Part shown: positions 1 to 64,000 of the stretch, one piece after another
Layout: each line of letters starts with the position of its first letter
Position numbering within the stretch: the first letter of the stretch is position 1
IMG/VR virus record: IMGVR_UViG_3300014838_000015
Span: 37,226 to 101,225 of that record
Source of the DNA: a virus
DNA: 64,000 bases
Direction: 5' to 3' (one strand)
Program-made: the position numbers and the translations under genes
Notes under the pieces: model-generated
What the model was told of the DNA's origin: nothing
Databases searched by the model: none
Seen by the model: the letters and a program-made list of their open reading frames with translations, nothing else

Positions 1-1
1 C

Positions 2-478
2 CCCGTATTGACTGTTAGAATCAGGTTCAACGAACTGCTCAGGCACCTCATCGTTGTTCGTGGCCCACTTCTCCCACTTTGGAAGATCAAAGTTCATTCC
101 GTACTTGTTGTCGTTCGACGTTGGAAAATTACCGCTCGTGAGCTCAACATCAATCTCACCCGGTAGATTGTTACATGCATACACGTGAATTATGTCGCCG
201 TTAACAGCCGGCGACATGGCTTCGAATGCATCGTGAACAGATGGCGCCCATGAAATGCGACGCGTAAAATCATCCTCAATAACGTAGCCCCCATGACCGA
301 ACATGGGCATAGATGGTCGACGAGGAGTGAACGTGAACGAATCACCCAAATCTTGCCTGCTAAGGTGAAAGAAATTCCATTTAGATTCATCAAAAAACGT
401 TTCTTCATCGGCATCATCATCGCCGGGATCAAGCGATTGTTCGATCAATAGACGAAGGTCACGTATGCTGATCCTCAT
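2..478 (-). CDS. Hypothetical (probable virion/head-internal) protein, runs off the window edge
   Basis: Manual translation from ATG 478 gives MRISIRDLRLLIEQSLDPGDDDADEETFFDESKWNFFHLSRQ..., open to the edge. It is absent from the ORF track because it is partial. TATTTA lies 6 nt upstream. Confidence 0.75.
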   Translation of the reverse strand, partial: MRISIRDLRLLIEQSLDPGDDDADEETFFDESKWNFFHLSRQDLGDSFTFTPRRPSMPMFGHGGYVIEDDFTRRISWAPSVHDAFEAMSPAVNGDIIHVYACNNLPGEIDVELTSGNFPTSNDNKYGMNFDLPKWEKWATNNDEVPEQFVEPDSNSQYG

Positions 479-495
479 GGAGTGTAAATATCAAA

Positions 496-1329
496 TCAAT
501 CAACGTATGACCACAAAAACCCACCAGCGGTGCCACAACCGTTGTAACAAACGCGGCGGACGTTGTCCTCACCGATGCTCGTTGCTTCGCTAGCTATGCG
601 TGCAGTTTCGAACGTTGCAACGAACTCACCCGTCAACGTTCGTTGCACGACGGATCGCTTGTACGCGCTTTCGTGCATGTTTGCTTTGCATGAATCCGAT
701 CTGATGACTGCACGATCGGGTTCGACGTACCTCCACATGAATCCCTTCGATTGCTTGAGGTGACCTTGACAACACCTCACAACGTTGGCACCCTGACACA
801 GTAACATCGCTTCTTTTATGGAAGAATGAACGGCAATCAATTCGCCGTCGAGCGTTAATTGCTCGACGGGTTTGTTTGCTGCTTGACGAACGTCAAGTGG
901 TCGAACCGATCCCATCGAACCTTCACCGCCTGACGAAAAGTTCGATCCCCAAAAACCGTCTCCACCGTGGTGATACGTTCTCAATTCACCTATCAAACGA
1001 ACCTCTTCATCGAACGCAAGTCGTTCATTCAACGTTACAAACACAACGATTCGTTTCAATCCATGCATTGAAGCAATTGCGTCGTGCAGCTTGTTACGGA
1101 CCTTAGAGTTGATGCGGCCACGGTTGCCTTTGCCAACGTACTGTGCTCTGGGAACTTCTTCAGTCGTCCAATCAACGTACGTAAAGAAATACTTTTCAAC
1201 GTCGAGCTCTATCTTACGTAGCTCAACAAGCTGTGTGAGCGAATCATCAGAAAATGACACCCAATCACGTAATTTAACGAACTCAACGTTGCTCAACGTT
1301 TCACTTTTCTTAGCGAAATCAGAAATCAA
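496..1329 (-). CDS. GIY-YIG-type free-standing homing endonuclease with two C-terminal NUMOD1/IENR1-like HTH repeats
   Basis: Nuclease module TYVDW...YVGKGN...R...FDEEVRLI...NFSSGGEG. Two KPVEQLTLDG/RSVVQRTLTG...GF.W.Y repeats. Start codon uncertain. Confidence 0.8.
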   Translation of the reverse strand: MISDFAKKSETLSNVEFVKLRDWVSFSDDSLTQLVELRKIELDVEKYFFTYVDWTTEEVPRAQYVGKGNRGRINSKVRNKLHDAIASMHGLKRIVVFVTLNERLAFDEEVRLIGELRTYHHGGDGFWGSNFSSGGEGSMGSVRPLDVRQAANKPVEQLTLDGELIAVHSSIKEAMLLCQGANVVRCCQGHLKQSKGFMWRYVEPDRAVIRSDSCKANMHESAYKRSVVQRTLTGEFVATFETARIASEATSIGEDNVRRVCYNGCGTAGGFLWSYVD

Positions 1330-2632
1330 GCCTGACGCGGAACGTTAGATCTCTGTCTGGCGACTTTTGAATCGGACGTGAGACCTTTGCGATCGCCAAT
1401 AAATTGTCGTTCGCATCGTAAAGCCCTATCGAACTGATGTACGTAAACGATTGCTGCGTGTCCTCCTGACCAACGTCAATGACAACGATCCTGTTTGAAG
1501 AATCGGTGTACGTTGGATTGGAGGAGTAGTTAAATTCATCTGCTTCCGCTCGACAGAATATCAGCGTCGAATTAATATTCGTTACGTTCTGGAACGTGAT
1601 CGCCGTCTGGCTACCGCTACCCATCCTGCACGATGCGACGTGATCTATGATGTTGTCTAACGATCCACTCACCACAAAATCAGGAATGAACTTCGATGCA
1701 AACTGCGTCTGCGTACCCTTGGATCCCAACACCTGGTTACCAAGCGGTGCCATGGCATCGATGGTACCAGAAACGAACTGGCTGCCACTCGTCACCTTGG
1801 CGAGGTCCAGGACAAGAACGCCACGGTCGTAGAACATCAGACCAACGTTTCTAGTCGTGTTCGCCGAATCGACAACGTTTCCGACCTGACCACCAAACGT
1901 CGACAGCTTGTTCGACGCAGCACCGATGTCGGTGTAGATCGCACTGCCACTACAAGACGTTGAGTACAGGTTTGGAGACGTCACTCCAAAAGTACCGTTA
2001 ATCGTGTTGCCACCCGTGGATGGATTGTTCGCAGAACCTAGGTACGTCTCGACTAGACCTGAAACGTTTCCGGAGTATGGAACTGGAGCCGATGGACTGG
2101 GCGAATAAACGCTGGCTGTCTGAAAAAACCTCATCGCAAACGTCTCACGTTTGATGCTATCGCGAGCGAACAGTCGCTTGAAAGAGATGAACAGAGCAAC
2201 GTCGATCTGATCTGAGGCGTTTGAGCTGTTTAGCGGAGACGAGAACACGTTCGACGCGTTGCCAAGCAATAACTGAGCGAACTGACGATAGACGTCCAAC
2301 TTCTCGCGCATCATGAGGCTAGAACTTGGAAACAGTTCCTTGCCTGCAGAATCGACGCCGGTCTGAGCAGTCAGCTCCGTTGGACCTCCGGGTTGTAGAC
2401 CCATCGTCATGTCAAAGATCGAATTGGCAGTCTGAAGCGTAAAATCCTGATCATAAATTGTTTGAAATATCGACGATGTTACGCCTGGGCCTATTCCCCC
2501 AGTCACAAAAAGTTGATATTTTCTGCGCGAAACTGACCCGCTAATGTCCTCTTGAAGAACGTCCACCAGTTGGTTCAAAAAACTTCGTGCAGTCTTTATG
2601 TCTGCAGGAAGTATCTCTTTAAATGTCGCCAT
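1319..2632 (-). CDS. Virion structural protein (tail/baseplate-associated)
   Basis: C-terminal FCRAEADEFNYSSNPTY...TYISSIGLYDANDNLLAIAKVSRP, a motif typical of huge-phage structural proteins and similar to tail-fibre attachment domains. Ser/Thr/Gly-rich. Confidence 0.65.
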   Translation of the reverse strand: MATFKEILPADIKTARSFLNQLVDVLQEDISGSVSRRKYQLFVTGGIGPGVTSSIFQTIYDQDFTLQTANSIFDMTMGLQPGGPTELTAQTGVDSAGKELFPSSSLMMREKLDVYRQFAQLLLGNASNVFSSPLNSSNASDQIDVALFISFKRLFARDSIKRETFAMRFFQTASVYSPSPSAPVPYSGNVSGLVETYLGSANNPSTGGNTINGTFGVTSPNLYSTSCSGSAIYTDIGAASNKLSTFGGQVGNVVDSANTTRNVGLMFYDRGVLVLDLAKVTSGSQFVSGTIDAMAPLGNQVLGSKGTQTQFASKFIPDFVVSGSLDNIIDHVASCRMGSGSQTAITFQNVTNINSTLIFCRAEADEFNYSSNPTYTDSSNRIVVIDVGQEDTQQSFTYISSIGLYDANDNLLAIAKVSRPIQKSPDRDLTFRVRLDF

Positions 2633-3677
2633 ATACTACATTCTCCGTTGTTTTGTTCTGTTCTTTCAATGGATACCCTGGTTCATGAACGAAGTACGAC
2701 ACAGCGTTGGACGCAGATCGCAATTGTTCAACCAACACGTCATATGTATGCTGTTTCACTACCTTACCCCACTGTAAATCTGTCAGCCTGAACAGCTTAA
2801 ATCCTTCGTGTTGCTCAAACCACTTCATCGTTGCAACATCATTCTTCATAGTTACTCTGATTTTATCATTAATACGTTCTTCACCCATCAACCCGTGCCA
2901 ATATACACCATCAACCTGAATGTAAAGATCGAGCGATTTGACGTAAAAGTCAATTGAATGACGTGCAATCCAGCTCTGCGTTTTTATGTCATCAACTCCA
3001 AACGTGCTACTCAAAAACTTACCAACATCACGTTCAGGTTTTGAAACGAACAATCGACCCTCAGCAATCAACGTCTCTCGACGTTTTCTATTCGATTCAA
3101 CGTAATCGATCTTACTCTTGACATTTGCCGACTTAAAAGGATTATCAACGCCGTAATTTTTTAACCACGTTACAATTCTTTTGTTTAAAACACTTTTCAA
3201 TCCTGACGGTGATGACACACCGTATTTTTTAAATGAATTACTTCTACGTTTTTCTAAAACAACGGAAGAACGCATTGGATGCTTTACACCATAACGTTCA
3301 AGCATCGTTTTTTCATATATTGGCCTAAGAACCGGCGATCCAAGAGAACCGGCGGATCTAAACCTTTCGATCGTCGTTGCTACGCACTTATCCCTAATGA
3401 CCTTCAACTTCCATGGATGATCAACGCCGTACAACTCAAGGCACGTTTCCCTACACTTTTGTTGAACTTCGTTAGATATTGCTTTTTGTATATCAGATAA
3501 TCTTTTCCGTCGCGTGGGACAGGCATACGTACACTTCTGAGAACAGTACAACGCTTTTGTCTTTTTATGCGCAATGAATTCATTACCACAAAAATCACAC
3601 TTGGCGCATAGAACGGTCTTCGTACGTCGCCTTCCCAATGAATCATTCACCTGCAAACGCTCAACGTTGACTAGCAT
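2619..3677 (-). CDS. Homing endonuclease with Vsr/DUF559-like nuclease, Zn finger and about five T-L-E-x-Y-G-V-x-x-P repeats
   Basis: N-terminal CDFC...YCSQKC; ~23-aa repeats (TCLELYGVDHP, TMLERYGVKHP, SFKKYGVSSP, TWLKNYGVDNP); C-terminal SKPE...IDFY...IQVDGVYWHG. ATG 3677 is 7 nt after TAGAAT. Confidence 0.8.
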   Translation of the reverse strand: MLVNVERLQVNDSLGRRRTKTVLCAKCDFCGNEFIAHKKTKALYCSQKCTYACPTRRKRLSDIQKAISNEVQQKCRETCLELYGVDHPWKLKVIRDKCVATTIERFRSAGSLGSPVLRPIYEKTMLERYGVKHPMRSSVVLEKRRSNSFKKYGVSSPSGLKSVLNKRIVTWLKNYGVDNPFKSANVKSKIDYVESNRKRRETLIAEGRLFVSKPERDVGKFLSSTFGVDDIKTQSWIARHSIDFYVKSLDLYIQVDGVYWHGLMGEERINDKIRVTMKNDVATMKWFEQHEGFKLFRLTDLQWGKVVKQHTYDVLVEQLRSASNAVSYFVHEPGYPLKEQNKTTENVVYGDI

Positions 3678-3726
3678 CAATCAGATTCTATACATTGTTC
3701 AACAATCTTACGCTAAATGCACGTTT

Positions 3727-3909
3727 CTATTTCGCTCGTACAACGTTTGGCCTCGTCGGCGCCTCCAACGCAGCAACGTACTCACTAATCAACTCGTGTA
3801 GTCTGATCGACTCCCTGGTCCTGTTGATCCTAACGCCGCAGAACACACACCTATCGTTGTCAACGGAATCCCTCCATTCCAGGAGAGCGTTGAGAAGTTC
3901 CTTGTCCAT
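3727..3909 (-). CDS. Small hypothetical protein (CxxC)
   Basis: 60-aa ORF co-oriented with its neighbours, with purine-rich GGGGAGAAAGG upstream. Confidence 0.55.
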   Translation of the reverse strand: MDKELLNALLEWRDSVDNDRCVFCGVRINRTRESIRLHELISEYVAALEAPTRPNVVRAK

Positions 3910-4016
3910 GTTCGAACGCCTTTCTCCCCGCAGTGCGAAGTGAAGCCAACGTTCTTAACTATCGTTGAATGTAATATAAATGAATGTTACAACTATGAAA
4001 CAATTTGTGCTAGAGC

Positions 4017-4733
4017 TCAGAGGTTCTGCTGAATGACGATGCCGATATCCTGTACGGAGCCGCTCTGAACGCCTGTCACCTTCATGTATGCCTTGATCAC
4101 CGTCTTATCCGCCGTCGTCCCATACACCTGGAACGTTGCATTTGACATGCTCTTGACAGAGAGCGTGAACTGCACTGACGAACCACCGAACGAGTTCTCA
4201 GTCGGAGATCGCGTCAGAACATACGTTGCTCGTTGGTTGCCATCAATGTTCTCTGGCGTCTGCTGCATGATCTGCACAAACAGGTTTGGCACGTCGATCA
4301 CAAACGTCTGATCGCGAAGTTCAACGTCTATAGACGTTTCATTCTGTATCGTCTGCTGCACTGTGATAGTAGCTGTCTGTTGCGTTTGGATTCCAAGGGT
4401 CACTAGACCATTGAGACCATCGACGTTCGCATCACCCGAAAGCGCAAGGTTCGGCATATAAAGCAGGTTTGGATTAGAAACGGAGATTAGCTTGTACTTC
4501 TGAGCGATCGCTTGGTTTGTTAGGGCTTCAAAGATCGGTGTATTTTTCTCCAACTTTTCGGCGCCGACCGTACGACCATATTTGGTGATGACAGAATAAT
4601 TGACTTCATCATCGCCTGCCGCCCATTTATGAACAGAAAAAGATCCATCGTTGCGTGCTAAAAACTGTCTGCCAACGTCCGTGAGGACTGCATCAAGAAT
4701 AATGTTGTTGGTTGAATTATCGAGAAATCCTAT
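4017..4733 (-). CDS. Conserved virion structural protein (G-x-L-D-N...D-x-x-L-T-x-x-G-R family); apparent start codon is ATA
   Basis: The frame stays open 60 codons upstream of the track's TTG start: (I)GFLDNSTNNIILDAVLTDVGRQFLARNDGSFSVHKWAAGDDEVNY. This matches the N-terminus of the in-window paralog at 15446 (MGGILDNKSRVLDTILTLEGRRQL). Confidence 0.75.
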   Translation of the reverse strand: MGFLDNSTNNIILDAVLTDVGRQFLARNDGSFSVHKWAAGDDEVNYSVITKYGRTVGAEKLEKNTPIFEALTNQAIAQKYKLISVSNPNLLYMPNLALSGDANVDGLNGLVTLGIQTQQTATITVQQTIQNETSIDVELRDQTFVIDVPNLFVQIMQQTPENIDGNQRATYVLTRSPTENSFGGSSVQFTLSVKSMSNATFQVYGTTADKTVIKAYMKVTGVQSGSVQDIGIVIQQNL

Positions 4734-4751
4734 TTTACACGTAATTTCTTT

Positions 4752-5705
4752 CTACGGTAGATTACCGCCTTCACGAGAATACCTCCATACGTATCCAGCG
4801 CTTGTCTTTGTTAGGCCTGATGCAGCGTGAGAAATAGCACAACCTGTAACACCAACGAAATGTGCTGCCTTATTGATTGAAGAGAACGTTCTCAACAAGT
4901 TTCCGTTCTTATCGAACATTTCAACCGGTTTAGATGAAATTTCAGACAAAACCTCCAATCTTTTTGCTAAAAGGTTTTCACGTCTGTTTGCTCGACCAAG
5001 AATTTCTTTCATTCCATTTTTCATCAAACCGTTTACAATTGCTCGCTTGTGTTCTTCCGTAAGTTTCCTTCCGGTGAGCTTCTTCCTTATCATTTCACGT
5101 TGTTCTTCAGGAATCACCTTGCCTTTCTGCGACGCAGATAACCTTTCAAGGTGTTGTTGAGAACGATTCTTCGAATACTCGCTTTTCTTTGCTCGCGTTT
5201 GGTCAGAATCCTTGACACCGGTGTGAACAACGCTTTGTTTAACACGTGTTTCTTCTGACGCTTGCAAACCTAAGTGAGACTCACGCATTGCCCTTCTAGT
5301 TTCATCGCTTGGTATCCAACCAATTCTTGCTTTGCTGGCCCGTTTTTTCGATTCATCGTTCCACTTCAATCCTAACGTTCCATCGCCGCCCTTCGTCATA
5401 TTATAACCACTTTGAGGATGCTCAACAAAGTATGTCTTCAATTCAGCGATGAGCCTAACATCAGCGTCCTTCAATGATTTAGAGTCTACGTGAGTTTCTA
5501 GAACGCTTCGTTCAAATGCATCAATACCGTACTTCCTTATCGCACGGTGAATTAAACACATTGATCTCTTTTTAAACGCATCATTAATGTGACCGTTCCA
5601 ACGCTCATCAATGGTCGTAGCAGTTATTCCCACATACCCCTTCCCATTCACACGGTTCCTGATGAGGTACACCTTTCCATCGATCGCTTTACCATCATCG
5701 ATCAT
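4752..5705 (-). CDS. GIY-YIG homing endonuclease with NUMOD3 repeats and C-terminal NUMOD1 HTH
   Basis: KVYLIRNRVNGKGYVGIT...RWNGH...GYNMTKGGDG; repeated SDETRRAMRESH/SEETRVKQS motifs; KPVEMFDKNG...AGYVWRY. Confidence 0.88.
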   Translation of the reverse strand: MIDDGKAIDGKVYLIRNRVNGKGYVGITATTIDERWNGHINDAFKKRSMCLIHRAIRKYGIDAFERSVLETHVDSKSLKDADVRLIAELKTYFVEHPQSGYNMTKGGDGTLGLKWNDESKKRASKARIGWIPSDETRRAMRESHLGLQASEETRVKQSVVHTGVKDSDQTRAKKSEYSKNRSQQHLERLSASQKGKVIPEEQREMIRKKLTGRKLTEEHKRAIVNGLMKNGMKEILGRANRRENLLAKRLEVLSEISSKPVEMFDKNGNLLRTFSSINKAAHFVGVTGCAISHAASGLTKTSAGYVWRYSREGGNLP

Positions 5706-5723
5706 CGTTAAATTCTACACCGT

Positions 5724-7682
5724 TCACGCTGAACCGTTCTGAACGGCTTTGTTGTTCCTCTTTCTACCCAACTGCACCTGCGTCGTTGCCAATGGTTGTG
5801 TACCAGCAGGTAGCTGATCGTCGATAGTAATATTGATCGTTGCCGCCTTACCGTTATCAACGTTGATGAATTGTAGCTGGTAGCTCCCGCCCTTCTGCTT
5901 CGTCGCCACGACCTGATCAACCTTGTTCTGATCATCATAAACGTAATAATATTCGGGATTGAAGTAAAGCTTCACGTTCGTCGAGCTGGGACCGTTTGCC
6001 TTGATCGTGTTGACGAACAATTCACCGTCGAGGTACAGGTTCGGGTACTGTTTCGGGGCACCCAAGTGACTCACGTGCTTCTTGACGAGCACGTTCTTGA
6101 AAGCATCAAACCACACAACGTACTGCGCCGAGAGGCAACTGGAGAGCCCGTGTGCATCTACGCAAGACACGCTGTAAATAAAGCCACGTTCCTCCTTCGT
6201 CTGAGTAAGCCAATCAAAATCATCATCAACGTAGTATTGAGCAGGTGACGTAAGGTACTCAACCAGCGAAGGATCTGGTTGTTCGTTGTCAGGAAACTTA
6301 ACGTCCGAATCATCGAAATTGTAGTTCTTCTGCAATGCAAACGGTTGTTTGACGCTTGAACGTCTGAACACCTGAAACTGCTTGATGTCCTGCTGCGACC
6401 ACACCGGAAATGCCCACGTCACCGTAAGCTTGTTCGTCTCGTAGTTCCAAATAAAATCAACGTCGCCAGGAGGTGGAGGCGCATCGAGCTTCGTGGTGCT
6501 AACGTACACCTTGTTCGATGGTTTGCTGCTCACGAGGACCTTGATCGTTGCAACGTCACCGTTGCTATCATCGATCGCTGGCATCGTCAACAATCCTATT
6601 GATCTGATAGTGTAGCAGTAGTTTGCGTGGAACTTCACAGCAAAATCTGCGGTCGTGGCGACGTTCGGACTGTCGATGACAATCGGTGCCATCTTGATCG
6701 TGCTACCGTCCTGTAGAACCTCGTACTTATCAATAATGAACCCAACGATCTCTGTGCCATACTTCTCGTGGTGAAGCGCTGTTTTCTGTCTCTTCACGTC
6801 GATGTATGGTATGAACGTCTTATAATCGCTTTCGCACACCTGCGTTGAAAACTTGATCGACGATTGCTTCGCTGATTTTGCATACCCGTGAATGTTCGAT
6901 ATTTCGTTTGCCAACGTTGCCGTTGGATCGAACGCAAGGTTGTTGGCCATATCCTCAAGCAACTTTGAATTCACCTGCGTATTGACAGCAACGTTCTTCA
7001 ATCCCTCGAAGTAACCATTGACGAACCTTTTCTTCTTCGATTTTGGGTGCGTTGTAGGCGCAGAAGTTCTTCCAGCCGACGTTGGACTGTAAAATTGCGC
7101 GTTACCTGATTTGTCTGGTTGCGTTAAAGCGCGATAGACGAAGTGAGGTTTGATGCTGTTTGGTAGAGACGAGTTCAATCGTTGAGCAGAATGGTACGAA
7201 CTTGCGTTGTCGTTGTGTTCGTTCTCGAGCGTTTGCATTGCCAACGTTCCGGACACGATGTTGAATGCTTTTGTTCCTATGTCGCCATCGTGAAAGCTGA
7301 TGGCGACGAAGTTGTTTCCAGAAAAGAAATCTTCATCAACAACCTTATCGATGTTATCAAGTATCAACGAACCATTTTGCATACCTGTTATTCGCGTTGA
7401 ATTATTACGTTGAGCTAATGCACTAACGGTGTTGCCAACGTCTGCAATCTTGGGAGGCGAAAATTTGAAGTCTACCTCCCGAGGAACACGCGTCATTGAC
7501 CATTGAATGAAGCTCGAATCTATCAATGCACCAGGTCTAGAAAGCGCGCGAGCAGGAACACCTCCAGTATCATTGATGCACTCATCAGGAGTAAAAAAAT
7601 TGTACGCAAACGTTGCGGTAAAATTCCTCACCTGAGGAACGTCTACGGCATACACAAGTTTCGAAGGTTGAGAAATTGTCAT
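5724..7682 (-). CDS. Large virion structural protein with beta-rich FN3/Ig-like C-terminal half
   Basis: 652-aa ORF in an overlap-coupled operon; PPPPGDVDF...LTVTWAFP...QFQVFRRS pattern. Confidence 0.55.
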   Translation of the reverse strand: MTISQPSKLVYAVDVPQVRNFTATFAYNFFTPDECINDTGGVPARALSRPGALIDSSFIQWSMTRVPREVDFKFSPPKIADVGNTVSALAQRNNSTRITGMQNGSLILDNIDKVVDEDFFSGNNFVAISFHDGDIGTKAFNIVSGTLAMQTLENEHNDNASSYHSAQRLNSSLPNSIKPHFVYRALTQPDKSGNAQFYSPTSAGRTSAPTTHPKSKKKRFVNGYFEGLKNVAVNTQVNSKLLEDMANNLAFDPTATLANEISNIHGYAKSAKQSSIKFSTQVCESDYKTFIPYIDVKRQKTALHHEKYGTEIVGFIIDKYEVLQDGSTIKMAPIVIDSPNVATTADFAVKFHANYCYTIRSIGLLTMPAIDDSNGDVATIKVLVSSKPSNKVYVSTTKLDAPPPPGDVDFIWNYETNKLTVTWAFPVWSQQDIKQFQVFRRSSVKQPFALQKNYNFDDSDVKFPDNEQPDPSLVEYLTSPAQYYVDDDFDWLTQTKEERGFIYSVSCVDAHGLSSCLSAQYVVWFDAFKNVLVKKHVSHLGAPKQYPNLYLDGELFVNTIKANGPSSTNVKLYFNPEYYYVYDDQNKVDQVVATKQKGGSYQLQFINVDNGKAATINITIDDQLPAGTQPLATTQVQLGRKRNNKAVQNGSA

Positions 7683-10600
7683 GTGCCCTCATCAAACGTT
7701 TCAATTGTGATGAAGTATTTGTCGGCTGTTACATCGCCTTGATTCGTATCACGATCCCTATACTTCCACGAATTAACGTTCGGAGATGATCTATTTTGAA
7801 TGAATGATCTGCCTCCAGGCGTAATTTGATTCGTGCCAATTTGCGTTGTGCTCGACAACGCAACATCGTTTTCAGTTGCAGGAACTACATCGCCATTTTT
7901 AATCATCAAGTTAAGTGCTTGTCGACCAAACGGTGTTGCTGTCGTACGTGCAACATCAATGTCGAATGCTGTTGGATCAACAACAACGTTGAAAATACGA
8001 TCGAATTGCTTTGGATTGATGAGTTTTTGATTCACGGCTAAAGGACTGGATATCGTTGACATGGTGTTTGACAAGCTACTGATGGTGCGTAGTGTTTCTG
8101 CAACAACTGGAGCGTTTCTTGATGAGATTGTGCTAAGGTTGTTTCCAACATTTCCTGTGACGGTCACCTGTTGCAACGTTTTTATCGGAACGTTTGCAGA
8201 TTGTATGTTCTTCAATCTTGATGACAAAGAAACGTTACCCGCTATACCAGAAGGATTAGACAATTGAGATTGCGTTATTGATAACGGTGAAACACTACCT
8301 TGTAATATTGATGTTGCAGTCGGTCGAACGTTCGTTGTTGAAAACATAACACCGCCAGTTACGTTCGACTGACTTTGCGTAGACGTTGATTTTTGCTTCA
8401 CAACGTCTGAAACGTGTTGCATGGAATGTTCAAGCAACGTTTTTACGAGCGTTTGATCGACCGGTTGCATTGAATCTACCATGTCAAAATCAGATTCTGC
8501 AACGCTCAATCCTGTCATCAAATGAATGTACGCCTCAAGAAGTTGACTAACAATGTGATTATTTAAAATTGATGCCTTCTGATTCACAGTTAAAAATGAA
8601 TATGAATCATCATCAAACGCAACTCTAGCATTTTTTATTCCATCAGCGCCAGCAACAACAGATGACGCATATTCTATTCCATTCGTTATTGCAGTTGACG
8701 TGCTTATGTCTACGTTTTGACTAAAATTCAACGTTGGAATCGAATTCACGATGTCTGACAACGATGGTTTTTGAGGAATCGGTAACCATTGTGACGTAGA
8801 AACCTTCACGGGGAACCTCGACAACTCAAACATAAACTTCAATGGTTTGTAAACGATGTCGCTATTGATCATATCAACCTTATAAACACAAACATTTACT
8901 ATGTCATTTCGTCTATTTTCAAATGATGCACGTCCTTGTTTTTGAATGTTAACTTTTTGCTTGATACGTTGCGTAAATCCTAAAGGAATTCCAACAGAAA
9001 GTATTCTCTTGTTCGTTCCTCTGTTTGATGCAAACTCATCCTGTCCAAGGTAACCAAGCACTGCATCATGTGTCGCTTGAGATATTTGAGACTCATCAAG
9101 TATTGTAATTTCTTCAAAGTTGTTTGCATCACTTGGACTGCTAGGTTGCTTCGTTCCCGACGTCTCGCTGGTTGCAGCTAGCAAATTCTGAACAGACGCA
9201 GCCAAAAGCATGATTTGTTGCTCAGAAAACAGCATCTGCATCATTTGATTATCGTTATTAAGAATGCCATAAATTTCTAACATTTTAGAATTAACGTCGG
9301 AAGAATTCAAGTAATTGCTAACACCGGCTAGCGATGCTTTGAGCGTTGATAACGTATTTGTAACAGTTAATACCAATTGTTGAACTCTTGCATCTTCACC
9401 ATTTACACGTTGCATAACTTCATTGATGGAATTTTTGTGATTTATTGAATTCGTTGAAATAATGTAATTCACGGTGCTAGACGTTATGTTTCCAACGCTT
9501 TTTGTAGTACCAACGATGCTTTGACTACCATATTTTGCAATCATTGAAATGATTAAATCAAACGCAACCATCATGATGCTAGTGTCAATGTAACCGTTAA
9601 ACAACGTATATGAACCCGTGATTGCGCCGCTATCAACGCGTAATTGTGATAAAATTTTACCCATCATCTGCATGACCCACGTAACCAACTGCGATCTCTG
9701 TCTCAACGCAGTTTCAAATCCGTTAGCAGTCGTTGCAAACGTAATGCCCTGTCTCTCGTTCAACGTTAGCGATGATTTTGACGTTGGTATTGTTGCTAGC
9801 AATGAATTTAATATAACGTCAACCAACGTATCCATCAACGGCGTGTTTTCAAAAGCAATTTCGTTAGAAACCATGGATGAAACGCTGGTGGCGACTTTGG
9901 CGTTCGACAATGGCGTTGTGATATTAGAAACATTTGACATGTTGTTAACATACGTAATATTTTCACCGTAACTTCTTGATATCAATGTCATTATGTACAC
10001 AAATAACGACGATTTAAGATCGGGATAATAAAATGCATGATGAAACACTGCAGCCAATTTATCAGTTTTTAACATCGCAGACGTTTCATTTGTTGAATCA
10101 AGAAGTTGATTACTCAACAACGTGATCAATTTGCCGGCTGTCATCAAATCCTGTTGAGAAACATTTGTTGACGTACTAACATAATCTAATGGATTTGCCA
10201 ATAAATTTAATTTATCTGTTATGATATTAAATGAATTAATTGAATTTTGAAGTGTAGTGACAAATGTATCAATGTTTTTTGTGTCAAACGACGTTCCATT
10301 CACTTGTAAAACTTGATCAAAGAAATAATCTCCGCCAGGAGACAATGTACCCGTATCGCCTTCAACGTACTTTGATTCAAAAGTAAGAACGCCTGTGGCA
10401 CCTGCAACCTGTTGACCAATCGATACTAGCGAATTTATTTGTTGCGTTGGAAAATCAGTAATATTGTTACCAAAATTGCCAATGATGCTATCGAATATAG
10501 TTGAATTAGCAAACGTTGGAACAACTGTAAAGTTATAATATTTGTTTAACGTCTGTTGAACAGTTTTTAATGCTAACCCATTTGAATACCTATATTCTGT

Positions 10601-11974
10601 AGATAAAAGGTGAGCTAGCGCAGCAATGCGCGCTTCTTGATCCTTAAATGGAACGTTTTGATACAACGAATTAAACGCAGACGTTATTGCTTTCGTTGTG
10701 ACTAAAACGCCGTCATACGGCGTACTAATAACCTCTGATAAAGGTGGAAGTTCTGGCAAATTAGATGATAAACTGAATCTTGAAGCATTTGGATTCAATA
10801 TCGTCGTTGGATTTGAATCATTACGTTGGTACGATGGATCTACGTCAATGAATTGTAACGTGTGGTATCGTAAAGCATACGATAACTCAACTAACGTCTG
10901 TATCCAAATCTTGCTAGACGCATACACGTTCTGAACGTTATCTTTTGTATATCCTAAACTCGTCAGTGTATCAACAAAATCATACGTTGGTGGATGATTT
11001 ACAGCGATTGATGACGTGTTTCCAGATGAAGTTGGATTTACGTCTGATTGAATTTGTTGAGAATAATTTGCTGCACCTAACGTACCAACCTGAGTTACAT
11101 CAACGGTGTAAATATCGTGTCGTAAATCAAGCTGACTTTTTTGTGATTCAAGTATTCTAACAAGATTTAATAAAAATGATGCATCATCCTGTAATGAAGA
11201 AAGAGCGATTGAAAAATTAGCTTGAGCCTTAGCAACATCGGCGCTAACGTTGGCATACGTAGCATTTAGCGTTTTCATCAAACTTTGAGAATTAAACGAT
11301 CGCATATTTCGCATATAAAATTGAACGTCAAAAAACCTACCTGCGTCAGTCATATATGGATGAATGCCAGCGTTCTGTAACACATCAGTAAACTTTTGTC
11401 CGGAGTGTTGCTTATCATTGATGAACAATGGTTGAAAATTTGTGATCATAACAACTTCAGGACGTTCCTGAGAAATACCTGTCAATTGTTCATATGGTTG
11501 AAATTTCGTAGTTGTTGTAATAAATGAAGAATTCTGTCTTAAATCATAATCTTTTCCACGCCATAATGAAAGATTATATGTTGGTAAAATTTTTGCAATT
11601 GATACTATTGTAGCCGCTGTACGAGTGGGTGTAGTTGCTGCAGCCGCTGCCGCAGCAGCTTTTCCCGCAGCGGCACCAGCTGCAGCTCCAGCGGCTGCCT
11701 GAGATGCAGATGTTGAAACAATCTTTGCCGTAGTACTCAGCGCTTGAGCTACTTCTTCTAAAGAAGAAGATGATGAAGTTTGCGTTACACTACCAATGGC
11801 TGTTTTAACAAGTGATAACGTAGTAGAAGCAGCTTGACTGGGTGATGTCTTTCCTAAAATTGTTGAACTTTGTGATTGATTTGCAATTATTGCAAGAGGA
11901 TTCGTTGTAGGTTGCAATGAAACGTTGCCGAGGTTCACAAACGAACCATTGTTTGCTAGCAACGAACTGATCAT
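7679..11974 (-). CDS. Very large virion structural protein with Ser/Thr/Ala-rich N-terminus
   Basis: 1431-aa ORF with ATGA overlaps on both sides; low-complexity N-terminal ~125 aa. Confidence 0.55.
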   Translation of the reverse strand: MISSLLANNGSFVNLGNVSLQPTTNPLAIIANQSQSSTILGKTSPSQAASTTLSLVKTAIGSVTQTSSSSSLEEVAQALSTTAKIVSTSASQAAAGAAAGAAAGKAAAAAAAATTPTRTAATIVSIAKILPTYNLSLWRGKDYDLRQNSSFITTTTKFQPYEQLTGISQERPEVVMITNFQPLFINDKQHSGQKFTDVLQNAGIHPYMTDAGRFFDVQFYMRNMRSFNSQSLMKTLNATYANVSADVAKAQANFSIALSSLQDDASFLLNLVRILESQKSQLDLRHDIYTVDVTQVGTLGAANYSQQIQSDVNPTSSGNTSSIAVNHPPTYDFVDTLTSLGYTKDNVQNVYASSKIWIQTLVELSYALRYHTLQFIDVDPSYQRNDSNPTTILNPNASRFSLSSNLPELPPLSEVISTPYDGVLVTTKAITSAFNSLYQNVPFKDQEARIAALAHLLSTEYRYSNGLALKTVQQTLNKYYNFTVVPTFANSTIFDSIIGNFGNNITDFPTQQINSLVSIGQQVAGATGVLTFESKYVEGDTGTLSPGGDYFFDQVLQVNGTSFDTKNIDTFVTTLQNSINSFNIITDKLNLLANPLDYVSTSTNVSQQDLMTAGKLITLLSNQLLDSTNETSAMLKTDKLAAVFHHAFYYPDLKSSLFVYIMTLISRSYGENITYVNNMSNVSNITTPLSNAKVATSVSSMVSNEIAFENTPLMDTLVDVILNSLLATIPTSKSSLTLNERQGITFATTANGFETALRQRSQLVTWVMQMMGKILSQLRVDSGAITGSYTLFNGYIDTSIMMVAFDLIISMIAKYGSQSIVGTTKSVGNITSSTVNYIISTNSINHKNSINEVMQRVNGEDARVQQLVLTVTNTLSTLKASLAGVSNYLNSSDVNSKMLEIYGILNNDNQMMQMLFSEQQIMLLAASVQNLLAATSETSGTKQPSSPSDANNFEEITILDESQISQATHDAVLGYLGQDEFASNRGTNKRILSVGIPLGFTQRIKQKVNIQKQGRASFENRRNDIVNVCVYKVDMINSDIVYKPLKFMFELSRFPVKVSTSQWLPIPQKPSLSDIVNSIPTLNFSQNVDISTSTAITNGIEYASSVVAGADGIKNARVAFDDDSYSFLTVNQKASILNNHIVSQLLEAYIHLMTGLSVAESDFDMVDSMQPVDQTLVKTLLEHSMQHVSDVVKQKSTSTQSQSNVTGGVMFSTTNVRPTATSILQGSVSPLSITQSQLSNPSGIAGNVSLSSRLKNIQSANVPIKTLQQVTVTGNVGNNLSTISSRNAPVVAETLRTISSLSNTMSTISSPLAVNQKLINPKQFDRIFNVVVDPTAFDIDVARTTATPFGRQALNLMIKNGDVVPATENDVALSSTTQIGTNQITPGGRSFIQNRSSPNVNSWKYRDRDTNQGDVTADKYFITIETFDEGT

Positions 11975-14448
11975 GATGCATCCACAATAATAGTATTTGA
12001 TGTAACTGCAACACCAACGTTATAATCATTCATCACTGGCGTTACCACATAAGAAATACCACCATCATCGTGTTTTGTAACCTGATGAAAGTACTGACAT
12101 GCCGTCGTTGGAAACTGTGAATGAGCTTTTCCTATCAGTGTCTTCACTCCATTCACCAACTTAAACACCAAAAAATGATCAACCTGTGTAATATCACCAT
12201 TCGCCTGCCACGATATGATGTTAAGATCACGGTTGAAGTTTGTTGCAGTTAAATTCGACACCAATGACGTACTAATGTTAAATGACACATTGACAGTGAC
12301 CAAAGATCCAACAATACCAAATGACATTGGATCCTTTGCATAACGTTGACTAGCACCCTGCGTCGAAACTAACACTCCTCGTGTCAACGCTAACGGATGT
12401 AAAAACTTTGCAGGCGAAAATGAGTACGGCTTCTTTGTTGTTGGATCAATAGACGTCTTTACAAACCCATCAAACATCGTTTCAGATGCTCGAAGTAACG
12501 GATAAATTTCATACCTGTACAAATGACTATATTGTAATGGATCTATCGCTCTGTTTTTTCTAAGCGCTGAATCATCAAAGTTATTTGTTGTAATCGTTCC
12601 AAAATCCTCACGTTTTCCCGTTGATAAATCGACGCGTTGAACGCTGTACGCAATAAGTTTTTGCAATTGATCACGTTGTGATTGAACATCACCTTGAAAA
12701 TACTGTTGCAAATTCTGATTTGTTAACATCTGCGTAATTTGATCCATGTCAGTTGCAGCGGTTGTTGCAGCGATCGTAAACGTTACGTTAGGTGCAGTCA
12801 TGGTATCGCTAACGGCCAAATTTGTAGTTGTTACAGAAACCTGACCCGGTGCTGGTTTGACAAATTCTAACGTAACATCACCAAAATCCTCTGTCACGCC
12901 GTTCGTGTAAATTAATCTTGCAACGTATCTATAAATGTTAGAATCAAACACGTTGTTATCAACGATCACGACCAAATCAGCAGCGCGTGTGGCATCATCA
13001 ATGAAAGCAACGTCACCGTTCACTGTTGTGTATAGTTTATCAAACGTTGTCATGTTCCATCTAAGCAGTTGAATTGCAATGACTTTCGTTGGCAACTTAC
13101 GCATCTCTATTTGAATACCTTCGTTCACCTGAACACCTGTCAACGCAATGCTACGCAATGGTGTATACCTCAACGGTTTAACGACGGCATTATTAAATTC
13201 AAATCCAAGCGTTGCTTGAACACCAACAGGTATTGCCCTATAAATCGTCGGACAAGATTGAGGAACATCAATCTGCACCTGCAACGCTTGATCACGTGAC
13301 GTTAGTGAATACGTACCTATCAATGAATAAGAATCAAGATCAGATGATGCAACGAAGATTGATTTTTTATAAATACTAACAGATGTCGCTCCTGGATCGT
13401 TTTGTTTAACACGAAGCGTAGCATACGTTGACGCCGCCGAAACAGACGTTTTAAGCGTTGGCGGCAATTTCGGCGTATTATAAACCTGTATTTCTTTCGT
13501 AATATCAAGAGTTTTAATGACAGTGTCTATTGGTTCATTTGAATTTGAATTTAATAAATCAAATTGAACAAATACTTTTGTGAGATCAGCATTCTCAAGT
13601 TTTAATTTTGATTGCAATAACGTAACGTTGACAGGAACTTCAACTGTGCTACTCGTTATCGTTGATAACACCGTGACAAGATCGTTGTCGATGAGTTGAT
13701 CAGTGTTTGTTGGCGGAACTGATAACGACGTTGGAAACACGTGATAGTTTAATAACTGTGAAGCTGGGTCGGTTGTTTTTTCAAGTGCAGTAGACGTGTT
13801 AGACAATCCACCACGCGTTGAAATTTCATCCTGTGATCGTGACGTCAATTGAGAAATGTACGTTGGATCGAGTCCCTGTCTAACGAGCATGTCATACATC
13901 AACGTACGTAAATCAATGATTGTATTGGAAGCTATCACATTCTGAAGATCAGGAACGGCGGCTGAATTAGCAATCCTTTGTAAGACTGGTTGCGAGTTGT
14001 TTGTGTTTTTGATGTCACCAGCTTTAACAACGTTCAATTGTGGCGTGTTCAGTTGTTGTATGTTTTCACTTGGTACCTGAGCTAACATCTGCTGAATGAC
14101 TTCATTATTAACAAAACTCATGATGTTACTATTATTTGAAGCAATAACGTACTTGTCTCGTTGTTGAACGGCTGTTTTTGCATCAGGAAGCAAAGATCTA
14201 ACGTTATTGATGATTGATTTATTATCGATAATTCCTCGTTGAGTTAACCCCAACAAATCTTTTGAGTGAACGTACCTGCTAAGCACCGTTACAGCAACAA
14301 CGTTTGCATTGTAGTTTAGAACGGTGCTAGGATTGACTGAATACGTAAATTGAAATTGCAGATTGCCATCAGGAGAAATTGACACGAGTTCAGCATAATC
14401 ATCATCAATTGTGATTAAATTCGCTATTTGCTGGTACCTGAAGTACAT
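11971..14448 (-). CDS. Large virion structural protein (beta-rich, Ig-like)
   Basis: 825-aa ORF, Thr/Val/Asn-rich, within the structural operon. Confidence 0.55.
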   Translation of the reverse strand: MYFRYQQIANLITIDDDYAELVSISPDGNLQFQFTYSVNPSTVLNYNANVVAVTVLSRYVHSKDLLGLTQRGIIDNKSIINNVRSLLPDAKTAVQQRDKYVIASNNSNIMSFVNNEVIQQMLAQVPSENIQQLNTPQLNVVKAGDIKNTNNSQPVLQRIANSAAVPDLQNVIASNTIIDLRTLMYDMLVRQGLDPTYISQLTSRSQDEISTRGGLSNTSTALEKTTDPASQLLNYHVFPTSLSVPPTNTDQLIDNDLVTVLSTITSSTVEVPVNVTLLQSKLKLENADLTKVFVQFDLLNSNSNEPIDTVIKTLDITKEIQVYNTPKLPPTLKTSVSAASTYATLRVKQNDPGATSVSIYKKSIFVASSDLDSYSLIGTYSLTSRDQALQVQIDVPQSCPTIYRAIPVGVQATLGFEFNNAVVKPLRYTPLRSIALTGVQVNEGIQIEMRKLPTKVIAIQLLRWNMTTFDKLYTTVNGDVAFIDDATRAADLVVIVDNNVFDSNIYRYVARLIYTNGVTEDFGDVTLEFVKPAPGQVSVTTTNLAVSDTMTAPNVTFTIAATTAATDMDQITQMLTNQNLQQYFQGDVQSQRDQLQKLIAYSVQRVDLSTGKREDFGTITTNNFDDSALRKNRAIDPLQYSHLYRYEIYPLLRASETMFDGFVKTSIDPTTKKPYSFSPAKFLHPLALTRGVLVSTQGASQRYAKDPMSFGIVGSLVTVNVSFNISTSLVSNLTATNFNRDLNIISWQANGDITQVDHFLVFKLVNGVKTLIGKAHSQFPTTACQYFHQVTKHDDGGISYVVTPVMNDYNVGVAVTSNTIIVDAS

Positions 14449-14450
14449 GT

Positions 14451-15446
14451 TTACTCGAATACCAAGGTGAATAGGTGAATGAACGTATCGGATCCCTTTT
14501 CATCGATCATAACCTTGCCAACAAAGTAAATGTGTGATGTTGGCGCTGATCTATCACCGGTTCGATGCATGCCAAAATCAACGACGTCAAGCTTTCGTAA
14601 CGTATCATAATTCTTTTCAAAAAATTGACCAAACACGTTGTTCTTCAACGATGTTGGATCAAACGATATTTGTCGCATGTAACCTAATGACTCATAATAT
14701 CCCAGTTCGTTTTTGATTTGAGCATACGTTAAAGACGCAACTGTTGAAGCACCAAGAGTTGGATACGTTGCAAGTTGACTTTTCGCCATTGCATCAAAAT
14801 CATCCAAATTTCCAGTAGTTTTATTGACTGGAGGGAGATACGCAAAATTTGGCATGTGACTAAATCGTGGATCGCTAAAAATACTATCGAGCGAAGTGAC
14901 ATGCGTTGAGTACAAATCAGGATCAGATATTGGTCTATTGCTGTTTAACGTGAAAGTGATATCGCTAGGACCTGCTGCAAACCCATCATCTTCAAACGTC
15001 ATGTCATGAGTTGCTACTACCATCAATTTATTGAAATTACCCAACGAATTTCCCAGCAACTGTCCAGTTAGATCAGAAAATGAATTACCTTGCGAAGCTG
15101 CAACATTCTGATCACCACCAATGATCGTACCAGAAACTCCTGAATACGTGTACGCAAGTATCTTTCCAGGCGATTGTGGAATGCCATCTGCGTTGCTAAA
15201 CGGTAAAACGTTTCCTGCATCGTCGGCTCGAAACGTCACCTGATCCTGAGGCAATTGACACGCTTCAAAGTAGATCCTTTGCGTGGCATCTTGACTACCG
15301 CTTTGAATGTCAGCCTTGTAAAACGTCGTTGAATCGCTAAACGACACGTACGAAACATCAACACCACCCTGCGATAGTTGCCGACGGCCTTCTAACGTGA
15401 GGATGGTGTCTAAAACACGCGATTTATTATCAAGAATTCCACCCAT
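14451..15446 (-). CDS. Virion structural protein, paralog of 4017..4733
   Basis: Starts MGGILDNKSRVLDTILTLEGRRQL...SFSD; first gene of the operon, preceded by TACGTA. Confidence 0.65.
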   Translation of the reverse strand: MGGILDNKSRVLDTILTLEGRRQLSQGGVDVSYVSFSDSTTFYKADIQSGSQDATQRIYFEACQLPQDQVTFRADDAGNVLPFSNADGIPQSPGKILAYTYSGVSGTIIGGDQNVAASQGNSFSDLTGQLLGNSLGNFNKLMVVATHDMTFEDDGFAAGPSDITFTLNSNRPISDPDLYSTHVTSLDSIFSDPRFSHMPNFAYLPPVNKTTGNLDDFDAMAKSQLATYPTLGASTVASLTYAQIKNELGYYESLGYMRQISFDPTSLKNNVFGQFFEKNYDTLRKLDVVDFGMHRTGDRSAPTSHIYFVGKVMIDEKGSDTFIHLFTLVFE

Positions 15447-15490
15447 GACGGTCTACTGTACGTATCCCGATGGCGAACCTTCAAGGCACA

Positions 15491-16885
15491 TCACAGAATC
15501 TTAGAAGCAATGGTAGCTAACTCGCTTCGCTCACCCTTTATGAGCGTGATGTGACCCGCAATTTTTTGATCCTTAAACCTCTCAACTGCACACGTTAAAC
15601 CATTGGTAAAAACATCAACATGTACGTTGTCGATCTGTTCAATGTCACCCGTCAATACGATCTTTGTTCCCTCACCAGCACGCGTGATGATTGTCTTTAG
15701 TTCATGCATTGAAAGGTTTTGAGCTTCATCAATCACTATGAATGCCTTCGGTATAGATCTTCCCCTGATGAACGTTATCGCTTCAATTTCAATGAGACCA
15801 CGATCCTGCATCATCGCAAGATATGCATCATCATTTGAAATTGGTTTATCAGATTGACCCGTTGCACGTTTTCTCTTTGGCCTATCACGTTTATATTCCA
15901 TCAAAAAGTTCAAATTATCACGTATTGGTGCGATCCACGGTTCCATTTTCTCCTCTAGAGAACCTGGTAGGAATCCTATGTCGTTGCCAACTGGGTGCAC
16001 AGGTCTGGTGACTATCAATTTATCATACCTAGGTGTACCTCCCAACGTTTTAAGCTGTTCAAGGCCTGAAGCAAGAGCAAGCAACGTCTTACCACATCCA
16101 CTTGGACCTGTCATCGTAAGTAATTTAATGCTTTCGTCCATCAACAAATCCAACGAAAACGACTGTTCTTTATTCCTTGGAGACAACCCATACGCACTCT
16201 CAACCTTTGAGATTGGTACGAGTGGTTTCGTTGAATCGATGAACTTCGTCAACGCTGATTTCGTTGTCTGACCATCACAAGTGTTTTTAATGACAACTAT
16301 CTGATTAGGATAAAACGTGTGTTGCAACAATAAATCGCTAGATAATTGAAGTTGATTGTTTCTATAGAATGAATCAATGAGTTCCTCTTCAACCTCAACA
16401 ACGCTAACACCATGATAGAATTTCTGAGGATCATCAGCAACACGCATCTTCAGGTAATCCTGACATGGAACGCCAATAGCATCGCACTTCACCCGAACGT
16501 TGATGTCCTTTGACACCAGAATGGGGTCACTGCCATATGACGCCGTCCCTAGAATGCTCAACATCAATGCAATGATGATGTTATCAGCCTTCGTTGAATC
16601 GAACTCGTGGGGCAACTCAGCGCCTTTTTGAAGTGCTAGCACTCGTAACGTTCCACCATTTGGCAGACGAACACCGTTCGTCAAGCTGTTTCCTGGCATT
16701 CGCATATCATCAAGAACGCGATTTACCTGTCTCGCATTCCTACCGACCTCGTCAGGCCTGCTCTTATGCCTATCGAGCTCCTCTAAAACGATCAGAGGAA
16801 TCACAACATCATTGTCTTCGAATGCAAAGACAGAATTTGGATCGGAAAGCAATACGTTTGTGTCAACTACGTACGTTTTCTTCAT
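15491..16885 (-). CDS. phoH: PIN-domain PhoH-family ATPase (PhoH2/YlaK-like)
   Basis: PIN motifs YVVDTNVLL...ADNII...SKDINVRVK; Walker A GPSGCGKT; GFLPG, RGRS, DEAQN, GDIEQID. Confidence 0.95.
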   Translation of the reverse strand: MKKTYVVDTNVLLSDPNSVFAFEDNDVVIPLIVLEELDRHKSRPDEVGRNARQVNRVLDDMRMPGNSLTNGVRLPNGGTLRVLALQKGAELPHEFDSTKADNIIIALMLSILGTASYGSDPILVSKDINVRVKCDAIGVPCQDYLKMRVADDPQKFYHGVSVVEVEEELIDSFYRNNQLQLSSDLLLQHTFYPNQIVVIKNTCDGQTTKSALTKFIDSTKPLVPISKVESAYGLSPRNKEQSFSLDLLMDESIKLLTMTGPSGCGKTLLALASGLEQLKTLGGTPRYDKLIVTRPVHPVGNDIGFLPGSLEEKMEPWIAPIRDNLNFLMEYKRDRPKRKRATGQSDKPISNDDAYLAMMQDRGLIEIEAITFIRGRSIPKAFIVIDEAQNLSMHELKTIITRAGEGTKIVLTGDIEQIDNVHVDVFTNGLTCAVERFKDQKIAGHITLIKGERSELATIASKIL

Positions 16886-16968
16886 GCGTTTTTCACTACT
16901 TTCATTTCTCTAATTCGTGATCGACTTGTACACAGATGGCGTCTTCCGTTAGATTATACCTTGTAAGC

Positions 16969-17244
16969 ATGCAAGAATCAAACAAACGCTTAAATGTCAT
17001 TGGTGCAGATCGTATCGTTGATGGAACAACGTGTTTTGATGTTCAATCCAAGGCAGGCGTCAGTTGTCAAAGACAACGTTGTCCTCATTGGATGGCGTTT
17101 GATGAAGGAGGAAATTGCGTACACATTGCATCAAAGATGGGTCCACATACGTTACAACGTATAGGTCAGATCTACAATCTGACAAGAATGCGAATCTGTC
17201 AGATCGAAAAAAGCATCTTTGATCGTATTCGAAACGATTCGTGA
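16969..17244 (+). CDS. Stand-alone sigma-70 region-4 HTH protein with Cys-rich N-terminus
   Basis: TLQRIGQIYNLTRMRICQIEK matches sigma r4.2 (TLEEIG..F.VTRERIRQIE.K); four Cys upstream. Start moved to ATG 16969, which is 6 nt after TACCTT. Confidence 0.75.
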   Translation: MQESNKRLNVIGADRIVDGTTCFDVQSKAGVSCQRQRCPHWMAFDEGGNCVHIASKMGPHTLQRIGQIYNLTRMRICQIEKSIFDRIRNDS

Positions 17245-17249
17245 TCGTT

Positions 17250-17597
17250 TCACGTTGCTTGCTTAACTTTCTTATTTTTCTTGCTGCTAGCAACAACATG
17301 AACTTCATCTAGTGCTGGTTGAACGTCGTGTTCAACGAGTTGTTCAGCAATCTGCTGTTCTTGTTTATCTTCAATGACGTCAATTGATGTCGATTGTGCG
17401 ATTGGTTCTACGACATGAAGTTCTTCTTCAATTTGTGGCGGGTCAAGAAAAACCAATGCTGACTTCAATTCAGGTTGTTCAGGAACAACTGACGTAACGT
17501 TAGCAACCAATCGTCCATTATGGGTTCTGGTATGCTTCTCCTTTGGATTGAGGCCAAATTCATGAATGTCACGAAGTATTGCTTTAGGTGCAGGCAT
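17250..17597 (-). CDS. Hypothetical acidic protein with basic tail
   Basis: MPAPKAILRDIHEFGLNP... from ATG 17597; TATTTA upstream. Confidence 0.6.
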   Translation of the reverse strand: MPAPKAILRDIHEFGLNPKEKHTRTHNGRLVANVTSVVPEQPELKSALVFLDPPQIEEELHVVEPIAQSTSIDVIEDKQEQQIAEQLVEHDVQPALDEVHVVASSKKNKKVKQAT

Positions 17598-17684
17598 AAT
17601 GATCTCCAGCTCTAAATATGGAGGCCAAGAAACAGCAAAACCCCAGCACATCGCCAGGGTTTTGAAGAAACGATCAATGAACAG

Positions 17685-17897
17685 TTACTTGGCTTTTGCA
17701 GCTAACTTATTCGCCTTGTCCTGTTCTAGGCTTGTCTTGACGAGCGAAGAAGCCTTTGCCTTGAGCTCACGAAGAACCTTTCGTGCTCGAAGACCTGCAG
17801 CCGCATTTCCCTTTGCGTTCTTCACAACATCAAGCTCAAGATCGTCAATGATTGCCTTGATTTCTCCCCACAACGCGATGATTTGATTTTCGTCCAT
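17685..17897 (-). CDS. Histone H1-like nucleoid protein (Hc1 family)
   Basis: GNAAAGLRARKVLRELK is the Hc1-family GNxAAGxRARK signature; SD GGAGAGAGG before ATG 17897. Confidence 0.8.
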   Translation of the reverse strand: MDENQIIALWGEIKAIIDDLELDVVKNAKGNAAAGLRARKVLRELKAKASSLVKTSLEQDKANKLAAKAK

Positions 17898-17982
17898 TGA
17901 AACCTCTCTCCAACTAGATATACCACCTTGAGCAGGCCTGTAAAACATTAAGTGCTTTGAATTGCATATAATGTCAACATTA

Positions 17983-19650
17983 TCATGTCAAGGCACTTGA
18001 AAACTCTTCTGGAAACATTGAAGCGTTCTCCCTATAAAACCTTGTCCAGTCGGCGTCGAGTATGTAAGAAACGGCGTGATCCTTGCTGTTACGAACCGAT
18101 CTACCTAACGCTTGTATAACCGTTCTTGCAGTTTGACATGCGTACCATTGTTGGTTCTTTGCTTTACGTAACTGAATGACTTTATCACCCAAATACGGGT
18201 ATGGAACCTTACACAAAATTTGAAACCTGCTTACATCATCAGCGAGATCGACGCCCTCCGTCATCGAAGGACTTACAAGCACGGTTGGTTCGACGCTATC
18301 CTTGTGAAATTGTATCGTTTCATCACGATTGTCGCTATTGTGAAGCAACAACCTCTTTGATCCAACGTTATCAATTATATATTGAGCTATCTTATACGAT
18401 ACACAGTGTATTATTCCCTTCTCTTTTACGTGCAATTCAAGCAAATCCTTGATCGTTGATACAATGTTTGGCAACGTTTGATCAATGCATCTCATTGACA
18501 TGCTACCGACGCCGAGGTAATGAATTGGTCTGTTCTCCTTCGGAAACGGCGATGGAATGTCAAGAAATGAGACTTCATTCAAAGGAACGCCGACTGACTT
18601 ACAAAATGTATCTTTGTCAACGATCGTTGCTGACATCATCAAAATGCGTGAACCCAATTCATAAAGGTGATCGTACCCAAATGATGATACGTCAACAGGT
18701 TTAAACTCGAACTTTCGATTGCTTTTTTTGTCTTTTTGCGTTGATTTGATGTAATTCATGATCCAGTTGTCTGGATTATACGATTCAATGAATCTATTCA
18801 CCTTGCATATGTGCTTATCAAGCATCTCGTGACGTTTGCTGTGTTCAACAAGACCCGTCGAGTCGTCCGTGTTAAAACATGAATCTAACTTGGATTTAAC
18901 ATCACTTATGTGTTTAAGAAGATTTTTCCTGTATGCACCCTTGATCCAAGCAAACGTCGCAGCGTCAGAATCTAACTTCGGTACTCGACATCCCAACACG
19001 GTACGTGCAAACCTTTCAGAAAACGTTACCTCAATGAACCTTGATAGTTCGTTTTCTATGTTATGAGCTTCATCGATCACAAGTAATGCCCTAGGACCTA
19101 ACTGACCTGCGTACATCGTCTCTGCAAGAAAGTACGAAAAGTTCGTTATTCCCAATGGGAACTCAATGAATTCTTGCTTATCAATGACGTATGGACAGTT
19201 ACCCTTGCAACACTTGTGAAACTCTGTACCATTGACCTGATCGCCTAGTTGTTTGAGCAAACGCCTTGACTCTGCACACGATTGATCGGTGTAAAACCTA
19301 CACTTATAATTGCTTGATGACTTGAGCGATCTCATCATATTTCGACCAGATGTCGGTCCAAAATCATCCATGTACTGTTGTTGCAACAGTTTTTGCGTCG
19401 TTAAAACATACGAGCCGGTTGTCTCTTCGCCCTTATCATCGTACGTTTTGCCACCGTTTGAGTTGAGGTACCTTGCTACAGTGACACCAATTATTGATTT
19501 TCCAACTCCTGTACCTGCTTGCAAAATTACATAACGTTTTCTTTCATTGATGAAAGAATTCAAAATGAAATTAATTGCCTTTTCCTGTTCAGACCTCACG
19601 CTTTTGAACGGAAAAAATTCCTGCCAATCACGAATCGTAATTTCTTTCAC
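17983..19650 (-). CDS. DinG/Rad3-family SF2 helicase
   Basis: Q motif RSEQ, AGTGVGKS, Cys cluster (candidate Fe-S), DEAH, MSAT, EGVD, QALGRSVR. Confidence 0.92.
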   Translation of the reverse strand: MKEITIRDWQEFFPFKSVRSEQEKAINFILNSFINERKRYVILQAGTGVGKSIIGVTVARYLNSNGGKTYDDKGEETTGSYVLTTQKLLQQQYMDDFGPTSGRNMMRSLKSSSNYKCRFYTDQSCAESRRLLKQLGDQVNGTEFHKCCKGNCPYVIDKQEFIEFPLGITNFSYFLAETMYAGQLGPRALLVIDEAHNIENELSRFIEVTFSERFARTVLGCRVPKLDSDAATFAWIKGAYRKNLLKHISDVKSKLDSCFNTDDSTGLVEHSKRHEMLDKHICKVNRFIESYNPDNWIMNYIKSTQKDKKSNRKFEFKPVDVSSFGYDHLYELGSRILMMSATIVDKDTFCKSVGVPLNEVSFLDIPSPFPKENRPIHYLGVGSMSMRCIDQTLPNIVSTIKDLLELHVKEKGIIHCVSYKIAQYIIDNVGSKRLLLHNSDNRDETIQFHKDSVEPTVLVSPSMTEGVDLADDVSRFQILCKVPYPYLGDKVIQLRKAKNQQWYACQTARTVIQALGRSVRNSKDHAVSYILDADWTRFYRENASMFPEEFSSALT

Positions 19651-19682
19651 TGTGTTGAAAGATTACCACATAACACACGGTT

Positions 19683-19934
19683 TTACACAGCATTATCATC
19701 AACGAACTCAGCTTTTCCTATGAGAAATAAATCATCGCCACCAACATCACGAACAACGCTTGTCAACGTTTGCATCTGTTCAACGTTTTCAAGCTCCTGT
19801 GCCAACAGATAAATTACCATCAACACCTGACGTTGTGAGACGCCAAAATTGCTTATTTCTCGTGCAATCTGACGACAAACTTGATTTTCTTCTGCACGTT
19901 TTTCAGACTCTAGTTTGCTGTACAATTCACTCAT
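19683..19934 (-). CDS. Hypothetical protein
   Basis: 83-aa ORF, ATGA-coupled to the upstream gene. Confidence 0.7.
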   Translation of the reverse strand: MSELYSKLESEKRAEENQVCRQIAREISNFGVSQRQVLMVIYLLAQELENVEQMQTLTSVVRDVGGDDLFLIGKAEFVDDNAV

Positions 19935-20395
19935 TTGATAATCTCCTCTCGAACGAAAGGTTCAACCTTGAACATGTTCTCTCCCAAAATTCGTACGTAC
20001 TTACCTTGCCTCGTACCTGATTCTTCATCCATCGTAAGCACCACAAAATTTCCCCATTGCTTGTTTTCATAAATGTATTGAACGTATTCCCACGTTGCAA
20101 TGTCTGCATTGTTGGATTCAAGCAAATCAGATAATCTAGCGGGCAATGATAATTTAATATCATCAATCGTTACAATAGATTTCATCTCTTCACGACCCTG
20201 AACAATTTCTGACTTATTGATTTCAGTCACTCTGTGAACAATCCCACAATTATTACACGTAACGAACTTCTGTTCAACAACATCGTCATCAATTATTGAA
20301 AAAACAACGAATTGATGTGATGGTGGATTCTGTTGACGTTTGAATTGCTGCAAAATGCACCTACACGTGATGAGATGCTTTAATCCTGTTACCAT
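19931..20395 (-). CDS. Hypothetical Zn-binding protein
   Basis: CRC and CNNCG motifs; TACAGT 6 nt before ATG. Confidence 0.7.
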   Translation of the reverse strand: MVTGLKHLITCRCILQQFKRQQNPPSHQFVVFSIIDDDVVEQKFVTCNNCGIVHRVTEINKSEIVQGREEMKSIVTIDDIKLSLPARLSDLLESNNADIATWEYVQYIYENKQWGNFVVLTMDEESGTRQGKYVRILGENMFKVEPFVREEIIK

Positions 20396-20446
20396 GCATA
20401 GACTGTAACGTCCTACTTAGCAAAAGTAAACCACAGGAACAAAACA

Positions 20447-21526
20447 ATGGCAAAAACGCTGAAAAAACTGTACGATGTCAAACGAATTGAACTCATCAAG
20501 GAACGAGCAAAATCAGCGAACGTTCAATTGTTGAACGAACAACGAACCGTAACGTTGCTTTTAGAAGTGATGGATCAAGATGATTTGAACAAAGTAACAG
20601 CAATCATCCAAAAACTGGATAGCATCAAAACTCCTGAGTTACCAAGACTAAGCGCTGCAATTGAACAAGCGATTTCAGAAATAAACAAGTACACCGGTGG
20701 TGGACCATTGACGAAGGCATGGAACAAACTAAAAACGATGGCAGGAATCGATAATCCCGTTGTCAAGGTCACCGTATTTGCAAACGCGCTTGAACGTGGC
20801 TTTGCTCAGGTACCAACGATCCTCAGAAACAACGGCATCAATCTAAAAAATGCCGACCTCACAAAAAGCCTGGCAACCATGCTCGCTGACCCGAAAAAAA
20901 CCGGCGAAAAATCCGATAAAGACATCGGCATGCAACCTCCAGAACAACCTGAATCGTTCAACGTACCAGAAGGCGTGCAGAACGAAGCAAGGGTTGACGT
21001 TGCAGGAAAGCTCAAGATCGTTGTTGATCAGCTACAAAAGGCACTTGCACCCGGAGGAATATTCGGTGCGTTCAAGAAGGTTCCTTACATCAACGGTCAA
21101 GAATTAGCACAGGAACTCGTTCAGGCACCGATCAACGTATTTGCAAAGATCGCAAAGAAAATACAAACAGGTGCAAAGGCCGCAGACGTAGCTCCGGACC
21201 TCAAATCACAGATCACTGGACAGGGTGGCGAACAAACGAAACCCACAACTGACGATGATCCAACGAAGAAGACGCAACAAACACAACCAACGTCACCAAG
21301 CGGGCCAACCAACTCTCCGCAGCCCACCGTGCCCACAGGAGAACATCCAACAAACGGAGCGCCCGGTGAGAGAGGTGGAGGTGCACCGCCTGCACAAGAT
21401 CACGAGAAGGTGATTCTGGGGCAATTGAAGGATAATGGTACACTTACACGATTGGGAATCAATATTCCAAACGCTAAAGCATTTATAAAAGCAATAAACG
21501 ACCTAGGCGTTTTTAAGCAAAAATAA
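20447..21526 (+). CDS. Probable virion (head-internal) protein with Pro/Thr/Gly-rich C-terminal linker
   Basis: N-terminal LIKE/LLNE/LLLE motifs; TACTTA and AGGA upstream. Confidence 0.6.
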   Translation: MAKTLKKLYDVKRIELIKERAKSANVQLLNEQRTVTLLLEVMDQDDLNKVTAIIQKLDSIKTPELPRLSAAIEQAISEINKYTGGGPLTKAWNKLKTMAGIDNPVVKVTVFANALERGFAQVPTILRNNGINLKNADLTKSLATMLADPKKTGEKSDKDIGMQPPEQPESFNVPEGVQNEARVDVAGKLKIVVDQLQKALAPGGIFGAFKKVPYINGQELAQELVQAPINVFAKIAKKIQTGAKAADVAPDLKSQITGQGGEQTKPTTDDDPTKKTQQTQPTSPSGPTNSPQPTVPTGEHPTNGAPGERGGGAPPAQDHEKVILGQLKDNGTLTRLGINIPNAKAFIKAINDLGVFKQK

Positions 21527-22706
21527 TTCCATCAAGATCGTTCAACGTTCTCATACACTGCACAACGTATGTTTGTGCTGCAATCTCTTTCGCAACGAGC
21601 TCACCATCGATCGTTAACCCGTGTTCGATCATCGACTTGACAGAGCGCAATGATTGATCTATCGCTTGCGAATTCACAATGAAATTCCTGTTGTTGGGCA
21701 ATCTAACGATGACGTGATTTGGCGTTAGAGACCTGATTCGTTTATCAAACAACATTCCCTTATCATCTATGCTTTCATCGTTTCTACGATTTCGCAACTC
21801 GTAAACGTGTTGAGACACGCGATTATGTGTTTTTGAATTCGTTACAACGACGCGACCATTTTGAACCGTAATTTGATCAATGATTGGAGCATCGCTAAAT
21901 CTTATGCTGCTGATTAAATCACCCTTAAGGCTAGACACAAGATCACAACCACAAACAATTGATATATCAACCAACGTATTCATTCCCTCAAGATCAAAGT
22001 TCACGGCGATTGGAATGACACGTAGGCTACCTCTATCGTAGTTTGTTCGTAACGTATGAATAACATCATCTGAAGCTCCACGTAAAAAAACAACGCATGG
22101 TTCTTTAGCTTCACCCGCAGACTCCAACAAATGATGTATTTCTGACACGTTTTCAACGTAACCATCGATGCAAAAGATCCTTGAATGAGTAAATGTTACA
22201 TTGAGTGGTATCAATTGTTTTAATAAAAACGTGTAACCTCTAACGAGTTCAACGGATGGCACGTTCGATTGCGTCTTTTCAACGATCACCTTTCCACAGA
22301 ATCCAGCCGACAAAATTGCCTTATTTGTCAGGTTTTCAATGAAAGCATCAGCATCTTTTGTACACGTTGAAACAATTCGCTTAACATCGTTCATCGTTGG
22401 TGCGATTGCAGAGCGTGAAACAACGTTTGTGCTGGATGTTTGCTCATTGATGAGCAATTCGATGAACCTATCGAATCCACCAACGCAGAACTTTTCAGCC
22501 ATCACCGCATTGCTCATTATCGTTTCATGAATCAATCGTTCGGCATCCGTTTTTAACTTCAGTCCAAACAACACCTGCATTTTAGTGTGTAACATTATTC
22601 CATTCTTTTCTCTAGTCAATGCAGATGATTTGATACAAGAATGTATTCTCTTGATAACATTCAAAACGTTTGAAATAATTGCTTGAGCGTTGCTTGTTGT
22701 TCCCAT
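21513..22706 (-). CDS. Degenerate GroEL/Cpn60-like protein (apical domain recognisable)
   Basis: G..GKVIVEK...VELVRGY.F...IDGYVENVSEIHHLLE...EPCVVF.RG.SDDVI.TL..N resembles GroEL intermediate/apical domains; no GDGTTT motif. Confidence 0.7.
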   Translation of the reverse strand: MGTTSNAQAIISNVLNVIKRIHSCIKSSALTREKNGIMLHTKMQVLFGLKLKTDAERLIHETIMSNAVMAEKFCVGGFDRFIELLINEQTSSTNVVSRSAIAPTMNDVKRIVSTCTKDADAFIENLTNKAILSAGFCGKVIVEKTQSNVPSVELVRGYTFLLKQLIPLNVTFTHSRIFCIDGYVENVSEIHHLLESAGEAKEPCVVFLRGASDDVIHTLRTNYDRGSLRVIPIAVNFDLEGMNTLVDISIVCGCDLVSSLKGDLISSIRFSDAPIIDQITVQNGRVVVTNSKTHNRVSQHVYELRNRRNDESIDDKGMLFDKRIRSLTPNHVIVRLPNNRNFIVNSQAIDQSLRSVKSMIEHGLTIDGELVAKEIAAQTYVVQCMRTLNDLDGIIFA

Positions 22707-22754
22707 GCCAACAATGTAACACTGGACGACACGCGCGTTAAGAATATGTTTAAC

Positions 22755-23100
22755 AGAAATTTCTAAATTTCTAGAAATTTCTAGAAATTTAATCTTTAAA
22801 GATTAAATTTTCATTTACAGTGGTCGCTGTACGCCGTTCGCTGTAAATGAAAATTTAAATTTTCATTTACAGCTGATAGCTGTTGCCGTTTAATCATTAC
22901 TACTAAATTTAAGCTATCAGCTTAAAGCTTAAATTTAAGTTAAATTTAACAGTACAGCTTAACAGCGTAGCATTCGCTGTACGCCGTTCGCTGTAAATGA
23001 AAATTTAAATTTTCATTTACAGCTGTTAGCTGTCTCTGTTAATCATTACTACTAAATTTAAGCTTAAACTGATAGCTTAAATTTAGTAGTAATGATTAAG
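22755..23100. repeat. AT-rich palindrome/direct-repeat block at the transcriptional divergence point (putative replication origin)
   Basis: Perfect palindromes at 22765-22790, 22785-22810, 22840-22873 and 22990-23023; a 26-bp inverted repeat at 23039-23064/23074-23099; a ~50-bp direct repeat at 150-bp spacing. Confidence 0.85.
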
Positions 23101-23117
23101 CGGTTGTTAACGTAACC

Positions 23118-23145
23118 TGTACAAGAAGCGTGAATAGATTATCTT
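23118..23145 (+). promoter_or_regulatory. Sigma70-like promoter TGTACA-N16-TATCTT, probably leaderless
   Basis: The same TGTACA-N17-TAnnnT layout occurs at 16927, 41172 and 45045. The -10 element ends 6 nt before ATG 23152. Confidence 0.55.
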
Positions 23146-23151
23146 GTCTAG

Positions 23152-25056
23152 ATGGTACTAGACTTCAGCAGAAGTATCTTCGAAGAACAGATCAACATCC
23201 CTCCAGAAACTCAGATCATATTCATTTCAGATATGTTCGCTAGCGAATTTATCGGAGGAGCTGAGCTAACAACGCAAGCGTTGATTGATTCCAGTCCTTT
23301 CAACGTTGCAAAAATCAGAAGCAAGGATGTAACTGAGGAATTCATACGTAAGAATGCGAACAAATTTTGGATCATCGGGAATTTTTCTCAGCTGAATCCT
23401 GAGTGTATCCAGAAATTAATGCTCACTTCGTACTCGATTCTCGAATTCGATTACAAGTATTGTACGTACAGATCGCCTGAAAAACACGCCGCAATTGCAA
23501 CGATGCCATGTGATTGTCACAACAAAAACAATGGAAAATTCGTTGAAAGTTTCTACAACGGATCAATGGGATTGTGGTGGATGTCAAAGAAACAGGAAGA
23601 ACGTTACACAACAGCATTTCCAGTTCTTTGTAACGTGTCTCAACCAACGCTATCCAGCGTTTTTGATATACGAACGCTTGATCTTTTACGAACGTTACGT
23701 ATGAAGTATGCGTCAGTTGAACGATTGAAATGGGTCGTTTTAGGAAGTGATTCTTGGATAAAGGGATCAAAAATAGCGATTCAGTGGTGTAAAGATTCAA
23801 ATAAACAATATGAGGTTATTTCAAATTTACCGTATGAACAAATGCTTGAGAAATTGGCATCTGCGAAGGGACTCGTGTACCTTCCACGAGGTGGTGATAC
23901 GTGTCCTAGGTTGGTGATTGAAGCAAAGTTGTTGGGTTGCGAATTACACCTCAATGATAACGTTCAACACAAGGATGAGGAATGGTTCGCAACAAACGAT
24001 CTTGAAGCGATTGATTCATATCTCAGATCGTCTCCAGAACGTTTTTGGAATTCAATCAGACGAATGATTGATAATGAACCAACGATAAGTGGTTATACAA
24101 CAACGTACAATTGCATTGATCAACAATACCCGTATAAGCAATGCATTTCATCGATGCTTGCGTTTTGTGATGAAGTCTGCATCGTTGATGGCGGATCAAT
24201 TGATGGAACGTGGGATGAATTATTGCAATGGAATCTAACAGAACCAAAATTGATCATTAAACAAATCAAGCGTGATTGGTCGAGCAAGCGTCATCCGGTG
24301 TTTGATGGAATGCAAAAAGCTGAGGCAAGAAAACTTTGTACGTCAAAGTACTGTTGGCAACAGGATTCTGATGAAATTGTTCATGAAAATGATGCTAAAT
24401 TGATTGCTGGTATGTGTAAATTCATGCCAAGCAATGTTGATATTATGGCGCTTCCCGTGATTGAATATTGGGGAAGCGCAGATAAAGTACGTTGTGATGT
24501 AACGCCGTGGAAATGGCGATTGAGTAGAAATAAATTGAACATCACGCATGGAATTCCAAAGCAACTACGTCGAACAGACGAAAATGATGAGATCTATGCA
24601 GCACAAGGTACAGATGGTTGCGATATGATCGATTCTGTCACTGGATTATCATTACCGCTTGTGAACTTTTACAATCAACAGGTAGAATCATGTAGGATGA
24701 ATGCTTTACGCGGTGATGATCGCGCACGTGTTGAGTATGAACGTTGGTTCAATGATGTTGTGAATTGTTTGCCAAGCATTTTTCATTATTCGTGGTTTGA
24801 TCTTTCACGAAAAATTCGATTGTATCGTGATTACTGGCAAAACCATTGGAGAGCGTTATACGATCAAGATACGTCAGACACTGCACAAAATAATATGTTC
24901 TTTGATTTACCATGGTCAGAAGTTACAGATGAAATGATTGATGCACGCGCCGAGGAGTTAACACAAATTGGCGGTCATATTTGGCACAGCAAGTACAACG
25001 GCGAACGTACACCATGGATAACGTGTGGTAGGATTCAACCCAAGGTGATGTTATGA
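23152..25056 (+). CDS. Two-domain glycosyltransferase (GT-B-like N-terminal plus GT2 C-terminal)
   Basis: GGAELT...DTCPRLVIEAKLLGC, followed by ISGYTTTYN...IVDGGSIDGT...QQDSDE. Confidence 0.85.
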   Translation: MVLDFSRSIFEEQINIPPETQIIFISDMFASEFIGGAELTTQALIDSSPFNVAKIRSKDVTEEFIRKNANKFWIIGNFSQLNPECIQKLMLTSYSILEFDYKYCTYRSPEKHAAIATMPCDCHNKNNGKFVESFYNGSMGLWWMSKKQEERYTTAFPVLCNVSQPTLSSVFDIRTLDLLRTLRMKYASVERLKWVVLGSDSWIKGSKIAIQWCKDSNKQYEVISNLPYEQMLEKLASAKGLVYLPRGGDTCPRLVIEAKLLGCELHLNDNVQHKDEEWFATNDLEAIDSYLRSSPERFWNSIRRMIDNEPTISGYTTTYNCIDQQYPYKQCISSMLAFCDEVCIVDGGSIDGTWDELLQWNLTEPKLIIKQIKRDWSSKRHPVFDGMQKAEARKLCTSKYCWQQDSDEIVHENDAKLIAGMCKFMPSNVDIMALPVIEYWGSADKVRCDVTPWKWRLSRNKLNITHGIPKQLRRTDENDEIYAAQGTDGCDMIDSVTGLSLPLVNFYNQQVESCRMNALRGDDRARVEYERWFNDVVNCLPSIFHYSWFDLSRKIRLYRDYWQNHWRALYDQDTSDTAQNNMFFDLPWSEVTDEMIDARAEELTQIGGHIWHSKYNGERTPWITCGRIQPKVML

Positions 25057-25787
25057 AAAAACTACACATCAAAGACAAGCTTGAGGAGATCGGCGTTTCA
25101 GTTGATTCAATCGTTCTTGGAGATTTCGATCGTTTAGGTGAATTTTGTGCTAAACGTGAGAGATCATCGAATGATCCCAATTACAAAAAATATGGATTAT
25201 ATTATCGATCAAACTACGAACGCGGAATTCTCATTTATTACCTCATTCGACAATTTAACCTTTCATCCATGCTTGAAATAGGATTTGGACGTGGTTATGG
25301 TACGTTTTGTGCAGCGAAAGCATTCCATGATGCAGGAATCGTTGGAAAGGTGACGACCGTTGATCCTAACTTTGATGAACGATTCATGAGTGCGCTCAAC
25401 CAAGTGTTGCCAAAGGAATGGTTCAATTACGTACAATTCGCTAAAGGTACGTCAAGTGATGTCATTCCTCAACTTAATCAAGAATATGATCTCGTGTACG
25501 TTGATGGCGATCATTCGTACCTAGGCACGAAGAGCGATTGGGAGAACGTAAGGAGCAGGTTCAACAGCTTTTGTTTATTCGATGATTATCATCTTCCATC
25601 GAAGGATGATCCAGGAATCAGGTGTCGTGATGCAATTGATGAAATTATTGAGGACGATATCAAATGCAATGAAAAAGAATTAATACTGATGGATCGTCTC
25701 ATATTTAACGATGATAAACGAGACGTTGTACGTGACTACGGTCAGGTGTTACTAACGAAACAAGGAATCAAACGCGATGACTGGTAG
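25053..25787 (+). CDS. Class I SAM-dependent methyltransferase (Methyltransf_24-like)
   Basis: MLEIGFGRGYG, DLVYVDGDHSY, FDDY. Confidence 0.88.
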   Translation: MKKLHIKDKLEEIGVSVDSIVLGDFDRLGEFCAKRERSSNDPNYKKYGLYYRSNYERGILIYYLIRQFNLSSMLEIGFGRGYGTFCAAKAFHDAGIVGKVTTVDPNFDERFMSALNQVLPKEWFNYVQFAKGTSSDVIPQLNQEYDLVYVDGDHSYLGTKSDWENVRSRFNSFCLFDDYHLPSKDDPGIRCRDAIDEIIEDDIKCNEKELILMDRLIFNDDKRDVVRDYGQVLLTKQGIKRDDW

Positions 25788-26121
25788 GTGTCACGTTCCA
25801 CCAAAGGGTTGGTATTGTTCACGTGAAGAGTATCATGATGGACCTTGTGCTGCACATCCTGTGAAAAATATCTGGAATAGATTGAACGATCTCTTCAAGA
25901 GAGATGATGTTAAACAAAGTTCTTTAAATTTACGTTTAACGTTTTCTCCCAATGAAATTGAATACACAAAAGCTTGTGAATGGATCAATATTCACTGTTG
26001 TAAAGGTTCAACCGGCGATTCATATACGTGGTGTTTCACACCGACAGGTTTAGGCGTTGCGTGTACAGTACGTTGTTCATGCGGTGCAGAGCTAAACGTT
26101 ACAGACTATGAGTCTTGGTAA
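25777..26121 (+). CDS. Cys/His-rich hypothetical protein
   Basis: N-terminal CHVPPKGWYCSR..HDGPCAAHP; C-terminal FTPTGLG...CSCG...TDYESW. Confidence 0.7.
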   Translation: MTGRCHVPPKGWYCSREEYHDGPCAAHPVKNIWNRLNDLFKRDDVKQSSLNLRLTFSPNEIEYTKACEWINIHCCKGSTGDSYTWCFTPTGLGVACTVRCSCGAELNVTDYESW

Positions 26122-26125
26122 CGTC

Positions 26126-26551
26126 ATGAAAGCTCTTGGATTATGGCAACCATATGCTGGATTGATTCGTTGTGGTATAAAAACTATCGAAACGAGGTTC
26201 TGGCCAACATCGTACAGAGGACCGTTGTTGATCTGTTCAACCAACAGAAAGATGAACATCACTGATCATCAAGTGATAGCACACTACAATGATTCACGGT
26301 TGTCAACAGATGCATTTAGCTTCAATCTAGGCGTGATGCAGTGCGTTGTTGATGTGGTTGATTGCAGGTTGGGAACAAAGGATGATGAACGTGCCGCATG
26401 TTGTGAACTATATGCGCTGAATCCACGAACGGGTATTGAACAACAAAAGTATGCATTCATTCTTGAAAACGTTAGACTTGTGGATGAAAAACCCGTGAAG
26501 TGCGGTAGGAAGTGGTTTGACGTTCTAGATGAACTTGTCGTGGAGGTTTAA
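26126..26551 (+). CDS. ASCH domain protein
   Basis: MKALGLWQPYAGLIRCGIKTIETRFWPTSYRGPLLI contains the ASCH GxKxxExR signature. Confidence 0.88.
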   Translation: MKALGLWQPYAGLIRCGIKTIETRFWPTSYRGPLLICSTNRKMNITDHQVIAHYNDSRLSTDAFSFNLGVMQCVVDVVDCRLGTKDDERAACCELYALNPRTGIEQQKYAFILENVRLVDEKPVKCGRKWFDVLDELVVEV

Positions 26552-26552
26552 C

Positions 26553-27323
26553 ATGGTTGATAATAAATTTGTGTTCATTGCACCGATCTACAATGCTTCA
26601 AAAACGTTGAATCAGATGATTGTATCGATTGTCGGTCAATCGTATTGCAACTGGAAAATCATATTGATTGATGATGTGTCAGAAACTGTTCTAGAACGTG
26701 ATAGTGAAAAATTCATAATCAATCAATGGAAAGACGTGTATGGATCAGATCGTATCGTAACGCTTTGGAACGATGAAAAGAAGTGGGAAATTGCGAATGT
26801 TTTACGTGGAATAAGATTATGTGATGATGATGACATCGTTTGTAGAATCGATGGTGATGATTATCTTTGTGATCTAGATGCATTGTGGATCTTGAATGAA
26901 ACGTACAAAGAATGTAAGTGTGACGCAGTCTGGAGCAAACACAGGTGGGGTAAATCAGACAGAAATATCTCATCCCATATGACATATGGATCCGATGTGT
27001 ACACACATCCATGGGTATCATCGCACCTTAAAACGTTTCGTAAACAATTGATTAACAATGTTCCATATGATAACTTTGTGAACATGAACGGTGAATTGGT
27101 ACGACGTGCAGGTGATCAGGCACTGTACCTACCGATACTTCACAATGCGAAAAAATGGATGTATCTGCCACGCGTGTTATATTCATATACAATAGACGAG
27201 CAAGGAGGAGCCGTTTATCAAACCGATGACGCTAAGTTCCAGAAAGCTGAAGCTGACTTCATTCGTGCACGTGGTTATGTGTCTATAGGCGATACGTGGG
27301 AGCAGAAGTTGCTGTGTAAGTGA
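26553..27323 (+). CDS. GT2 glycosyltransferase
   Basis: IAPIYNA...ILIDDVS...RIDGDD. Confidence 0.88.
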   Translation: MVDNKFVFIAPIYNASKTLNQMIVSIVGQSYCNWKIILIDDVSETVLERDSEKFIINQWKDVYGSDRIVTLWNDEKKWEIANVLRGIRLCDDDDIVCRIDGDDYLCDLDALWILNETYKECKCDAVWSKHRWGKSDRNISSHMTYGSDVYTHPWVSSHLKTFRKQLINNVPYDNFVNMNGELVRRAGDQALYLPILHNAKKWMYLPRVLYSYTIDEQGGAVYQTDDAKFQKAEADFIRARGYVSIGDTWEQKLLCK

Positions 27324-27349
27324 TGCGTTTTCTGTTGTAGACTTCTACC

Positions 27350-28282
27350 ATGAAGGTGTACCTGAACAGAACGCAACGATTTGGACCGTGGGGTGGCGGT
27401 GCAGCATTCACGAACGCTTTTATCAAGCGTGCTGGTCAACACTGTGAATTCATGAATGATCAATCATTGATGTTTGCACCGAGTGTAATACTCATTGCAG
27501 GTCTCGACAACGATGGAGGATCAGGAATTTCGTTTGACCAAGCGGTTCTTTACAAAATGATGAGCGATCCAAACGTTAAAATCGTTCTTCGTGTCAATGA
27601 AAACGACGCTCGTAAAGGAACCAACAACGTCGATAAGACGTTGGTTGAAGCTTCAAAGCACATTGATGGAACCGTGTTCGTGTCACGATGGTTACAGAGT
27701 TACTTTGCAAAAAAGAAGTGGAAGTGTAAGAATCAAACGGTGATCGTGAACGGCGTTGCTGCCGATGTATTCTCACCGCAACCGAAGCTAAACAACGGAA
27801 AGATCAACATCGTTACGCATCATTGGAGCGATAACGAGATGAAGGGTGCCGATTACTACGAACTCATTGATGATTTTGTTGGAAAGAACTCTGACAAGTT
27901 TTCATTCACATACATTGGTCGACATAAGTGTGATTTTAAAAACACGACAGTTATACGTCCTTTGCACGGAAAAGCTCTTGGCGATGAACTTGGTAAGTAT
28001 GATGTGTATGTGTCGGCCTCACGTTTCGATCCAGGACCGAATCACATCACTGAAGCAATATCGTGTGGTCTACCAACGTATGTCCACAAAGATGGTGGAG
28101 GCGCAGTTGAATTTGCAGGAAACGATCACGTGTTTTCATCGTACGTTGAACTAGAAAAGCTTTTGTTGAACGGTGAATTCAAACCGAACCAAACAACGTT
28201 TGCTGGTTGGGGCAACTGTATTGAATCGTACGTTCGTTACCTCGAAACGGTGTGTATGAATAACATTGTGATCGTGTTGTAA
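27350..28282 (+). CDS. GT4 (GT-B) glycosyltransferase
   Basis: GPWGGG...FVSRWL...IVNG...SRFDPGPNHITEAISCGLP. Confidence 0.88.
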   Translation: MKVYLNRTQRFGPWGGGAAFTNAFIKRAGQHCEFMNDQSLMFAPSVILIAGLDNDGGSGISFDQAVLYKMMSDPNVKIVLRVNENDARKGTNNVDKTLVEASKHIDGTVFVSRWLQSYFAKKKWKCKNQTVIVNGVAADVFSPQPKLNNGKINIVTHHWSDNEMKGADYYELIDDFVGKNSDKFSFTYIGRHKCDFKNTTVIRPLHGKALGDELGKYDVYVSASRFDPGPNHITEAISCGLPTYVHKDGGGAVEFAGNDHVFSSYVELEKLLLNGEFKPNQTTFAGWGNCIESYVRYLETVCMNNIVIVL

Positions 28283-28291
28283 GTTTCATAC

Positions 28292-28693
28292 GTGAAGAAG
28301 TTAGCGAACGATCAACAAGGCATGACCATTAGGTTCAGCGAGCTGCTCGAAAAGCGACTCAACGATGTTATTTCACGGAAGTATTGCTATGAAGCGTTAA
28401 CACCCGCAGCATTGAAAGGCATTCGTGATACGATTCGTGAAGTTGTGATCAGTATCTTCAACAAGAGTTCGTACAATCCATCGTATGAAATGATGGGATG
28501 GATCGCTAACCAATACTTCAGGCGCATTCAAATCAACGGCTCGCAGAGCATGGACGAACTTGTTATCATAAATGAGTTCAAGTTGTCAGAGATGTCAACG
28601 TTTGACATTTCACTACTTCGATCGTTGTTTTCTGGTACAACGATTGGATCTGATATCGAACTTGAAGTTGAAAGAAGGGGGATGTTATCATGA
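28292..28693 (+). CDS. Hypothetical protein, paralog of the next gene
   Basis: Shares FSxLL...IxIN...KL...LL...GT...LE..RR with 28690..29058. Confidence 0.7.
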   Translation: MKKLANDQQGMTIRFSELLEKRLNDVISRKYCYEALTPAALKGIRDTIREVVISIFNKSSYNPSYEMMGWIANQYFRRIQINGSQSMDELVIINEFKLSEMSTFDISLLRSLFSGTTIGSDIELEVERRGMLS

Positions 28694-29058
28694 GCGAAAA
28701 GCAAACATTTCACGATATATTTTCAAAGTTATTGCTTGAAAAGCTCAAACCAATCACTCAAAAAAATGTATCGCTAGATCTTGCATCATGCGTTGAGATT
28801 TACACAATGGTGTTTAATACGCTCGTTGATGTGTTTCAGGCATCAAACGTAAAGCTCACCAACGAATCTGTCAACTACGTTGCGCAGTGTTACTACGATG
28901 GAATTGTGATCAATGACGGTCACTATCTCGATCCAAACATCTTCACTCAACGAGCGAAGCTTGAGAATATCTCGTCTGATGAATTGGCTCTTCTTGCAGT
29001 CATGTTAAAGGGCACGGGATTCATTGCTTCGATCGTTCTTGAACTCAAGAGAAGGTGA
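28690..29058 (+). CDS. Hypothetical protein, paralog of the previous gene
   Basis: Same shared motifs as 28292..28693; ATGA-coupled. Confidence 0.7.
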   Translation: MSEKQTFHDIFSKLLLEKLKPITQKNVSLDLASCVEIYTMVFNTLVDVFQASNVKLTNESVNYVAQCYYDGIVINDGHYLDPNIFTQRAKLENISSDELALLAVMLKGTGFIASIVLELKRR

Positions 29059-30014
29059 CCTTGAAGGTTCACTTCGATAACGTTTGTTTCAACGCTCCAA
29101 CGGGACCGAACGTGTTCGGAGTCAGGTTGGCTAAGCGATTGTTTGAGATGGGACACGAGGTGGTGTTGAGTGCTCATGGTGCTGATGTTTCGTTGGTATT
29201 CATAGAACCAACGGGTGCACCGTTAGCACCCATCGTTGTTCAGAGGTTGGATGGCATTTGGACGAAACCAAGCGATTTCAACACAAAGAACTTTATGATC
29301 AAATCGCTGTACGATGACGCTGACGCTGTTGTATGGCAATCAGAGTTCGATAAAACAACAATACAACGCTTATGGGGCACGAAGAACGGTGTTGTCATTC
29401 ACAATGGCATCGAGATAGCTCTTGTTAAATCAATCACGATACCAGCGTTGGCTGAGATGCGTGCAACGTACAAACGAATCTACGTGTGTAGTGCGAGCTG
29501 GCACGGTCAGAAACGCCTTGAAGCAAACGTTGGGTTCTTTAGGCACCTGAAACAAAAGTGTCACTCGAGTTGTTTGATCGTCATCGGTGACCATCCTGAT
29601 TATCGAGCAACAGGAACCGACGTGTTTTATGCTGGACACGTTACACCTGAAGTATACACACAAATATATTTTGCAGCCGATTGGATGCTACACCTTGCGT
29701 ACATGGATCACTGTCCGAACGTTGTTGTGGAAGCTTTGGCACAGGGAACGCCGGTAGCATGCGTTGATTCAGGTGGCACAAAAGAATTGATTGGAGCGTA
29801 TGGAATCGTTCTCAATGAAACAAAACATTCCGATGAATTTGAATTTATCGATTACGACAATCCGCCGGAACTTGACGTAACGCGATTCAATGAATTACCG
29901 GTTCGAAGTGAACTTGATTATTCAACGATTGCGGACATAGACATCAAGAATACGGCAAAAAAGTACGTAGAAATGTTCGAATCGTTGTGTACACCTAGTG
30001 CTGCTGGTGTATAG
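29055..30014 (+). CDS. GT4 glycosyltransferase
   Basis: VQRLDG...WQSEF...IHNG...DHCPNVVVEALAQGTPV...GGTKEL. Confidence 0.88.
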   Translation: MTLKVHFDNVCFNAPTGPNVFGVRLAKRLFEMGHEVVLSAHGADVSLVFIEPTGAPLAPIVVQRLDGIWTKPSDFNTKNFMIKSLYDDADAVVWQSEFDKTTIQRLWGTKNGVVIHNGIEIALVKSITIPALAEMRATYKRIYVCSASWHGQKRLEANVGFFRHLKQKCHSSCLIVIGDHPDYRATGTDVFYAGHVTPEVYTQIYFAADWMLHLAYMDHCPNVVVEALAQGTPVACVDSGGTKELIGAYGIVLNETKHSDEFEFIDYDNPPELDVTRFNELPVRSELDYSTIADIDIKNTAKKYVEMFESLCTPSAAGV

Positions 30015-30022
30015 TACAAATC

Positions 30023-30223
30023 ATGACAAGAACAATTCAACAGGTCGATCCAAACACTCAACAGGTCATCGCGGAGTTTGCTTCGCCTCAGGCAGCAGCT
30101 ATTGCTGTGCAGAAGCCTGCTGGTCACGCAAACATCCTTCTCACGTGTGGCACAAACCTACTCTCTGGTAACAACACTCGGAAGTCGTACGGTTTCGTGT
30201 GGAAGTTCAACGATCAAGCGTAG
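30023..30223 (+). CDS. Stand-alone NUMOD1/IENR1-like DNA-binding protein (no nuclease domain)
   Basis: RTIQQVDPNTQQVIAEFASPQAAA...C...RKSYGFVWKF aligns with the C-terminal HTH of the window's endonucleases; TATAGT 7 nt upstream. Confidence 0.75.
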   Translation: MTRTIQQVDPNTQQVIAEFASPQAAAIAVQKPAGHANILLTCGTNLLSGNNTRKSYGFVWKFNDQA

Positions 30224-30233
30224 AGAGCAGAAC

Positions 30234-31145
30234 ATGAACAAAGTCTGGGTCAACCGTCCTTATGAGGGTTGGATATGTGATGTGTTGGCCCAGCGTTTTA
30301 TGCATGATAACGCTGACATTTGTGTTAATGATCCACATGAAGCAGATGTGATTTGGTTGTTGGCTGATTGGACATGGCGACAGGTGCCACGATCGGTTCT
30401 CACATCAAAAAAGGTGTTGACGACGATTCATCACATTGTGCCACAAAAGTTTGGTGATGTTGAACGTCGTGATTTTGATGATCGTGATGTTATCACTAAT
30501 GCTTATCACGTATTTAATGATCATACGTATGAATTCATCAGACCATTGACTGACAAGCCAATTCACATCATCCAATATTGGGCCGATACAACTTTATGGA
30601 AACCAACTAATACGAAAGCTAAGCTTCGAGAGAAGCATGGGTTACCAATCGATGCGTACATCTGTGGAAGTTTTCAACGAGACACAGAGGGTGCAGGAAT
30701 TCCGAATGGAATATTTCTACCCAAGCTTGAAAAGGGACCTGATATTTTTGCATCGTATGTGATGCAATTGCGTCAAAAATGTCCAAATTTATATGTGTTG
30801 TTGGCTGGTTGGCGGAGGCAATACCTCATTGAGAGGTTAGAAAATGCATCAGTGCCATTCTCATACATTGAGTTACCATCTCAAGTAACGCTCAACGAAC
30901 TCTACCAAACGTTGGATTTGTATCCAATTGCTTCACGCTTTGAAGGTGGACCTCAAGCATTGATAGAGTGTGGTTTGTTGAACGTACCAGTCGTTTCGCA
31001 TCACGTTGGAATCGCGGAGCAGGTGTTACCGCCATCAGCGATCAATGATGATTTGATCAAGGCCATTCCTACTTGCCCAGATGTTTCAAATATGTTGCTA
31101 CCAAATGGATACGAAGATTACAGGAATGCATTCAAATGGATGTAA
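30234..31145 (+). CDS. GT4 glycosyltransferase
   Basis: GSFQRDTEG...EKGPD...SRFEGGPQALIECG; start moved to ATG 30234. Confidence 0.85.
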   Translation: MNKVWVNRPYEGWICDVLAQRFMHDNADICVNDPHEADVIWLLADWTWRQVPRSVLTSKKVLTTIHHIVPQKFGDVERRDFDDRDVITNAYHVFNDHTYEFIRPLTDKPIHIIQYWADTTLWKPTNTKAKLREKHGLPIDAYICGSFQRDTEGAGIPNGIFLPKLEKGPDIFASYVMQLRQKCPNLYVLLAGWRRQYLIERLENASVPFSYIELPSQVTLNELYQTLDLYPIASRFEGGPQALIECGLLNVPVVSHHVGIAEQVLPPSAINDDLIKAIPTCPDVSNMLLPNGYEDYRNAFKWM

Positions 31146-31966
31146 ATAACGTTGCATTTTTGCTTGTTACGTGTTCAATGGAACCAATGAGAGCAAACGT
31201 TCTCAGGAACGTTGTTGAGAATATTATTACAGTTGCACCTGTATTATACAATGTGCTCACGGTGTTTGATAATGCATCGACGGAACCTGATACGCTTGAA
31301 GTTCTCAATGGATTGAATCGTAACTTTGCACCTGTGTTTCGAGCCTCAGAGAACGTTGGTTACTGGTCTGCAATAGATTGGTGGCTTGATAGCATGAATG
31401 AATCGCCACCAAAATATACGTACATCATTGAATCAGACGTAATTCATTATGATTTCAACAAATTAAGGAATTGTGTTGACTACCTTGACACACATAACGA
31501 CGTTGGATCAGTGAGACTTCTGGAATTTTCTGTTAAGAATAAGCAATTTTATAACAAAGATGCACGCGTTGAAGGTAGCAGAGTTTCTGCGTGGCAATCA
31601 TCAACAAATAAAGCAACTGGCGAACGAATCGTGATTAATCACGATGAAGGTGATCTGTATAAAACAACGTTTTTAACACAGTTATGTGCATTGAATCGGT
31701 ATGAAACGATGCTTGAAACATTCAAACGTTTACGTGGCTTTCAGAAATTTTCTGAACTTGATTTTCAGAAGTTGTACTGGGAAAAGTACAAATCAACGGG
31801 TTTGCTTGATGGCGGAATATTTCACGCTGAACTTACGGCGGCAAAAAATAACTTACCTACTGGTTCGTGGACTCCGATCGATGAATTGAAGAGAATGGGT
31901 TACCTTCCATCGCGCTTTGCATCGATAACGCCACAAAACGAGTACACAGTACAGAGGATGATTTAG
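31136..31966 (+). CDS. GT-A fold glycosyltransferase (GT2-like)
   Basis: VFDNAS...SENVGY...IIESDV. Confidence 0.7.
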   Translation: MDVNNVAFLLVTCSMEPMRANVLRNVVENIITVAPVLYNVLTVFDNASTEPDTLEVLNGLNRNFAPVFRASENVGYWSAIDWWLDSMNESPPKYTYIIESDVIHYDFNKLRNCVDYLDTHNDVGSVRLLEFSVKNKQFYNKDARVEGSRVSAWQSSTNKATGERIVINHDEGDLYKTTFLTQLCALNRYETMLETFKRLRGFQKFSELDFQKLYWEKYKSTGLLDGGIFHAELTAAKNNLPTGSWTPIDELKRMGYLPSRFASITPQNEYTVQRMI

Positions 31967-31975
31967 TGTTGTAAC

Positions 31976-33028
31976 ATGTCACGAATCATTGTCTTGGGTG
32001 GAACTGGTTCATTGGGTCGTAAGCTTATCGAACGTTTTTTGCCGAACAACGACGTTGCAGTGTATTCTCGTGATGAAGCAAAGCATTGGTCAATATCAAA
32101 CGATATGAAGGTTGGAAACCTTGCACATCGAATGTCATCGTTACAATTCTACGTTGGTGATGTACGTGATAAACAAAGAATTCGAGACGTTATTCGACAA
32201 TTCAAACCAGAGATTGTGATAATTGCCGCTGCGCTAAAGCAGGTAGACACATGTGAGTTGAGCCCATACGAAAGCGTTCAAACGAACCTTCTTGGTACAC
32301 AAAACATCATTGACGTGGTTAACGAACACGTCGAAAACAACTATGATAGACGATCGTTGATAGAAAAAGTTCTATTCGTTAGCACGGATAAAGCGTGTCA
32401 ACCTGTCAACGTATATGGCATGTGCAAGGCAATTTCCGAACGCCTGGTGACCAGCCAAGCGATGACAGGACACACGACCGTGAAGTACCTTGCCACTCGA
32501 TACGGGAACGTTCTGGAGTCACGTGGGAGCATCATTCCATTGTTCAAGTACCAGTGTATGCACGGTACGCAGCTTACGGTTACAGATCTTGATATGACGC
32601 GATTCTTGATGACGCTTGACGACAGCGTTGATCTCATAGAGAGAACGTTACACGAGGGTAAATCAGGAGAAACTTGGATTCCTCGTTTACCTGCTATGCG
32701 CATTGGTTGTTTAGCGAATATTTTTTCAAAATTGTATAATATACCCATCAAAATCATCGGCGCGCGACCTGGCGAAAAACGTGATGAGGATCTAATTTCG
32801 TTGTCAGAATCAACGAGAACGCGTTTAACGGAAGATCAACACAATTACGTTATAGCACCTGCATTCATGATGGGAAAAAACGATTCATTTGTGTATTCTA
32901 GTAATCAAAGCGTTATGAATGAGGATGAACTATTCAAGCACCTGAACGAATTAGGAATCATAGAAGCGCCTCTTGAAACGTTCAAAGGAATTGTAATCGA
33001 AGAAATAGCAACCAATCGTAAAGAATAA
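31976..33028 (+). CDS. UDP-GlcNAc 4,6-dehydratase (PseB/FnlA/CapD-type SDR)
   Basis: GGTGSLG, SRDEAK, AAALKQV, STDKA...YGMCK, RYGNVLESRGS, RPGEK. Confidence 0.92.
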   Translation: MSRIIVLGGTGSLGRKLIERFLPNNDVAVYSRDEAKHWSISNDMKVGNLAHRMSSLQFYVGDVRDKQRIRDVIRQFKPEIVIIAAALKQVDTCELSPYESVQTNLLGTQNIIDVVNEHVENNYDRRSLIEKVLFVSTDKACQPVNVYGMCKAISERLVTSQAMTGHTTVKYLATRYGNVLESRGSIIPLFKYQCMHGTQLTVTDLDMTRFLMTLDDSVDLIERTLHEGKSGETWIPRLPAMRIGCLANIFSKLYNIPIKIIGARPGEKRDEDLISLSESTRTRLTEDQHNYVIAPAFMMGKNDSFVYSSNQSVMNEDELFKHLNELGIIEAPLETFKGIVIEEIATNRKE

Positions 33029-33029
33029 C

Positions 33030-34169
33030 ATGAAAACATTTCCGCTGTTTAAGGTTCACGTTCCAATAAAAGAAGCGCTTTGTAACATTGAGAACGTTTT
33101 TGATTCAGGATATATCAATGAAGGTGTTGAAGTTTCGCGTTTAACCGTTGAATTGCAAAGACACCTTCTTGCTAAACAGTTGATTCTAACGAATAGTTGC
33201 ACATCAGCGCTAACGTTGGCGATGAAACTCGTAGGAGTTGGACCAAACACAGACGTTGTCACAACGCCAATGACGTGCATTGCAACGAACGTTCCTATCG
33301 TGTCTAGCGGCGCAAGAATTGTGTGGGCAGACGTCGATCGTGAACACGGAATGATCGATCCCGATAGCGTACGTAGGTGTATCACAGATCGAACAAAGGC
33401 AATCATCGCCGTTGCTTGGGCAGGTACTGCCCCAGATCTCAACGCTTTACTAAACATTTGTTACGATCATAAAATCAAATTGATCCTTGATGCAGCTCAT
33501 GCATTTGGTGCAGAATATGAAAACATGCCCATTCACATGTCAGCGCATTACACAACGTATTCTTTTCAGGCGATTAAACACTTCACAACCGGTGATGGTG
33601 GTGCATTGGTTTGCAACAATAAGGATGATTATGAACGATCAAAATCATTGAAGTGGTTTGGTCTTGACAGGGAACAAGCGAAGGATTCTCGTGGTGATTG
33701 GAAGGGTCAACAGTGGGACGTTGATATTGAAGAAGCTGGTTTCAAGTTCAACATGAACAACGTTTCCGCCGCGATTGGATTATCACAGTTACCATACATT
33801 GGTGAAATACTAAAGAAACACAGAGAGAACGCAACAATTTACAACGAAGAACTGCAACATTGTAAGAACGTTGTTCCAAACTGGATACAAACCTTGGGAG
33901 GATCAAGTCACTGGGTTTATGCAGTTCACGTTGAGAACGAATTGAACAGGAATGTACTGCTTAAAGCGCTCAATGATGAAGGAATCATGGCTGGGTTGGT
34001 TCACGTGCCCAACGATGAATACACTTGTTTCAAGAACTTTGCAAAGGATTTGCCTGGCGTCAGAGAGTTCAGCCAAAAGCAATTTGCGTTACCATGTGGT
34101 TGGTGGCTGAACAGTGATGATATTCGTTATATTGCGCACCGCGTAAGCGAATTAGCGAGGACGTTATGA
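33030..34169 (+). CDS. DegT/DnrJ/EryC1/StrS PLP-dependent sugar aminotransferase
   Basis: NSCTSAL, DAAHAFG, SFQAIKHFTTGDGG with the catalytic Lys. Confidence 0.93.
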   Translation: MKTFPLFKVHVPIKEALCNIENVFDSGYINEGVEVSRLTVELQRHLLAKQLILTNSCTSALTLAMKLVGVGPNTDVVTTPMTCIATNVPIVSSGARIVWADVDREHGMIDPDSVRRCITDRTKAIIAVAWAGTAPDLNALLNICYDHKIKLILDAAHAFGAEYENMPIHMSAHYTTYSFQAIKHFTTGDGGALVCNNKDDYERSKSLKWFGLDREQAKDSRGDWKGQQWDVDIEEAGFKFNMNNVSAAIGLSQLPYIGEILKKHRENATIYNEELQHCKNVVPNWIQTLGGSSHWVYAVHVENELNRNVLLKALNDEGIMAGLVHVPNDEYTCFKNFAKDLPGVREFSQKQFALPCGWWLNSDDIRYIAHRVSELARTL

Positions 34170-34906
34170 AGATTTGGATCGGCACCATGGAAAGCGGCGA
34201 GAACGACTTTGTTGCTTGCTGTGCTGCAATCAGAAATTCTTGCCTTAAAGCGCTTAATAATTCTACGATCGAAGGATATGAACACAGCATCGTATCAGGG
34301 TTGCCTGAACACGAAGCACATGCAAAGTTGTATGAACTTTGGAACGAAGCAAAAACATCGTTTGATCTTTTCTTGAAGGTTGATGCAGACACCGTTCTAA
34401 TGCATAACAACGTTGTTACAGACGTTGTTATGCTGTTTAAATCAAATGCGCGGCTGACTGGAATTCAGGCGTGGTTGTACGATCACATGACTGATGGAAA
34501 CATCTACGGATTGAGCTGCATGCGTAACACGGTGTCGTTGTCACGGATCAATGATAAATTACATCCAGATCGTGTTGATTTGCCGTCAACGCATGACGTC
34601 GTGTTAAGAGGCGACGCGTTGCCACGATCGTTGATTCCAGCTGGCAAGCATTGTTGTGATGCTAACGCTGAACAAGCGTTTAGGTTTGGCATTCATCGTG
34701 CATTAAAGGGACAATTTCACATCATCGATCGTGTTCGAATTGCTTGGAAATCATCAAATGATGTACAACGTGGGTTTGCATTGTTGGGAGCTAAACAAGC
34801 TCGTGAATTGAGCAACGGTCTCAAGATCAATTACGGTGATGAGGAGTTCAAACAATTGTTCGAATCAACGAAATTGAAGTACGATGAATTGATTGGAACG
34901 TTGTGA
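34166..34906 (+). CDS. Putative GT-A glycosyltransferase
   Basis: DLFLKVDADTVL (DxD after a beta strand); cluster context. Confidence 0.6.
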   Translation: MKIWIGTMESGENDFVACCAAIRNSCLKALNNSTIEGYEHSIVSGLPEHEAHAKLYELWNEAKTSFDLFLKVDADTVLMHNNVVTDVVMLFKSNARLTGIQAWLYDHMTDGNIYGLSCMRNTVSLSRINDKLHPDRVDLPSTHDVVLRGDALPRSLIPAGKHCCDANAEQAFRFGIHRALKGQFHIIDRVRIAWKSSNDVQRGFALLGAKQARELSNGLKINYGDEEFKQLFESTKLKYDELIGTL

Positions 34907-34907
34907 C

Positions 34908-35696
34908 ATGACAATAATTCTTGGAAAGAATTCGACCATTCACTCAAACGTTAGCGTTGATTCAAACGTAAACGTTATCATGGGTGATTGTTCATCAATT
35001 GGACAAGATGTTGTCATTTCAGGTGAAGGAACGTTGAGAATTGGTGATTATGTTAAGGTTCATAGGTTATGTTGGTTGAATGTTTTTAGCGACATTGATG
35101 TTGGTCACAATTCTTGGATTGGTGAAAAATCCATCATTGATGGAACGGCACGTTTGAAAATTGAAAACAACGTTCTTATAGGTGCTGCAAGTCAGGTTTG
35201 GACACACGTTGCTGGTGGGGATGCATTTTCAGGGTGTCGCATACGTTGTAGCAAATCAATCACGATAGAAAACAACGCATGGCTCTGCGCCGGTGTGTTG
35301 CTACAAGCGAGCAACGTTTCATCTCGAGTCGTTGTGTTTGCAGGCTCGAACGTCACAAGTGACATCTGTGCTGCCAATACGATTTGGTCAGGTAATCCAG
35401 CAATCGACATTACGAACGTTTCTGGGGGGAAACCGTGGGTCGACGTTACGGTTGAACAGAAGTTACAAAAATTTGATCTTCTTTTGAAGATGTACGAGAG
35501 AGAAGTTTGTAAAAACTATCACCGTAAATTCGTTGCTGTTAGTGATTTATGTGACAAAATTGATCAACAGGATGATGTGACGTATTTTAGTATGCATGAT
35601 TGCACGTATGTCAAAACGCAATCAGATGATGAACAATCGTTCATGAAGTGGTTGCTTAGACAAAATAAAGCAAAGTTCACACCGGTGATTCTATGA
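34908..35696 (+). CDS. Left-handed beta-helix (hexapeptide repeat) acyltransferase
   Basis: ILGKNSTI/IMGDCSSIG/IGDYVKV/VGHNSWIG/IENNVLIG repeats; WTH; WSGNPA. Confidence 0.88.
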   Translation: MTIILGKNSTIHSNVSVDSNVNVIMGDCSSIGQDVVISGEGTLRIGDYVKVHRLCWLNVFSDIDVGHNSWIGEKSIIDGTARLKIENNVLIGAASQVWTHVAGGDAFSGCRIRCSKSITIENNAWLCAGVLLQASNVSSRVVVFAGSNVTSDICAANTIWSGNPAIDITNVSGGKPWVDVTVEQKLQKFDLLLKMYEREVCKNYHRKFVAVSDLCDKIDQQDDVTYFSMHDCTYVKTQSDDEQSFMKWLLRQNKAKFTPVIL

Positions 35697-35950
35697 TGAA
35701 TGAACAAAAATTAGGTGCTGTGTTTGAACGCGTGTTCGTAAGTGATGGATTGTATAACGTGCGAGAATTTACATACGGTGACATGCCTGACGGAACAAAG
35801 GATTGGGATAGTTTGCAACACATGATTCTGTGTTCTCTGATAGAAGATGAATTTTATGTGATGTTCAGAATCGATCAAATCGCAAAGATTAGATCATACG
35901 ATGATGCAAAAGCGGTGTTGTCTGGGTTGGGAGTTGATTTCAATGTTTGA
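35693..35950 (+). CDS. Acyl carrier protein
   Basis: WDSLQHM...IEDEF phosphopantetheine attachment site; 85 aa, acidic. Confidence 0.85.
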   Translation: MMNEQKLGAVFERVFVSDGLYNVREFTYGDMPDGTKDWDSLQHMILCSLIEDEFYVMFRIDQIAKIRSYDDAKAVLSGLGVDFNV

Positions 35951-36347
35951 AACTTATCGAATAAATCACGTTGGAATGGCGGTTCCAAACATTGAACGTT
36001 ATCTAAAGACATGTGAGTCGTTGTATCGTGGATTCAATCGTTCTAAGTTGATCATCAATGATGCTCAAGGCGTTCTTGAATTGTTCATGAATGATGGCTA
36101 CACGACGTTGGAACTATTGGAACCATTGAATGATTCATCGCCAATAAAACAATTCCTTCATCATCATATCATGGGTGGGTTAGTTCACGTTTGTTATGAA
36201 TGTAACGATGTTTCAAAAGCGATAGAGCAACTCACTGTTTCAGGCGCTAAGTTGGTCAATGGACCGACACCTGATGTTGCATTCGATGGAAAACCAGTTG
36301 CGTTCATGTTCTTTGGGGGTCAATTGATAGAATTGGTGAATTGGTAA
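35943..36347 (+). CDS. VOC-family protein (methylmalonyl-CoA epimerase-like)
   Basis: INHVGMAV...QGV...LELLEP...HVCYE...AFDG..VAF...LIELV. Confidence 0.85.
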   Translation: MFETYRINHVGMAVPNIERYLKTCESLYRGFNRSKLIINDAQGVLELFMNDGYTTLELLEPLNDSSPIKQFLHHHIMGGLVHVCYECNDVSKAIEQLTVSGAKLVNGPTPDVAFDGKPVAFMFFGGQLIELVNW

Positions 36348-37363
36348 TGAAGGAATTCCGTAAGCTCATTGTTCTCGACCTCGACAATACGTTGTGGAAC
36401 GGTGTCGCCGGTGATGATGGATTAAACGTAAAACCGTTCATTGAATTTCAAACAGAATTGAAATTGCTCAAGGATCATGGTATATTGCTTGCTATTGCTA
36501 GTAAAAACGATGAAATCATTGCGTTAGACGTTATGAAGAATGCGAAAGGAATGGTTCTCAGCGAAAACGATTTCGTAGATTGGCGAATCAATTGGGATGA
36601 TAAGGCAAAGAACGTTTATGACATCACGAATGCATTGAACATTGGTTTGCAATCCGTTGTGTTCATTGATGATAATGAATTTGAGCGTGCAAGGGTCAAA
36701 GATGCGTTGCCTGAAGTTTTAGTTCCAGATTGGCCAAGCGTTCATGAGTACTATGTTGCAGCGCTACATGAGTTAGATTGCTTTGATACATCACCCACGA
36801 CAGAAGAAGATACGTTACGTACGCAGATGTATATAAAGGAACGCGAGCGTGCTAAACTTAGGTCAAACAGCGAATCGATTGATGATTGGTTGAACACGAT
36901 CGGAACGAAGATAGAGTTTGAAACATTGAACGATGATAATTTACTCCGCGTCGTTCAATTGTTGAATAAATCGAATCAAATGAACTTGACAACGAGGCGA
37001 ACGACAAGTGAAGAGTTCGTTTTATGGAACACAGCACCTGAAAACGTAACGCACGTCGTAAAGGTTTCAGACAGATTCGGTGATGCGGGATTGACGGGTA
37101 TCATTGGAATGCACATTGAACTTGATTGCATTAAGATCGTTGATTTCGTTCTTAGCTGTCGTGTGATGTGCAGGTTGGTTGAGGAAGCAATGGTTTCTCA
37201 CGTAATTGAGTTCGCAAGGAGCGTTGGTGGTATGACGAAAGTCGTTGCGGAGTACGTGCCGACCAACAGAAACAAGCCGTGTTTAGAATTCTGGCAACAA
37301 CGTTCTAGATTTAAACAATTTGATAACGTTTTTGTGTATGATTTACATGAGGTTAAACGGTGA
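36347..37363 (+). CDS. fkbH: FkbH-like HAD-IIIC glyceryl-ACP-forming phosphatase/transferase
   Basis: DLDNTLW, SKND, INWDDK, FIDDN.FER, QLLNKSNQ.NLTTRR, DRFGD.G, LSCRV. Confidence 0.92.
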   Translation: MKEFRKLIVLDLDNTLWNGVAGDDGLNVKPFIEFQTELKLLKDHGILLAIASKNDEIIALDVMKNAKGMVLSENDFVDWRINWDDKAKNVYDITNALNIGLQSVVFIDDNEFERARVKDALPEVLVPDWPSVHEYYVAALHELDCFDTSPTTEEDTLRTQMYIKERERAKLRSNSESIDDWLNTIGTKIEFETLNDDNLLRVVQLLNKSNQMNLTTRRTTSEEFVLWNTAPENVTHVVKVSDRFGDAGLTGIIGMHIELDCIKIVDFVLSCRVMCRLVEEAMVSHVIEFARSVGGMTKVVAEYVPTNRNKPCLEFWQQRSRFKQFDNVFVYDLHEVKR

Positions 37364-38271
37364 TAATTGATCTAGTTGACAGCTTTTCTTATGCAACAAC
37401 AAATTGTTTTGCTTATCAAATAACAACGTATATGAATGACGTTCCAAATTTGAAAACGATCGAATTATCGAACATTGAAAATGTTAAAAATGACAATATC
37501 GAAGGAATTGTTTGTAGATGTAAACAACGCTCAATAGTCAAATACATTGAAAAAATATCTGCGTTGGCTGATTCAACACCGGTCATAATTTACGATCAAG
37601 ATCCGTGGGAAGCGTTCATAGATGAATCACCATACAATGGTGCATATAATGATATTTTTAATGCTTTGAACGTAAAAACGTTCGCCGTTCCATCAAAATG
37701 GTGGAGTGATTATATTTTGCAGCGTGGTTTACCATCAACGTTCGTCAGAATGTGGATATTACCGGCGAATTGCAGCGAACGTCCAAATTTCATCGATAGA
37801 AAAACTAACGTTGGATTTATTGGTTCGGTGCATAAGCATAGAGCAAAACTATTCGATCAATTGCTTAAACTAGGCATTGATGTTTACGTTGTTGGAACGA
37901 ATTCGTACTCGTATCCAGAATATGTGAAATTATTATCAAACGTAAAGATTTACATAAGAACAGAAGATTCACAAAAAAATGTCAATGGTAACGTTGTGAA
38001 CTTACAACATGGATTGTGGGGCAGGGACATTGAAGTCGCTTCACGAGGATGCTTTTCAATAAGGGATCGTGGATTGTACAGTGAAACGTACATCGATGGA
38101 ATTGAAACGATTTTTCTCTACGATGATGTCAAAGACATACCCATGATGATCAAACAAATCAATGATATGGACGTCGTTGAACGACAAATGATGATCGATC
38201 GTTCTGTTGAACGTATTAGATCGCTAGATTACTGGCGTGAAACTGTAAAGATTCTCACTGATTTCACCTGA
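37360..38271 (+). CDS. GT-B glycosyltransferase (CgeB/Glyco_trans_1_2-like)
   Basis: VGFIGS..HR...RDIEVASRGCF. Confidence 0.65.
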   Translation: MIIDLVDSFSYATTNCFAYQITTYMNDVPNLKTIELSNIENVKNDNIEGIVCRCKQRSIVKYIEKISALADSTPVIIYDQDPWEAFIDESPYNGAYNDIFNALNVKTFAVPSKWWSDYILQRGLPSTFVRMWILPANCSERPNFIDRKTNVGFIGSVHKHRAKLFDQLLKLGIDVYVVGTNSYSYPEYVKLLSNVKIYIRTEDSQKNVNGNVVNLQHGLWGRDIEVASRGCFSIRDRGLYSETYIDGIETIFLYDDVKDIPMMIKQINDMDVVERQMMIDRSVERIRSLDYWRETVKILTDFT

Positions 38272-38298
38272 TGGTTTCATTAGTTGTACATTGAAGCC

Positions 38299-39093
38299 AT
38301 GAAAGTTGTTGTCTTAGGTAGCACGGGAATGCTTGGTCATGAGCTAGTTTCACATCTCATTGGCAACACGAAGTTTGAGGTGTGGCCATACACAAGATCG
38401 TGCTTGGACGCTCGAGACGGTGATATTCGAATGATCAAAGAAGACACAGATTTTGTGATAAATTGCGCCGGTATTATACGACAAATAGAAGACACTGACG
38501 TTCATAATCTATTGAGAGTAAACGGCGTGTTTCCATGGAGGTTGCAGGATCGTTGTGAACAGGTTGGTGCTAAGTTGATACACGCTAGCACTGATTGCGT
38601 GTTCTCAGGAAAACGAGGAAGTTATACTGAACTTGATAAACCTGATGCAATTGATTTTTATGGGTTATCAAAGTCGCTTGGCGAACCACGAGACGCGATG
38701 GTCATACGAACGAGCATCATTGGAAGGGAAATCAAGACATCTAGATCGCTCCTGGAGTGGGCAATATCACACACCAATGAAACCATTGACGGATACATTG
38801 ATCACTTCTGGAACGGTATAACGTCACGAGCATACGCAAAAGCATGCGTAAAGATCATGATTGATGGATTATGGTCGCCGGGTATTCACCACGTGTTTTC
38901 AACTAGCGTGACCAAACACGATTTGCTTTGTAAGATAAGCAATGTGTATGGATTGAATCTCAAGGTGAAACCAGTTAAAAAGCACGATGTGCCCGTTGAT
39001 ATGACATTGGCGACGATGAAATCATTGTGCGCTTTTCTTGCGATTCCAGACATTGATACGATGCTACACGAACTGTCGAACGAAGAGGTGTAA
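38299..39093 (+). CDS. RmlD-like NDP-4-keto-6-deoxysugar reductase
   Basis: GSTGMLG, INCAG, STDCVFSG, YGLSK, RTSIIG. Confidence 0.9.
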   Translation: MKVVVLGSTGMLGHELVSHLIGNTKFEVWPYTRSCLDARDGDIRMIKEDTDFVINCAGIIRQIEDTDVHNLLRVNGVFPWRLQDRCEQVGAKLIHASTDCVFSGKRGSYTELDKPDAIDFYGLSKSLGEPRDAMVIRTSIIGREIKTSRSLLEWAISHTNETIDGYIDHFWNGITSRAYAKACVKIMIDGLWSPGIHHVFSTSVTKHDLLCKISNVYGLNLKVKPVKKHDVPVDMTLATMKSLCAFLAIPDIDTMLHELSNEEV

Positions 39094-39094
39094 C

Positions 39095-39733
39095 TTGGAA
39101 AGACAAGAATTATATTCATTGTTTTCGCGGTGTCAAACACGAACTGATCTCATCAAGGCGTTGGTTGAGACGTTTGATTACAAAAGCTACCTTGAGATCG
39201 GGTGCAGAAAGAACGAAACGTTCGATGCAGTGAAGTGTAAAGCGAAGGTTGGCGTTGATCCTGTTGAGGGTGGAACACATAAAATGTTGTCTGATGAGTT
39301 CTTTAAACAGAACAAATCAACGTTTGATATCGTATTCATCGATGGAGATCACCATCACGATCAGGTGCTAAGGGATGCTTTGAATTCATTGATGTGTCTG
39401 AATTCGAATGGAACGATCGTGATGCATGATTGTTCACCTCCTGATGAAACGTACGAAGGAAAGAGAAACTGGAAATGCGGTACAGCTTGGCGTGCATTTG
39501 CTACGTTGCGTGAACAGGTTGACCTTGATGCGATCGTCGCTGATTGGGATTATGGATCTGGTCTCATACGTCGAAGCGACAACAATTCGATCGTTTATCT
39601 TCAAGGAAAGACGATGGAAGATCTAACGTTCGATGACTTCGAACGACACAGGTACGATTGGATGAAGCTGTCGAATCAGGAACAAGTTGCAGATTGGGTA
39701 TGGGAACACAAAATGAGAAGTATCATCAAATGA
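39095..39733 (+). CDS. Class I SAM-dependent methyltransferase (Methyltransf_24-like)
   Basis: SYLEIG, GVDP, FDIVFIDGDH, HDC.P; TTG start after GAGG. Confidence 0.85.
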   Translation: MERQELYSLFSRCQTRTDLIKALVETFDYKSYLEIGCRKNETFDAVKCKAKVGVDPVEGGTHKMLSDEFFKQNKSTFDIVFIDGDHHHDQVLRDALNSLMCLNSNGTIVMHDCSPPDETYEGKRNWKCGTAWRAFATLREQVDLDAIVADWDYGSGLIRRSDNNSIVYLQGKTMEDLTFDDFERHRYDWMKLSNQEQVADWVWEHKMRSIIK

Positions 39734-40185
39734 GTGATATGAACGTTTTTTTGAAGATTGCTCCCACCCCATCATTTTGGAGCGCGCTCGCGGGAAATTT
39801 TGTTAATTTCAAGACAGGTGATAAAATCATTATTCGGGATCAGTTTAAAAGGCTACTGGCGTTCCCAGAAGATCAAGCTCAATGGAACGAAACGTTGGTT
39901 GAAACGATCATCACATGTGAAAAAGATCTATTGGCGAACGGATTTGAACATTCTATGATCTATGTGAACAATGACGTTAGCAGAATTTTAGAATCTAGCG
40001 TTTTATACGTTCGCGCTGGAAAATATGAATCGTATGATGGAACGTTGTGTAGACGAATGAACGTTTACCGCGATCGTTCAATCGGCGATGAAGTTCTATT
40101 GATCGCTGAAAACAACAAATGTAAAATTGCAACGAGAAGGATCATCGTTCTTGATATTGGTAAGAAAAACAAGGAGCACGTATGA
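39730..40185 (+). CDS. Hypothetical protein
   Basis: ATGA-coupled on both sides. Confidence 0.65.
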   Translation: MSDMNVFLKIAPTPSFWSALAGNFVNFKTGDKIIIRDQFKRLLAFPEDQAQWNETLVETIITCEKDLLANGFEHSMIYVNNDVSRILESSVLYVRAGKYESYDGTLCRRMNVYRDRSIGDEVLLIAENNKCKIATRRIIVLDIGKKNKEHV

Positions 40186-41150
40186 AGCAATCGATCGCCG
40201 TAATAGGTCAGGGATTCGTGGGTGGATCGTTGACAACCGTGTTCGCTGAACGAGGATTCGACGTTCACGTGTTTGATAAAGCAGGAAAGGTTGCACCGAA
40301 CGCGACGCCTTTTCGTTATTTTCCGGAGATCAATGAAGGATCGAACGGCAAGGTTCGTAACATCACGAACCTTGTGTATGCATGTGAATCCTTGGGTCGT
40401 GGGTTCAAGAACGTTTACTTCGTTTGTTTACCAACACCGATGTGTGAAGACGGTTCGTGTGATCTTACGATCGTTGAAGGTGCACTTCGTGAGCTCGCCT
40501 CGGCTCCAGGAATTAGCGGAAGAATCGCAGTTGTTAAGTCAACTGTCCCGCCTGGAAGCACTGAACGTTGGAATGAGGAATTCAAATCGCTCAATTTACG
40601 TGTCATCTTCAATCCTGAGTTCCTTCGCGAAGCCAGCGCGCTCGATGATATGCGGAACCAGAACCGCGTTGTTCTTGGCGGACCACGCCCGTACATCAAT
40701 AGAGTGAAGCAGATTTTTGAATCGGCATTTCCGAACGTGCCGATCATCAAGACATCGTCGACAACCGCTGAAATGGTGAAGTACGTGTCCAACGTTCACC
40801 TCGCCGTCAAGGTTTCATTGGCAAATGAGTTTTACCAAATCTGTGAAGCCCTCGATTCACGAGGGGCGAATATTGATTATGATAAGGTGATCGAATATGC
40901 GACACTCGATGAACGACTTGGAAAATCGCACTGGAAGGTGCCAGGTCCTATGCCTTCTGATGACACTGGAGAACCAGCATATGGTTATGGCGGAAGTTGT
41001 TTTGTGAAGGACATTAATTCTTTGATTTTCTTGGCGAGGGAATTAGGAATTGATCCAAAGGTGATGCTTGGTTCGTGGAATAAGAATATTGAAGTTCGTC
41101 CACAAAAAGATTGGCTTAGGCTCGTGGGTAGGGCCGTTAGTAAGAAATGA
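40182..41150 (+). CDS. ugd: UDP-glucose/GDP-mannose 6-dehydrogenase family, short form without the C-terminal domain
   Basis: GQGFVG, CLPTP, KSTVPPG, NPEFLRE, AEMVKY..N, GYGGSCFVKD. Confidence 0.9.
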   Translation: MKQSIAVIGQGFVGGSLTTVFAERGFDVHVFDKAGKVAPNATPFRYFPEINEGSNGKVRNITNLVYACESLGRGFKNVYFVCLPTPMCEDGSCDLTIVEGALRELASAPGISGRIAVVKSTVPPGSTERWNEEFKSLNLRVIFNPEFLREASALDDMRNQNRVVLGGPRPYINRVKQIFESAFPNVPIIKTSSTTAEMVKYVSNVHLAVKVSLANEFYQICEALDSRGANIDYDKVIEYATLDERLGKSHWKVPGPMPSDDTGEPAYGYGGSCFVKDINSLIFLARELGIDPKVMLGSWNKNIEVRPQKDWLRLVGRAVSKK

Positions 41151-41171
41151 TAGAAAATGGTCGACCGACGG

Positions 41172-41200
41172 TGTACAAATCTAAGCAAGCGTAGTACTCT
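41172..41200 (+). promoter_or_regulatory. Promoter TGTACA-N17-TACTCT for the NAD operon
   Basis: Matches the recurring motif; intergenic. Confidence 0.55.
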
Positions 41201-41279
41201 ATAACGACGGTAATGCGCCGTCACCGGCGATGGGTGCAGAGAGCACTGGTCGGTCTCACATAACACGGAGAGTGTAAAC

Positions 41280-42302
41280 ATGCACATGCACAAGTACGGC
41301 GTACTGATCGGACGATTTCAGCCATTTCATAATGCTCACCTGGAGACGGTACGGTTTGCGTTAGAGCACGTTGAGCGGCTCATCATCGTTCTTGGATCTC
41401 ATAATCGAGCTCGTGACATTCGTAACCCATGGTCTACTGATGAACGCGTAACGATGATTGATTCGTGTCTTTCTCACGATGATAACGAACGTATTGAATT
41501 CGTGAAAGCCAGTGACTATGACTATAATGATCTTTTGTGGGTAGCAACGGTCCAGGAAGCCATTCACGAGGTAACGAACGGGTCAACTGACGTCAAGTTG
41601 ATCGGTCATCGTAAGGATGCAACCAGCTTCTACCTGAATTTGTTTCCACAATGGGGTGATCACATTGAAACTGGCATCAGCATGAACGTCGACGCGTCGA
41701 AGGTTCGAGAGATGATGTTCGGTCTCGATACAATAGGAATAAAAGACATGGTACCATCTAACGTGTATGGTATGCTCATCACGTACATGTCTACTCCGGA
41801 GTTCAAACGCCTTCACGATGAATATCACGACATTCTTGCTGATAAGGTTGCATGGTCAGGTGCACCGTACCAACCGACATTCGTGACAACCGACGCCATC
41901 GTCATCTGCTCCGGTCACGTGTTGGTAGTCAGACGACGAGGTCGCTACGGAAAAGGATTGATTGCATTGCCAGGTGGTTATATCAAGCCGTCAGAATCGA
42001 TACAAAATGGTTGCATCCGCGAACTCAAGGAGGAGACGGGAATCAAGATCGATTCTCAAACGTTACGTACTCACTGCGTTGATTCGCACGTATTTGATAA
42101 TCCAACACGTGACCTTCGTGGACGAGTGATTACACACGCCTTTTGTTTCAGGTTACTAGATGGTGAATTACCGCGTGTCAAAGGAATGGATGACGCTGAT
42201 CGTGCGTGGTGGATGCCTCTTCGAACGGTGTGGGCAAGCGAGGAGAAATTCTTCTGTGATCACTTTCACATAATCAATTCTTTTTGTAACAGGATGTCTT
42301 AA
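41280..42302 (+). CDS. nadM: Bifunctional NMN adenylyltransferase / ADP-ribose pyrophosphatase (NadM-Nudix)
   Basis: GRFQPFHNAH, RNPW...R, GHRKD..SFYL..FPQW, Nudix box GG...E...IRELKEETG. Confidence 0.95.
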   Translation: MHMHKYGVLIGRFQPFHNAHLETVRFALEHVERLIIVLGSHNRARDIRNPWSTDERVTMIDSCLSHDDNERIEFVKASDYDYNDLLWVATVQEAIHEVTNGSTDVKLIGHRKDATSFYLNLFPQWGDHIETGISMNVDASKVREMMFGLDTIGIKDMVPSNVYGMLITYMSTPEFKRLHDEYHDILADKVAWSGAPYQPTFVTTDAIVICSGHVLVVRRRGRYGKGLIALPGGYIKPSESIQNGCIRELKEETGIKIDSQTLRTHCVDSHVFDNPTRDLRGRVITHAFCFRLLDGELPRVKGMDDADRAWWMPLRTVWASEEKFFCDHFHIINSFCNRMS

Positions 42303-42304
42303 AC

Positions 42305-42445
42305 ATGAAGTTCATAGCGAGCATCGCTAAACAACTCGAAGCGGCAGGTTTTGATTATGCAGTTGCAGTTGCAACACAGGCAGAGATCGATGCCGGTGCC
42401 GCATGTGGCCAACTTAGCCTAGTGATTGAGAATAACAAGAAGTAA
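42305..42445 (+). CDS. 46-aa hypothetical protein inside the NAD operon
   Basis: MKFIASIAKQLEAAGFDYAVAVATQAEIDAGAACGQLSLVIENNKK; starts 2 nt after the nadM stop; below the ORF track cutoff. Confidence 0.5.
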   Translation: MKFIASIAKQLEAAGFDYAVAVATQAEIDAGAACGQLSLVIENNKK

Positions 42446-42505
42446 CGTAACACCACGAACGACCGGAGAGGTTCAATGTGGTTCAATAGAACACGGAGAG
42501 TGAAC

Positions 42506-43960
42506 ATGGAAAATGAAAAGAAGAGAACATACGCACCGATCGCTGATCTCATCTATAACCCAATATTGGACGTAGATTCGTATAAGCTTTCTCACTGGAC
42601 GCAGTATCCACCAAACACCACGAGAATGATGAGTTACTTCGAGGCTCGAGGCGGTGAGTTAACGGAGTGCACGTTAGCAGGATTGCAATACGTAATGCAT
42701 GCGTACCTATCGAGGCTAGTGACGCATGCTCACGTTGATGAAGCAATGGAATTCGCTCAATTGCACGGTGAACCGTTCAATGAAGCCGGCTGGCGTTACA
42801 TCGTTGACAAATTCGATGGTCGTCTACCCGTTCGAATTAGAGCGATTCCTGAGGGACTCATCGTTCCCGTTGGCAACGTAATATTGACGATTGAATGTGA
42901 TGTACCGGAGTGTTTTTGGTTGGTTTCGTGGCTCGAAACAATGCTTGTCAGACTGTGGTATCCATCCACGATTGCAATGACAAGCAGAGAATCGAAGAAG
43001 GTCATAAAGAAATACCTTGACCTAACTTCTGATTCTCCAGATCAGGAGCTACCATTCAAACTTCACGACTTCGGTGCGAGGGGCGTTGCAACGTTGGAAC
43101 AGAGCCGCGTCGGTGGAATGGCTCACTTGTTCAACTTCATGGGAAGCGACACGATCGAGGGTGTTAGGTTAGCGAATCGTTATTACGATTGCAAGATGGC
43201 TGGGTTCAGCATTCCTGCATCTGAACACTCCACGATGACGATGTGGGGACGTGAGCACGAGATCGATGCTTATGAGAACTTCGTTCGACGTTACCTCGTT
43301 GATCGCATCGTTCCTGATGGAACGCCCAAGATAGCTGCATGTGTCAGCGATAGCTTCAACATCTACGATGCCGTGAAGGCATGGTGCTCGCCACGTTTAC
43401 GTGACCTCGTCAAGAATAGCGGTGGGTGTTTGGTCATTCGACCAGATTCCGGTGATCCTCTTGAGGTTCTTCCTAGAATTTTTGATACGTTCAGCGATGA
43501 ATTGCCAGCCGGCGAAATCACCTTCAATCACAAGGGTTACAAGGTGCTTCCGCCTTATTTACGCATCATTCAAGGCGATGGAATAAATCGAAAGTCTATG
43601 ACGAAGATACTCGATCTAATCACTTTTGGTGGTTGGAGTGCATCGAACATAGCTTTTGGATCTGGCGGTGGTTTGCTTCAACAGGTCAACCGCGATACGC
43701 AGAAGTGGGCATTCAAGTGCTGTGCAGCGATGGTCGATGGAAAGTGGGTCGACGTTCGCAAGGATCCAGCGACAGATCCAGGAAAGCGCAGCAAACCTGG
43801 TCGACTTGATCTCATCAAGACAGAAAAGGGTTATGAGACTGTCGCTCTAGACAATGGCACCGCTGCCCACTCGTTGACCGTGATGAATACCGTGATGGAG
43901 AGTGGTAGGATTCTTCATCACACAACGTTGAGTGAGTGTCGAGCTCGTATGGGCATTTAG
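42506..43960 (+). CDS. nadV: Nicotinamide phosphoribosyltransferase
   Basis: DSYKLSH..QYP, LHDFGARG, SIPASEHS, VSDS, VIRPDSGDP, IQGDG, FGSGGGLLQ.VNRDT.K.A.K; SD GGAG before ATG 42506. Confidence 0.95.
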   Translation: MENEKKRTYAPIADLIYNPILDVDSYKLSHWTQYPPNTTRMMSYFEARGGELTECTLAGLQYVMHAYLSRLVTHAHVDEAMEFAQLHGEPFNEAGWRYIVDKFDGRLPVRIRAIPEGLIVPVGNVILTIECDVPECFWLVSWLETMLVRLWYPSTIAMTSRESKKVIKKYLDLTSDSPDQELPFKLHDFGARGVATLEQSRVGGMAHLFNFMGSDTIEGVRLANRYYDCKMAGFSIPASEHSTMTMWGREHEIDAYENFVRRYLVDRIVPDGTPKIAACVSDSFNIYDAVKAWCSPRLRDLVKNSGGCLVIRPDSGDPLEVLPRIFDTFSDELPAGEITFNHKGYKVLPPYLRIIQGDGINRKSMTKILDLITFGGWSASNIAFGSGGGLLQQVNRDTQKWAFKCCAAMVDGKWVDVRKDPATDPGKRSKPGRLDLIKTEKGYETVALDNGTAAHSLTVMNTVMESGRILHHTTLSECRARMGI

Positions 43961-43972
43961 GAAGGTACGTAT

Positions 43973-44479
43973 ATGATCGAGTACATCAATGGCGACGCTA
44001 CATTACCTCAAATCGATGGTAAAAAAATCATTGCTCACGTGTGTAATGACGTAGGTGGATGGGACCGTGGATTTGTTGTTTCATTGTCAAAACGTTGGTC
44101 ACAACCCGAGAAAAATTACCGTGAATGGGCAGCAAAACGTGTCGGCGGCGTGAAGCTTGGACGCGTGCAATTTGTTGATGTTGGTGATGATGTGTTCGTT
44201 GCAAACATGGTTGCTCAACACGGTGTGAAAAACGAGAATGGAATTCCACCCATAAGGTACGATGCTCTTAAAACGTGTCTCATGGAAGTTAAGAATTTTA
44301 CCGTGTTCAACCTAAACAATGAAGCGACTGTACATATGCCACGTATAGGTTGTGGATTAGCGGGAGGTAAGTGGAACGAGATCGAACCCATCATCAATGA
44401 AATGCTGTGGTGTACCAGCGTGTACGTGTACGATTACGTTTCTAGCGATAGTGTAGCATCAATACCCTGGAATCCATGA
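43973..44479 (+). CDS. Macrodomain ADP-ribosyl hydrolase (Poa1p/SCO6735/TARG1-like)
   Basis: GDAT.P...IAHVCND.GGW..GF...ANMVAQ...MPRIGCGLAGG.W. Confidence 0.9.
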   Translation: MIEYINGDATLPQIDGKKIIAHVCNDVGGWDRGFVVSLSKRWSQPEKNYREWAAKRVGGVKLGRVQFVDVGDDVFVANMVAQHGVKNENGIPPIRYDALKTCLMEVKNFTVFNLNNEATVHMPRIGCGLAGGKWNEIEPIINEMLWCTSVYVYDYVSSDSVASIPWNP

Positions 44480-44493
44480 GGTCATAACAACAC

Positions 44494-45027
44494 ATGAATC
44501 GTTTCATCAAAGAGGCATATGAACACGTTGGTGAGGGAACGCATGCTGAACCTGTCATGGTTGCGGAAAACTTGGTGTATCCGCAGAAAAATGGTTGGGG
44601 TTGTGGCGTTTGGGCGATGAGACACTGTTTCATGAAGTGGGGGTACAACGTTGATCCGTACGAGCTAGCTAAGACGGCTCACGTTGGACAGTCAGGTACG
44701 ACCGATCGTAAGTTTGAATTGGCGGCGATGATCATGGGAAGCAAGTACACGATGCACGATCAAGTGACTGCAAAGCGTGCTAAACAAACGATAGATTCGT
44801 TGTTGATGCGTGGTCAACCGTTGGTTTTATACGTTGCTAATCACAAGCACGTGATTGCGTGTTTGCATCACACGAGAAAAGGTTACCTAATCTTTGACTC
44901 TGGAGCTATGTTGAATCAACCCGTCATTCAGGTACACGGTTGGAAGTGGTTGATGAATGAAATGAAGTTCAAAGATCTCAACAACCAACGATTCTTTTGC
45001 ATTGGTAGCGTGAGCAAGCCACGGTGA
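44494..45027 (+). CDS. Papain-like (C39-like) cysteine peptidase
   Basis: Q....GCG (QKNGWGCG), HVI, IFDS in Q-C-H-D order. Confidence 0.65.
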   Translation: MNRFIKEAYEHVGEGTHAEPVMVAENLVYPQKNGWGCGVWAMRHCFMKWGYNVDPYELAKTAHVGQSGTTDRKFELAAMIMGSKYTMHDQVTAKRAKQTIDSLLMRGQPLVLYVANHKHVIACLHHTRKGYLIFDSGAMLNQPVIQVHGWKWLMNEMKFKDLNNQRFFCIGSVSKPR

Positions 45028-45044
45028 AAATTGTGCGTTTGGCC

Positions 45045-45073
45045 TGTACAAACATCAATGCCGTTACTATCTT
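45045..45073 (+). promoter_or_regulatory. Promoter TGTACA-N17-TATCTT
   Basis: Matches the recurring motif; upstream of the Pth2 operon. Confidence 0.55.
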
Positions 45074-45115
45074 AAAAAGCAGCAACATGAACGTATTCCT
45101 CTGAACGTAAAGCGT

Positions 45116-45541
45116 ATGAAGCGCGTGGGCCGCCCGTACATAGATCGCTCAATCAACGATCTTGTAGTGTTACGGGCGAAGGTAATTGGATTCCAGAAGG
45201 CTGGCATTACAATATCACGTCAGATTACAAAATCACATGGTTCTCAAAAGAATGCATTGTGGAACGAAAAGAGACTGCTGGGATACGAATCACGGCATCA
45301 TCTAATCGCGTACGGATTGCTTCGTGGTTTGAAGTATGAATCCATTGAAATTCCGCACAAGCACAATCCAGCAAATCCTTACATGATCACGCAAATTATG
45401 AACGATCATGCTAAAACGTATTCTGGTCACGTTGATCCCAGGCGTCGTGAATCGTTCACCCTTGACGATGTGAAGGGATTGGTCAACAGGTGCGTCACCA
45501 ACGCGCCAGAATCAATCGATTCAACACAGGTGACACCGTGA
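45116..45541 (+). CDS. Basic hypothetical phage protein coupled to the Pth2-like gene
   Basis: RHHLIAYGLLRG..Y..IE motif; GTGA overlap with the next gene; 5' end uncertain. Confidence 0.7.
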   Translation: MKRVGRPYIDRSINDLVVLRAKVIGFQKAGITISRQITKSHGSQKNALWNEKRLLGYESRHHLIAYGLLRGLKYESIEIPHKHNPANPYMITQIMNDHAKTYSGHVDPRRRESFTLDDVKGLVNRCVTNAPESIDSTQVTP

Positions 45542-45888
45542 CAACGATCGTTGAAGGCGATAAACTTTACATCATAACTCGTCGTGACATGTCGCCGGGA
45601 TACCAAGCAGTGCAATCATGCCATGCACTGCGTCAATTTGTTGCCGAGCACTCCGAAATCGACAAGGTATGGTACGAAGTTTCTAGCTACATTGCTCTTC
45701 TAGCGGCTCACGATGAGGACGAGTTGATGGATCTGGTCGCTCGTGCAAACGACATGGGTTTACAGGTGTCGACGTACCGCGAACCTGACGTGGGTGATCG
45801 TGTCACGGCGATTGCCATCGGACCACATTCAGAAGCATCGAAGCTTTGCAGAGGATTTCCGCTAGCATTGAAGGAGTGCAAGGTGTGA
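45538..45888 (+). CDS. Peptidyl-tRNA hydrolase II-like (PTH2 fold) protein
   Basis: KLYIITRRDMSPGYQAVQSCHA...EPD....TAIAIGP.......L. Confidence 0.8.
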   Translation: MTTIVEGDKLYIITRRDMSPGYQAVQSCHALRQFVAEHSEIDKVWYEVSSYIALLAAHDEDELMDLVARANDMGLQVSTYREPDVGDRVTAIAIGPHSEASKLCRGFPLALKECKV

Positions 45889-45912
45889 TGATTGTGACAT
45901 ATACTGTCTTCG

Positions 45913-46371
45913 ATGGAAAAGCTCTCCTCTAAGAAGATTCTTGCGATCATTCAGCCTTCGTTGACAACGAAAGAAGTTGTTGATGATATGGTCAATCAAT
46001 ACGATATAGAATGTGCATCGATTGAAGAAATTAACGTAATAAGACGTGATTGGTGTAATGTCACAAAATGGAAACGCATGAATAAATCACGTCTTAAAGA
46101 AGAGGCTGAATCGTACGTGAATTGTGACAAACGATTGGATGCCGCCACTAATACGTACATTATATCTGAAAAACCCGTGTGGAGATTCGATCAACACGGT
46201 GACCACGATCAAGTCGTGCTTGAACGCGTGTATAACAACGCTGAAGGTCCCAAATGCTGGCTTCGTGTGTTCGTACCTGATAACGATGACCTCGCCGATA
46301 ATTGGCGACTTGAGGTCGTCACAACGCCTGATGACACAGAAATCGTTGGTTGGGAAACAATCGTTGATTGA
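45913..46371 (+). CDS. Hypothetical protein
   Basis: 152-aa ORF; TACTGT 5 nt before ATG. Confidence 0.7.
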   Translation: MEKLSSKKILAIIQPSLTTKEVVDDMVNQYDIECASIEEINVIRRDWCNVTKWKRMNKSRLKEEAESYVNCDKRLDAATNTYIISEKPVWRFDQHGDHDQVVLERVYNNAEGPKCWLRVFVPDNDDLADNWRLEVVTTPDDTEIVGWETIVD

Positions 46372-46391
46372 TGTAATGTACGAGCGAGTGA

Positions 46392-46712
46392 ATGCAACAA
46401 GGAGCGAAATCGATGAAGGTGTTCAATAAATTTTTGTGTTATATAATTTCAGGATCGATTGTTTTTACGATCATAATGATGCTATCATCAATATTGATTT
46501 GTATGATATTGTCAATAATTGGCTATAATAAAATTAAAACCATAATTGATTCAACACTTTATGTCGCGTCTATAGCAATGTGTCAAGTATTAATTTCATT
46601 GTTGTTGTTGATTTTAGTCAATTCGAGTTATACAATTATCACTTATATAATAAAAGTTATTCACGGTGGTGACTCATCTTTCATAAATCACGCTGATTCA
46701 ATGTTGAGTTGA
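46392..46712 (+). CDS. Small membrane protein (2 TM)
   Basis: Two long hydrophobic segments; AT-rich; start uncertain. Confidence 0.6.
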   Translation: MQQGAKSMKVFNKFLCYIISGSIVFTIIMMLSSILICMILSIIGYNKIKTIIDSTLYVASIAMCQVLISLLLLILVNSSYTIITYIIKVIHGGDSSFINHADSMLS

Positions 46713-46719
46713 TCAAACA

Positions 46720-46959
46720 ATGATTAGAAGGTTAAGATTGCTTTGCATTCACATCGCTGCGTATGCAATGTGTACGACTGTCGTAGCGTTTTTTTTGACC
46801 ATTGGATCGGCGTTAGCGGTATTCATTAGCAATGCGTTTAACCTACACGTTGCACCGATTTGGTCATCGTTGGCATTGTCAACGGCAATGTGTCTTGTAG
46901 TTTCTGTCTTGTCTGCATTAGGATGGTTCATCTTGGAACTAGAGTTTTGGAAGGAATAA
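46720..46959 (+). CDS. Small membrane protein (2 TM)
   Basis: Hydrophobic hairpin with basic N-terminus. Confidence 0.65.
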   Translation: MIRRLRLLCIHIAAYAMCTTVVAFFLTIGSALAVFISNAFNLHVAPIWSSLALSTAMCLVVSVLSALGWFILELEFWKE

Positions 46960-46962
46960 AAC

Positions 46963-47175
46963 ATGAATTTATTGAAATGGGAAACGGCTGCAATGATAGC
47001 AGCATACATTTCTTGTATTGTATGCACAATCGTTGTGCTATGCTGGAGCGTGTTACACTATGTTTTTCATGTTGACGTAAACCTTAATCTTCAATTCTTT
47101 TCAGTGCAATTTGGTGTTTCAATCATTGTTTGGATGGCATTTTTGATTATCAATCGTTTAAGATGGTCAAAATGA
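46963..47175 (+). CDS. Small membrane protein (2 TM)
   Basis: Hydrophobic hairpin; SD AAGGA. Confidence 0.65.
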   Translation: MNLLKWETAAMIAAYISCIVCTIVVLCWSVLHYVFHVDVNLNLQFFSVQFGVSIIVWMAFLIINRLRWSK

Positions 47176-47348
47176 ACTATTTTTGGTTCATGGTGATCGT
47201 GATGTGCATTCCTGCTTTGGTGGGTTCAGCTTTCATTACCATTGATTGGTATTTTGATCATCTCAAACGTAAAGAAAAACTTTATTATCAAAAACTTGAT
47301 TATCTTGATCGCATTGACATTATTCTTTCGAAAAAGAAGGGTGTGTAA
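47172..47348 (+). CDS. Small membrane protein (1 TM, basic tail)
   Basis: MNYFWFMVIVMCIPALVGSAFITIDW followed by a Lys-rich tail; ATGA overlap. Confidence 0.6.
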   Translation: MNYFWFMVIVMCIPALVGSAFITIDWYFDHLKRKEKLYYQKLDYLDRIDIILSKKKGV

Positions 47349-47419
47349 CCTGAAGCAAACGTGTGGGTCATAGTCATGACGTTTCGTCTCACAGAACGTG
47401 AGTGTCAAGCACCGGCGAA

Positions 47420-47443
47420 GAAGTAACGAAGTAACGAAGTAAC
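47420..47443 (+). repeat. Tandem repeat (GAAGTAAC)x3
   Basis: Directly visible in the sequence. Confidence 0.9.
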
Positions 47444-47482
47444 AAGAACTGATCGGTCACAACGATTCGATCAGTTCTTGTT
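47441..47482 (+). terminator. 15-bp perfect inverted repeat (terminator or processing hairpin) just upstream of the tRNA
   Basis: AACAAGAACTGATCG-12 nt-CGATCAGTTCTTGTT, with a U-rich 3' arm. Confidence 0.6.
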
Positions 47483-47493
47483 TAAGACGTTTT

Positions 47494-47568
47494 GCCCCTG
47501 TAGCTCAGCGGTCGAGCGGCCGTATTTCAACCCGGCGTCGCACGTGGGTTCGAATCCCTCCGGGGGCG
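47494..47568 (+). tRNA. Atypical tRNA or tRNA-like gene; anticodon ambiguous (TTC Glu or TCA)
   Basis: Acceptor GCCCCTG/CGGGGGC, D-arm GCTC..GAGC, T-loop TTCGAAT. The anticodon stem is only 4 bp (GCCG/CGGC) around the 10-nt TATTTCAACC. No encoded CCA. Confidence 0.75.
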
Positions 47569-47572
47569 CTCT

Positions 47573-47884
47573 TTAATTCGTTTTGTTGCGAAGGTACATC
47601 TTGGCGATGTCTCTTGCCGTCAGCACGAGCACCTCAGTGGGTTCGATGGTTGAGATGAATCGTTTGACATCGCTGTGATCAACCTTGACGTTTGTACCGA
47701 ACGTCCTGATCAGTTTAACGACCTGATCAGTTTTCGTGTCTGTGGGTGATCGAGATTTCAGCGCCTGATGATCTGCATGTTTGATGGCTCGGGAGCTAGC
47801 AGGAACGTGTTGCGTGTTGGCGAGTAGCGTATCATAGTAACCCTCTCTGATCAACGTTCGTAACGTTCCTAGCTTCATCCTCAT
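47573..47884 (-). CDS. Probable head-internal protein
   Basis: N-terminus MRMKLGTLRTLIREG resembles that of the 478 gene; TACTTA 7 nt before ATG 47884. Confidence 0.65.
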   Translation of the reverse strand: MRMKLGTLRTLIREGYYDTLLANTQHVPASSRAIKHADHQALKSRSPTDTKTDQVVKLIRTFGTNVKVDHSDVKRFISTIEPTEVLVLTARDIAKMYLRNKTN

Positions 47885-47942
47885 CGTAACGTAAGTACCA
47901 CGTTTCATTGAATTGAAACGATCGTGGTTGTACTGTTGAAGG

Positions 47943-48794
47943 ATGCCACAGCACGATCTGACATTGGCCGAACAGGAAGAACTTCAATCGAAGTACGAAA
48001 AGCTTCCGACTGGAAAACCACACATTTCTTACAGCGAAGCGCGGTGTTGGGCCGAATGTAGTTACCGTCATAAGCTCGAACACGTGCTAAAGCTAGGTAC
48101 GCAGCTACCAAGCGTTCACATGGACTTTGGAACAGCGTGTCACGCCGCGATTGAATGCTTTTTGAACGGCAAAATGATGAACGTGCGCATCTTCATGAAC
48201 AAGCTCAAGGAGCTGTGGGAGGAGCATGAAAAGGTGTTACCAGATCAGTACACCGTAGAATCATTCAAGGAATTCGGTAAACAAGGTCTAGAGATTCTAA
48301 AGGAATTTCCCGCGTGGATCGATACCACGTTTCCAGGTTGGGAACTCATAGACGCTGAACATTACCTCTACGAACCCATAGAGGGTCACCCGCACGCGTT
48401 CAAGGGGTTCATAGACATCGTCATCCGTGTCCCTGGACAGAATGGAAAGAGCACGGTGTGGGTGCTCGACAGCAAGACGTGTGGATGGGGTTGGGACATC
48501 AAAAAGAAGTCTGATCCTCTCGTTCGAATGCAAACGATATTATACAGGAGCTTTTGGACGACGAAAACGAACACAAATCCAAAGGATGTGAAGTGCGGTT
48601 TCGTGCTGCTCAAACGAACGGCAAAGAAAGGTAGTCACATTGAATTGTTTCAAGCGTCAGTCGGCGACGTCACGACGAAGCGATCGTTGAAGGTCGTTGC
48701 CGACATGGTCACTAGCGTCAAGCGTGGAATTGCAATCAAGAACAAGGAATCGTGCAAGTTTTGTCAATTCAAGGAGACAGAGTGGTGCCCGTGA
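47943..48794 (+). CDS. Cas4/RecB-like PD-(D/E)XK exonuclease with Fe-S cysteines
   Basis: SYS......C, GTACH, E...GFIDI...DSKT, Q...Y, C-terminal CKFC.......C. Confidence 0.88.
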   Translation: MPQHDLTLAEQEELQSKYEKLPTGKPHISYSEARCWAECSYRHKLEHVLKLGTQLPSVHMDFGTACHAAIECFLNGKMMNVRIFMNKLKELWEEHEKVLPDQYTVESFKEFGKQGLEILKEFPAWIDTTFPGWELIDAEHYLYEPIEGHPHAFKGFIDIVIRVPGQNGKSTVWVLDSKTCGWGWDIKKKSDPLVRMQTILYRSFWTTKTNTNPKDVKCGFVLLKRTAKKGSHIELFQASVGDVTTKRSLKVVADMVTSVKRGIAIKNKESCKFCQFKETEWCP

Positions 48795-48834
48795 TGTTAG
48801 AATGTAGGTGTGAAGACAAAGAACGGTGAATTGC

Positions 48835-50094
48835 ATGGTTGATAAAATCAAGGTTTTGATGTTGAGCGATCACCCGCTCAGCACGTCAGGAGTTGGTATA
48901 CAGGCCAGGTTATTGGTTATGGGATTGATCAACACCGGTCGTTATTCATTTAAGTGCTTTGGCGGTGCTCTTAAACACGATAGTATGTCGACCGTTAAGG
49001 TCAACGACGATTTCATCATCAAACCAACGAATGGGTTCGGCGATAAAAACCTCCTACGAATGACTTTGGCCGTCGAAAGACCCGACGTTTTGTTGTTTTT
49101 TACTGATCCGAGGTTTTTCATATTTGCATGGGAAATTGAGGAAGAAATACATCAAATCTGTCCTATTGCATATAACCATCTTTGGGACAACTTTCCGTTT
49201 CCTGAATTTAACCGCGTTTTGTACGAATCCACCGATTTAATAAACTGCATCAATTATCCCACGTATGAGATGGTTTACCAACGTTTTCCAGACCGCACGA
49301 ACTACATTCCTCATGCTGTGCCTAACGATCTTTACTTTCCTTTGTCTGATGACGAGCGAATGCGTTTGAAAACCGAAATCATCGGTAAAGAACGAGCTGA
49401 TCACTTCATCGCGCTCTACGTGGGTCGTAATGCTATTCGCAAGATGCCAAACGATATCATCATCTCGTTCAAGATGTTTCTAGATGAGCTTGAAAAGAAT
49501 CACGGTCATCGCAAAGCAACGCTTGTGTTACACACAGATCCATTGGATCCTGAAGGACCGAACCTTCATCACATCATTGATATGTTACACGTGAAGAACA
49601 ACATCGTGTTCTCAAAAGACAGGATCGAGTTTGGTCAGATGAACGCGCTTTACAATGTCAGCGATGTGTTGATAAACATGAGCAAAGCAGAGGGTTTCGG
49701 TCTTCCCGTTCTAGAGATGAAGATGACGGAACGTCTTGTCATTGCAATCAAGACCGGTGGATTGACGCGGCAGGTCGAGGATCACGAGACAGGAACGCAG
49801 TTTGGTGTCGCGATGGATCCTGATGTCAAGATGATGGTCGGAACTCAGATGGTTCCATACATCTATGAAGATGCAGTTGCACATGAAACAGTTCGAGATG
49901 CATTTACGAAGGTGTATGAGATGGGGTCTGAGGAACGGAAACGCTTAGGTAAGCTAGCAAGAGAACATGCGTTGAAGAACTACAACATCGATAAACTGAT
50001 CGTCGATTGGGATACGTCGTTGACGAAGCTCGTCGCTGATTGGCGAGAAAAGAAGCTACCGTGCAACAAACGGTGGGAATGCAAGGAGATATGA
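48835..50094 (+). CDS. GT4 glycosyltransferase
   Basis: SDHPLSTSGVG, GRNAIRK, EGFGLPVLE, TGGL. Confidence 0.9.
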   Translation: MVDKIKVLMLSDHPLSTSGVGIQARLLVMGLINTGRYSFKCFGGALKHDSMSTVKVNDDFIIKPTNGFGDKNLLRMTLAVERPDVLLFFTDPRFFIFAWEIEEEIHQICPIAYNHLWDNFPFPEFNRVLYESTDLINCINYPTYEMVYQRFPDRTNYIPHAVPNDLYFPLSDDERMRLKTEIIGKERADHFIALYVGRNAIRKMPNDIIISFKMFLDELEKNHGHRKATLVLHTDPLDPEGPNLHHIIDMLHVKNNIVFSKDRIEFGQMNALYNVSDVLINMSKAEGFGLPVLEMKMTERLVIAIKTGGLTRQVEDHETGTQFGVAMDPDVKMMVGTQMVPYIYEDAVAHETVRDAFTKVYEMGSEERKRLGKLAREHALKNYNIDKLIVDWDTSLTKLVADWREKKLPCNKRWECKEI

Positions 50095-51248
50095 TGAAAA
50101 CCGTTCTGTTACGATCCCCCGTTCTAACGCAATCAGGATATGGACAGCACGCTCGACAAATAGCACGTTACCTTTTATCAAAACAGAACATCAACGTTAA
50201 ATTTAGCGTTCTTCCGTGGGGAGACACACCATGGTGCATTGATTCAACTTCACATGGTGGGTTGATCGATAAAATCATGCGTAATTCAGTTGGTCCTGAT
50301 TTTAAGGCAGACGTTGCAATTCAATTACAGTTGCCAAATGAATTCAACGTATTTCTTGCTAACGTAAACGTTGGAGTCACCGCAAGCGTAGAAACTGATC
50401 GTTGCAATCCAGAATGGATACCTGCGTGTAATTTATTGACGCGTTTGATCATGCCATCAAACCATGCGAAGGCCAGCCTCACCAACTCCGGTGAGCTAAC
50501 CGTTCCTACCGTAGTTATACCAGAAGCATACTCCGATGCGGTTGCGAAGGAAAATCTGTACCAACCGTTCGAGTTCTCCACACCGTTCAACTTTCTAGTG
50601 TTCGGTCAAATCACCGGTCAAGATGCTGATACAGATCGAAAGAACCTGTTCTACACGATCAAATGGTTGACAGAACTGTTTAAAGATGATCCAAACGTTG
50701 GTATTATCGTGAAAACGAACGTTGGTAGAAACAGCAGGATCGATCGATCGCTAACGACGAACCTATTGACATCAGTGATCAACGAGGTTCGTTCAGGAAA
50801 TGGTCCGAAGGTTCACCTGTTACACGGCGATATGACGGATGATGAAGTCGCAGCATTGTACAGGCATCCCTCCGTTAGGGCTCTCGTCGCTTTGACTCGA
50901 GGCGAAGGTTTCGGTCTTCCCACGCTAGAAGCGGCCGCCAGCGGGCTTCCTGTCATCACGACTGGATGGTCTGGTCACCTTGACTTCCTCAAGGCAGGCA
51001 AGTTCGTGTCCGTTGCATACACGTTGAATGAGGTAAACAAAAAGAGAATCGACGGAAGCATCTTCGTTGCAGGCGCTCGATGGGCTGATGTTGTTGAGGA
51101 GGATGCAAAGCGAAGGATCATGAAGTTCAGAACATCACCGGATGTTCCGATGGAATGGGCAAGGGATCTTCAGAAGAAATTGCTCGTGAGTCACAGCCAA
51201 GAAGCGATCAATTCTATCTATGAAAAAGAGATAGGCGATCTGCTGTGA
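50091..51248 (+). CDS. GT4 glycosyltransferase
   Basis: PVLTQSGYGQHAR, DRKN, RGEGFGLPTLEAAASGLPVITTGWSGHLDF. Confidence 0.9.
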   Translation: MMKTVLLRSPVLTQSGYGQHARQIARYLLSKQNINVKFSVLPWGDTPWCIDSTSHGGLIDKIMRNSVGPDFKADVAIQLQLPNEFNVFLANVNVGVTASVETDRCNPEWIPACNLLTRLIMPSNHAKASLTNSGELTVPTVVIPEAYSDAVAKENLYQPFEFSTPFNFLVFGQITGQDADTDRKNLFYTIKWLTELFKDDPNVGIIVKTNVGRNSRIDRSLTTNLLTSVINEVRSGNGPKVHLLHGDMTDDEVAALYRHPSVRALVALTRGEGFGLPTLEAAASGLPVITTGWSGHLDFLKAGKFVSVAYTLNEVNKKRIDGSIFVAGARWADVVEEDAKRRIMKFRTSPDVPMEWARDLQKKLLVSHSQEAINSIYEKEIGDLL

Positions 51249-51559
51249 TTATCATTACGTTGTTCATTTTGTCAATGTTGTTCTTATCGGGTTGGTTGAA
51301 CGTTACAACGATCAAGAAGAACCTAGAACTCAACGATCAACGTGAAGCACTCGTCGATAAAATTGAGGAATCGCTTGATATGTTGGATACGTGCTACGGT
51401 CGAATGGCTCATCATTCCGAGCTTCCTCTGTTCAGCGACGAACCGATCGTTCAGGACGTTGTGCGAGACCTCAAAATGGTAAAGAACGCCATTTTATCGA
51501 TCGCCAGCCTAATCGTCACGTATGGAACAAACAAGGATGACGTTAGCACTGATGAGTGA
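51245..51559 (+). CDS. Membrane-anchored coiled-coil hypothetical protein
   Basis: N-terminal TM segment followed by a helical acidic region. Confidence 0.65.
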   Translation: MIIITLFILSMLFLSGWLNVTTIKKNLELNDQREALVDKIEESLDMLDTCYGRMAHHSELPLFSDEPIVQDVVRDLKMVKNAILSIASLIVTYGTNKDDVSTDE

Positions 51560-52310
51560 TAAAACATTTCACACGTACGTTGATTGGACGATGGAGGAAA
51601 CACCTCGTCCGTTTTACGTCGGTAAGGGAAATGAAAATCGAATCAATTGTTTAAAACGTAACATTCATCATACTCGTGTTTCTAATAAACATGGCATTGA
51701 TCGACGAATCGTGTTAATTACGACTGATGAACAATTGGCATTCAACGAAGAGATTAAGTTGATTGCCGAACATCATACGTTCATTGATGATCATTTTTAC
51801 AACGGCATTGGTTGCAATTACACGATTGGAGGCGAAGGTCACACGCCATCAAATGAAATGCGCAAAGCGTATTCCGACAGGATGATTGTATTCTGGAACA
51901 ATCCAGAATTTAAAGCTCGCGCATGTGAAAAGATGAAGGGACACAATCGTCCGCATTCACAGGAATGGAAGTATCAACACAGCGAACGCATGAGTGGCAC
52001 AGGCAATCCTAACTTTGGAAAGAAATTTTCAAAAGAAACGTGTGCAAAATTGAGTGCATGGCAAAAAGGCAAGCAAAAGGCATCACGTGGAAAGAAGATG
52101 AAACCTGATGCGATGGCTGCGAACTATAAACAGATCACGGTGATCGATTCTATTGAAGGCAGAAGAACGTTCGTATCTCGTAAAGAAGCTGCACAAGTTA
52201 TTGCTAATGAGTTAGGATTGTCTAGCAATACGATCAAATGTTGGTTTGTTGCACGAAAAATTTCTTGTCACGGTTTAACTTTTGAATACACCGACGTAGA
52301 GAACAAATGA
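51552..52310 (+). CDS. GIY-YIG-type homing endonuclease with NUMOD3-like motifs
   Basis: TYVDWT.EE.PR..YVGKGN (paralogous to 496..1329), FNEEIKLI, NYTIGGEG, GNPNFGKKFSKET..KLS. Confidence 0.85.
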   Translation: MSDKTFHTYVDWTMEETPRPFYVGKGNENRINCLKRNIHHTRVSNKHGIDRRIVLITTDEQLAFNEEIKLIAEHHTFIDDHFYNGIGCNYTIGGEGHTPSNEMRKAYSDRMIVFWNNPEFKARACEKMKGHNRPHSQEWKYQHSERMSGTGNPNFGKKFSKETCAKLSAWQKGKQKASRGKKMKPDAMAANYKQITVIDSIEGRRTFVSRKEAAQVIANELGLSSNTIKCWFVARKISCHGLTFEYTDVENK

Positions 52311-53122
52311 AACGTAAGAAAGACATCACGCCTGTTTCAGGATCTCCCAAGATGCCGCTCGAGAAAGCAAAGGAGCCGAAACCCGTTCTAACTCCTGAGG
52401 AGCGCGAGAAGGCGAAACAGGATAGGATGTATTTCAATGCGAACACGCAAGCGGCGATAGTAGCGTTCCAAATCGCTGATAAGGCAGGCGATAGGAAGGA
52501 AAGAGATAGATTGTACGTCACGGGCATCCTTCCAGCGTTCGAGAAACTCGTTGAGAATCTGATTAACATTCATAAGTTTTCCAGCATGTATGATAGTTAC
52601 GATGATCTTAAAAATGATTGTGTTAATTTCTTATATGAAACATTACATAAATTTGATCCTACTCGAGGAACTAATGCGTTTTCATACTACAATGTGTGTT
52701 GTAAGAATTTCCTTATAATTCGCACGAAGCAAAAATCGCAGCGAATTAAAAGATCTGTGTCTCTTGATGATGTTGATTCTCTTTCACAGAACGAACTACA
52801 CATCATTGAGGATCACAACACGATTCCAGGTCAGGATACGGTGTTAGATCGCGAGGACGATGTTCGTGAGGTCATCAATGTTTTACACGAGATTCGTAAC
52901 CAGGTCAAAACGCCCAATGAACTCACGTGCATCAATAGCATCATCACCATTTTTGAGAACATTGACGATCTTGATCTATTAAACAAGAGTGCCATCTTGC
53001 TCTACCTGCGAGAACTATCAGGATTGAGCCCAAAACAACTCACCACTACGTTACAAACGATCAAACGATCATATAGAACGTTCAAGATCGATCCTGAGCT
53101 GTTTTTCTCCGGTGCGGAGTAG
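52307..53122 (+). CDS. Phage sigma factor (T4 gp55-like late sigma)
   Basis: MYF...AIV.F...KLVENLI...DDL..DCV.FL...LHKFDPTRGTNAFSYY, a sigma region-2-like FDP...AFSY segment. Confidence 0.75.
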   Translation: MKRKKDITPVSGSPKMPLEKAKEPKPVLTPEEREKAKQDRMYFNANTQAAIVAFQIADKAGDRKERDRLYVTGILPAFEKLVENLINIHKFSSMYDSYDDLKNDCVNFLYETLHKFDPTRGTNAFSYYNVCCKNFLIIRTKQKSQRIKRSVSLDDVDSLSQNELHIIEDHNTIPGQDTVLDREDDVREVINVLHEIRNQVKTPNELTCINSIITIFENIDDLDLLNKSAILLYLRELSGLSPKQLTTTLQTIKRSYRTFKIDPELFFSGAE

Positions 53123-53130
53123 GTAACTCC

Positions 53131-53526
53131 ATGATGGACGAACACGACGTTATCGATCACCTCGAAGGAATAGTCGGTGCTGCAAGCGATAGCTACGATT
53201 CTCGCGTTGCGAATTTTAGTGGATTGCTCAAAGACATTGAATCGTTAGATGACAAGAAACGACAGCTTTGGAAGGAAATATACGAAAACGCTATCATAGA
53301 CAGGCAGAACGCCTACGTCATGTTTGCAAAGCTCGTTCGAATCACGAAGGATCTTAGCACCGAACACGCAGTACACGCTCGATCCATGACATCGTACATC
53401 GAACGCATGTCTCGAGCCAACGAACAGTTGATTAAGCTCGCTGAATTAATTGCTCAAGCAGAACGTGCAAGCAATGAAATTGATACTGATTCATTGTTTG
53501 ATCAAATTGGTAAATCGAAGTTTTGA
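53131..53526 (+). CDS. Hypothetical helical protein
   Basis: 131-aa ORF; SD GGAG/AGG. Confidence 0.7.
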   Translation: MMDEHDVIDHLEGIVGAASDSYDSRVANFSGLLKDIESLDDKKRQLWKEIYENAIIDRQNAYVMFAKLVRITKDLSTEHAVHARSMTSYIERMSRANEQLIKLAELIAQAERASNEIDTDSLFDQIGKSKF

Positions 53527-53540
53527 TTTGGTGATCAATC

Positions 53541-55019
53541 GTGTCAGGTAGTCCATTCGATCAACACGATATGCACAAGCACGTAGCTGAGGGACGTGCA
53601 GATCAGGTCCTTGATCGACGTTCAAAGTATGGAATACACGATTCACCCGTTCCAACGTTTTTGAGGTTCGTCGTTCTCGATGTGATCAGCGATCCTCAAA
53701 TCATTGACAGCGTTAAACTGTCTCATTGGGAACACGATTTGGGCGTTTGCAACACAAAGTACGCTTCGATCGCTCCACCAAACAGCATCATCGCCCGTAG
53801 AGCGATGGGACAGGATTCAACGGCAAGCGAAAAGGTGATGGTGCTGTACCCATTCTTTCCACCACACCTAGGTTTTCCAGCAAAACCTGGCGAGCACGTT
53901 TGGGTGATGTTTGAACATCCTGATGCTAAGGTCAATGAATTAGGTTATTGGTTCTGCAGGATAGTTCAACCATCGTTCGTTGAGGATGTTAACTACACGC
54001 ATGCTGATCGACAGTTTGATGCTTCGTTCCTGCCTGGTTTGAGCGATCTGTTCAATGGCACGGCCGATCCGAAGTACGAATTTCATAACGGTGCTGTTGA
54101 CACTGATTCTGAATCCGGAGAAAGGTTCGTTGCAGGAACTACAAATTCGTTGCCTGGCGATGATAAATCATACACAGATTTATTAACAAATTCAGATGCA
54201 GCAAAGATTGAACAGTTTGAATCCATCCCAAGGTTCAGAAAAAGACCTTCAGACATTGCCTTTGAGGGAAGCAACAACACGTTGTTTGTTATGGGAACCG
54301 ATAGAACGGGCCCGCTAACGAATTATACGACCGATCAAACGTTGGGTCAGGTACCGCAACTCGTTCAGGAGGATATGTTGCCTCCCGGCGCTGGAATGAT
54401 TGATTTCGTCGTTGGAAGAGGTCAGACAGATTCAACAGGAGGTACACCCGTCACCAACTCGCTTGGAAACAAGGAGATTGGCAAGTCAAAGGGCGACACC
54501 GTACCAAAAGAAGGAGACCCTGATCTCATCAATGATCGTTCAAGAATATTAATTTCGCAGAAGACAAAATCTGATACTAACTTCAATATCACAAACGTTG
54601 TTTCAGCACATACGTCAACGTCACCCGTTACTGATGGAAGCGGCGGGGGCGCGATTGTCATCAAAACTGACAAGGTTCGCATCATTGCAAGACAAGACGT
54701 TGTAATAATGGTTTCAGGTCCAGCAGGAACAGATTCTAACGGCAATGCTAAAGATCCGAGCGCTAACATAGATCCATCACAGTGTGCATCAATCACGCTT
54801 AGAACGAATGGAGACATCATCTTTACTCCCAGTTCATCGGGCATCGTTAAGTTGGGCGGTGATGACGCAGACAAGGCATTGTTGGCCGCGGATATAAGCC
54901 TTGTGGCAACAAACAACAATGGCACGGTCAGCGCAACACCTATTATGAGCACGATGGGTGGCTTTGTAGGCGCTGGTGGTGCACAAGGAGTTTACTGCAC
55001 GAAGGTGATGGCACGTTGA
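53541..55019 (+). CDS. Baseplate hub/central spike protein (gp5/VgrG-like OB fold plus beta-strand repeats)
   Basis: YPFFP....PAKPGEHVWV...YW; GSNNT...GTDR; IVIKTDKVRIIAR; lies upstream of gp25/gp6-like genes. Confidence 0.65.
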   Translation: MSGSPFDQHDMHKHVAEGRADQVLDRRSKYGIHDSPVPTFLRFVVLDVISDPQIIDSVKLSHWEHDLGVCNTKYASIAPPNSIIARRAMGQDSTASEKVMVLYPFFPPHLGFPAKPGEHVWVMFEHPDAKVNELGYWFCRIVQPSFVEDVNYTHADRQFDASFLPGLSDLFNGTADPKYEFHNGAVDTDSESGERFVAGTTNSLPGDDKSYTDLLTNSDAAKIEQFESIPRFRKRPSDIAFEGSNNTLFVMGTDRTGPLTNYTTDQTLGQVPQLVQEDMLPPGAGMIDFVVGRGQTDSTGGTPVTNSLGNKEIGKSKGDTVPKEGDPDLINDRSRILISQKTKSDTNFNITNVVSAHTSTSPVTDGSGGGAIVIKTDKVRIIARQDVVIMVSGPAGTDSNGNAKDPSANIDPSQCASITLRTNGDIIFTPSSSGIVKLGGDDADKALLAADISLVATNNNGTVSATPIMSTMGGFVGAGGAQGVYCTKVMAR

Positions 55020-55029
55020 AAGCAACCTA

Positions 55030-56019
55030 ATGCCATTCGGTACAGATATGTCACTTGGTCCCAAGGGCGCTGGAATGCTTGATTCGTCAGGTAACCTCAC
55101 ACCTGCATGCAGGTTAAAGTTCGCAGCTGATTGTTTGGCAATCGTTGGCAACGGTAATGCAAACGGCACCGGTTTGACGGCTACTGGTTTCCTACCCATT
55201 CCTGTGTATCCCATTCCTGGGCCCACGGTGATCTTGAACCCACTCGAGAACCCGCAGGGTGAAAGCCTTCTATGGTTCAATCCTGAACCATTGGCGCCTC
55301 TCTTGGTGCCCATGTTGTCAGATCCCTCGAAGCAGTTTCAAACGTTGATCGTTGATGGATTGTTCGCACCGCTCGTGTCGATGTTGAACATGGCCGGAAA
55401 TACGCCGTTGTTTCCAATCTTTGATCCAACGAGCATCATTGATCTGAGCAAGTTCCCAAATCTAGCACTGCCAGACATTCCTAAAATACTCGCTGAATTG
55501 ACGGTTCAATTCGCTCTCATGGCAGTTCAAACAACGTTGCCCGCCGCAAAAATCAGCCTCGCGCAGAACTTTGGAATCAGCGATTTGAACATCGCTGCGT
55601 TGTTATCGTTGCTTGTTCCGCCCGTTCCTCCGTCGATTCCCATTCCGCCGATTCCTACGATTCCCGTGCCAAAGATTCCCATTCCTCTGGCGGGAATTTC
55701 AGTGCCCAATTTTCCAGACCTCGCACTTGGTTTCTTTAAGATGCCATTGACGTTGTTCCCGCAGCTCATTCTCAAGGTCACTAGCCCATCAATAAGCCCA
55801 CCTGACCTATTCAAGGAGATCATAGGATTGATTGCTGAATTGTTGATGGATGTTCTCAAGGCACTTGGATTGCTCGTTGGTGTTCCGAAGTTGCTTTTAT
55901 CTGTTCTCATGGTCATCGTCAAGGACCTATGTGTGATGCTTCTATGCGATGTTGTATCTCAAGTTCTTGGAACAGGTGCATTGGTAAAAATTGTTGCAAC
56001 GTTGGGTGGTGTGGTGTAA
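55030..56019 (+). CDS. Pro-rich, hydrophobic baseplate-associated protein
   Basis: PPVPPSIPIPPIPTIPVPKIPIP linker; long hydrophobic C-terminal helices. Confidence 0.6.
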   Translation: MPFGTDMSLGPKGAGMLDSSGNLTPACRLKFAADCLAIVGNGNANGTGLTATGFLPIPVYPIPGPTVILNPLENPQGESLLWFNPEPLAPLLVPMLSDPSKQFQTLIVDGLFAPLVSMLNMAGNTPLFPIFDPTSIIDLSKFPNLALPDIPKILAELTVQFALMAVQTTLPAAKISLAQNFGISDLNIAALLSLLVPPVPPSIPIPPIPTIPVPKIPIPLAGISVPNFPDLALGFFKMPLTLFPQLILKVTSPSISPPDLFKEIIGLIAELLMDVLKALGLLVGVPKLLLSVLMVIVKDLCVMLLCDVVSQVLGTGALVKIVATLGGVV

Positions 56020-56053
56020 TTTACGCTTGTCCTATTTAACGCTGGTCTAACAC

Positions 56054-56632
56054 ATGCTGATTTTTACGCAGAATCTTCAACCTCATGCGTCACCTCCTAC
56101 GCCACCTCCCGTTGTCGTTCCACCAACACCAACCTTAACGATTAACGATTATGCATCAAAACGAACAACGTACAGTTTCAAGTCATCCGGCACGACGCAG
56201 GCAGCGACTAAGGCAAATGCGTTAGCGACAACGCCGATTGCGATCGGAATAATCACGCCGTTACAATTGGGCACGAGTGACCTGCTTGCCACCACGACAG
56301 ACCTTGGAACTGCGATGGCCGATAACCTTCGAAACCTCGTGCAGACGAACTGGGGCGAACGCCTGGGTCTCTACGCCTATGGTGCAAACCTCAAACCATT
56401 GTTGTCGGACATCGTTTCGCAGGATGACTTCGATTCACAAGCGATCATTCGAATCAAGAACGCCGTGCAACGTTGGATGTCATACGTTGACCTTGAGGAT
56501 TTCACGTCGACCATAGATCATACGGGAAAGCTCACGAGTGGCATTGCACAGGTCAGCATTGTCATCACGTACAACATTCCCAGCCTCAACGTCAAACAGA
56601 AGAAACTCAAAGTAACGCTATACGCTATCTGA
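56054..56632 (+). CDS. Baseplate wedge protein, gp25-like
   Basis: DNLRNLVQTNWGERL...YGANL..LL...IKNAVQRWM.YV.L. Confidence 0.85.
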   Translation: MLIFTQNLQPHASPPTPPPVVVPPTPTLTINDYASKRTTYSFKSSGTTQAATKANALATTPIAIGIITPLQLGTSDLLATTTDLGTAMADNLRNLVQTNWGERLGLYAYGANLKPLLSDIVSQDDFDSQAIIRIKNAVQRWMSYVDLEDFTSTIDHTGKLTSGIAQVSIVITYNIPSLNVKQKKLKVTLYAI

Positions 56633-56684
56633 TGCATTGTTGGCACCGATCGTTACGTAATCATACTTAGAACGTAGGAAATGC

Positions 56685-58529
56685 ATGACACTTCAACGTG
56701 ATGACCTAAAGAACGTAAGGCAAAGGAAATATCTTGCAAAAGATTTTCCTGCCCTACGAACGATGTTATTGGAGTACGCTCGTCAATATTATCCAAACAA
56801 CTTAAAGGATTTTTCAGAGTCTTCTTTGGGTGGATTGTTGATCGACCTTGCCGCATTCATTGGTGATAATTCTTCGTTCTATTTAGATCATCAATTTGGT
56901 GAATTAGATGTAACAACTGCAGTTGAACCAATAAACATTCAACACATTTTGAATGCAGCCGGTGTTTCCATCGTTGGTGCCGCGCCTTCGCTAGTTTTAG
57001 TTACATTTTACGTAGAAGTTCCAGCTGCAAATGTCAACAACCAAATAGGGTTTGATCAAACCGCGATTCCAATCATCAAAGCGAACTCTAGCTTCTTAGC
57101 AAACAACGGCACGGTGTTTAACCTCATCAATGACGTTGACTTCACATCGTTGACAAGCTCCGGTACGTTTTCAGCCAGCGTTAAAATCAATCAAAAGAAC
57201 GCCAACGGCATACCTCTTACATACATCATGTCGCTGTCGGGATTGTGCATCTCTGGCCAAGAAACAACGGAAAACATCGTTGTTGGTCAAAACTTCGTTC
57301 CGTTCAACAAGATCGTTCTACAGAACGCAAACGTATCTCAAATTGTATCAGTCAGTGATCTGTTAGGTAACATTTACTATCAAGTTTCAGCGTTATCGGA
57401 CGACGTCGTTTACCAGAACGTTCTCAATACCTCATCCGACAATGACATCGTACCCAACACGATCAAAATCATTCCAGCGCCCTATAGATACATTGCGAAC
57501 ACAGATCTTGTTTCTAGACGAACAACGTTGACGTTCGGCGGAGGGAACGCAGATTCGTTTGATGATGATATCATTCCTGATCCCTCAAGCTTTGCAATAT
57601 CGTTACCATACACGACAACGTTTTCTCGTGTATCAGTCAATCCTCAGCAATTACTGCAAACGTCAACGCTTGGCGTTGCATCAGCTAACACAACGTATGC
57701 GATCACGTATCGTTATGGTGGTGGATTGAGTCATAACGTTGATCCTGGTTCTATACAAAGCATCAAACACATCAACGTTGTCTTTCCAAATAATCCTACG
57801 CCCGCCGTTGCAGCTAACGTTAGATCTAGCCTACAATTGACGAACGTGGGACGCGCAGCAGGTGGAGATGATGCTCCTACGTCTGATGAACTCAAGTACC
57901 TCGTGCCTGCCGTCAAGAACAGTCAAGAAAGAATCGTCACTCGTGAGGACCTCTTAGCACGAGTTTACACGATTCCGTCGAATTTCGGTCGAGTGTTTAG
58001 GGCAGCCTGTAGATCTAATCCACACAATCCATTAGCAACTCAGTTATTCATAGTTTCACGTAATGCTCAAGGTCAATTGATCACATCGCCTGATACGTTG
58101 AAGCAGAACCTCGTAAAATACTTGAATCCCTACAGGATGATCAGCGATGCAATAGACGTGTTAGACGCAAGGATAGTTGATTTTACGTTTGATTTTGATA
58201 TTTTAATTGATCCATCGTTGAATAGAACGATCGTTATTCAAAACGTTCTAACGAAGCTACAATCGACGTTTGCAATCACTAACTTTCAGATAGATCAACC
58301 AATAGTCATCGATGTCATTAGAAACGTGATTTTTAACATCGCTGGTGTCATTTCAATCAATAACATGCAATTCACAAACGTTGCAGGATTGGTCAACAAT
58401 CAACAATATAGCACGGTAACGTATGATTTTTCATCGAACACAAAGAATGGTCTTATATTTCCTCCAAGCGGTGGAATATTCGAAGTGAGGTATTCAACGA
58501 CTGACATTCAAGGTACGTCTAGCACGTGA
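56685..58529 (+). CDS. Baseplate wedge protein, gp6/baseplate J-like
   Basis: YLAKDF..LR..L..YA..YYP....DFSE.S.G...IDLAA..GD..SFY.D; YRYGGG; GGDD; Q.R.VT.ED. Confidence 0.88.
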   Translation: MTLQRDDLKNVRQRKYLAKDFPALRTMLLEYARQYYPNNLKDFSESSLGGLLIDLAAFIGDNSSFYLDHQFGELDVTTAVEPINIQHILNAAGVSIVGAAPSLVLVTFYVEVPAANVNNQIGFDQTAIPIIKANSSFLANNGTVFNLINDVDFTSLTSSGTFSASVKINQKNANGIPLTYIMSLSGLCISGQETTENIVVGQNFVPFNKIVLQNANVSQIVSVSDLLGNIYYQVSALSDDVVYQNVLNTSSDNDIVPNTIKIIPAPYRYIANTDLVSRRTTLTFGGGNADSFDDDIIPDPSSFAISLPYTTTFSRVSVNPQQLLQTSTLGVASANTTYAITYRYGGGLSHNVDPGSIQSIKHINVVFPNNPTPAVAANVRSSLQLTNVGRAAGGDDAPTSDELKYLVPAVKNSQERIVTREDLLARVYTIPSNFGRVFRAACRSNPHNPLATQLFIVSRNAQGQLITSPDTLKQNLVKYLNPYRMISDAIDVLDARIVDFTFDFDILIDPSLNRTIVIQNVLTKLQSTFAITNFQIDQPIVIDVIRNVIFNIAGVISINNMQFTNVAGLVNNQQYSTVTYDFSSNTKNGLIFPPSGGIFEVRYSTTDIQGTSST

Positions 58530-58586
58530 AGTCAACGATGCTTTTAACGTTACGTTGTGAACTTCACGCCATCCTATTTATGACAC

Positions 58587-60086
58587 ATGTTCAAGGCACT
58601 TTTAGCTGATAATGATGCGTATATTTCTAATCGTATCATCAATGCTCAACCTCAGTTAAATGCAAACGTAGGTGGCGCTGGATCGCTTGATTTGTATAAA
58701 CTTTACGGTTACACGTCAACGACCATTGGAACTAGTTCAATTCAAAACGTTGAATTAACACGTTTGCTCATTCACTTCGATCTGAATCCGTTACGTGATC
58801 TTGTAACACAAGGATTAATAGACCCAAACAACTCAACGTTTACGTGTAAGCTTCACTTGTTCGATGTGTATGGTGGACAACCAACGCCTAACAATTTCAC
58901 GGTGTCTGTGTTTCCTCTATCGTCATCATTCACTGAAGGATTGGGTAGAGACGTTGTTTACTACTCCGATTACGATGCGTGTAATTGGTTGACATCATCG
59001 TATGCTAGCGGTAGTTGGTTAGCATCTGGTTGTGGTTTTGGCGGCGGGTTAACAGGACCATGTGATTACATTACATCATCGCAATTTGCTACAACGCAGT
59101 ACTTTCAAACCGGAATTGAGGATCTTAACGTTGACGTAACGCAAGTAGTTTCCGCGACGTTGGCTAACATAATACCTGATTCTGGATTCAGGATTAGCTT
59201 CAATCAAACGTTAGAATCTGACACACACAGTTACTTCGTGAAACGATTCGCATCGAGGTCTGCATTCAACGATGAACTTCATCCAAGGTTGATTGTTAGG
59301 TTTGATGATTCAATTCAAGATGACACAAATAACGTTTACCTTGATTCACAATGTACGTTGTTCATGTACAATTACTCACGTTCAAGCCTAACGAACCTGC
59401 TGTCTGGCACGAACGTTGTGTCTGGTTCTAATTGTCTTTCATTGACATTGACGACGCCAGTTTCTGGAAGCACACAAACGTTAACGTTCAATGCATCGCA
59501 GTTCAAGCTTGGATCAAATTACCAGACGGGAATTTACTCTGCGTCGATCTTCGTTCCATCAACTTATCCGTTGCTTCAAGAACAATGGCAAGCGTCTGGA
59601 TCTATTACATTTACGCCAATTTGGAAATCACTTGATGGTACTATGGCGTACGTTACAGGTAGCACGTTCAAAGCGTATCCCGCTCAACGTGGACCCGCAA
59701 CTCTTGCAACGCACAAGTATTCGTTGTCAATTCTTGGTCTCAGGGACGAAGTCTACCATCACGAATGCACAACGCTACGTGTTAACATCTTCGATTACAC
59801 TCAACCGTACCTTCTCAACGCCATTAAATTGCCCGTTGAATTACCAGGAATCACGATCAGGGACGTGCATTACCAGGTTCGTGACAACGATTCTTGTTTC
59901 GTAGCGATACCATTTGATACAATAACGAATTCGACCAGGTTATCAAACGATTCATCGAGCATGTTTTTTAATCTTGATGCATCAAATCTCACTCGTGGAA
60001 GATCATACGTGATTGATGTGTTGATTGTTACGAATAACAACAAACAACTCTACAAATCAGTTTCAGCGCCGTTTAGGGTTGTCTGA
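58587..60086 (+). CDS. Virion (baseplate/tail) structural protein
   Basis: 499 aa, S/T/G-rich beta protein in the baseplate module; TATTTA 6 nt before ATG. Confidence 0.65.
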   Translation: MFKALLADNDAYISNRIINAQPQLNANVGGAGSLDLYKLYGYTSTTIGTSSIQNVELTRLLIHFDLNPLRDLVTQGLIDPNNSTFTCKLHLFDVYGGQPTPNNFTVSVFPLSSSFTEGLGRDVVYYSDYDACNWLTSSYASGSWLASGCGFGGGLTGPCDYITSSQFATTQYFQTGIEDLNVDVTQVVSATLANIIPDSGFRISFNQTLESDTHSYFVKRFASRSAFNDELHPRLIVRFDDSIQDDTNNVYLDSQCTLFMYNYSRSSLTNLLSGTNVVSGSNCLSLTLTTPVSGSTQTLTFNASQFKLGSNYQTGIYSASIFVPSTYPLLQEQWQASGSITFTPIWKSLDGTMAYVTGSTFKAYPAQRGPATLATHKYSLSILGLRDEVYHHECTTLRVNIFDYTQPYLLNAIKLPVELPGITIRDVHYQVRDNDSCFVAIPFDTITNSTRLSNDSSSMFFNLDASNLTRGRSYVIDVLIVTNNNKQLYKSVSAPFRVV

Positions 60087-60131
60087 TATGCTGCTCGTAG
60101 TGATACGTAGCTACCAGAGCCCTTCAATAAC

Positions 60132-63100
60132 ATGACCATTGTTACAAACAATCCATACATTCCGTCGTTTTTGAGGGCGGCTATGATTGGTAGCGGGCCA
60201 TTGGTTGCTACGTGGCAGACGTTGGCCGATACGAACGTGTTATCAAGTTCATCGTTTCAATATGATTCAGCATATAAGGGTCTTAAATCATCGCAGCAAT
60301 TGAACGTTGATTGGTCACAATTTCAATCACACACGTTTTTTATGTCAGCCGAAGCGAAGGTTAACCTTGCGTTTGATCAGATCATAAATGGATTTCCGTT
60401 TGATGGAACTCGACAAGAGACTGAAGTGTTCTTTGATAATCTGACGGGGTTTGATAAGTGGGTGTTTGATCAATTTCCCACGTTCCACGGCGAACTACAA
60501 TTTAGTGGATCTCAAATCGATGGCATCGTTCCAGCAACTGGACCAACGTCCGTTCTTGGTCAAAGCGGCGGCACGTACATTGTTACGCAAAATAAGGTTG
60601 GAGCGTTGTTTCCAGAACTCGTGAATGGTGATGGTAACACGGGCGCGCAGGTTCTCAACCCAACCGGTAGCCAATCGTTAACGATAGAAATGCAGTTATA
60701 TCTGCCTCCAATCGCCAACGGTTTTCAAACGGTCTGTCAGATGCTTGATAACACGAACGTTGGTAGTTTAGGTGGATCAATTCAGGGATTTTCATTGTTT
60801 TTGACGCAAACACCATCAACCGGTTCTGTCGGTGCAACGTTCGTTGTTGTGTCAGGTAGCAATTACATGACAGTGCCACTTACGTTGCAAAAAGGCACGT
60901 TCAATCACATTGCGCTTGAACTCAATCGCGATAGCGGGTTACCTTACCTCGAATCTTACATAAATTCAAATCTTGCAGGCGAATCTGATTACCAGGTTGA
61001 AATTGGTGATCTAACAATCAATAATGCGAACTTTTTGATCGGTAATGGCACGCCTGTTCAATATGGATCAACATTATTCGTACCAAACCAAACGTTATCA
61101 GGTACGATCGATGAATTCAGAGTGTTTCACAGTGCAAGGTCTCCTCAACAACAGGCAGCATACGCATCGAAAGCCTTGTATGCGACGTCTGACCTTGTGT
61201 TATACTACAGGTTCAACGAACCAACCGGCAGCCTAGACACAACGCAAAGCACCACAAGCATAAACAGCGTTGCATTGGATTCTAGCGGTAACTCACTTCA
61301 TGCATTGATTAGCAATTTTTCGTTCAATCTACGAATGGACGCAACGATTGATCCATTGAATCCCGTGTCGAACGAACGGACTGACATGTGTCCGGTGTTG
61401 TTTCCAGCGTATCCTCAAGTCGTATCATTAAATCAATCATTGTTGACAAGCGGAAGCTTTTACGATCAAGAGAATCCAAACCTAATCACTAGGTTGGTTC
61501 CTCAACACTACCTTTTAGAAGGTGCTCAACAGGACGGTTATACCGATCCCGTTGAAGGAAACGACGATCAACCGTATTCTGGCACTGGAATTCCAGGTCA
61601 GGGTAAAATCGGTAGCGTACAGATCATGGTATCGTTGTTATACGTTTATGCTCGTTTCTTTGATGAGATGAAAATGTTCATCGATGCATTTAGCACGCTT
61701 CGAACGGTTGATTACGATACGAACAACGTTATTGCACCTGACACCGTACCCGATTCATTCTTGATAAACTTTGTTAATAGCTATGGATTTTATTTGCCAC
61801 CGTTGTTTTCAGACGCTGATATAGAACAATACGTTCGTGGTGAGAACATTGAAATTGATCAGTACTCAACCAACAACAACACGTTGAGGTACGTACAGAA
61901 CACGTTGATGAGACGCGTGTTGAAGAGTTTACCCTCGGTGTTGAAGTCAAAGGGTACGCAGTTTAGCATCGGTGCGTTTCTTCGATCGGTTGGTATCGAT
62001 CCAAACAACATCATGAGGTTGCGTGAGGTCGGTGGTCCAACAACGCAGCAGTTATCATTCGCTAGAGAAAACAAAATAGATCACAATGCAATGATTACGT
62101 TTTCAGGTGATGAACTCGTTGTGTCACCGTTCTTATCAGCATCTCGAACAGAGCCTGGATTTCCATTGCCTGCTGGCACACCAGTGTACAACAAATTAGG
62201 AAACATGGTTGGCACAACGAACAAAAGCGATGGATTGCTAACGTCAGGTTCATGGACGTGGGAAGGAATCGTGAGGTTCACGCCAGTATCAGTTGAAGAA
62301 ATGAATGGCTCTGTTCAATCGCTTGCTAGATTGTGTGTTACAGGATCGACTGCTGGATCATCGTTGGGTAGTTCTGGCATCGTTGCGAACCTAATTGCAG
62401 TATCATCGTCCATTCAACCTAGGCTTGGATTGTACGTGCGTCCTGGAGCATCGGCAACGTCACCGTTGTTGTACATGGAAGTGGACACACCGTCTCCAAA
62501 CGTTTACACGGGTCCATTACCGTTAGGAATGTTCAACTACGATAGGTGGAACGTTTCTTTTGGTTGTCAACGAGCTGACGATGGACTGTGCAGTTCAGTG
62601 TCATCATCGTACTTCCTTCGTTTGGCATATCAGAATAACGGTAAAATAGAGTGGATGCAAACGACGAGCTCGTATTTTCAAGAGTGTCCAAACGGTGAGC
62701 AAAACGTTTTCACAACGTTGGGCAGCGTTGCAAATGCAAATGGCACGTTCATCGCGATGGGCGCAGATCAACCTGTTTCAACTGGTATAGGATCAGGTTA
62801 CTTGCACCTAAACAACGTTCTCGTGGCACCCGAAGAGGCTCAAACGACGGCTTTCAACGGTCGATTGAGCAACGTTAGGTTTTGGTCTAAGGCTCTCACA
62901 GAAACGGAATGGGAAGAACACGTAAGGAACTATAATTCAGTCGGCGTCGAAAATCCAAGTTCGAATTGGAATTACGTAACCAACGTGACTGGTTCATGGG
63001 GCAGGTTACGATTGAATTCAATGACAAAACAGGACGTGCGTAATGCCGACGTCAACGGAAAGATCACGTTCATCGACTACAGCGAAAATTGTTTTCACCT

Positions 63101-63734
63101 AACCGGCAGCAATTTTCCGCAGCTACAAGAAGCTGTTTCTGGCGAGGTGTTCGATCTCAGCTTCTTTAGTCCGTACTTTGATGAGGCAACGTCAAACCAG
63201 AAGGTTAGGATTAGATCGTTCTTGGATCTTGATCTGGTTGAACAGACGCCTTGGGCATCGATGGCACCCGTGTACGAGATAACTCCAAGCGAACGTCCAA
63301 CGGACGACGTTCGTTTCATCATGGAATTTTCGCTTGTTGAAGCGCTCAATAGAGACATCATTTCCATATTTGGAACGTTGGACGCATTGGATAATGCATT
63401 GGGTGATGGAAACCTCGTGTTTTCACCTGATTATCCAGAGCTTGAGGTGCTTCGAGATGTTTACTTCAACAGGATCAAGGATAAACTCAATTTTGAGGCA
63501 TTTTTTGAATTCTTTAGATGGTTCGATTCATCTGTCGGTGGGTTCATTCAACAGTTGATACCACGAAAAACGATATTCAAGGGTGTGAACTTTACGATAG
63601 AGTCTCACATGCTCGAACGTCACAAGATGAACTACGATGCGCAATCTCAGATCTACCTTGGAGACTCGAATAGAACGAACTTGAACGCTCAAATACTTCT
63701 ACAATTCATCGAAGGAGATATACGTAAGTTCTAA
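60132..63734 (+). CDS. Large baseplate/tail protein with LamG (concanavalin A-like) domains
   Basis: HIAL...YIN...IGNG...GTIDEFRVF...LVLYYRFNE; second GRLSNVRFWSKALT; LKSKGT wedge-like motif. Confidence 0.75.
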   Translation: MTIVTNNPYIPSFLRAAMIGSGPLVATWQTLADTNVLSSSSFQYDSAYKGLKSSQQLNVDWSQFQSHTFFMSAEAKVNLAFDQIINGFPFDGTRQETEVFFDNLTGFDKWVFDQFPTFHGELQFSGSQIDGIVPATGPTSVLGQSGGTYIVTQNKVGALFPELVNGDGNTGAQVLNPTGSQSLTIEMQLYLPPIANGFQTVCQMLDNTNVGSLGGSIQGFSLFLTQTPSTGSVGATFVVVSGSNYMTVPLTLQKGTFNHIALELNRDSGLPYLESYINSNLAGESDYQVEIGDLTINNANFLIGNGTPVQYGSTLFVPNQTLSGTIDEFRVFHSARSPQQQAAYASKALYATSDLVLYYRFNEPTGSLDTTQSTTSINSVALDSSGNSLHALISNFSFNLRMDATIDPLNPVSNERTDMCPVLFPAYPQVVSLNQSLLTSGSFYDQENPNLITRLVPQHYLLEGAQQDGYTDPVEGNDDQPYSGTGIPGQGKIGSVQIMVSLLYVYARFFDEMKMFIDAFSTLRTVDYDTNNVIAPDTVPDSFLINFVNSYGFYLPPLFSDADIEQYVRGENIEIDQYSTNNNTLRYVQNTLMRRVLKSLPSVLKSKGTQFSIGAFLRSVGIDPNNIMRLREVGGPTTQQLSFARENKIDHNAMITFSGDELVVSPFLSASRTEPGFPLPAGTPVYNKLGNMVGTTNKSDGLLTSGSWTWEGIVRFTPVSVEEMNGSVQSLARLCVTGSTAGSSLGSSGIVANLIAVSSSIQPRLGLYVRPGASATSPLLYMEVDTPSPNVYTGPLPLGMFNYDRWNVSFGCQRADDGLCSSVSSSYFLRLAYQNNGKIEWMQTTSSYFQECPNGEQNVFTTLGSVANANGTFIAMGADQPVSTGIGSGYLHLNNVLVAPEEAQTTAFNGRLSNVRFWSKALTETEWEEHVRNYNSVGVENPSSNWNYVTNVTGSWGRLRLNSMTKQDVRNADVNGKITFIDYSENCFHLTGSNFPQLQEAVSGEVFDLSFFSPYFDEATSNQKVRIRSFLDLDLVEQTPWASMAPVYEITPSERPTDDVRFIMEFSLVEALNRDIISIFGTLDALDNALGDGNLVFSPDYPELEVLRDVYFNRIKDKLNFEAFFEFFRWFDSSVGGFIQQLIPRKTIFKGVNFTIESHMLERHKMNYDAQSQIYLGDSNRTNLNAQILLQFIEGDIRKF

Positions 63735-63752
63735 TTTACGTATGTAAATCAC

Positions 63753-64000
63753 ATGCCTCGTTTCATAAATGATTTAGACGTTTTTTACGATCCAAGCCTT
63801 CAAAAAGCCTTCAGCCCGGCATTCGATGAAGGAACTGTTCCTGCAATTCCACCTACGAATCCAAGCATCGTTCTATCAACGACAACATCGTTGATACCAT
63901 TTCCTGCTCCCAAATCAACCATTAGTTATTACGATGCGTCAAAAGGCGTGACGTTGAACGGTACATACGTTGCTGGTTGGGCAGATCAATTAGGAACGAA
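63753..64000 (+). CDS. Virion protein, partial (LamG-like start)
   Basis: Manual translation MPRFINDLDVFYDP...YYDASKGVTLNGTYVAGWADQ, open to the edge; TACGTA upstream. Confidence 0.65.
   Translation, partial: MPRFINDLDVFYDPSLQKAFSPAFDEGTVPAIPPTNPSIVLSTTTSLIPFPAPKSTISYYDASKGVTLNGTYVAGWADQLGT

Follow-up and report, generated by a model that had tools for sequence, protein, structure and literature searches.

How is a conserved phage gene translated when ATA stands where its homologs have their first methionine codon, and when a homing-endonuclease gene lies directly upstream in the same frame? The question was raised by a 64,000-nt stretch of viral DNA (IMG/VR record IMGVR_UViG_3300014838_000015, positions 37,226 to 101,225), which is called the window here. 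Three answers had been proposed from its sequence: initiation at AUA, programmed readthrough of UAG, and RNA-level removal of the segment in between. Our analysis favoured the first of them, as 13 distinct related alleles have ATC at this codon, always with an endonuclease gene or what is left of one alongside, the N-terminus of the product is under selection, and several alleles offer no canonical start. We consider it likely that the gene is live and initiated at AUA, and that the ATC/ATA class of alleles is tied to the tail of a mobile GIY-YIG cassette. The features of the locus are collected in Table 1.

Table 1. Features of the locus, with window coordinates, strand and supporting evidence.
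Feature	Coordinates	Strand	Support
Conserved 652-aa upstream gene	5724..7682	-	Synteny kept in every related locus whose flank is long enough
ACGGTGTAGAATTT motif a short way 5' of the endonuclease ATG	5709..5722	-	Similar motifs in relatives
Free-standing GIY-YIG + NUMOD homing-endonuclease gene, 317 aa, stop TAG 4754-4752	4752..5705	-	Pfam, PHROG, 1mk0
Asp82 (GAT) in the catalytic metal-binding Glu column	5460..5462	-	Alignment of 13 endonucleases
Hairpin CGGTA-ATC-TACCG in the endonuclease 3' end	4755..4767	-	Recurs in ATC/ATA alleles
18-nt spacer AAAGAAATTACGTGTAAA, putative cassette tail	4734..4751	-	Homology to ATC-allele flanks
Proposed initiation codon ATA	4731..4733	-	Aligned to ATG 138, ATC 20, GTG 1 and TTG 1 loci
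Conserved 238-codon gene	4017..4733	-	Conserved N-terminal arm and C-terminal beta-sandwich

Position of the proposed start codon

The minus-strand string on which the case was built, CTA CCG TAG AAA GAA ATT ACG TGT AAA ATA GGA TTT CTC GAT AAT, was reproduced from the sequence, and the endonuclease stop TAG was found to share its frame with the downstream 238-codon ORF. After this stop, the earliest in-frame ATG, GTG or TTG is the TTG at 4553 (codon 61), which leaves 60 codons without one; between the nearest in-frame stop and Gly2 there are none. The ATA codon falls in the column of Met1 of the homologs. The N-terminus in that column is MGYLDN in Flavobacterium immuto phages and Microcystis phage Mel-JY01, as determined from the homolog alignment, and MGFLDN in the majority of 160 metagenomic loci. 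A protein starting at TTG 4553 had been named as the outcome that would overturn the reading, but the Met1 of the homologs aligns with ATA.

Independent sequence data for the ATA codon

An assembly error, with ATG in the reads at 4731, had been considered as well. Two independent contigs, one of DNA (4664-4814) and one from an RNA library (4250-4784), contain ATA and show 0 differences from the window. As these independent contigs show the same letters, the ATA is not an assembly artefact. The RNA-library contig showed no splice or edit, and contaminating DNA is a possible source of it. The RNA-library contigs span 4161-4784 only, and their absence from the endonuclease body does not show that this part is silent. 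At least nine DNA runs from peat or permafrost (dated 2018-2023) contained every sampled word of the sequence, and partial matches were detected in runs as late as 2025.

The 238-codon gene and its product

The 238-codon gene shows 78-86% identity to many jumbo-phage contigs. Among the ATC/ATA alleles, pN/pS was 0.13-0.20 over the full length of the gene, and for codons 2-20 it was 0.19 versus 0.13-0.20 elsewhere. The N-terminal codons are thus under purifying selection, which indicates that translation begins at or just before the ATA/ATC codon. Two features expected of a near-cognate start, a position homologous to AUG and protein-level selection on the N-terminal codons, were both observed. 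Between the window gene and its closest relative, pN/pS was ~0.14, and the frame is unbroken over its 238 codons. The synonymous sites of the gene come close to saturation (pS ~0.8), and dS is saturated on the window's own branch; therefore, a branch-specific dN/dS is not given.

The AlphaFold model had pLDDT >90 at residues 90-237. Foldseek found only generic matches, of Ig-like or beta-sandwich type, in PDB and BFVD and no specific fold, and ESM Atlas returned only viral 'hypothetical protein' clusters. Neither PHROGs nor Pfam gave a match for the 238-aa protein or its large neighbours. With megablast against phage GenBank records no match was obtained, and with tblastn only distant homologs were detected, namely those from the Flavobacterium immuto phages and Microcystis phage Mel-JY01. 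The gene had been described as structural. Judging from its neighbourhood, the product is probably a virion or tail-module protein; a named family or a specific fold match was not found. The gene at 14451-15446, which had been called a paralog, exists and has an N-terminal motif of ~26 residues in common with the 238-aa protein (BLASTP E 0.04), but beyond this motif nothing is shared, and a paralog proper was not found in the contig.

The endonuclease gene

The catalytic domain of the upstream enzyme matched PF01541 (GIY-YIG) over the curated cut-off with E 6.5e-8, and the protein matched PHROG 314 with E 1.4e-38. It also aligned with I-TevI residues 4-69 (1mk0), keeping VYL...YVG...RW...H, and the Tyr, Tyr and Arg of the GIY-YIG domain are in place. 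A C-terminal DNA-binding module was identified as NUMOD1 (PF07453, residues 259-286, over the cut-off), and the C-terminus gave a weak I-HmuI NUMOD-like match in addition. Sporadic presence at one site among related genomes was observed as well, and the module of tail and ATC codon conflicts with the gene tree, as expected of a mobile element.

The original prediction had pointed to Asp in place of the catalytic Glu, in comparison with two other endonuclease-type genes. Both genes are present in the window (FDEEVRLI at 496-1329 and FNEEIKLI at 51522-52310), and in the alignment of 13 sequences all 11 other endonucleases with this segment have Glu. The window enzyme lacks the catalytic Glu of I-TevI (Glu75), where the column was assigned to Glu75 by hand extension, since the 1mk0 alignment ends at residue 69. 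Judging by this residue, the enzyme may be weakened or inactive; despite Asp82, it is a member of the GIY-YIG family by descent.

ATC and ATA alleles among related loci

Over 160 related loci, the start codons were distributed as given in Table 1, and the ATC loci comprised 13 distinct sequences. Directly 5' of the codon, all 20 ATC loci have GTGTAAC, GTGTACC or GTGTAAT, with GTGTAAC near-invariant. A search of IMG/VR with the pattern GGTGTAAY + ATN + gene start yielded 6 contigs, of which 6 had ATC and 0 had ATG. This longer pattern was used instead of patterns with 14 fixed bases, which gave mostly chance hits among the matches listed.

An endonuclease gene or remnant was found upstream of every ATC allele. 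Full GIY-YIG ORFs are present in L042 and L044, an ORF with an internal deletion in L034, and a partial one in L022; L064 contains an endonuclease of a different family, and most of the remaining ATC alleles contain C-terminal remnants. An intact G[YF].W.[YFH] motif at most 130 nt upstream was present in 7/13 ATC alleles versus 7/82 ATG alleles (Fisher p 3e-4, with kinship among the alleles ignored). Since ATG alleles also adjoin endonuclease genes (L005, L018, L045, L056, L060, L066, L074 and L100), the endonuclease does not require the odd codon, and this is a point against our reading.

As in the window, the in-frame stop in L022, L064, L070, L044 and L058 lies 6-9 codons upstream, with no ATG, GTG or TTG between. 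Seven other ATC alleles have a canonical in-frame start upstream: TTG four codons before the ATC in L014, L034, L042, L096, L106 and L112, and ATG in L014 (besides the TTG) and in L012 (~25 codons upstream). The absence of an upstream canonical start is decisive only for part of the ATC/ATA class. A start four codons before the ATC was rejected, because the codon there is TTG, CTG, TTA, ATT or ACT depending on the allele and so is not a consistent start. The stops of the other two frames, TGA (in TGAGG) and TAA (in GTGTAAC), are located at most 8 nt upstream of the ATC.

Insertion hotspot and putative cassette tail

The 652-aa gene and the 238-codon gene flank an insertion hotspot. Depending on the locus, it is filled by endonuclease genes, ORFs of 130-160 aa, small ORFs, or remnants. 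(A)TGTAGGAT-like motifs follow the stop of the 652-aa gene in L012, L018, L020 and L010, and the ACGGTGTAGAATTT motif of the window may be a promoter or ribosome-binding signal. The spacer AAAGAAATTACGTGTAAA proved to be homologous to TAG-A(A/T)AGGAAYTACGTGTA(A/C)C in both L022 and L064, of which L070 has a version that has diverged further, and to GGGYTGAGGTGTAAC in 10 further ATC alleles.

The hairpin that had been noticed in the window (4767-4755) does border the TAG stop. A hairpin was present at the equivalent place in 11/14 ATC/ATA alleles, with varying stems (GCGGT/ACCGC, GCGGC/GCCGC, ACCGG/CCGGT and ACAG/CTGT) and different encoded residues; the z-scores, obtained on single sequences, were weak. 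The hairpin followed by YAGA was rejected as a genome-wide signal and is specific to the cassette, because it had only 8 scattered matches in 101 kb. A stem that would pair the Shine-Dalgarno region with codon 4 around the start codon was rejected too, as it occurs in some alleles only and is not conserved.

Gene tree, recombination and reversion

On the gene tree, the 12 ATC/ATA rows need 11 changes, and at least 6 of these are forced by well-supported branches. Sister pairs with unlike codons were found (L042/L045, L034/L035 and L022/L005), and in these pairs the homology breaks at the start codon. Given that ATC/ATA is scattered over the gene tree, the flank and the odd codon travel as one module. 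A co-conversion tract inside the gene was rejected: a few sister pairs appeared more divergent within its first 36 nt, but over all alleles the excess divergence was not significant (Mann-Whitney p 0.13). Over the same 36 nt, the ATC alleles were no more alike than the ATG alleles, which is a point against our reading. Reversion to ATG, a single C-to-G change, was observed in 0/6 alleles with the GGTGTAAY flank in IMG/VR and in 0/10 distinct alleles with the GGTGTAAC flank among the 160 loci.

Proposed mechanism and alternative explanations

In the mechanism that we propose, AUA (4733-4731) would be the translation start, at the exact position of the AUG of the homologs. The initiator tRNA would read this near-cognate codon, and the protein would still begin with Met-Gly-Phe-Leu-Asp-Asn, giving the N-terminal peptide (M)GFLDNSTNNIILDAVLTDVGR. 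A GIY-YIG homing-endonuclease cassette would occupy the insertion hotspot behind the 652-aa gene, and its 3' tail, composed of the hairpin, a purine-rich block and GTGTAAC, would form the last 10-30 nt before the 238-codon gene. Endonuclease bodies would arrive, decay and be replaced; the tail and the ATC/ATA codon would persist and pass between phage lineages by recombination ending at the start codon. Initiation at AUA or AUC could occur de novo or by restart following termination at the stops located 1-18 nt upstream. It seems that a selfish, mobile element has changed the start codon of the gene, and from the sequence comparison we infer that AUA or AUC is the codon actually used. Initiation at AUA, AUC or AUU in E. 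coli runs at ~1-2% of that at AUG, and the N-terminal Met is retained (preprint 10.1101/063800). AUA and AUC are thus weak starts in that bacterium, which counts against our reading; the host here may differ.

Our preferred reason for keeping the codon is that the altered start region would escape endonucleases that target the ATG allele, and it is plausible from the sequences that the changed codon shields against cleavage. The endonuclease lineage would then cut the start region and bring a replacement initiation region as its own 3' end, made up of the hairpin, a strong purine block, a near-cognate start and a stop in each of the other two frames. Once the endonuclease has decayed, a gene that returned to ATG could again be cut by endonucleases that circulate in the phage population. 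We put forward only tentatively that the change from ATG to ATC/ATA is such an adaptive part of the mobile cassette, a cleavage-immune replacement initiation region kept after the endonuclease has decayed.

It is conceivable, but rather doubtful, that the codon hitch-hiked. ATC/ATA would then be without benefit, having arisen once beside an endonuclease gene and spread with the driven flank, and the weak start would be tolerated since little protein is needed or the GAGGTG block compensates. The horizontal movement of the module fits this, and so does the strong GAGGTG block 4 nt upstream of the codon in the main ATC class, versus ACGGTGAC in the sister ATG class; in T4, flanking sequence is known to be co-converted along with endonuclease genes (PMC2988022). 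However, the drive has ceased in most ATC alleles, because they have lost the endonuclease, and no ATG reversion was found despite the near-saturated synonymous sites.

The window copy could also have been disabled recently, with the change of ATC to ATA and the loss of purine signals silencing a gene that the phage does without or partly substitutes. The initiation region of the window is the weakest of the ATC/ATA class by standard criteria: AAAGAAA replaces AAAGGAA, the GAGGTG block is absent, and the codon is ATA. This also counts against initiation at AUA, and the substitution at the catalytic Glu of the endonuclease suggests a decaying locus. A clear Shine-Dalgarno signal is absent from most genes of the window too, and no initiator-like phage tRNA for AUC or AUA was found in the 101-kb contig. 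Against disablement, the frame is intact at the above pN/pS relative to the nearest relative, the identical sequence recurs in the peat and permafrost DNA runs and in the RNA-library contig, and a true paralog of the protein was not found in the contig. We regard a disabled copy as improbable.

Programmed UAG readthrough would give a fusion of the endonuclease to the virion protein with the junction ...GGNLP-x-KEITCKIGFLDN. In the window, the gene does share its frame with the endonuclease ORF, from which it is separated by one TAG and six sense codons, but such an arrangement arises by chance one time in three and needs no explanation. The upstream ORF and its stop context are not conserved in the relatives. 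The endonuclease ORF of L034, L042 and L044 is in another frame and ends with TAA 1 nt before the ATC, and further alleles have only endonuclease remnants with in-frame stops 6-10 codons upstream; the in-frame layout is therefore peculiar to the window. TAG is an ordinary stop, ending 6/62 ORFs in the window, and no suppressor tRNA-CUA was found. Reassignment of TAG to a sense codon was rejected on the same two grounds and because long ORFs are uninterrupted under table 11. Readthrough is accordingly very improbable.

Many phage GIY-YIG endonucleases are intron-encoded, and the segment 5702-4731 (972 nt) is divisible by three, but removal of a group I intron or similar element, joining the endonuclease ATG to GGA, is the least credible of these explanations: the ORF leaves just 18 nt on its upstream side and 21 nt on its downstream side for an intron core (P3-P8), an Rfam scan of 3800-6000 with E up to 10 gave chance-level matches and no intron or ribozyme, the RNA-library contig is colinear over the proposed 3' junction, remnant alleles retain ATC without an upstream ATG exon, and spliced joints were not seen, which is weak evidence as it comes from assembled contigs only.

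Comparison with known systems

The arrangement resembles that of the T4-like Seg endonucleases (intronless homing) in the combination of a GIY-YIG nuclease with a NUMOD-type C-terminus, the location between conserved genes, the presence or absence among relatives, the decayed copies, and the co-inherited flank (T4: PMC2988022). Unlike in the Seg systems, the cassette would here reach with its 3' end the first codon of the neighbour, which is ATC/ATA in place of ATG. To our knowledge, there is no Seg or Mob case in which the start codon of the neighbour has been changed.

In T4 mobA/gene 60, a mobile endonuclease cassette likewise brings an unusual translation feature into an essential host gene. 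In the original report on gene 60, the bypass insert was reportedly proposed as protection from MobA. There, elongating ribosomes hop a 50-nt gap in a split gene, whereas the gene studied here is intact and has a near-cognate initiation codon; mobA is of the HNH type and the window endonuclease of the GIY-YIG type. Cases homologous to mobA/gene 60 occur across metagenomes (preprint 10.1101/2022.08.31.505936; PMC2988022).

The AUU starts of infC and pcnB have the same third-position mismatch with the initiator tRNA. Starts of this type give reduced, IF3-sensitive initiation that yields an N-terminal Met, and in infC the AUU serves autoregulation by IF3. Unlike infC, the codon here is AUC/AUA, belongs to a late-module phage gene, is polymorphic with AUG, and is linked to a mobile element. 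Restart systems (T4 nrdA/mobE UAAUGA; the van Duin scanning model) also have stops close upstream, comparable to the window TAG at 18 nt. The stop-near-start geometry of T4 endonuclease genes is discussed in PMC2988022. In the known restart cases the codon is AUG, in contrast to the AUC/AUA restart codon proposed here.

If the adaptive-cassette view is true, the locus would correspond, at the level of the start codon, to the bypass cassette of T4 mobA/gene 60, and genetic conflict instead of regulation would be what keeps a natural AUC/AUA start in a conserved gene. A selfish cassette would reach the first codon of a conserved neighbour and fix a weak start across many lineages. It offers a concrete case for studying in what way mobile elements alter the translation signals of their host genes, whether immunity at the target site can outweigh translation efficiency, and how well AUC or AUA can serve as a start in natural sequences. 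Reporters and cleavage assays could test the claims directly, and phage culture is unnecessary. Since gene finders disallow ATC and ATA, they would truncate the gene, extend it upstream, or drop it in these jumbo phages; ORF calling on the window began the gene at TTG 4553.

Organization of the Locus

Re-reading of the sequence confirmed the originally predicted layout: an in-frame TAG, an ATA at the start position, no canonical start for 60 codons and a hairpin at the TAG. The window is the final 64 kb of a 101-kb IMG/VR contig with a completeness of 29% (CheckV). Since related contigs span 309-369 kb, the phage, which occurs in peat and permafrost metagenomes, is a jumbo phage. Endonuclease genes are very dense here. 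Three of them, two GIY-YIG-like and one of the DUF7487/PHROG 3339 type, lie within 5.3 kb amid conserved late-module genes, and a fourth is found further along. An ordinary ATG starts the gene behind each of the other two endonuclease genes nearby.

Coordinates of the features at the locus and elsewhere in the window
Feature	Position	Strand	Remark
Conserved 652-aa gene	7682-5724	-	first of three in order
317-aa ORF, GIY-YIG + NUMOD1 free-standing homing endonuclease	5705-4752	-	18 nt after 652-aa gene
Asp82 codon (GAT)	5462-5460	-	
Hairpin CGGTA-ATC-TACCG	4767-4755	-	abuts TAG
Endonuclease stop TAG	4754-4752	-	in frame with 238-codon gene
ATA, then GGA TTT CTC GAT AAT	4733-4731	-	after six sense codons from TAG
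First in-frame ATG/GTG/TTG past ATA	TTG 4553	-	60 codons on
238-codon conserved frame	ends 4017	-	downstream of 317-aa ORF
Endonuclease gene	496-1329	-	
Endonuclease gene	2619-3680	-	
Endonuclease gene	51522-52310	+	fourth
tRNA-like gene	47494-47569	+	sole one of the contig

The ATA Codon as a Probable Start

A set of 160 related loci was gathered from IMG/VR and JGI metagenomes, and each was aligned to residue 1. The aligned start codon was ATG in 138 loci, ATC in 20 (13 distinct sequences), and GTG and TTG in one locus each. The ATA of the window falls exactly in this column, and distant homologs in Flavobacterium immuto phages and Microcystis phage Mel-JY01 have the N-terminus MGYLDN. A contig from an independent DNA run (4664-4814) and one from a metatranscriptomic library (run X15; 4250-4784) showed zero differences from the window, the latter with no joint and no edited base, and every sampled word of 3900-5900 was present in at least nine peat or permafrost DNA runs. 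An assembly error was thus excluded, and ATA, not ATG, stands at 4731. That the RNA-library contig is identical to the DNA speaks against splicing or editing, although DNA may also be present in RNA libraries. The X15 contig stops 51 nt upstream of the ATA, just before the hairpin, and neither RNA run yielded a contig over the endonuclease body. A contig need not end where a transcript does, so these data no more than hint at a separate transcript start for the 238-codon gene within the 3′ end of the endonuclease gene.

The pN/pS ratio was determined among 14 alleles with ATC or ATA, whose synonymous differences are near saturation (pS ~0.8). It was 0.19 at codons 2-20, 0.13 at codons 21-60 and 0.20 at codons 61-238; the first value indicates that the N-terminal codons encode protein. 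Conservation within the family is highest in the first 70 residues, and the window copy is intact (pN/pS ~0.14 versus its nearest relative). In the window, L022, L064, L070, L044 and L058 (L-numbers denote related metagenomic loci), an in-frame stop lies 6-9 codons upstream with no ATG, GTG or TTG between. Four codons upstream, the alleles vary among TTG, CTG, TTA, ATT and ACT. The ATC/ATA codon is the sole position-conserved start candidate. Among the three options of the original prediction, AUA initiation is therefore the one supported, by selection on codons 2-20, the lack of a canonical start in several alleles and the ATC class in relatives.

The two other options were rejected. UAG readthrough giving an endonuclease fusion draws on an in-frame layout that is peculiar to the window, whereas in the relatives the endonuclease lies in another frame or is reduced to a stump; TAG is a normal stop in the window, and the sole tRNA-like gene of the contig carries TTCA, not CUA, in an anticodon loop of eight bases. 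For removal at the RNA level, joining an upstream ATG to the gene, neither an intron-like RNA family nor enough space for an intron core was found, and DNA and RNA-library contig are colinear. Stop-codon reassignment was also discarded, since table 11 gives long ORFs free of interruptions. The tRNA-like gene (70% GC; ARAGORN call 'tRNA-?(Glu|SeC)') might act as an opal (UCA) suppressor or as one that decodes four bases, yet more ORFs of the window end in TGA than in any other stop (41/62).

Association with Endonuclease Cassettes

The ATC/ATA alleles are one class, linked to endonuclease cassettes by the tail, the last 10-30 nt before the gene. GTGTAAC directly precedes ATC in every ATC allele, except for GTGTACC once and GTGTAAT once, and ten ATC alleles carry GGGYTGAGGTGTAAC or a close variant. 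The tail of L022 and L064 is TAG-A(A/T)AGGAAYTACGTGTA(A/C)C; that of L070 is a more diverged version, TAGAAGGAATTAGAGTGTAAT, and the window tail, TAGAAAGAAATTACGTGTAAA, is a degraded copy of the L022/L064 type. Upstream of the tail, L042 and L044 have a full GIY-YIG ORF ending in ...(V/A)EV, with TAA 1 nt before ATC; L034 has a copy with the catalytic core deleted, and L022 a GIY-YIG ORF on a partial contig. Only the last 20-60 codons, recognized by the ...HKGY.W.Y motif or a DNA remnant, are left in L012, L014, L054, L058, L070, L096, L106 and L112, and in L064 the same tail stands behind a different endonuclease family. An intact G[YF].W.[YFH] motif was found within 130 nt upstream in 7/13 ATC versus 7/82 ATG alleles (Fisher p 3e-4, relatedness uncorrected). 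Since ATG alleles also adjoin endonuclease genes, with other 3′ ends such as GGGTTACGGTGACGT-ATG, the site is a general hotspot, and the odd codon goes with one tail type and not with endonucleases as such. The pattern GGTGTAAY + ATN + gene start matched six IMG/VR contigs, all with ATC, and no ATG revertant with this flank was found in any collection searched.

A short hairpin followed by YAGA lies ~20-25 nt before ATC/ATA in the window, L012, L014, L034, L054, L064, L070, L096, L106 and L112; it is absent before ATC from L042, L044 and L058. Its position is kept, while stems (GCGGT/ACCGC, GCGGC/GCCGC, ACCGG/CCGGT, ACAG/CTGT) and encoded residues differ. The hairpin may mark a site of RNA processing or protein binding, or act as a translation signal. 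The hotspot, between the ~650-aa gene and the 238-codon gene, is also occupied by 129-162-aa ORFs of one family (M..MNLFQQLWKNW...) and by other small ORFs in L010, L011, L014, L015 and L106, and by an 83-aa Cys-rich ORF in L004 and L021. In L070 (345-2330), the conserved ~650-aa upstream gene reads as two ORFs (298 and 354 aa), which may reflect a frameshift or sequencing error, or a gene that is split.

Horizontal Movement and Persistence of the Codon

On a maximum-likelihood gene tree (first ten codons omitted), the codon state required 11 changes for 12 ATC/ATA rows, equal to shuffled labels, and at least six changes were forced by branches with SH-aLRT of at least 95. The sister pairs L042 (ATC)/L045 (ATG), L034/L035 and L022/L005 have unlike codons, and their homology begins at or a few bases from the start codon, with none upstream. 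No significant excess of divergence or sharing was found in the first 36 nt of the gene, so the exchanged module ends essentially at the start codon. Judged from these comparisons, the tail and odd codon move horizontally as a module. The window endonuclease is closest (37% identity) to an enzyme adjoining an ATG allele, and endonuclease bodies are diverse; bodies and tails evidently recombine. A probable near-cognate start codon borne by a cassette tail recurs in many jumbo-phage lineages, well beyond the window, and combines two known phenomena, non-AUG initiation and free-standing endonuclease cassettes. A known parallel is the T4 mobA/gene 60 cassette, where a mobile endonuclease and a translational bypass element travel together (10.1101/2022.08.31.505936; PMC2988022).

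The 317-aa ORF matches Pfam PF01541 and PF07453, both above cut-offs, and PHROG 314 (E 1.4e-38), and aligns to residues 4-69 of the I-TevI catalytic domain. As predicted, it has Asp in place of the catalytic Glu: Asp82 is in a column where 11/11 related enzymes with the segment have Glu. This column would be I-TevI Glu75, by hand extension of the alignment ending at residue 69. Together with the many decayed copies elsewhere, Asp82 would fit an element late in its invasion-decay cycle. The endonuclease has been lost from most alleles of the class, so the drive has stopped; no allele has made the single C-to-G reversion to ATG. We infer that selection may preserve a start region uncut by circulating endonucleases, which would fit the lack of reversion. 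The alternative is neutral hitch-hiking of the codon, offset by a strong purine block.

Proposed Initiation Mechanism

AUA, AUC and AUU are all possible starts in NCBI table 11. In E. coli, they initiate at ~1-2% of AUG, and the N-terminal residue is still Met (preprint 10.1101/063800). The tail of the main ATC class has GAGGTG four bases before ATC and, in the 8 nt upstream, a stop in each of the other two frames (TGA in TGAGG, TAA in GTGTAAC), so that ribosomes terminating in any upstream frame could restart at ATC. In the window, the endonuclease TAG lies 18 nt upstream of the ATA, with the same TAA at -4 to -2. Initiation at AUA/AUC may be either de novo or a restart. Most window genes have no clear Shine-Dalgarno signal, and (T)AAC or CAC is often found before ATG; the host may therefore initiate translation by rules unlike those of E. 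coli.

The Encoded Protein

The 238-codon protein matched no named family. In its AlphaFold model (45 sequences), residues 90-237 form a confident C-terminal beta-sandwich (pLDDT >90), whereas the N-terminal arm is of low confidence; fold searches returned only generic Ig-like domains. Because the gene sits among genes for very large proteins, and in immuto phages an annotated tail fibre gene follows its homolog three genes on, virion or tail-module protein is a reasonable provisional label. The proposed in-window paralog (14451-15446) shares the N-terminal GxLDN...LDxxLTxxGR motif, which may be a docking element, and nothing beyond it. TACGTA-like motifs (ATACGTA, AACGTAA) recur 10-40 nt before the starts of many window genes, among them 14451-15446 and those at 42476, 43973, 47943, 56685, 58587 and 60132, and AATACGTAAGGG lies upstream of ATG alleles of the 238-codon gene in relatives; the motif may be a phage promoter.

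Follow-up and report, generated by a model that had tools for sequence, protein, structure and literature searches.

An 18-kb glycan island of a peat jumbo phage carries a candidate ACP-dependent module for acylation of an amino sugar

The DNA analysed here (the window, 64,000 nucleotides of IMG/VR record IMGVR_UViG_3300014838_000015) originates from peat and belongs to an uncultured jumbo bacteriophage of the ~350-kb class; the record, 101 kb long, is ~29% complete. A previous sequence-only reading had described ten open reading frames at 31976–39733 as one gene cluster. All ten are there, on the plus strand, and the cluster is real, but it is only part of a larger unit, making up the right-hand half of a glycan island of 18 kb at 23152–41150 (Table 1). 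The junctions between the ten reading frames are overlaps of 4–14 nt or gaps of 1–12 nt, and two larger nominal overlaps result from upstream TTG start calls. The second Methyltransf_24 gene probably starts downstream of its TTG, and the probable start of the left-handed β-helix (LbH) acyltransferase is the ATG at 34908.

Table 1. Features of the glycan island (positions in the window)
Feature	Position	Strand	Support
GT2-domain protein, 634 aa, island left end	23152–25056	+	weak Pfam GT2 matches
Methyltransf_24 methyltransferase, first of two, island core	25053–25787	+	PF13578, 59.8 bits
Run of four glycosyltransferases	26529–31145	+	Pfam
GT2	26529–27323	+	Pfam
GT1-like	27350–28282	+	Pfam
GT4	29055–30014	+	Pfam
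GT1	30078–31145	+	Pfam
Conserved protein, function not assigned	31073–31966	+	38 of 54 related viral loci have a homologue
UDP-GlcNAc 4,6-dehydratase, PseB/FnlA/Mg534 type, probably inverting	31976–33028	+	Polysacc_synt_2, E 2e-74
DegT-family sugar 4-aminotransferase	33030–34169	+	PF01041, E 3e-78
GT-A fold glycosyltransferase, phage-rich family, 246 aa	34166–34906	+	AF2 and Foldseek
LbH acyltransferase, conserved C-terminal domain	34893–35696	+	hexapeptide matches
Acyl carrier protein (ACP), 85 aa, DSL serine motif	35693–35950	+	2LML match
VOC-fold protein, methylmalonyl-CoA epimerase type	35943–36347	+	Glyoxalase_4, 52.5 bits
Stand-alone FkbH, HAD phosphatase and glyceryl transferase	36341–37363	+	TIGR01686
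CgeB/YkvP-like GT-B glycosyltransferase, 303 aa, island core	37360–38271	+	weak PF13524 match
RmlD-like 4-reductase, accessory	38284–39093	+	RmlD_sub_bind, 83 bits
Methyltransf_24 methyltransferase, second, accessory	39038–39733	+	PF13578, 39 bits
175-aa protein and nucleotide-sugar dehydrogenase homologue, island right end	39658–41150	+	Pfam

The island was compared with 54 related viral loci, 40 of which have the DegT gene. At its left end, the GT2-domain protein is matched at the corresponding position by homologues of 50–65% identity in 11 related loci, and the first Methyltransf_24 protein is conserved in 17. Each of the four glycosyltransferases that follow, with two small reading frames interspersed among them, is kept in 26–40 of the 54 loci, in unchanged order. 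The next protein has no match in Pfam, NCBIfam, or PHROG and is always directly upstream of the dehydratase. At the right end, the dehydrogenase homologue (40182–41150) is among the best-conserved genes of the island (42 of the 54 loci, mostly at 54–72% identity); of the UDPG_MGDP_dh domains it has only the N-terminal and the central one, the C-terminal UDP-binding domain being absent, and it scores slightly under the cut-off of TIGR03026 (187 bits). The island encodes no phosphoglycosyl transferase, flippase, polymerase, or any other polytopic membrane protein. The best explanation is that it serves glycosylation in the cytoplasm and is a core trait of this jumbo phage lineage.

Homologues of the cluster genes are mostly bacterial, as would be found for a host fragment fused to phage DNA by mis-assembly. 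This alternative, which had been named beforehand, is refuted by the hexamer signature, the even depth, and the syntenic viral contigs, and its remaining probability is negligible. AACGTT, 8.8-fold above expectation in the record overall, has a density of 3.6 per kb in the cluster and 2.6 per kb in the record, and the G+C content of the cluster equals that of the remainder. In four independent runs, the depth is even (3–7×) from the helicase gene through FkbH, and contigs at least 99% identical span the helicase, the island, and the LbH-ACP-VOC-FkbH genes. The terminase, PhoH, helicase, and baseplate genes are on the cluster's own contig, and the same island, with the same gene order, is found in ~40 further related IMG/VR phage contigs, one of them a complete 369-kb genome. 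The cluster DNA is native to the jumbo phage.

The family assignments made previously for the ten proteins are borne out by profile searches. FkbH is above the NCBIfam cut-off (256 bits against 147 for TIGR01686), and its motifs DLDNT and LSCR are invariant (D13, D15, T17, and C273 in 13 homologues). The dehydratase, the aminotransferase, and the VOC protein are each under their equivalog cut-offs, with 255 bits for the PseB model (cut-off 408), 223 bits for the PseC model, and 79 bits for the methylmalonyl-CoA epimerase model TIGR03081 (cut-off 115), respectively. The nearest solved structure to the dehydratase is Megavirus Mg534 (4TQG, E 2e-71), and the product, previously proposed only as an NDP-4-amino-4,6-dideoxy sugar, is most likely a UDP-GlcNAc-derived 2-acetamido-4-amino-2,4,6-trideoxy-L-hexose. 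The best solved relatives of the DegT protein are the putative aminotransferases 4ZWV/4XAU, CalS13, and Helicobacter pylori PseC, and those of the RmlD-like protein are dTDP-4-dehydrorhamnose reductases. The VOC protein aligns over its full length with human methylmalonyl-CoA epimerase (3RMU, E 1.6e-14), with the His/Glu/His/Glu positions kept. The assignments of the ACP, the GT-A protein, and the CgeB-like protein also hold, on weaker evidence than the other seven. The ACP has no Pfam match; it aligns with the solved putative ACP 2LML (E 4e-4, WDSL aligned) and is 43% identical over 42 aa to a bacterial FkbH-adjacent ACP that itself matches PF00550. The AF2 model of the GT-A protein (pLDDT 93.6) has exclusively GT-A enzymes as top Foldseek matches, its D73-A74-D75 is invariant, and it has homologues in 54 viral loci. 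For the CgeB-like protein, with homologues in 39 of the 54 related loci, the lead came from the ESM Atlas (TM 0.78–0.80 with CgeB-like clusters).

A PseH-like GNAT is present in 37 of the 40 DegT-bearing relatives, usually between DegT and the GT-A gene, and is absent from the 101 kb of the present phage, where DegT abuts the GT-A gene and a 2.5-kb module of four genes, LbH-ACP-VOC-FkbH, is found between the GT-A and the CgeB-like genes. A survey of synteny in phage genomes had been suggested with the previous reading; while the island is common, not one of the 54 related loci has the module. The four-gene module replaces the usual acetyl-adding GNAT in this phage. An LbH protein is present in three of four loci lacking the GNAT and in two of 37 having it (Fisher p = 0.004, kinship ignored), which corresponds to at most two independent replacements, given that the similarity between loci L205 and L216 is 76%. 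The closest homologues of the LbH protein (51–56% identity) and of FkbH (55–58%) appear, judging by equal sizes, to be on the same three contigs (10,246, 111,646, and 9,947 bp). More distant members of the LbH family (31–35% identity) are found in viral loci that have neither FkbH nor ACP; two such loci carry the GNAT too. The FkbH-linked LbH proteins form a subclade of their own, whose identity to the other members does not exceed 41% and in which residues of the loop beside His105, a position invariant in the family alignment, are changed.

Among prokaryotes, such an ACP adjoins FkbH in 53 of 80 genome loci. The VOC gene is present at only 21 of the 80 FkbH loci, often with DegT too, and is therefore an optional tailoring step. 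Most bacterial FkbH homologues have an FkbH_N domain, which the phage protein lacks. The nearest known systems are cj1299–cj1304 of Campylobacter jejuni (DMGA-pseudaminic acid) and WfpD/WfpG of Flavobacterium psychrophilum. C. jejuni strains lacking the VOC gene cj1301, or with a broken FkbH gene cj1302, have no dimethylglyceroyl-pseudaminic acid (PMC7099621). In F. psychrophilum, the PglD-type LbH protein WfpG is predicted to move an acyl group from the dedicated ACP WfpD to UDP-Qui2NAc4N (PMC6519341). Our literature search found neither a biochemical study of an FkbH-ACP-VOC glycan cassette nor a published phage example; to our knowledge, a phage pathway for ACP-borne, glycerate-derived acylation of an amino sugar has not been described.

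These data suggest, with a probability of about 0.55, that the 4-N-acetyl group of UDP-2-acetamido-4-amino-2,4,6-trideoxy-L-hexose is replaced in this phage by a glycerate-derived acyl group carried on a dedicated ACP. The inverting dehydratase and the DegT aminotransferase would make the amino sugar from UDP-GlcNAc. In most relatives the GNAT would then acetylate its 4-amino group; here, the four-gene module would act instead. FkbH would load glycerate from 1,3-bisphosphoglycerate onto the ACP, whose activation would require a host PPTase: as previously noted for the window, a PF01648 search finds none there, and extending it to all 101 kb of the record and to three nearly complete relatives also gives none. 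The VOC protein would work on the glyceryl thioester and, from its sequence, is proposed to be a C2 epimerase, most plausibly inverting this carbon via a metal-bound enediolate. The LbH protein, the proposed N-acyltransferase, would take the acyl group off the ACP and attach it to the 4-amino nitrogen, and a Methyltransf_24 enzyme might O-methylate the glyceroyl group. With its seven to eight soluble glycosyltransferases, the island would then assemble a short glycan on an acceptor inside the cell, most likely proteins of the virion.

The position of the module, standing where relatives have the GNAT, strengthens the ACP-dependent reading. It is nevertheless conceivable, if unlikely, that the LbH protein is an ordinary acetyl-CoA acetyltransferase, which either does the N-acetylation otherwise done by the GNAT or adds O-acetyl groups to the glycan. 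An unrecognised transferase would then use glyceryl-ACP differently, perhaps to esterify a glycan hydroxyl or to acylate another amine once it is deacetylated, as proposed for N5 of C. jejuni pseudaminic acid. By sequence, the protein is closest to acetyl-CoA users of the WcaF/maltose O-acetyltransferase type, with HpsU also among the nearest named families, and its predicted model has only generic LbH structure matches; L176–L179, L193, L205, and L216 have a member of the family but neither FkbH nor ACP, and the C. jejuni glyceroyl group is carried by N5 rather than by the PseC-made amine (PMC3068675). Against this, the LbH protein is the sole acyltransferase of the island (GNAT, FabH-like, and MBOAT proteins are absent), the LbH and ACP genes share 4 nt at the stop of the former and the start of the latter, and the FkbH-linked proteins form the distinct subclade described above. 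It is less probable still that the module makes some C3 acyl group different from glyceroyl, which the sugar would then bear. The VOC protein would in this case not epimerise the glyceryl thioester but isomerise it or convert it in another way, in the manner of glyoxalase I, to a keto-aldehyde or a lactyl- or pyruvyl-type product. Glyoxalase I entries match this sub-cut-off protein nearly as well, and few FkbH loci have it; however, true methylmalonyl-CoA epimerases are its best matches over the full length, their metal and catalytic positions are kept in it, and the C. jejuni cassette with a VOC gene gives a glyceroyl derivative.

The target of the glycan can also be read differently. CgeB-type transferases act on cell-surface protein layers and the bacterial analogue decorates flagellin, so that the same chemistry might serve to modify host flagellin, pili, S-layer, or envelope glycan, for example against superinfection. 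This is doubtful, as the island lacks the membrane proteins listed above and is, as a block, part of the conserved core of a jumbo phage lineage that looks lytic, and virion glycosylation has precedents in mycobacteriophages, by phage-encoded soluble glycosyltransferases (Freeman et al. 2023, as cited in PMC12801897), and in giant viruses (PMC10117803). A role of the module in hypermodification of DNA bases, which the AACGTT excess might suggest, is very improbable: the module is between two glycosyltransferase genes within an island of sugar-nucleotide and glycosyltransferase genes, and no thymidylate-synthase-like hydroxymethylase is found in the 101 kb, a weak argument given the completeness of the record.

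The earlier interpretation, in which the phage itself encodes an ACP-dependent pathway that yields an N-acylated 4-amino sugar, is retained in its core, except for two members of the cluster. The RmlD-like reductase is present in only seven of the 54 relatives and the second Methyltransf_24 protein in eight, mostly together with the reductase, and they form a separate accessory pair that probably belongs to another branch.

Genes on the + strand of the window form one tight run of 18 kb, hereafter the glycan island, in which most neighbors overlap by 4–14 nt or stand no more than 26 nt apart. Its upstream genes code for a GT2-domain protein, an additional Methyltransf_24 protein, and GT2, GT1-like, GT4, and GT1 glycosyltransferases (GTs). 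Downstream comes a nucleotide-sugar dehydrogenase homolog without UDP-binding domain, followed by NMNAT-Nudix and NAMPT genes. Between them lies a cluster of ten genes, for which the sequence-only reading had proposed families; these calls agree with Pfam and NCBIfam profiles and, for the acyl carrier protein (ACP), the GT-A protein, and the CgeB-like protein, with matches to solved or modeled structures. FkbH, the ACP, the GT-A, the CgeB-like GT, and the ORFs of unknown function are not represented among the PHROGs families.

Coordinates of the island, its surroundings, and loci compared with it. Positions are those of the window, except for the L-numbered loci, which come from scans for homologs. 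Families are Pfam/NCBIfam calls, except for the ACP, GT-A, and CgeB-like proteins.
Feature	Coordinates	Description
Glycan island	23152-41150	+ strand
Structural variant or repeat	24354-25206	Within GT2-domain and methyltransferase genes
Ten-gene cluster	31976-39733	
Dehydratase	31976-33028	Polysacc_synt_2 4,6-dehydratase
Aminotransferase	33030-34169	DegT
GT-A	34166-34906	246 aa
LbH	34893-35696	Hexapeptide acyltransferase (left-handed beta-helix)
ACP	35693-35950	85 aa
VOC	35943-36347	VOC
FkbH	36341-37363	FkbH
CgeB-like GT	37360-38271	303 aa
Reductase	38284-39093	RmlD-like
Second methyltransferase	39038-39733	Methyltransf_24
Dehydrogenase homolog	40182-41150	Lacks the C-terminal UDP-binding domain
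NMNAT-Nudix and NAMPT	41280-43960	NAD salvage
177-aa protein	44494-45027	Weak Peptidase_C39 match (23.4 bits, E 6e-5)
tRNA	47494-47569	ARAGORN, no identity assigned; odd anticodon loop (printed 'ttca'), might read UGA
Slot between GT-A and CgeB-like GT, L176	10803-15717	GNAT, ATP-grasp, HAD, formyltransferase-like protein
Same slot, L188	10705-12086	Sugar N-formyltransferase-like gene
Same slot, L194	10723-12389	SDR, second GNAT
Additional dehydrogenase, L201	11576-12901	Full-length form, 441 aa
Distant LbH family member, L179	8367-12876	
Distant LbH family member, L177	10680-11893	
Viral FkbH, L004	6363-9374	
Viral FkbH, L008	4610-9229	
Viral FkbH, L007, L009, L015		

FkbH is the only protein of the cluster that scores above a curated equivalog-type cut-off (TIGR01686, 256.4 bits for a cut-off of 146.65, covering profile positions 3–318 of 323). 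Residues D13, D15, and T17 (DLDNT, the HAD DxDxT motif) and C273 (in LSCR) are invariant among 13 homologs. In OzmB, a member of the same family, the donor is 1,3-bisphosphoglycerate and the reaction passes through a Cys intermediate; by analogy, we take C273 to be the Cys carrying the glyceryl group. A gene for a candidate partner ACP is located 0.4 kb upstream of it. Its product has no Pfam or NCBIfam match at E ≤ 0.01, PF00550 included. Its WDSLQHM, with the DSL serine motif where helix 2 begins, aligns with the WDSLSHM of 2LML, a solved protein that is a putative ACP (E = 4e-4), and it is 43% identical over 42 aa to the ACP adjacent to FkbH in a bacterial locus (L174), which itself matches PF00550 at E = 1e-6.

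The remaining assignments are made at various depths. The VOC protein belongs to the superfamily (PF13669, 52.5 bits vs 27) and scores below the equivalog cut-off of methylmalonyl-CoA epimerase (TIGR03081, 78.9 bits for 114.95); it aligns over its full length with the human enzyme (MMCE, 3RMU), and the alignment suggests that the His (NHV), Glu (ELL), His (HVC), and Glu (EL) positions are kept. The dehydratase (254.9 bits, cut-off 407.75) and the aminotransferase (223.5 bits, cut-off 423.5) likewise fall below the PseB and PseC equivalogs, and by these scores they are assigned to the PseB and PseC groups at family level only. The nearest solved relatives of the aminotransferase are the putative aminotransferases 4ZWV and 4XAU, CalS13, and PseC, the last two acting at C4. 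The 246-aa protein has a GT-A fold with an invariant D-A-D (AF2 pLDDT of 93.6, Foldseek), and the 303-aa protein resembles the GT-B enzymes CgeB and YkvP.

The record is 101 kb long and 29% complete according to CheckV, the window being its right-hand 64 kb. It carries a large terminase, and PhoH, helicase, and baseplate wedge protein genes lie within the window. The sequence-only reading had named a misassembled host fragment as the case that would undo it, and this explanation fails on both coverage and composition. Contigs at least 99% identical to the window extend from the helicase gene as far as FkbH (positions 17500-37400), with an even cover of 3–7× in four runs, and the palindrome AACGTT, which occurs 262 times in the record for 30 copies expected from base composition (8.8-fold over), is common to cluster and record (3.6 vs 2.6 per kb, with 11 copies in the 2.5-kb block from LbH to FkbH). 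Hence, misassembly can be rejected. A fourth-order Markov model expects 257 copies and absorbs the excess, the bias thus being already present in 5-mers; CGATCG, ATCGAT, and TGATCA are also 3–4-fold over-represented in the whole record. The stretch is present in peat, permafrost, and freshwater metagenome runs of many studies, and no RNA dataset figures among the runs carrying it. In two peat runs, contigs have loose ends in the 24354-25206 stretch, and a 25-nt replacement joins 25206 to 24354; either a repeat or a structural variant is indicated.

When IMG/VR is scanned with the GT-A family, 54 viral loci are recovered, many on contigs of 200–370 kb. About 40 of them have the same island genes in the same order, with dehydratases and aminotransferases 50%–66% identical to those of the record. 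A 1431-aa protein encoded outside the island is shared as well; its counterpart in a complete, terminally repeated 369-kb genome is 52% identical. These are relatives at the level of the genome, which is consistent with the approximately 350 kb implied by CheckV. Among the 40 relatives with DegT, 37 also have a GNAT of about 175 aa, mostly right between DegT and the GT-A. This protein matches Acetyltransf_3 in Pfam and PseH best in NCBIfam (59–80 bits across its whole length, short of the cut-off of 93), so a trio of PseB-like, PseC-like, and PseH-like proteins is the norm for the lineage.

The record departs from this norm. No GNAT homolog is found in the whole 101 kb, the stop of DegT overlaps the start of the GT-A, and LbH, ACP, VOC, and FkbH sit between the GT-A and the CgeB-like GT. 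FkbH, ACP, and VOC are undetectable in all 54 related loci, and FkbH is absent from five related records, three of which are 91%–100% complete, in a search that recovers the FkbH of the record itself. The only other relatives that lack the GNAT and have an acyltransferase are L205 and L216, both with the same LbH family. Absence of the GNAT is associated with presence of LbH (Fisher p = 0.004), in an association that amounts to two events at most, as L205 and L216 are 76% alike. In other relatives, the slot between the GT-A and the CgeB-like GT holds differing small modules (see table), a hot spot for decoration genes.

One possible reading, with a probability of about 0.4, is that a jumbo phage replaced the acetyltransferase of a particle-glycosylation island with a FkbH–ACP–epimerase–acyltransferase module; its virions, or some other target within the cell, would then bear an N-(methyl)glyceroyl diamino sugar and not the diacetamido sugar of its relatives. 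The most likely chemistry is inferred as follows. The dehydratase and the aminotransferase would yield UDP-2-acetamido-4-amino-2,4,6-trideoxy-L-hexose; FkbH would load glycerate onto the ACP; VOC could invert C2 of the glyceryl thioester via a metal-bound enediolate, which is chemically plausible; and LbH would pass the acyl group to the 4-amine of the sugar. LbH is the sole acyltransferase of the island and takes the place of the missing GNAT. A Methyltransf_24 enzyme might add methyl groups to the hydroxyls of the glyceroyl moiety. Only 7 of the 54 relatives have the RmlD-like reductase and only 8 the methyltransferase next to it; the two more likely make up a separate branch, leading to a 4-reduced 6-deoxy-L-HexNAc as with the Megavirus chilensis proteins Mg534/Mg535. 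The absence of a PPTase from the window, claimed in the sequence-only reading, extends to the whole record and to the complete relatives, which implies that a host enzyme would activate the ACP.

Hexapeptide matches predict the beta-helix of LbH, and the AF2 model is a coil of short strands (pLDDT of 75.5) in which Foldseek recognizes generic beta-helix acyltransferases only, discriminating neither donor nor acceptor. By sequence, LbH is nearest to acetyl-CoA-dependent O-acetyltransferases, and distant members of its family occur without FkbH, twice alongside a GNAT. The family is rare, with a conserved C-terminal domain and a candidate catalytic residue, His105, that is invariant in 10 members. 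Records place its closest members (51%–56% identity) on contigs of 9,947, 111,646, and 10,246 bp, and the closest homologs of FkbH (55%–58%) on contigs of exactly these sizes; judged from the equal sizes, the two appear to lie on the same three contigs. LbHs linked to FkbH form a subclade of their own, at most 41% identical to those without, and 18 positions distinguish the two groups, several of which are found in the loop beside the invariant His; the subgroup-specific S113 (for Glu), R58, and R118 may serve as a lead. Searches by sequence and by fold do not tell acyl-ACP from acyl-CoA as its donor; what bears on the choice is context, namely the gene overlap with the ACP, the apparent co-location with FkbH on three other contigs, and the separate subclade.

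Other roles for the island can be set against its gene content. A lipid-carrier polysaccharide locus of the O-antigen or capsule type would require an initiating transferase, a flippase or ABC exporter, and a polymerase; Pfam finds no phosphoglycosyl transferase, flippase, ABC exporter, or polymerase family in the island, where a hydrophobic segment occurs in only one small ORF, and this type of locus is rejected. For the same reasons the system looks cytoplasmic, to judge from its genes. A nonulosonic acid pathway (PseI, PseF) is rejected for the 101 kb of this approximately 29% complete record, where there is neither a NeuB-type synthase (PF03102) nor a CMP-transferase (PF02348). The FkbH/OzmB systems of polyketide synthesis (methoxymalonyl-ACP, tetronates) share with the phage the TIGR01686 family, its motifs, and a dedicated ACP. 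Unlike in them, there is no ketosynthase, FkbI/K-type dehydrogenase, or PKS here, and the phage acyl group would be placed on the amine of a sugar instead of entering a polyketide chain; as neither a ketosynthase nor a FabH-like gene is present, a polyketide or tetronate role is rejected. Glycosylation by soluble GTs, together with conservation of the island in a lytic-type lineage, favors virion proteins as the acceptor.

FkbH has more than 5,000 homologs, and FkbH–ACP(–VOC) cassettes are common in the glycan loci of bacteria and archaea. In 80 sampled prokaryotic loci, an ACP like that of the phage is adjacent to FkbH in 53 and a VOC in 21, often with a DegT nearby; one bacterial locus reads FabH-like, VOC, FkbH, ACP, MBL-fold protein, DegT. 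Among the matches listed in metagenome and genome scans, relatives show at most 51% identity. In viruses FkbH is rare: it is found in 2 of 50,697 GenBank phages, both unannotated records, and in IMG/VR it turns up at 14 loci, among which are several giant-virus bins; no ACP or VOC is detectable at any of them. The viral FkbHs include fusion proteins of 1003 and 1539 aa, and several of the five contigs in the table are labeled giant-virus bins (GVMAG). A DNA-level search of GenBank phages gave no relevant match. Literature searches yielded no publication on FkbH in phages, nothing of use on the PDB entries 8VR6 and 2LML, and no enzymology of FkbH–ACP(–VOC) glycan cassettes, a broad search for FkbH plus glycans returning the C. 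jejuni FlaGrab paper only.

Phage-encoded soluble GTs have a precedent in mycobacteriophages, where, as Freeman et al. are said to have described in 2023 (Cell Host Microbe), they modify capsid and tail proteins. These phages reportedly use host sugar nucleotides and encode no sugar-nucleotide tailoring or acyl modules, and in this they differ from the island. The closest bacterial counterpart is Campylobacter jejuni NCTC 11168, whose cj1293–cj1304 region comprises pseB, pseC, cj1295, the ACP cj1299, a methyltransferase, cj1301, cj1302, fabH2, and an ACP. By gene family, the phage resembles it in having FkbH, VOC, a small ACP, and a methyltransferase beside a PseB/PseC-type pair, and the proposed phage product would likewise be an N-glyceroyl amino sugar. 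The C. jejuni locus differs by its FabH-like enzyme and Cj1295, and it continues to a nonulosonic acid with the acyl group on N5. In the phage, a beta-helix acyltransferase is encoded instead, the 101 kb contain neither NeuB nor a CMP-transferase, and a FabH-like gene is absent. In strain 11168, cj1302 (FkbH-domain) and cj1301 ("epimerase") belong to the flagellin glycosylation locus, and dimethylglyceroyl-pseudaminic acid is missing from strains in which cj1301 is absent or cj1302 is broken (PMC7099621), the modification being 2,3-di-O-methylglyceroyl on N5 of pseudaminic acid (PMC3068675).

Another parallel is the wfpC–wfpG module of Flavobacterium psychrophilum, which also combines a dedicated ACP with a beta-helix enzyme for the N-acylation of a 4-amino trideoxyhexose, acyl transfer being predicted in both systems. 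There, the PglD-type LbH WfpG is predicted to move the acyl group from WfpD, the ACP, onto the 4-amine of UDP-Qui2NAc4N, and the presence of the N-acyl sugar in the O-polysaccharide has been established chemically (PMC6519341). In contrast with the phage proposal, its acyl group is 3,5-dihydroxyhexanoyl, made by ketosynthases and a ketoreductase and not FkbH-loaded glycerate, its sugar is D-configured, and its glycan is built on a lipid carrier (PMC6519341). The Mg534/Mg535 pair of M. chilensis and the amino-sugar fibril glycosylation of giant viruses are virus-encoded as well, but they belong to viruses of eukaryotic hosts, have no carrier-protein-dependent acylation, and their N-acyl group is acetyl (PMC10117803, PMC9614988).

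The proposed chemistry parallels bacterial N-acyl amino-sugar modules and involves no new principle, the novelty being the setting and the exchange of GNAT for LbH. If the proposal is correct, this is a virus-encoded, carrier-protein-dependent acylation of sugars and a natural diversification of glycans on phage particles. It would also give the first enzymatic handle on the FkbH–ACP–VOC cassette of bacterial glycan loci, including the C. jejuni route to dimethylglyceroyl-pseudaminic acid, a flagellin modification and the only product of such a cassette known chemically. The phage module is a small soluble test system (six or seven small proteins and no membrane steps), a built-in control comes from those relatives whose island includes a GNAT, and both the donor of LbH and the role of VOC are directly testable. 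The jumbo-phage island varies mainly in its N-acyl decoration (acetyl, possibly formyl, and glycerate-derived), as would be expected of a surface exposed to selection.

Two distant LbH family members on other viral contigs have different surroundings: one lies beside NeuB, a class-III aminotransferase, and a CMP-transferase, i.e., a phage nonulosonic acid pathway, and another beside a DegT fragment and a sulfotransferase. The dehydrogenase homolog ranks with the most conserved of the island genes, being present in 42 of the 54 relatives, mostly at 54%–72% identity, and one relative has the full-length form in addition. The NMNAT-Nudix and NAMPT genes directly after the island occupy the same place in many relatives.
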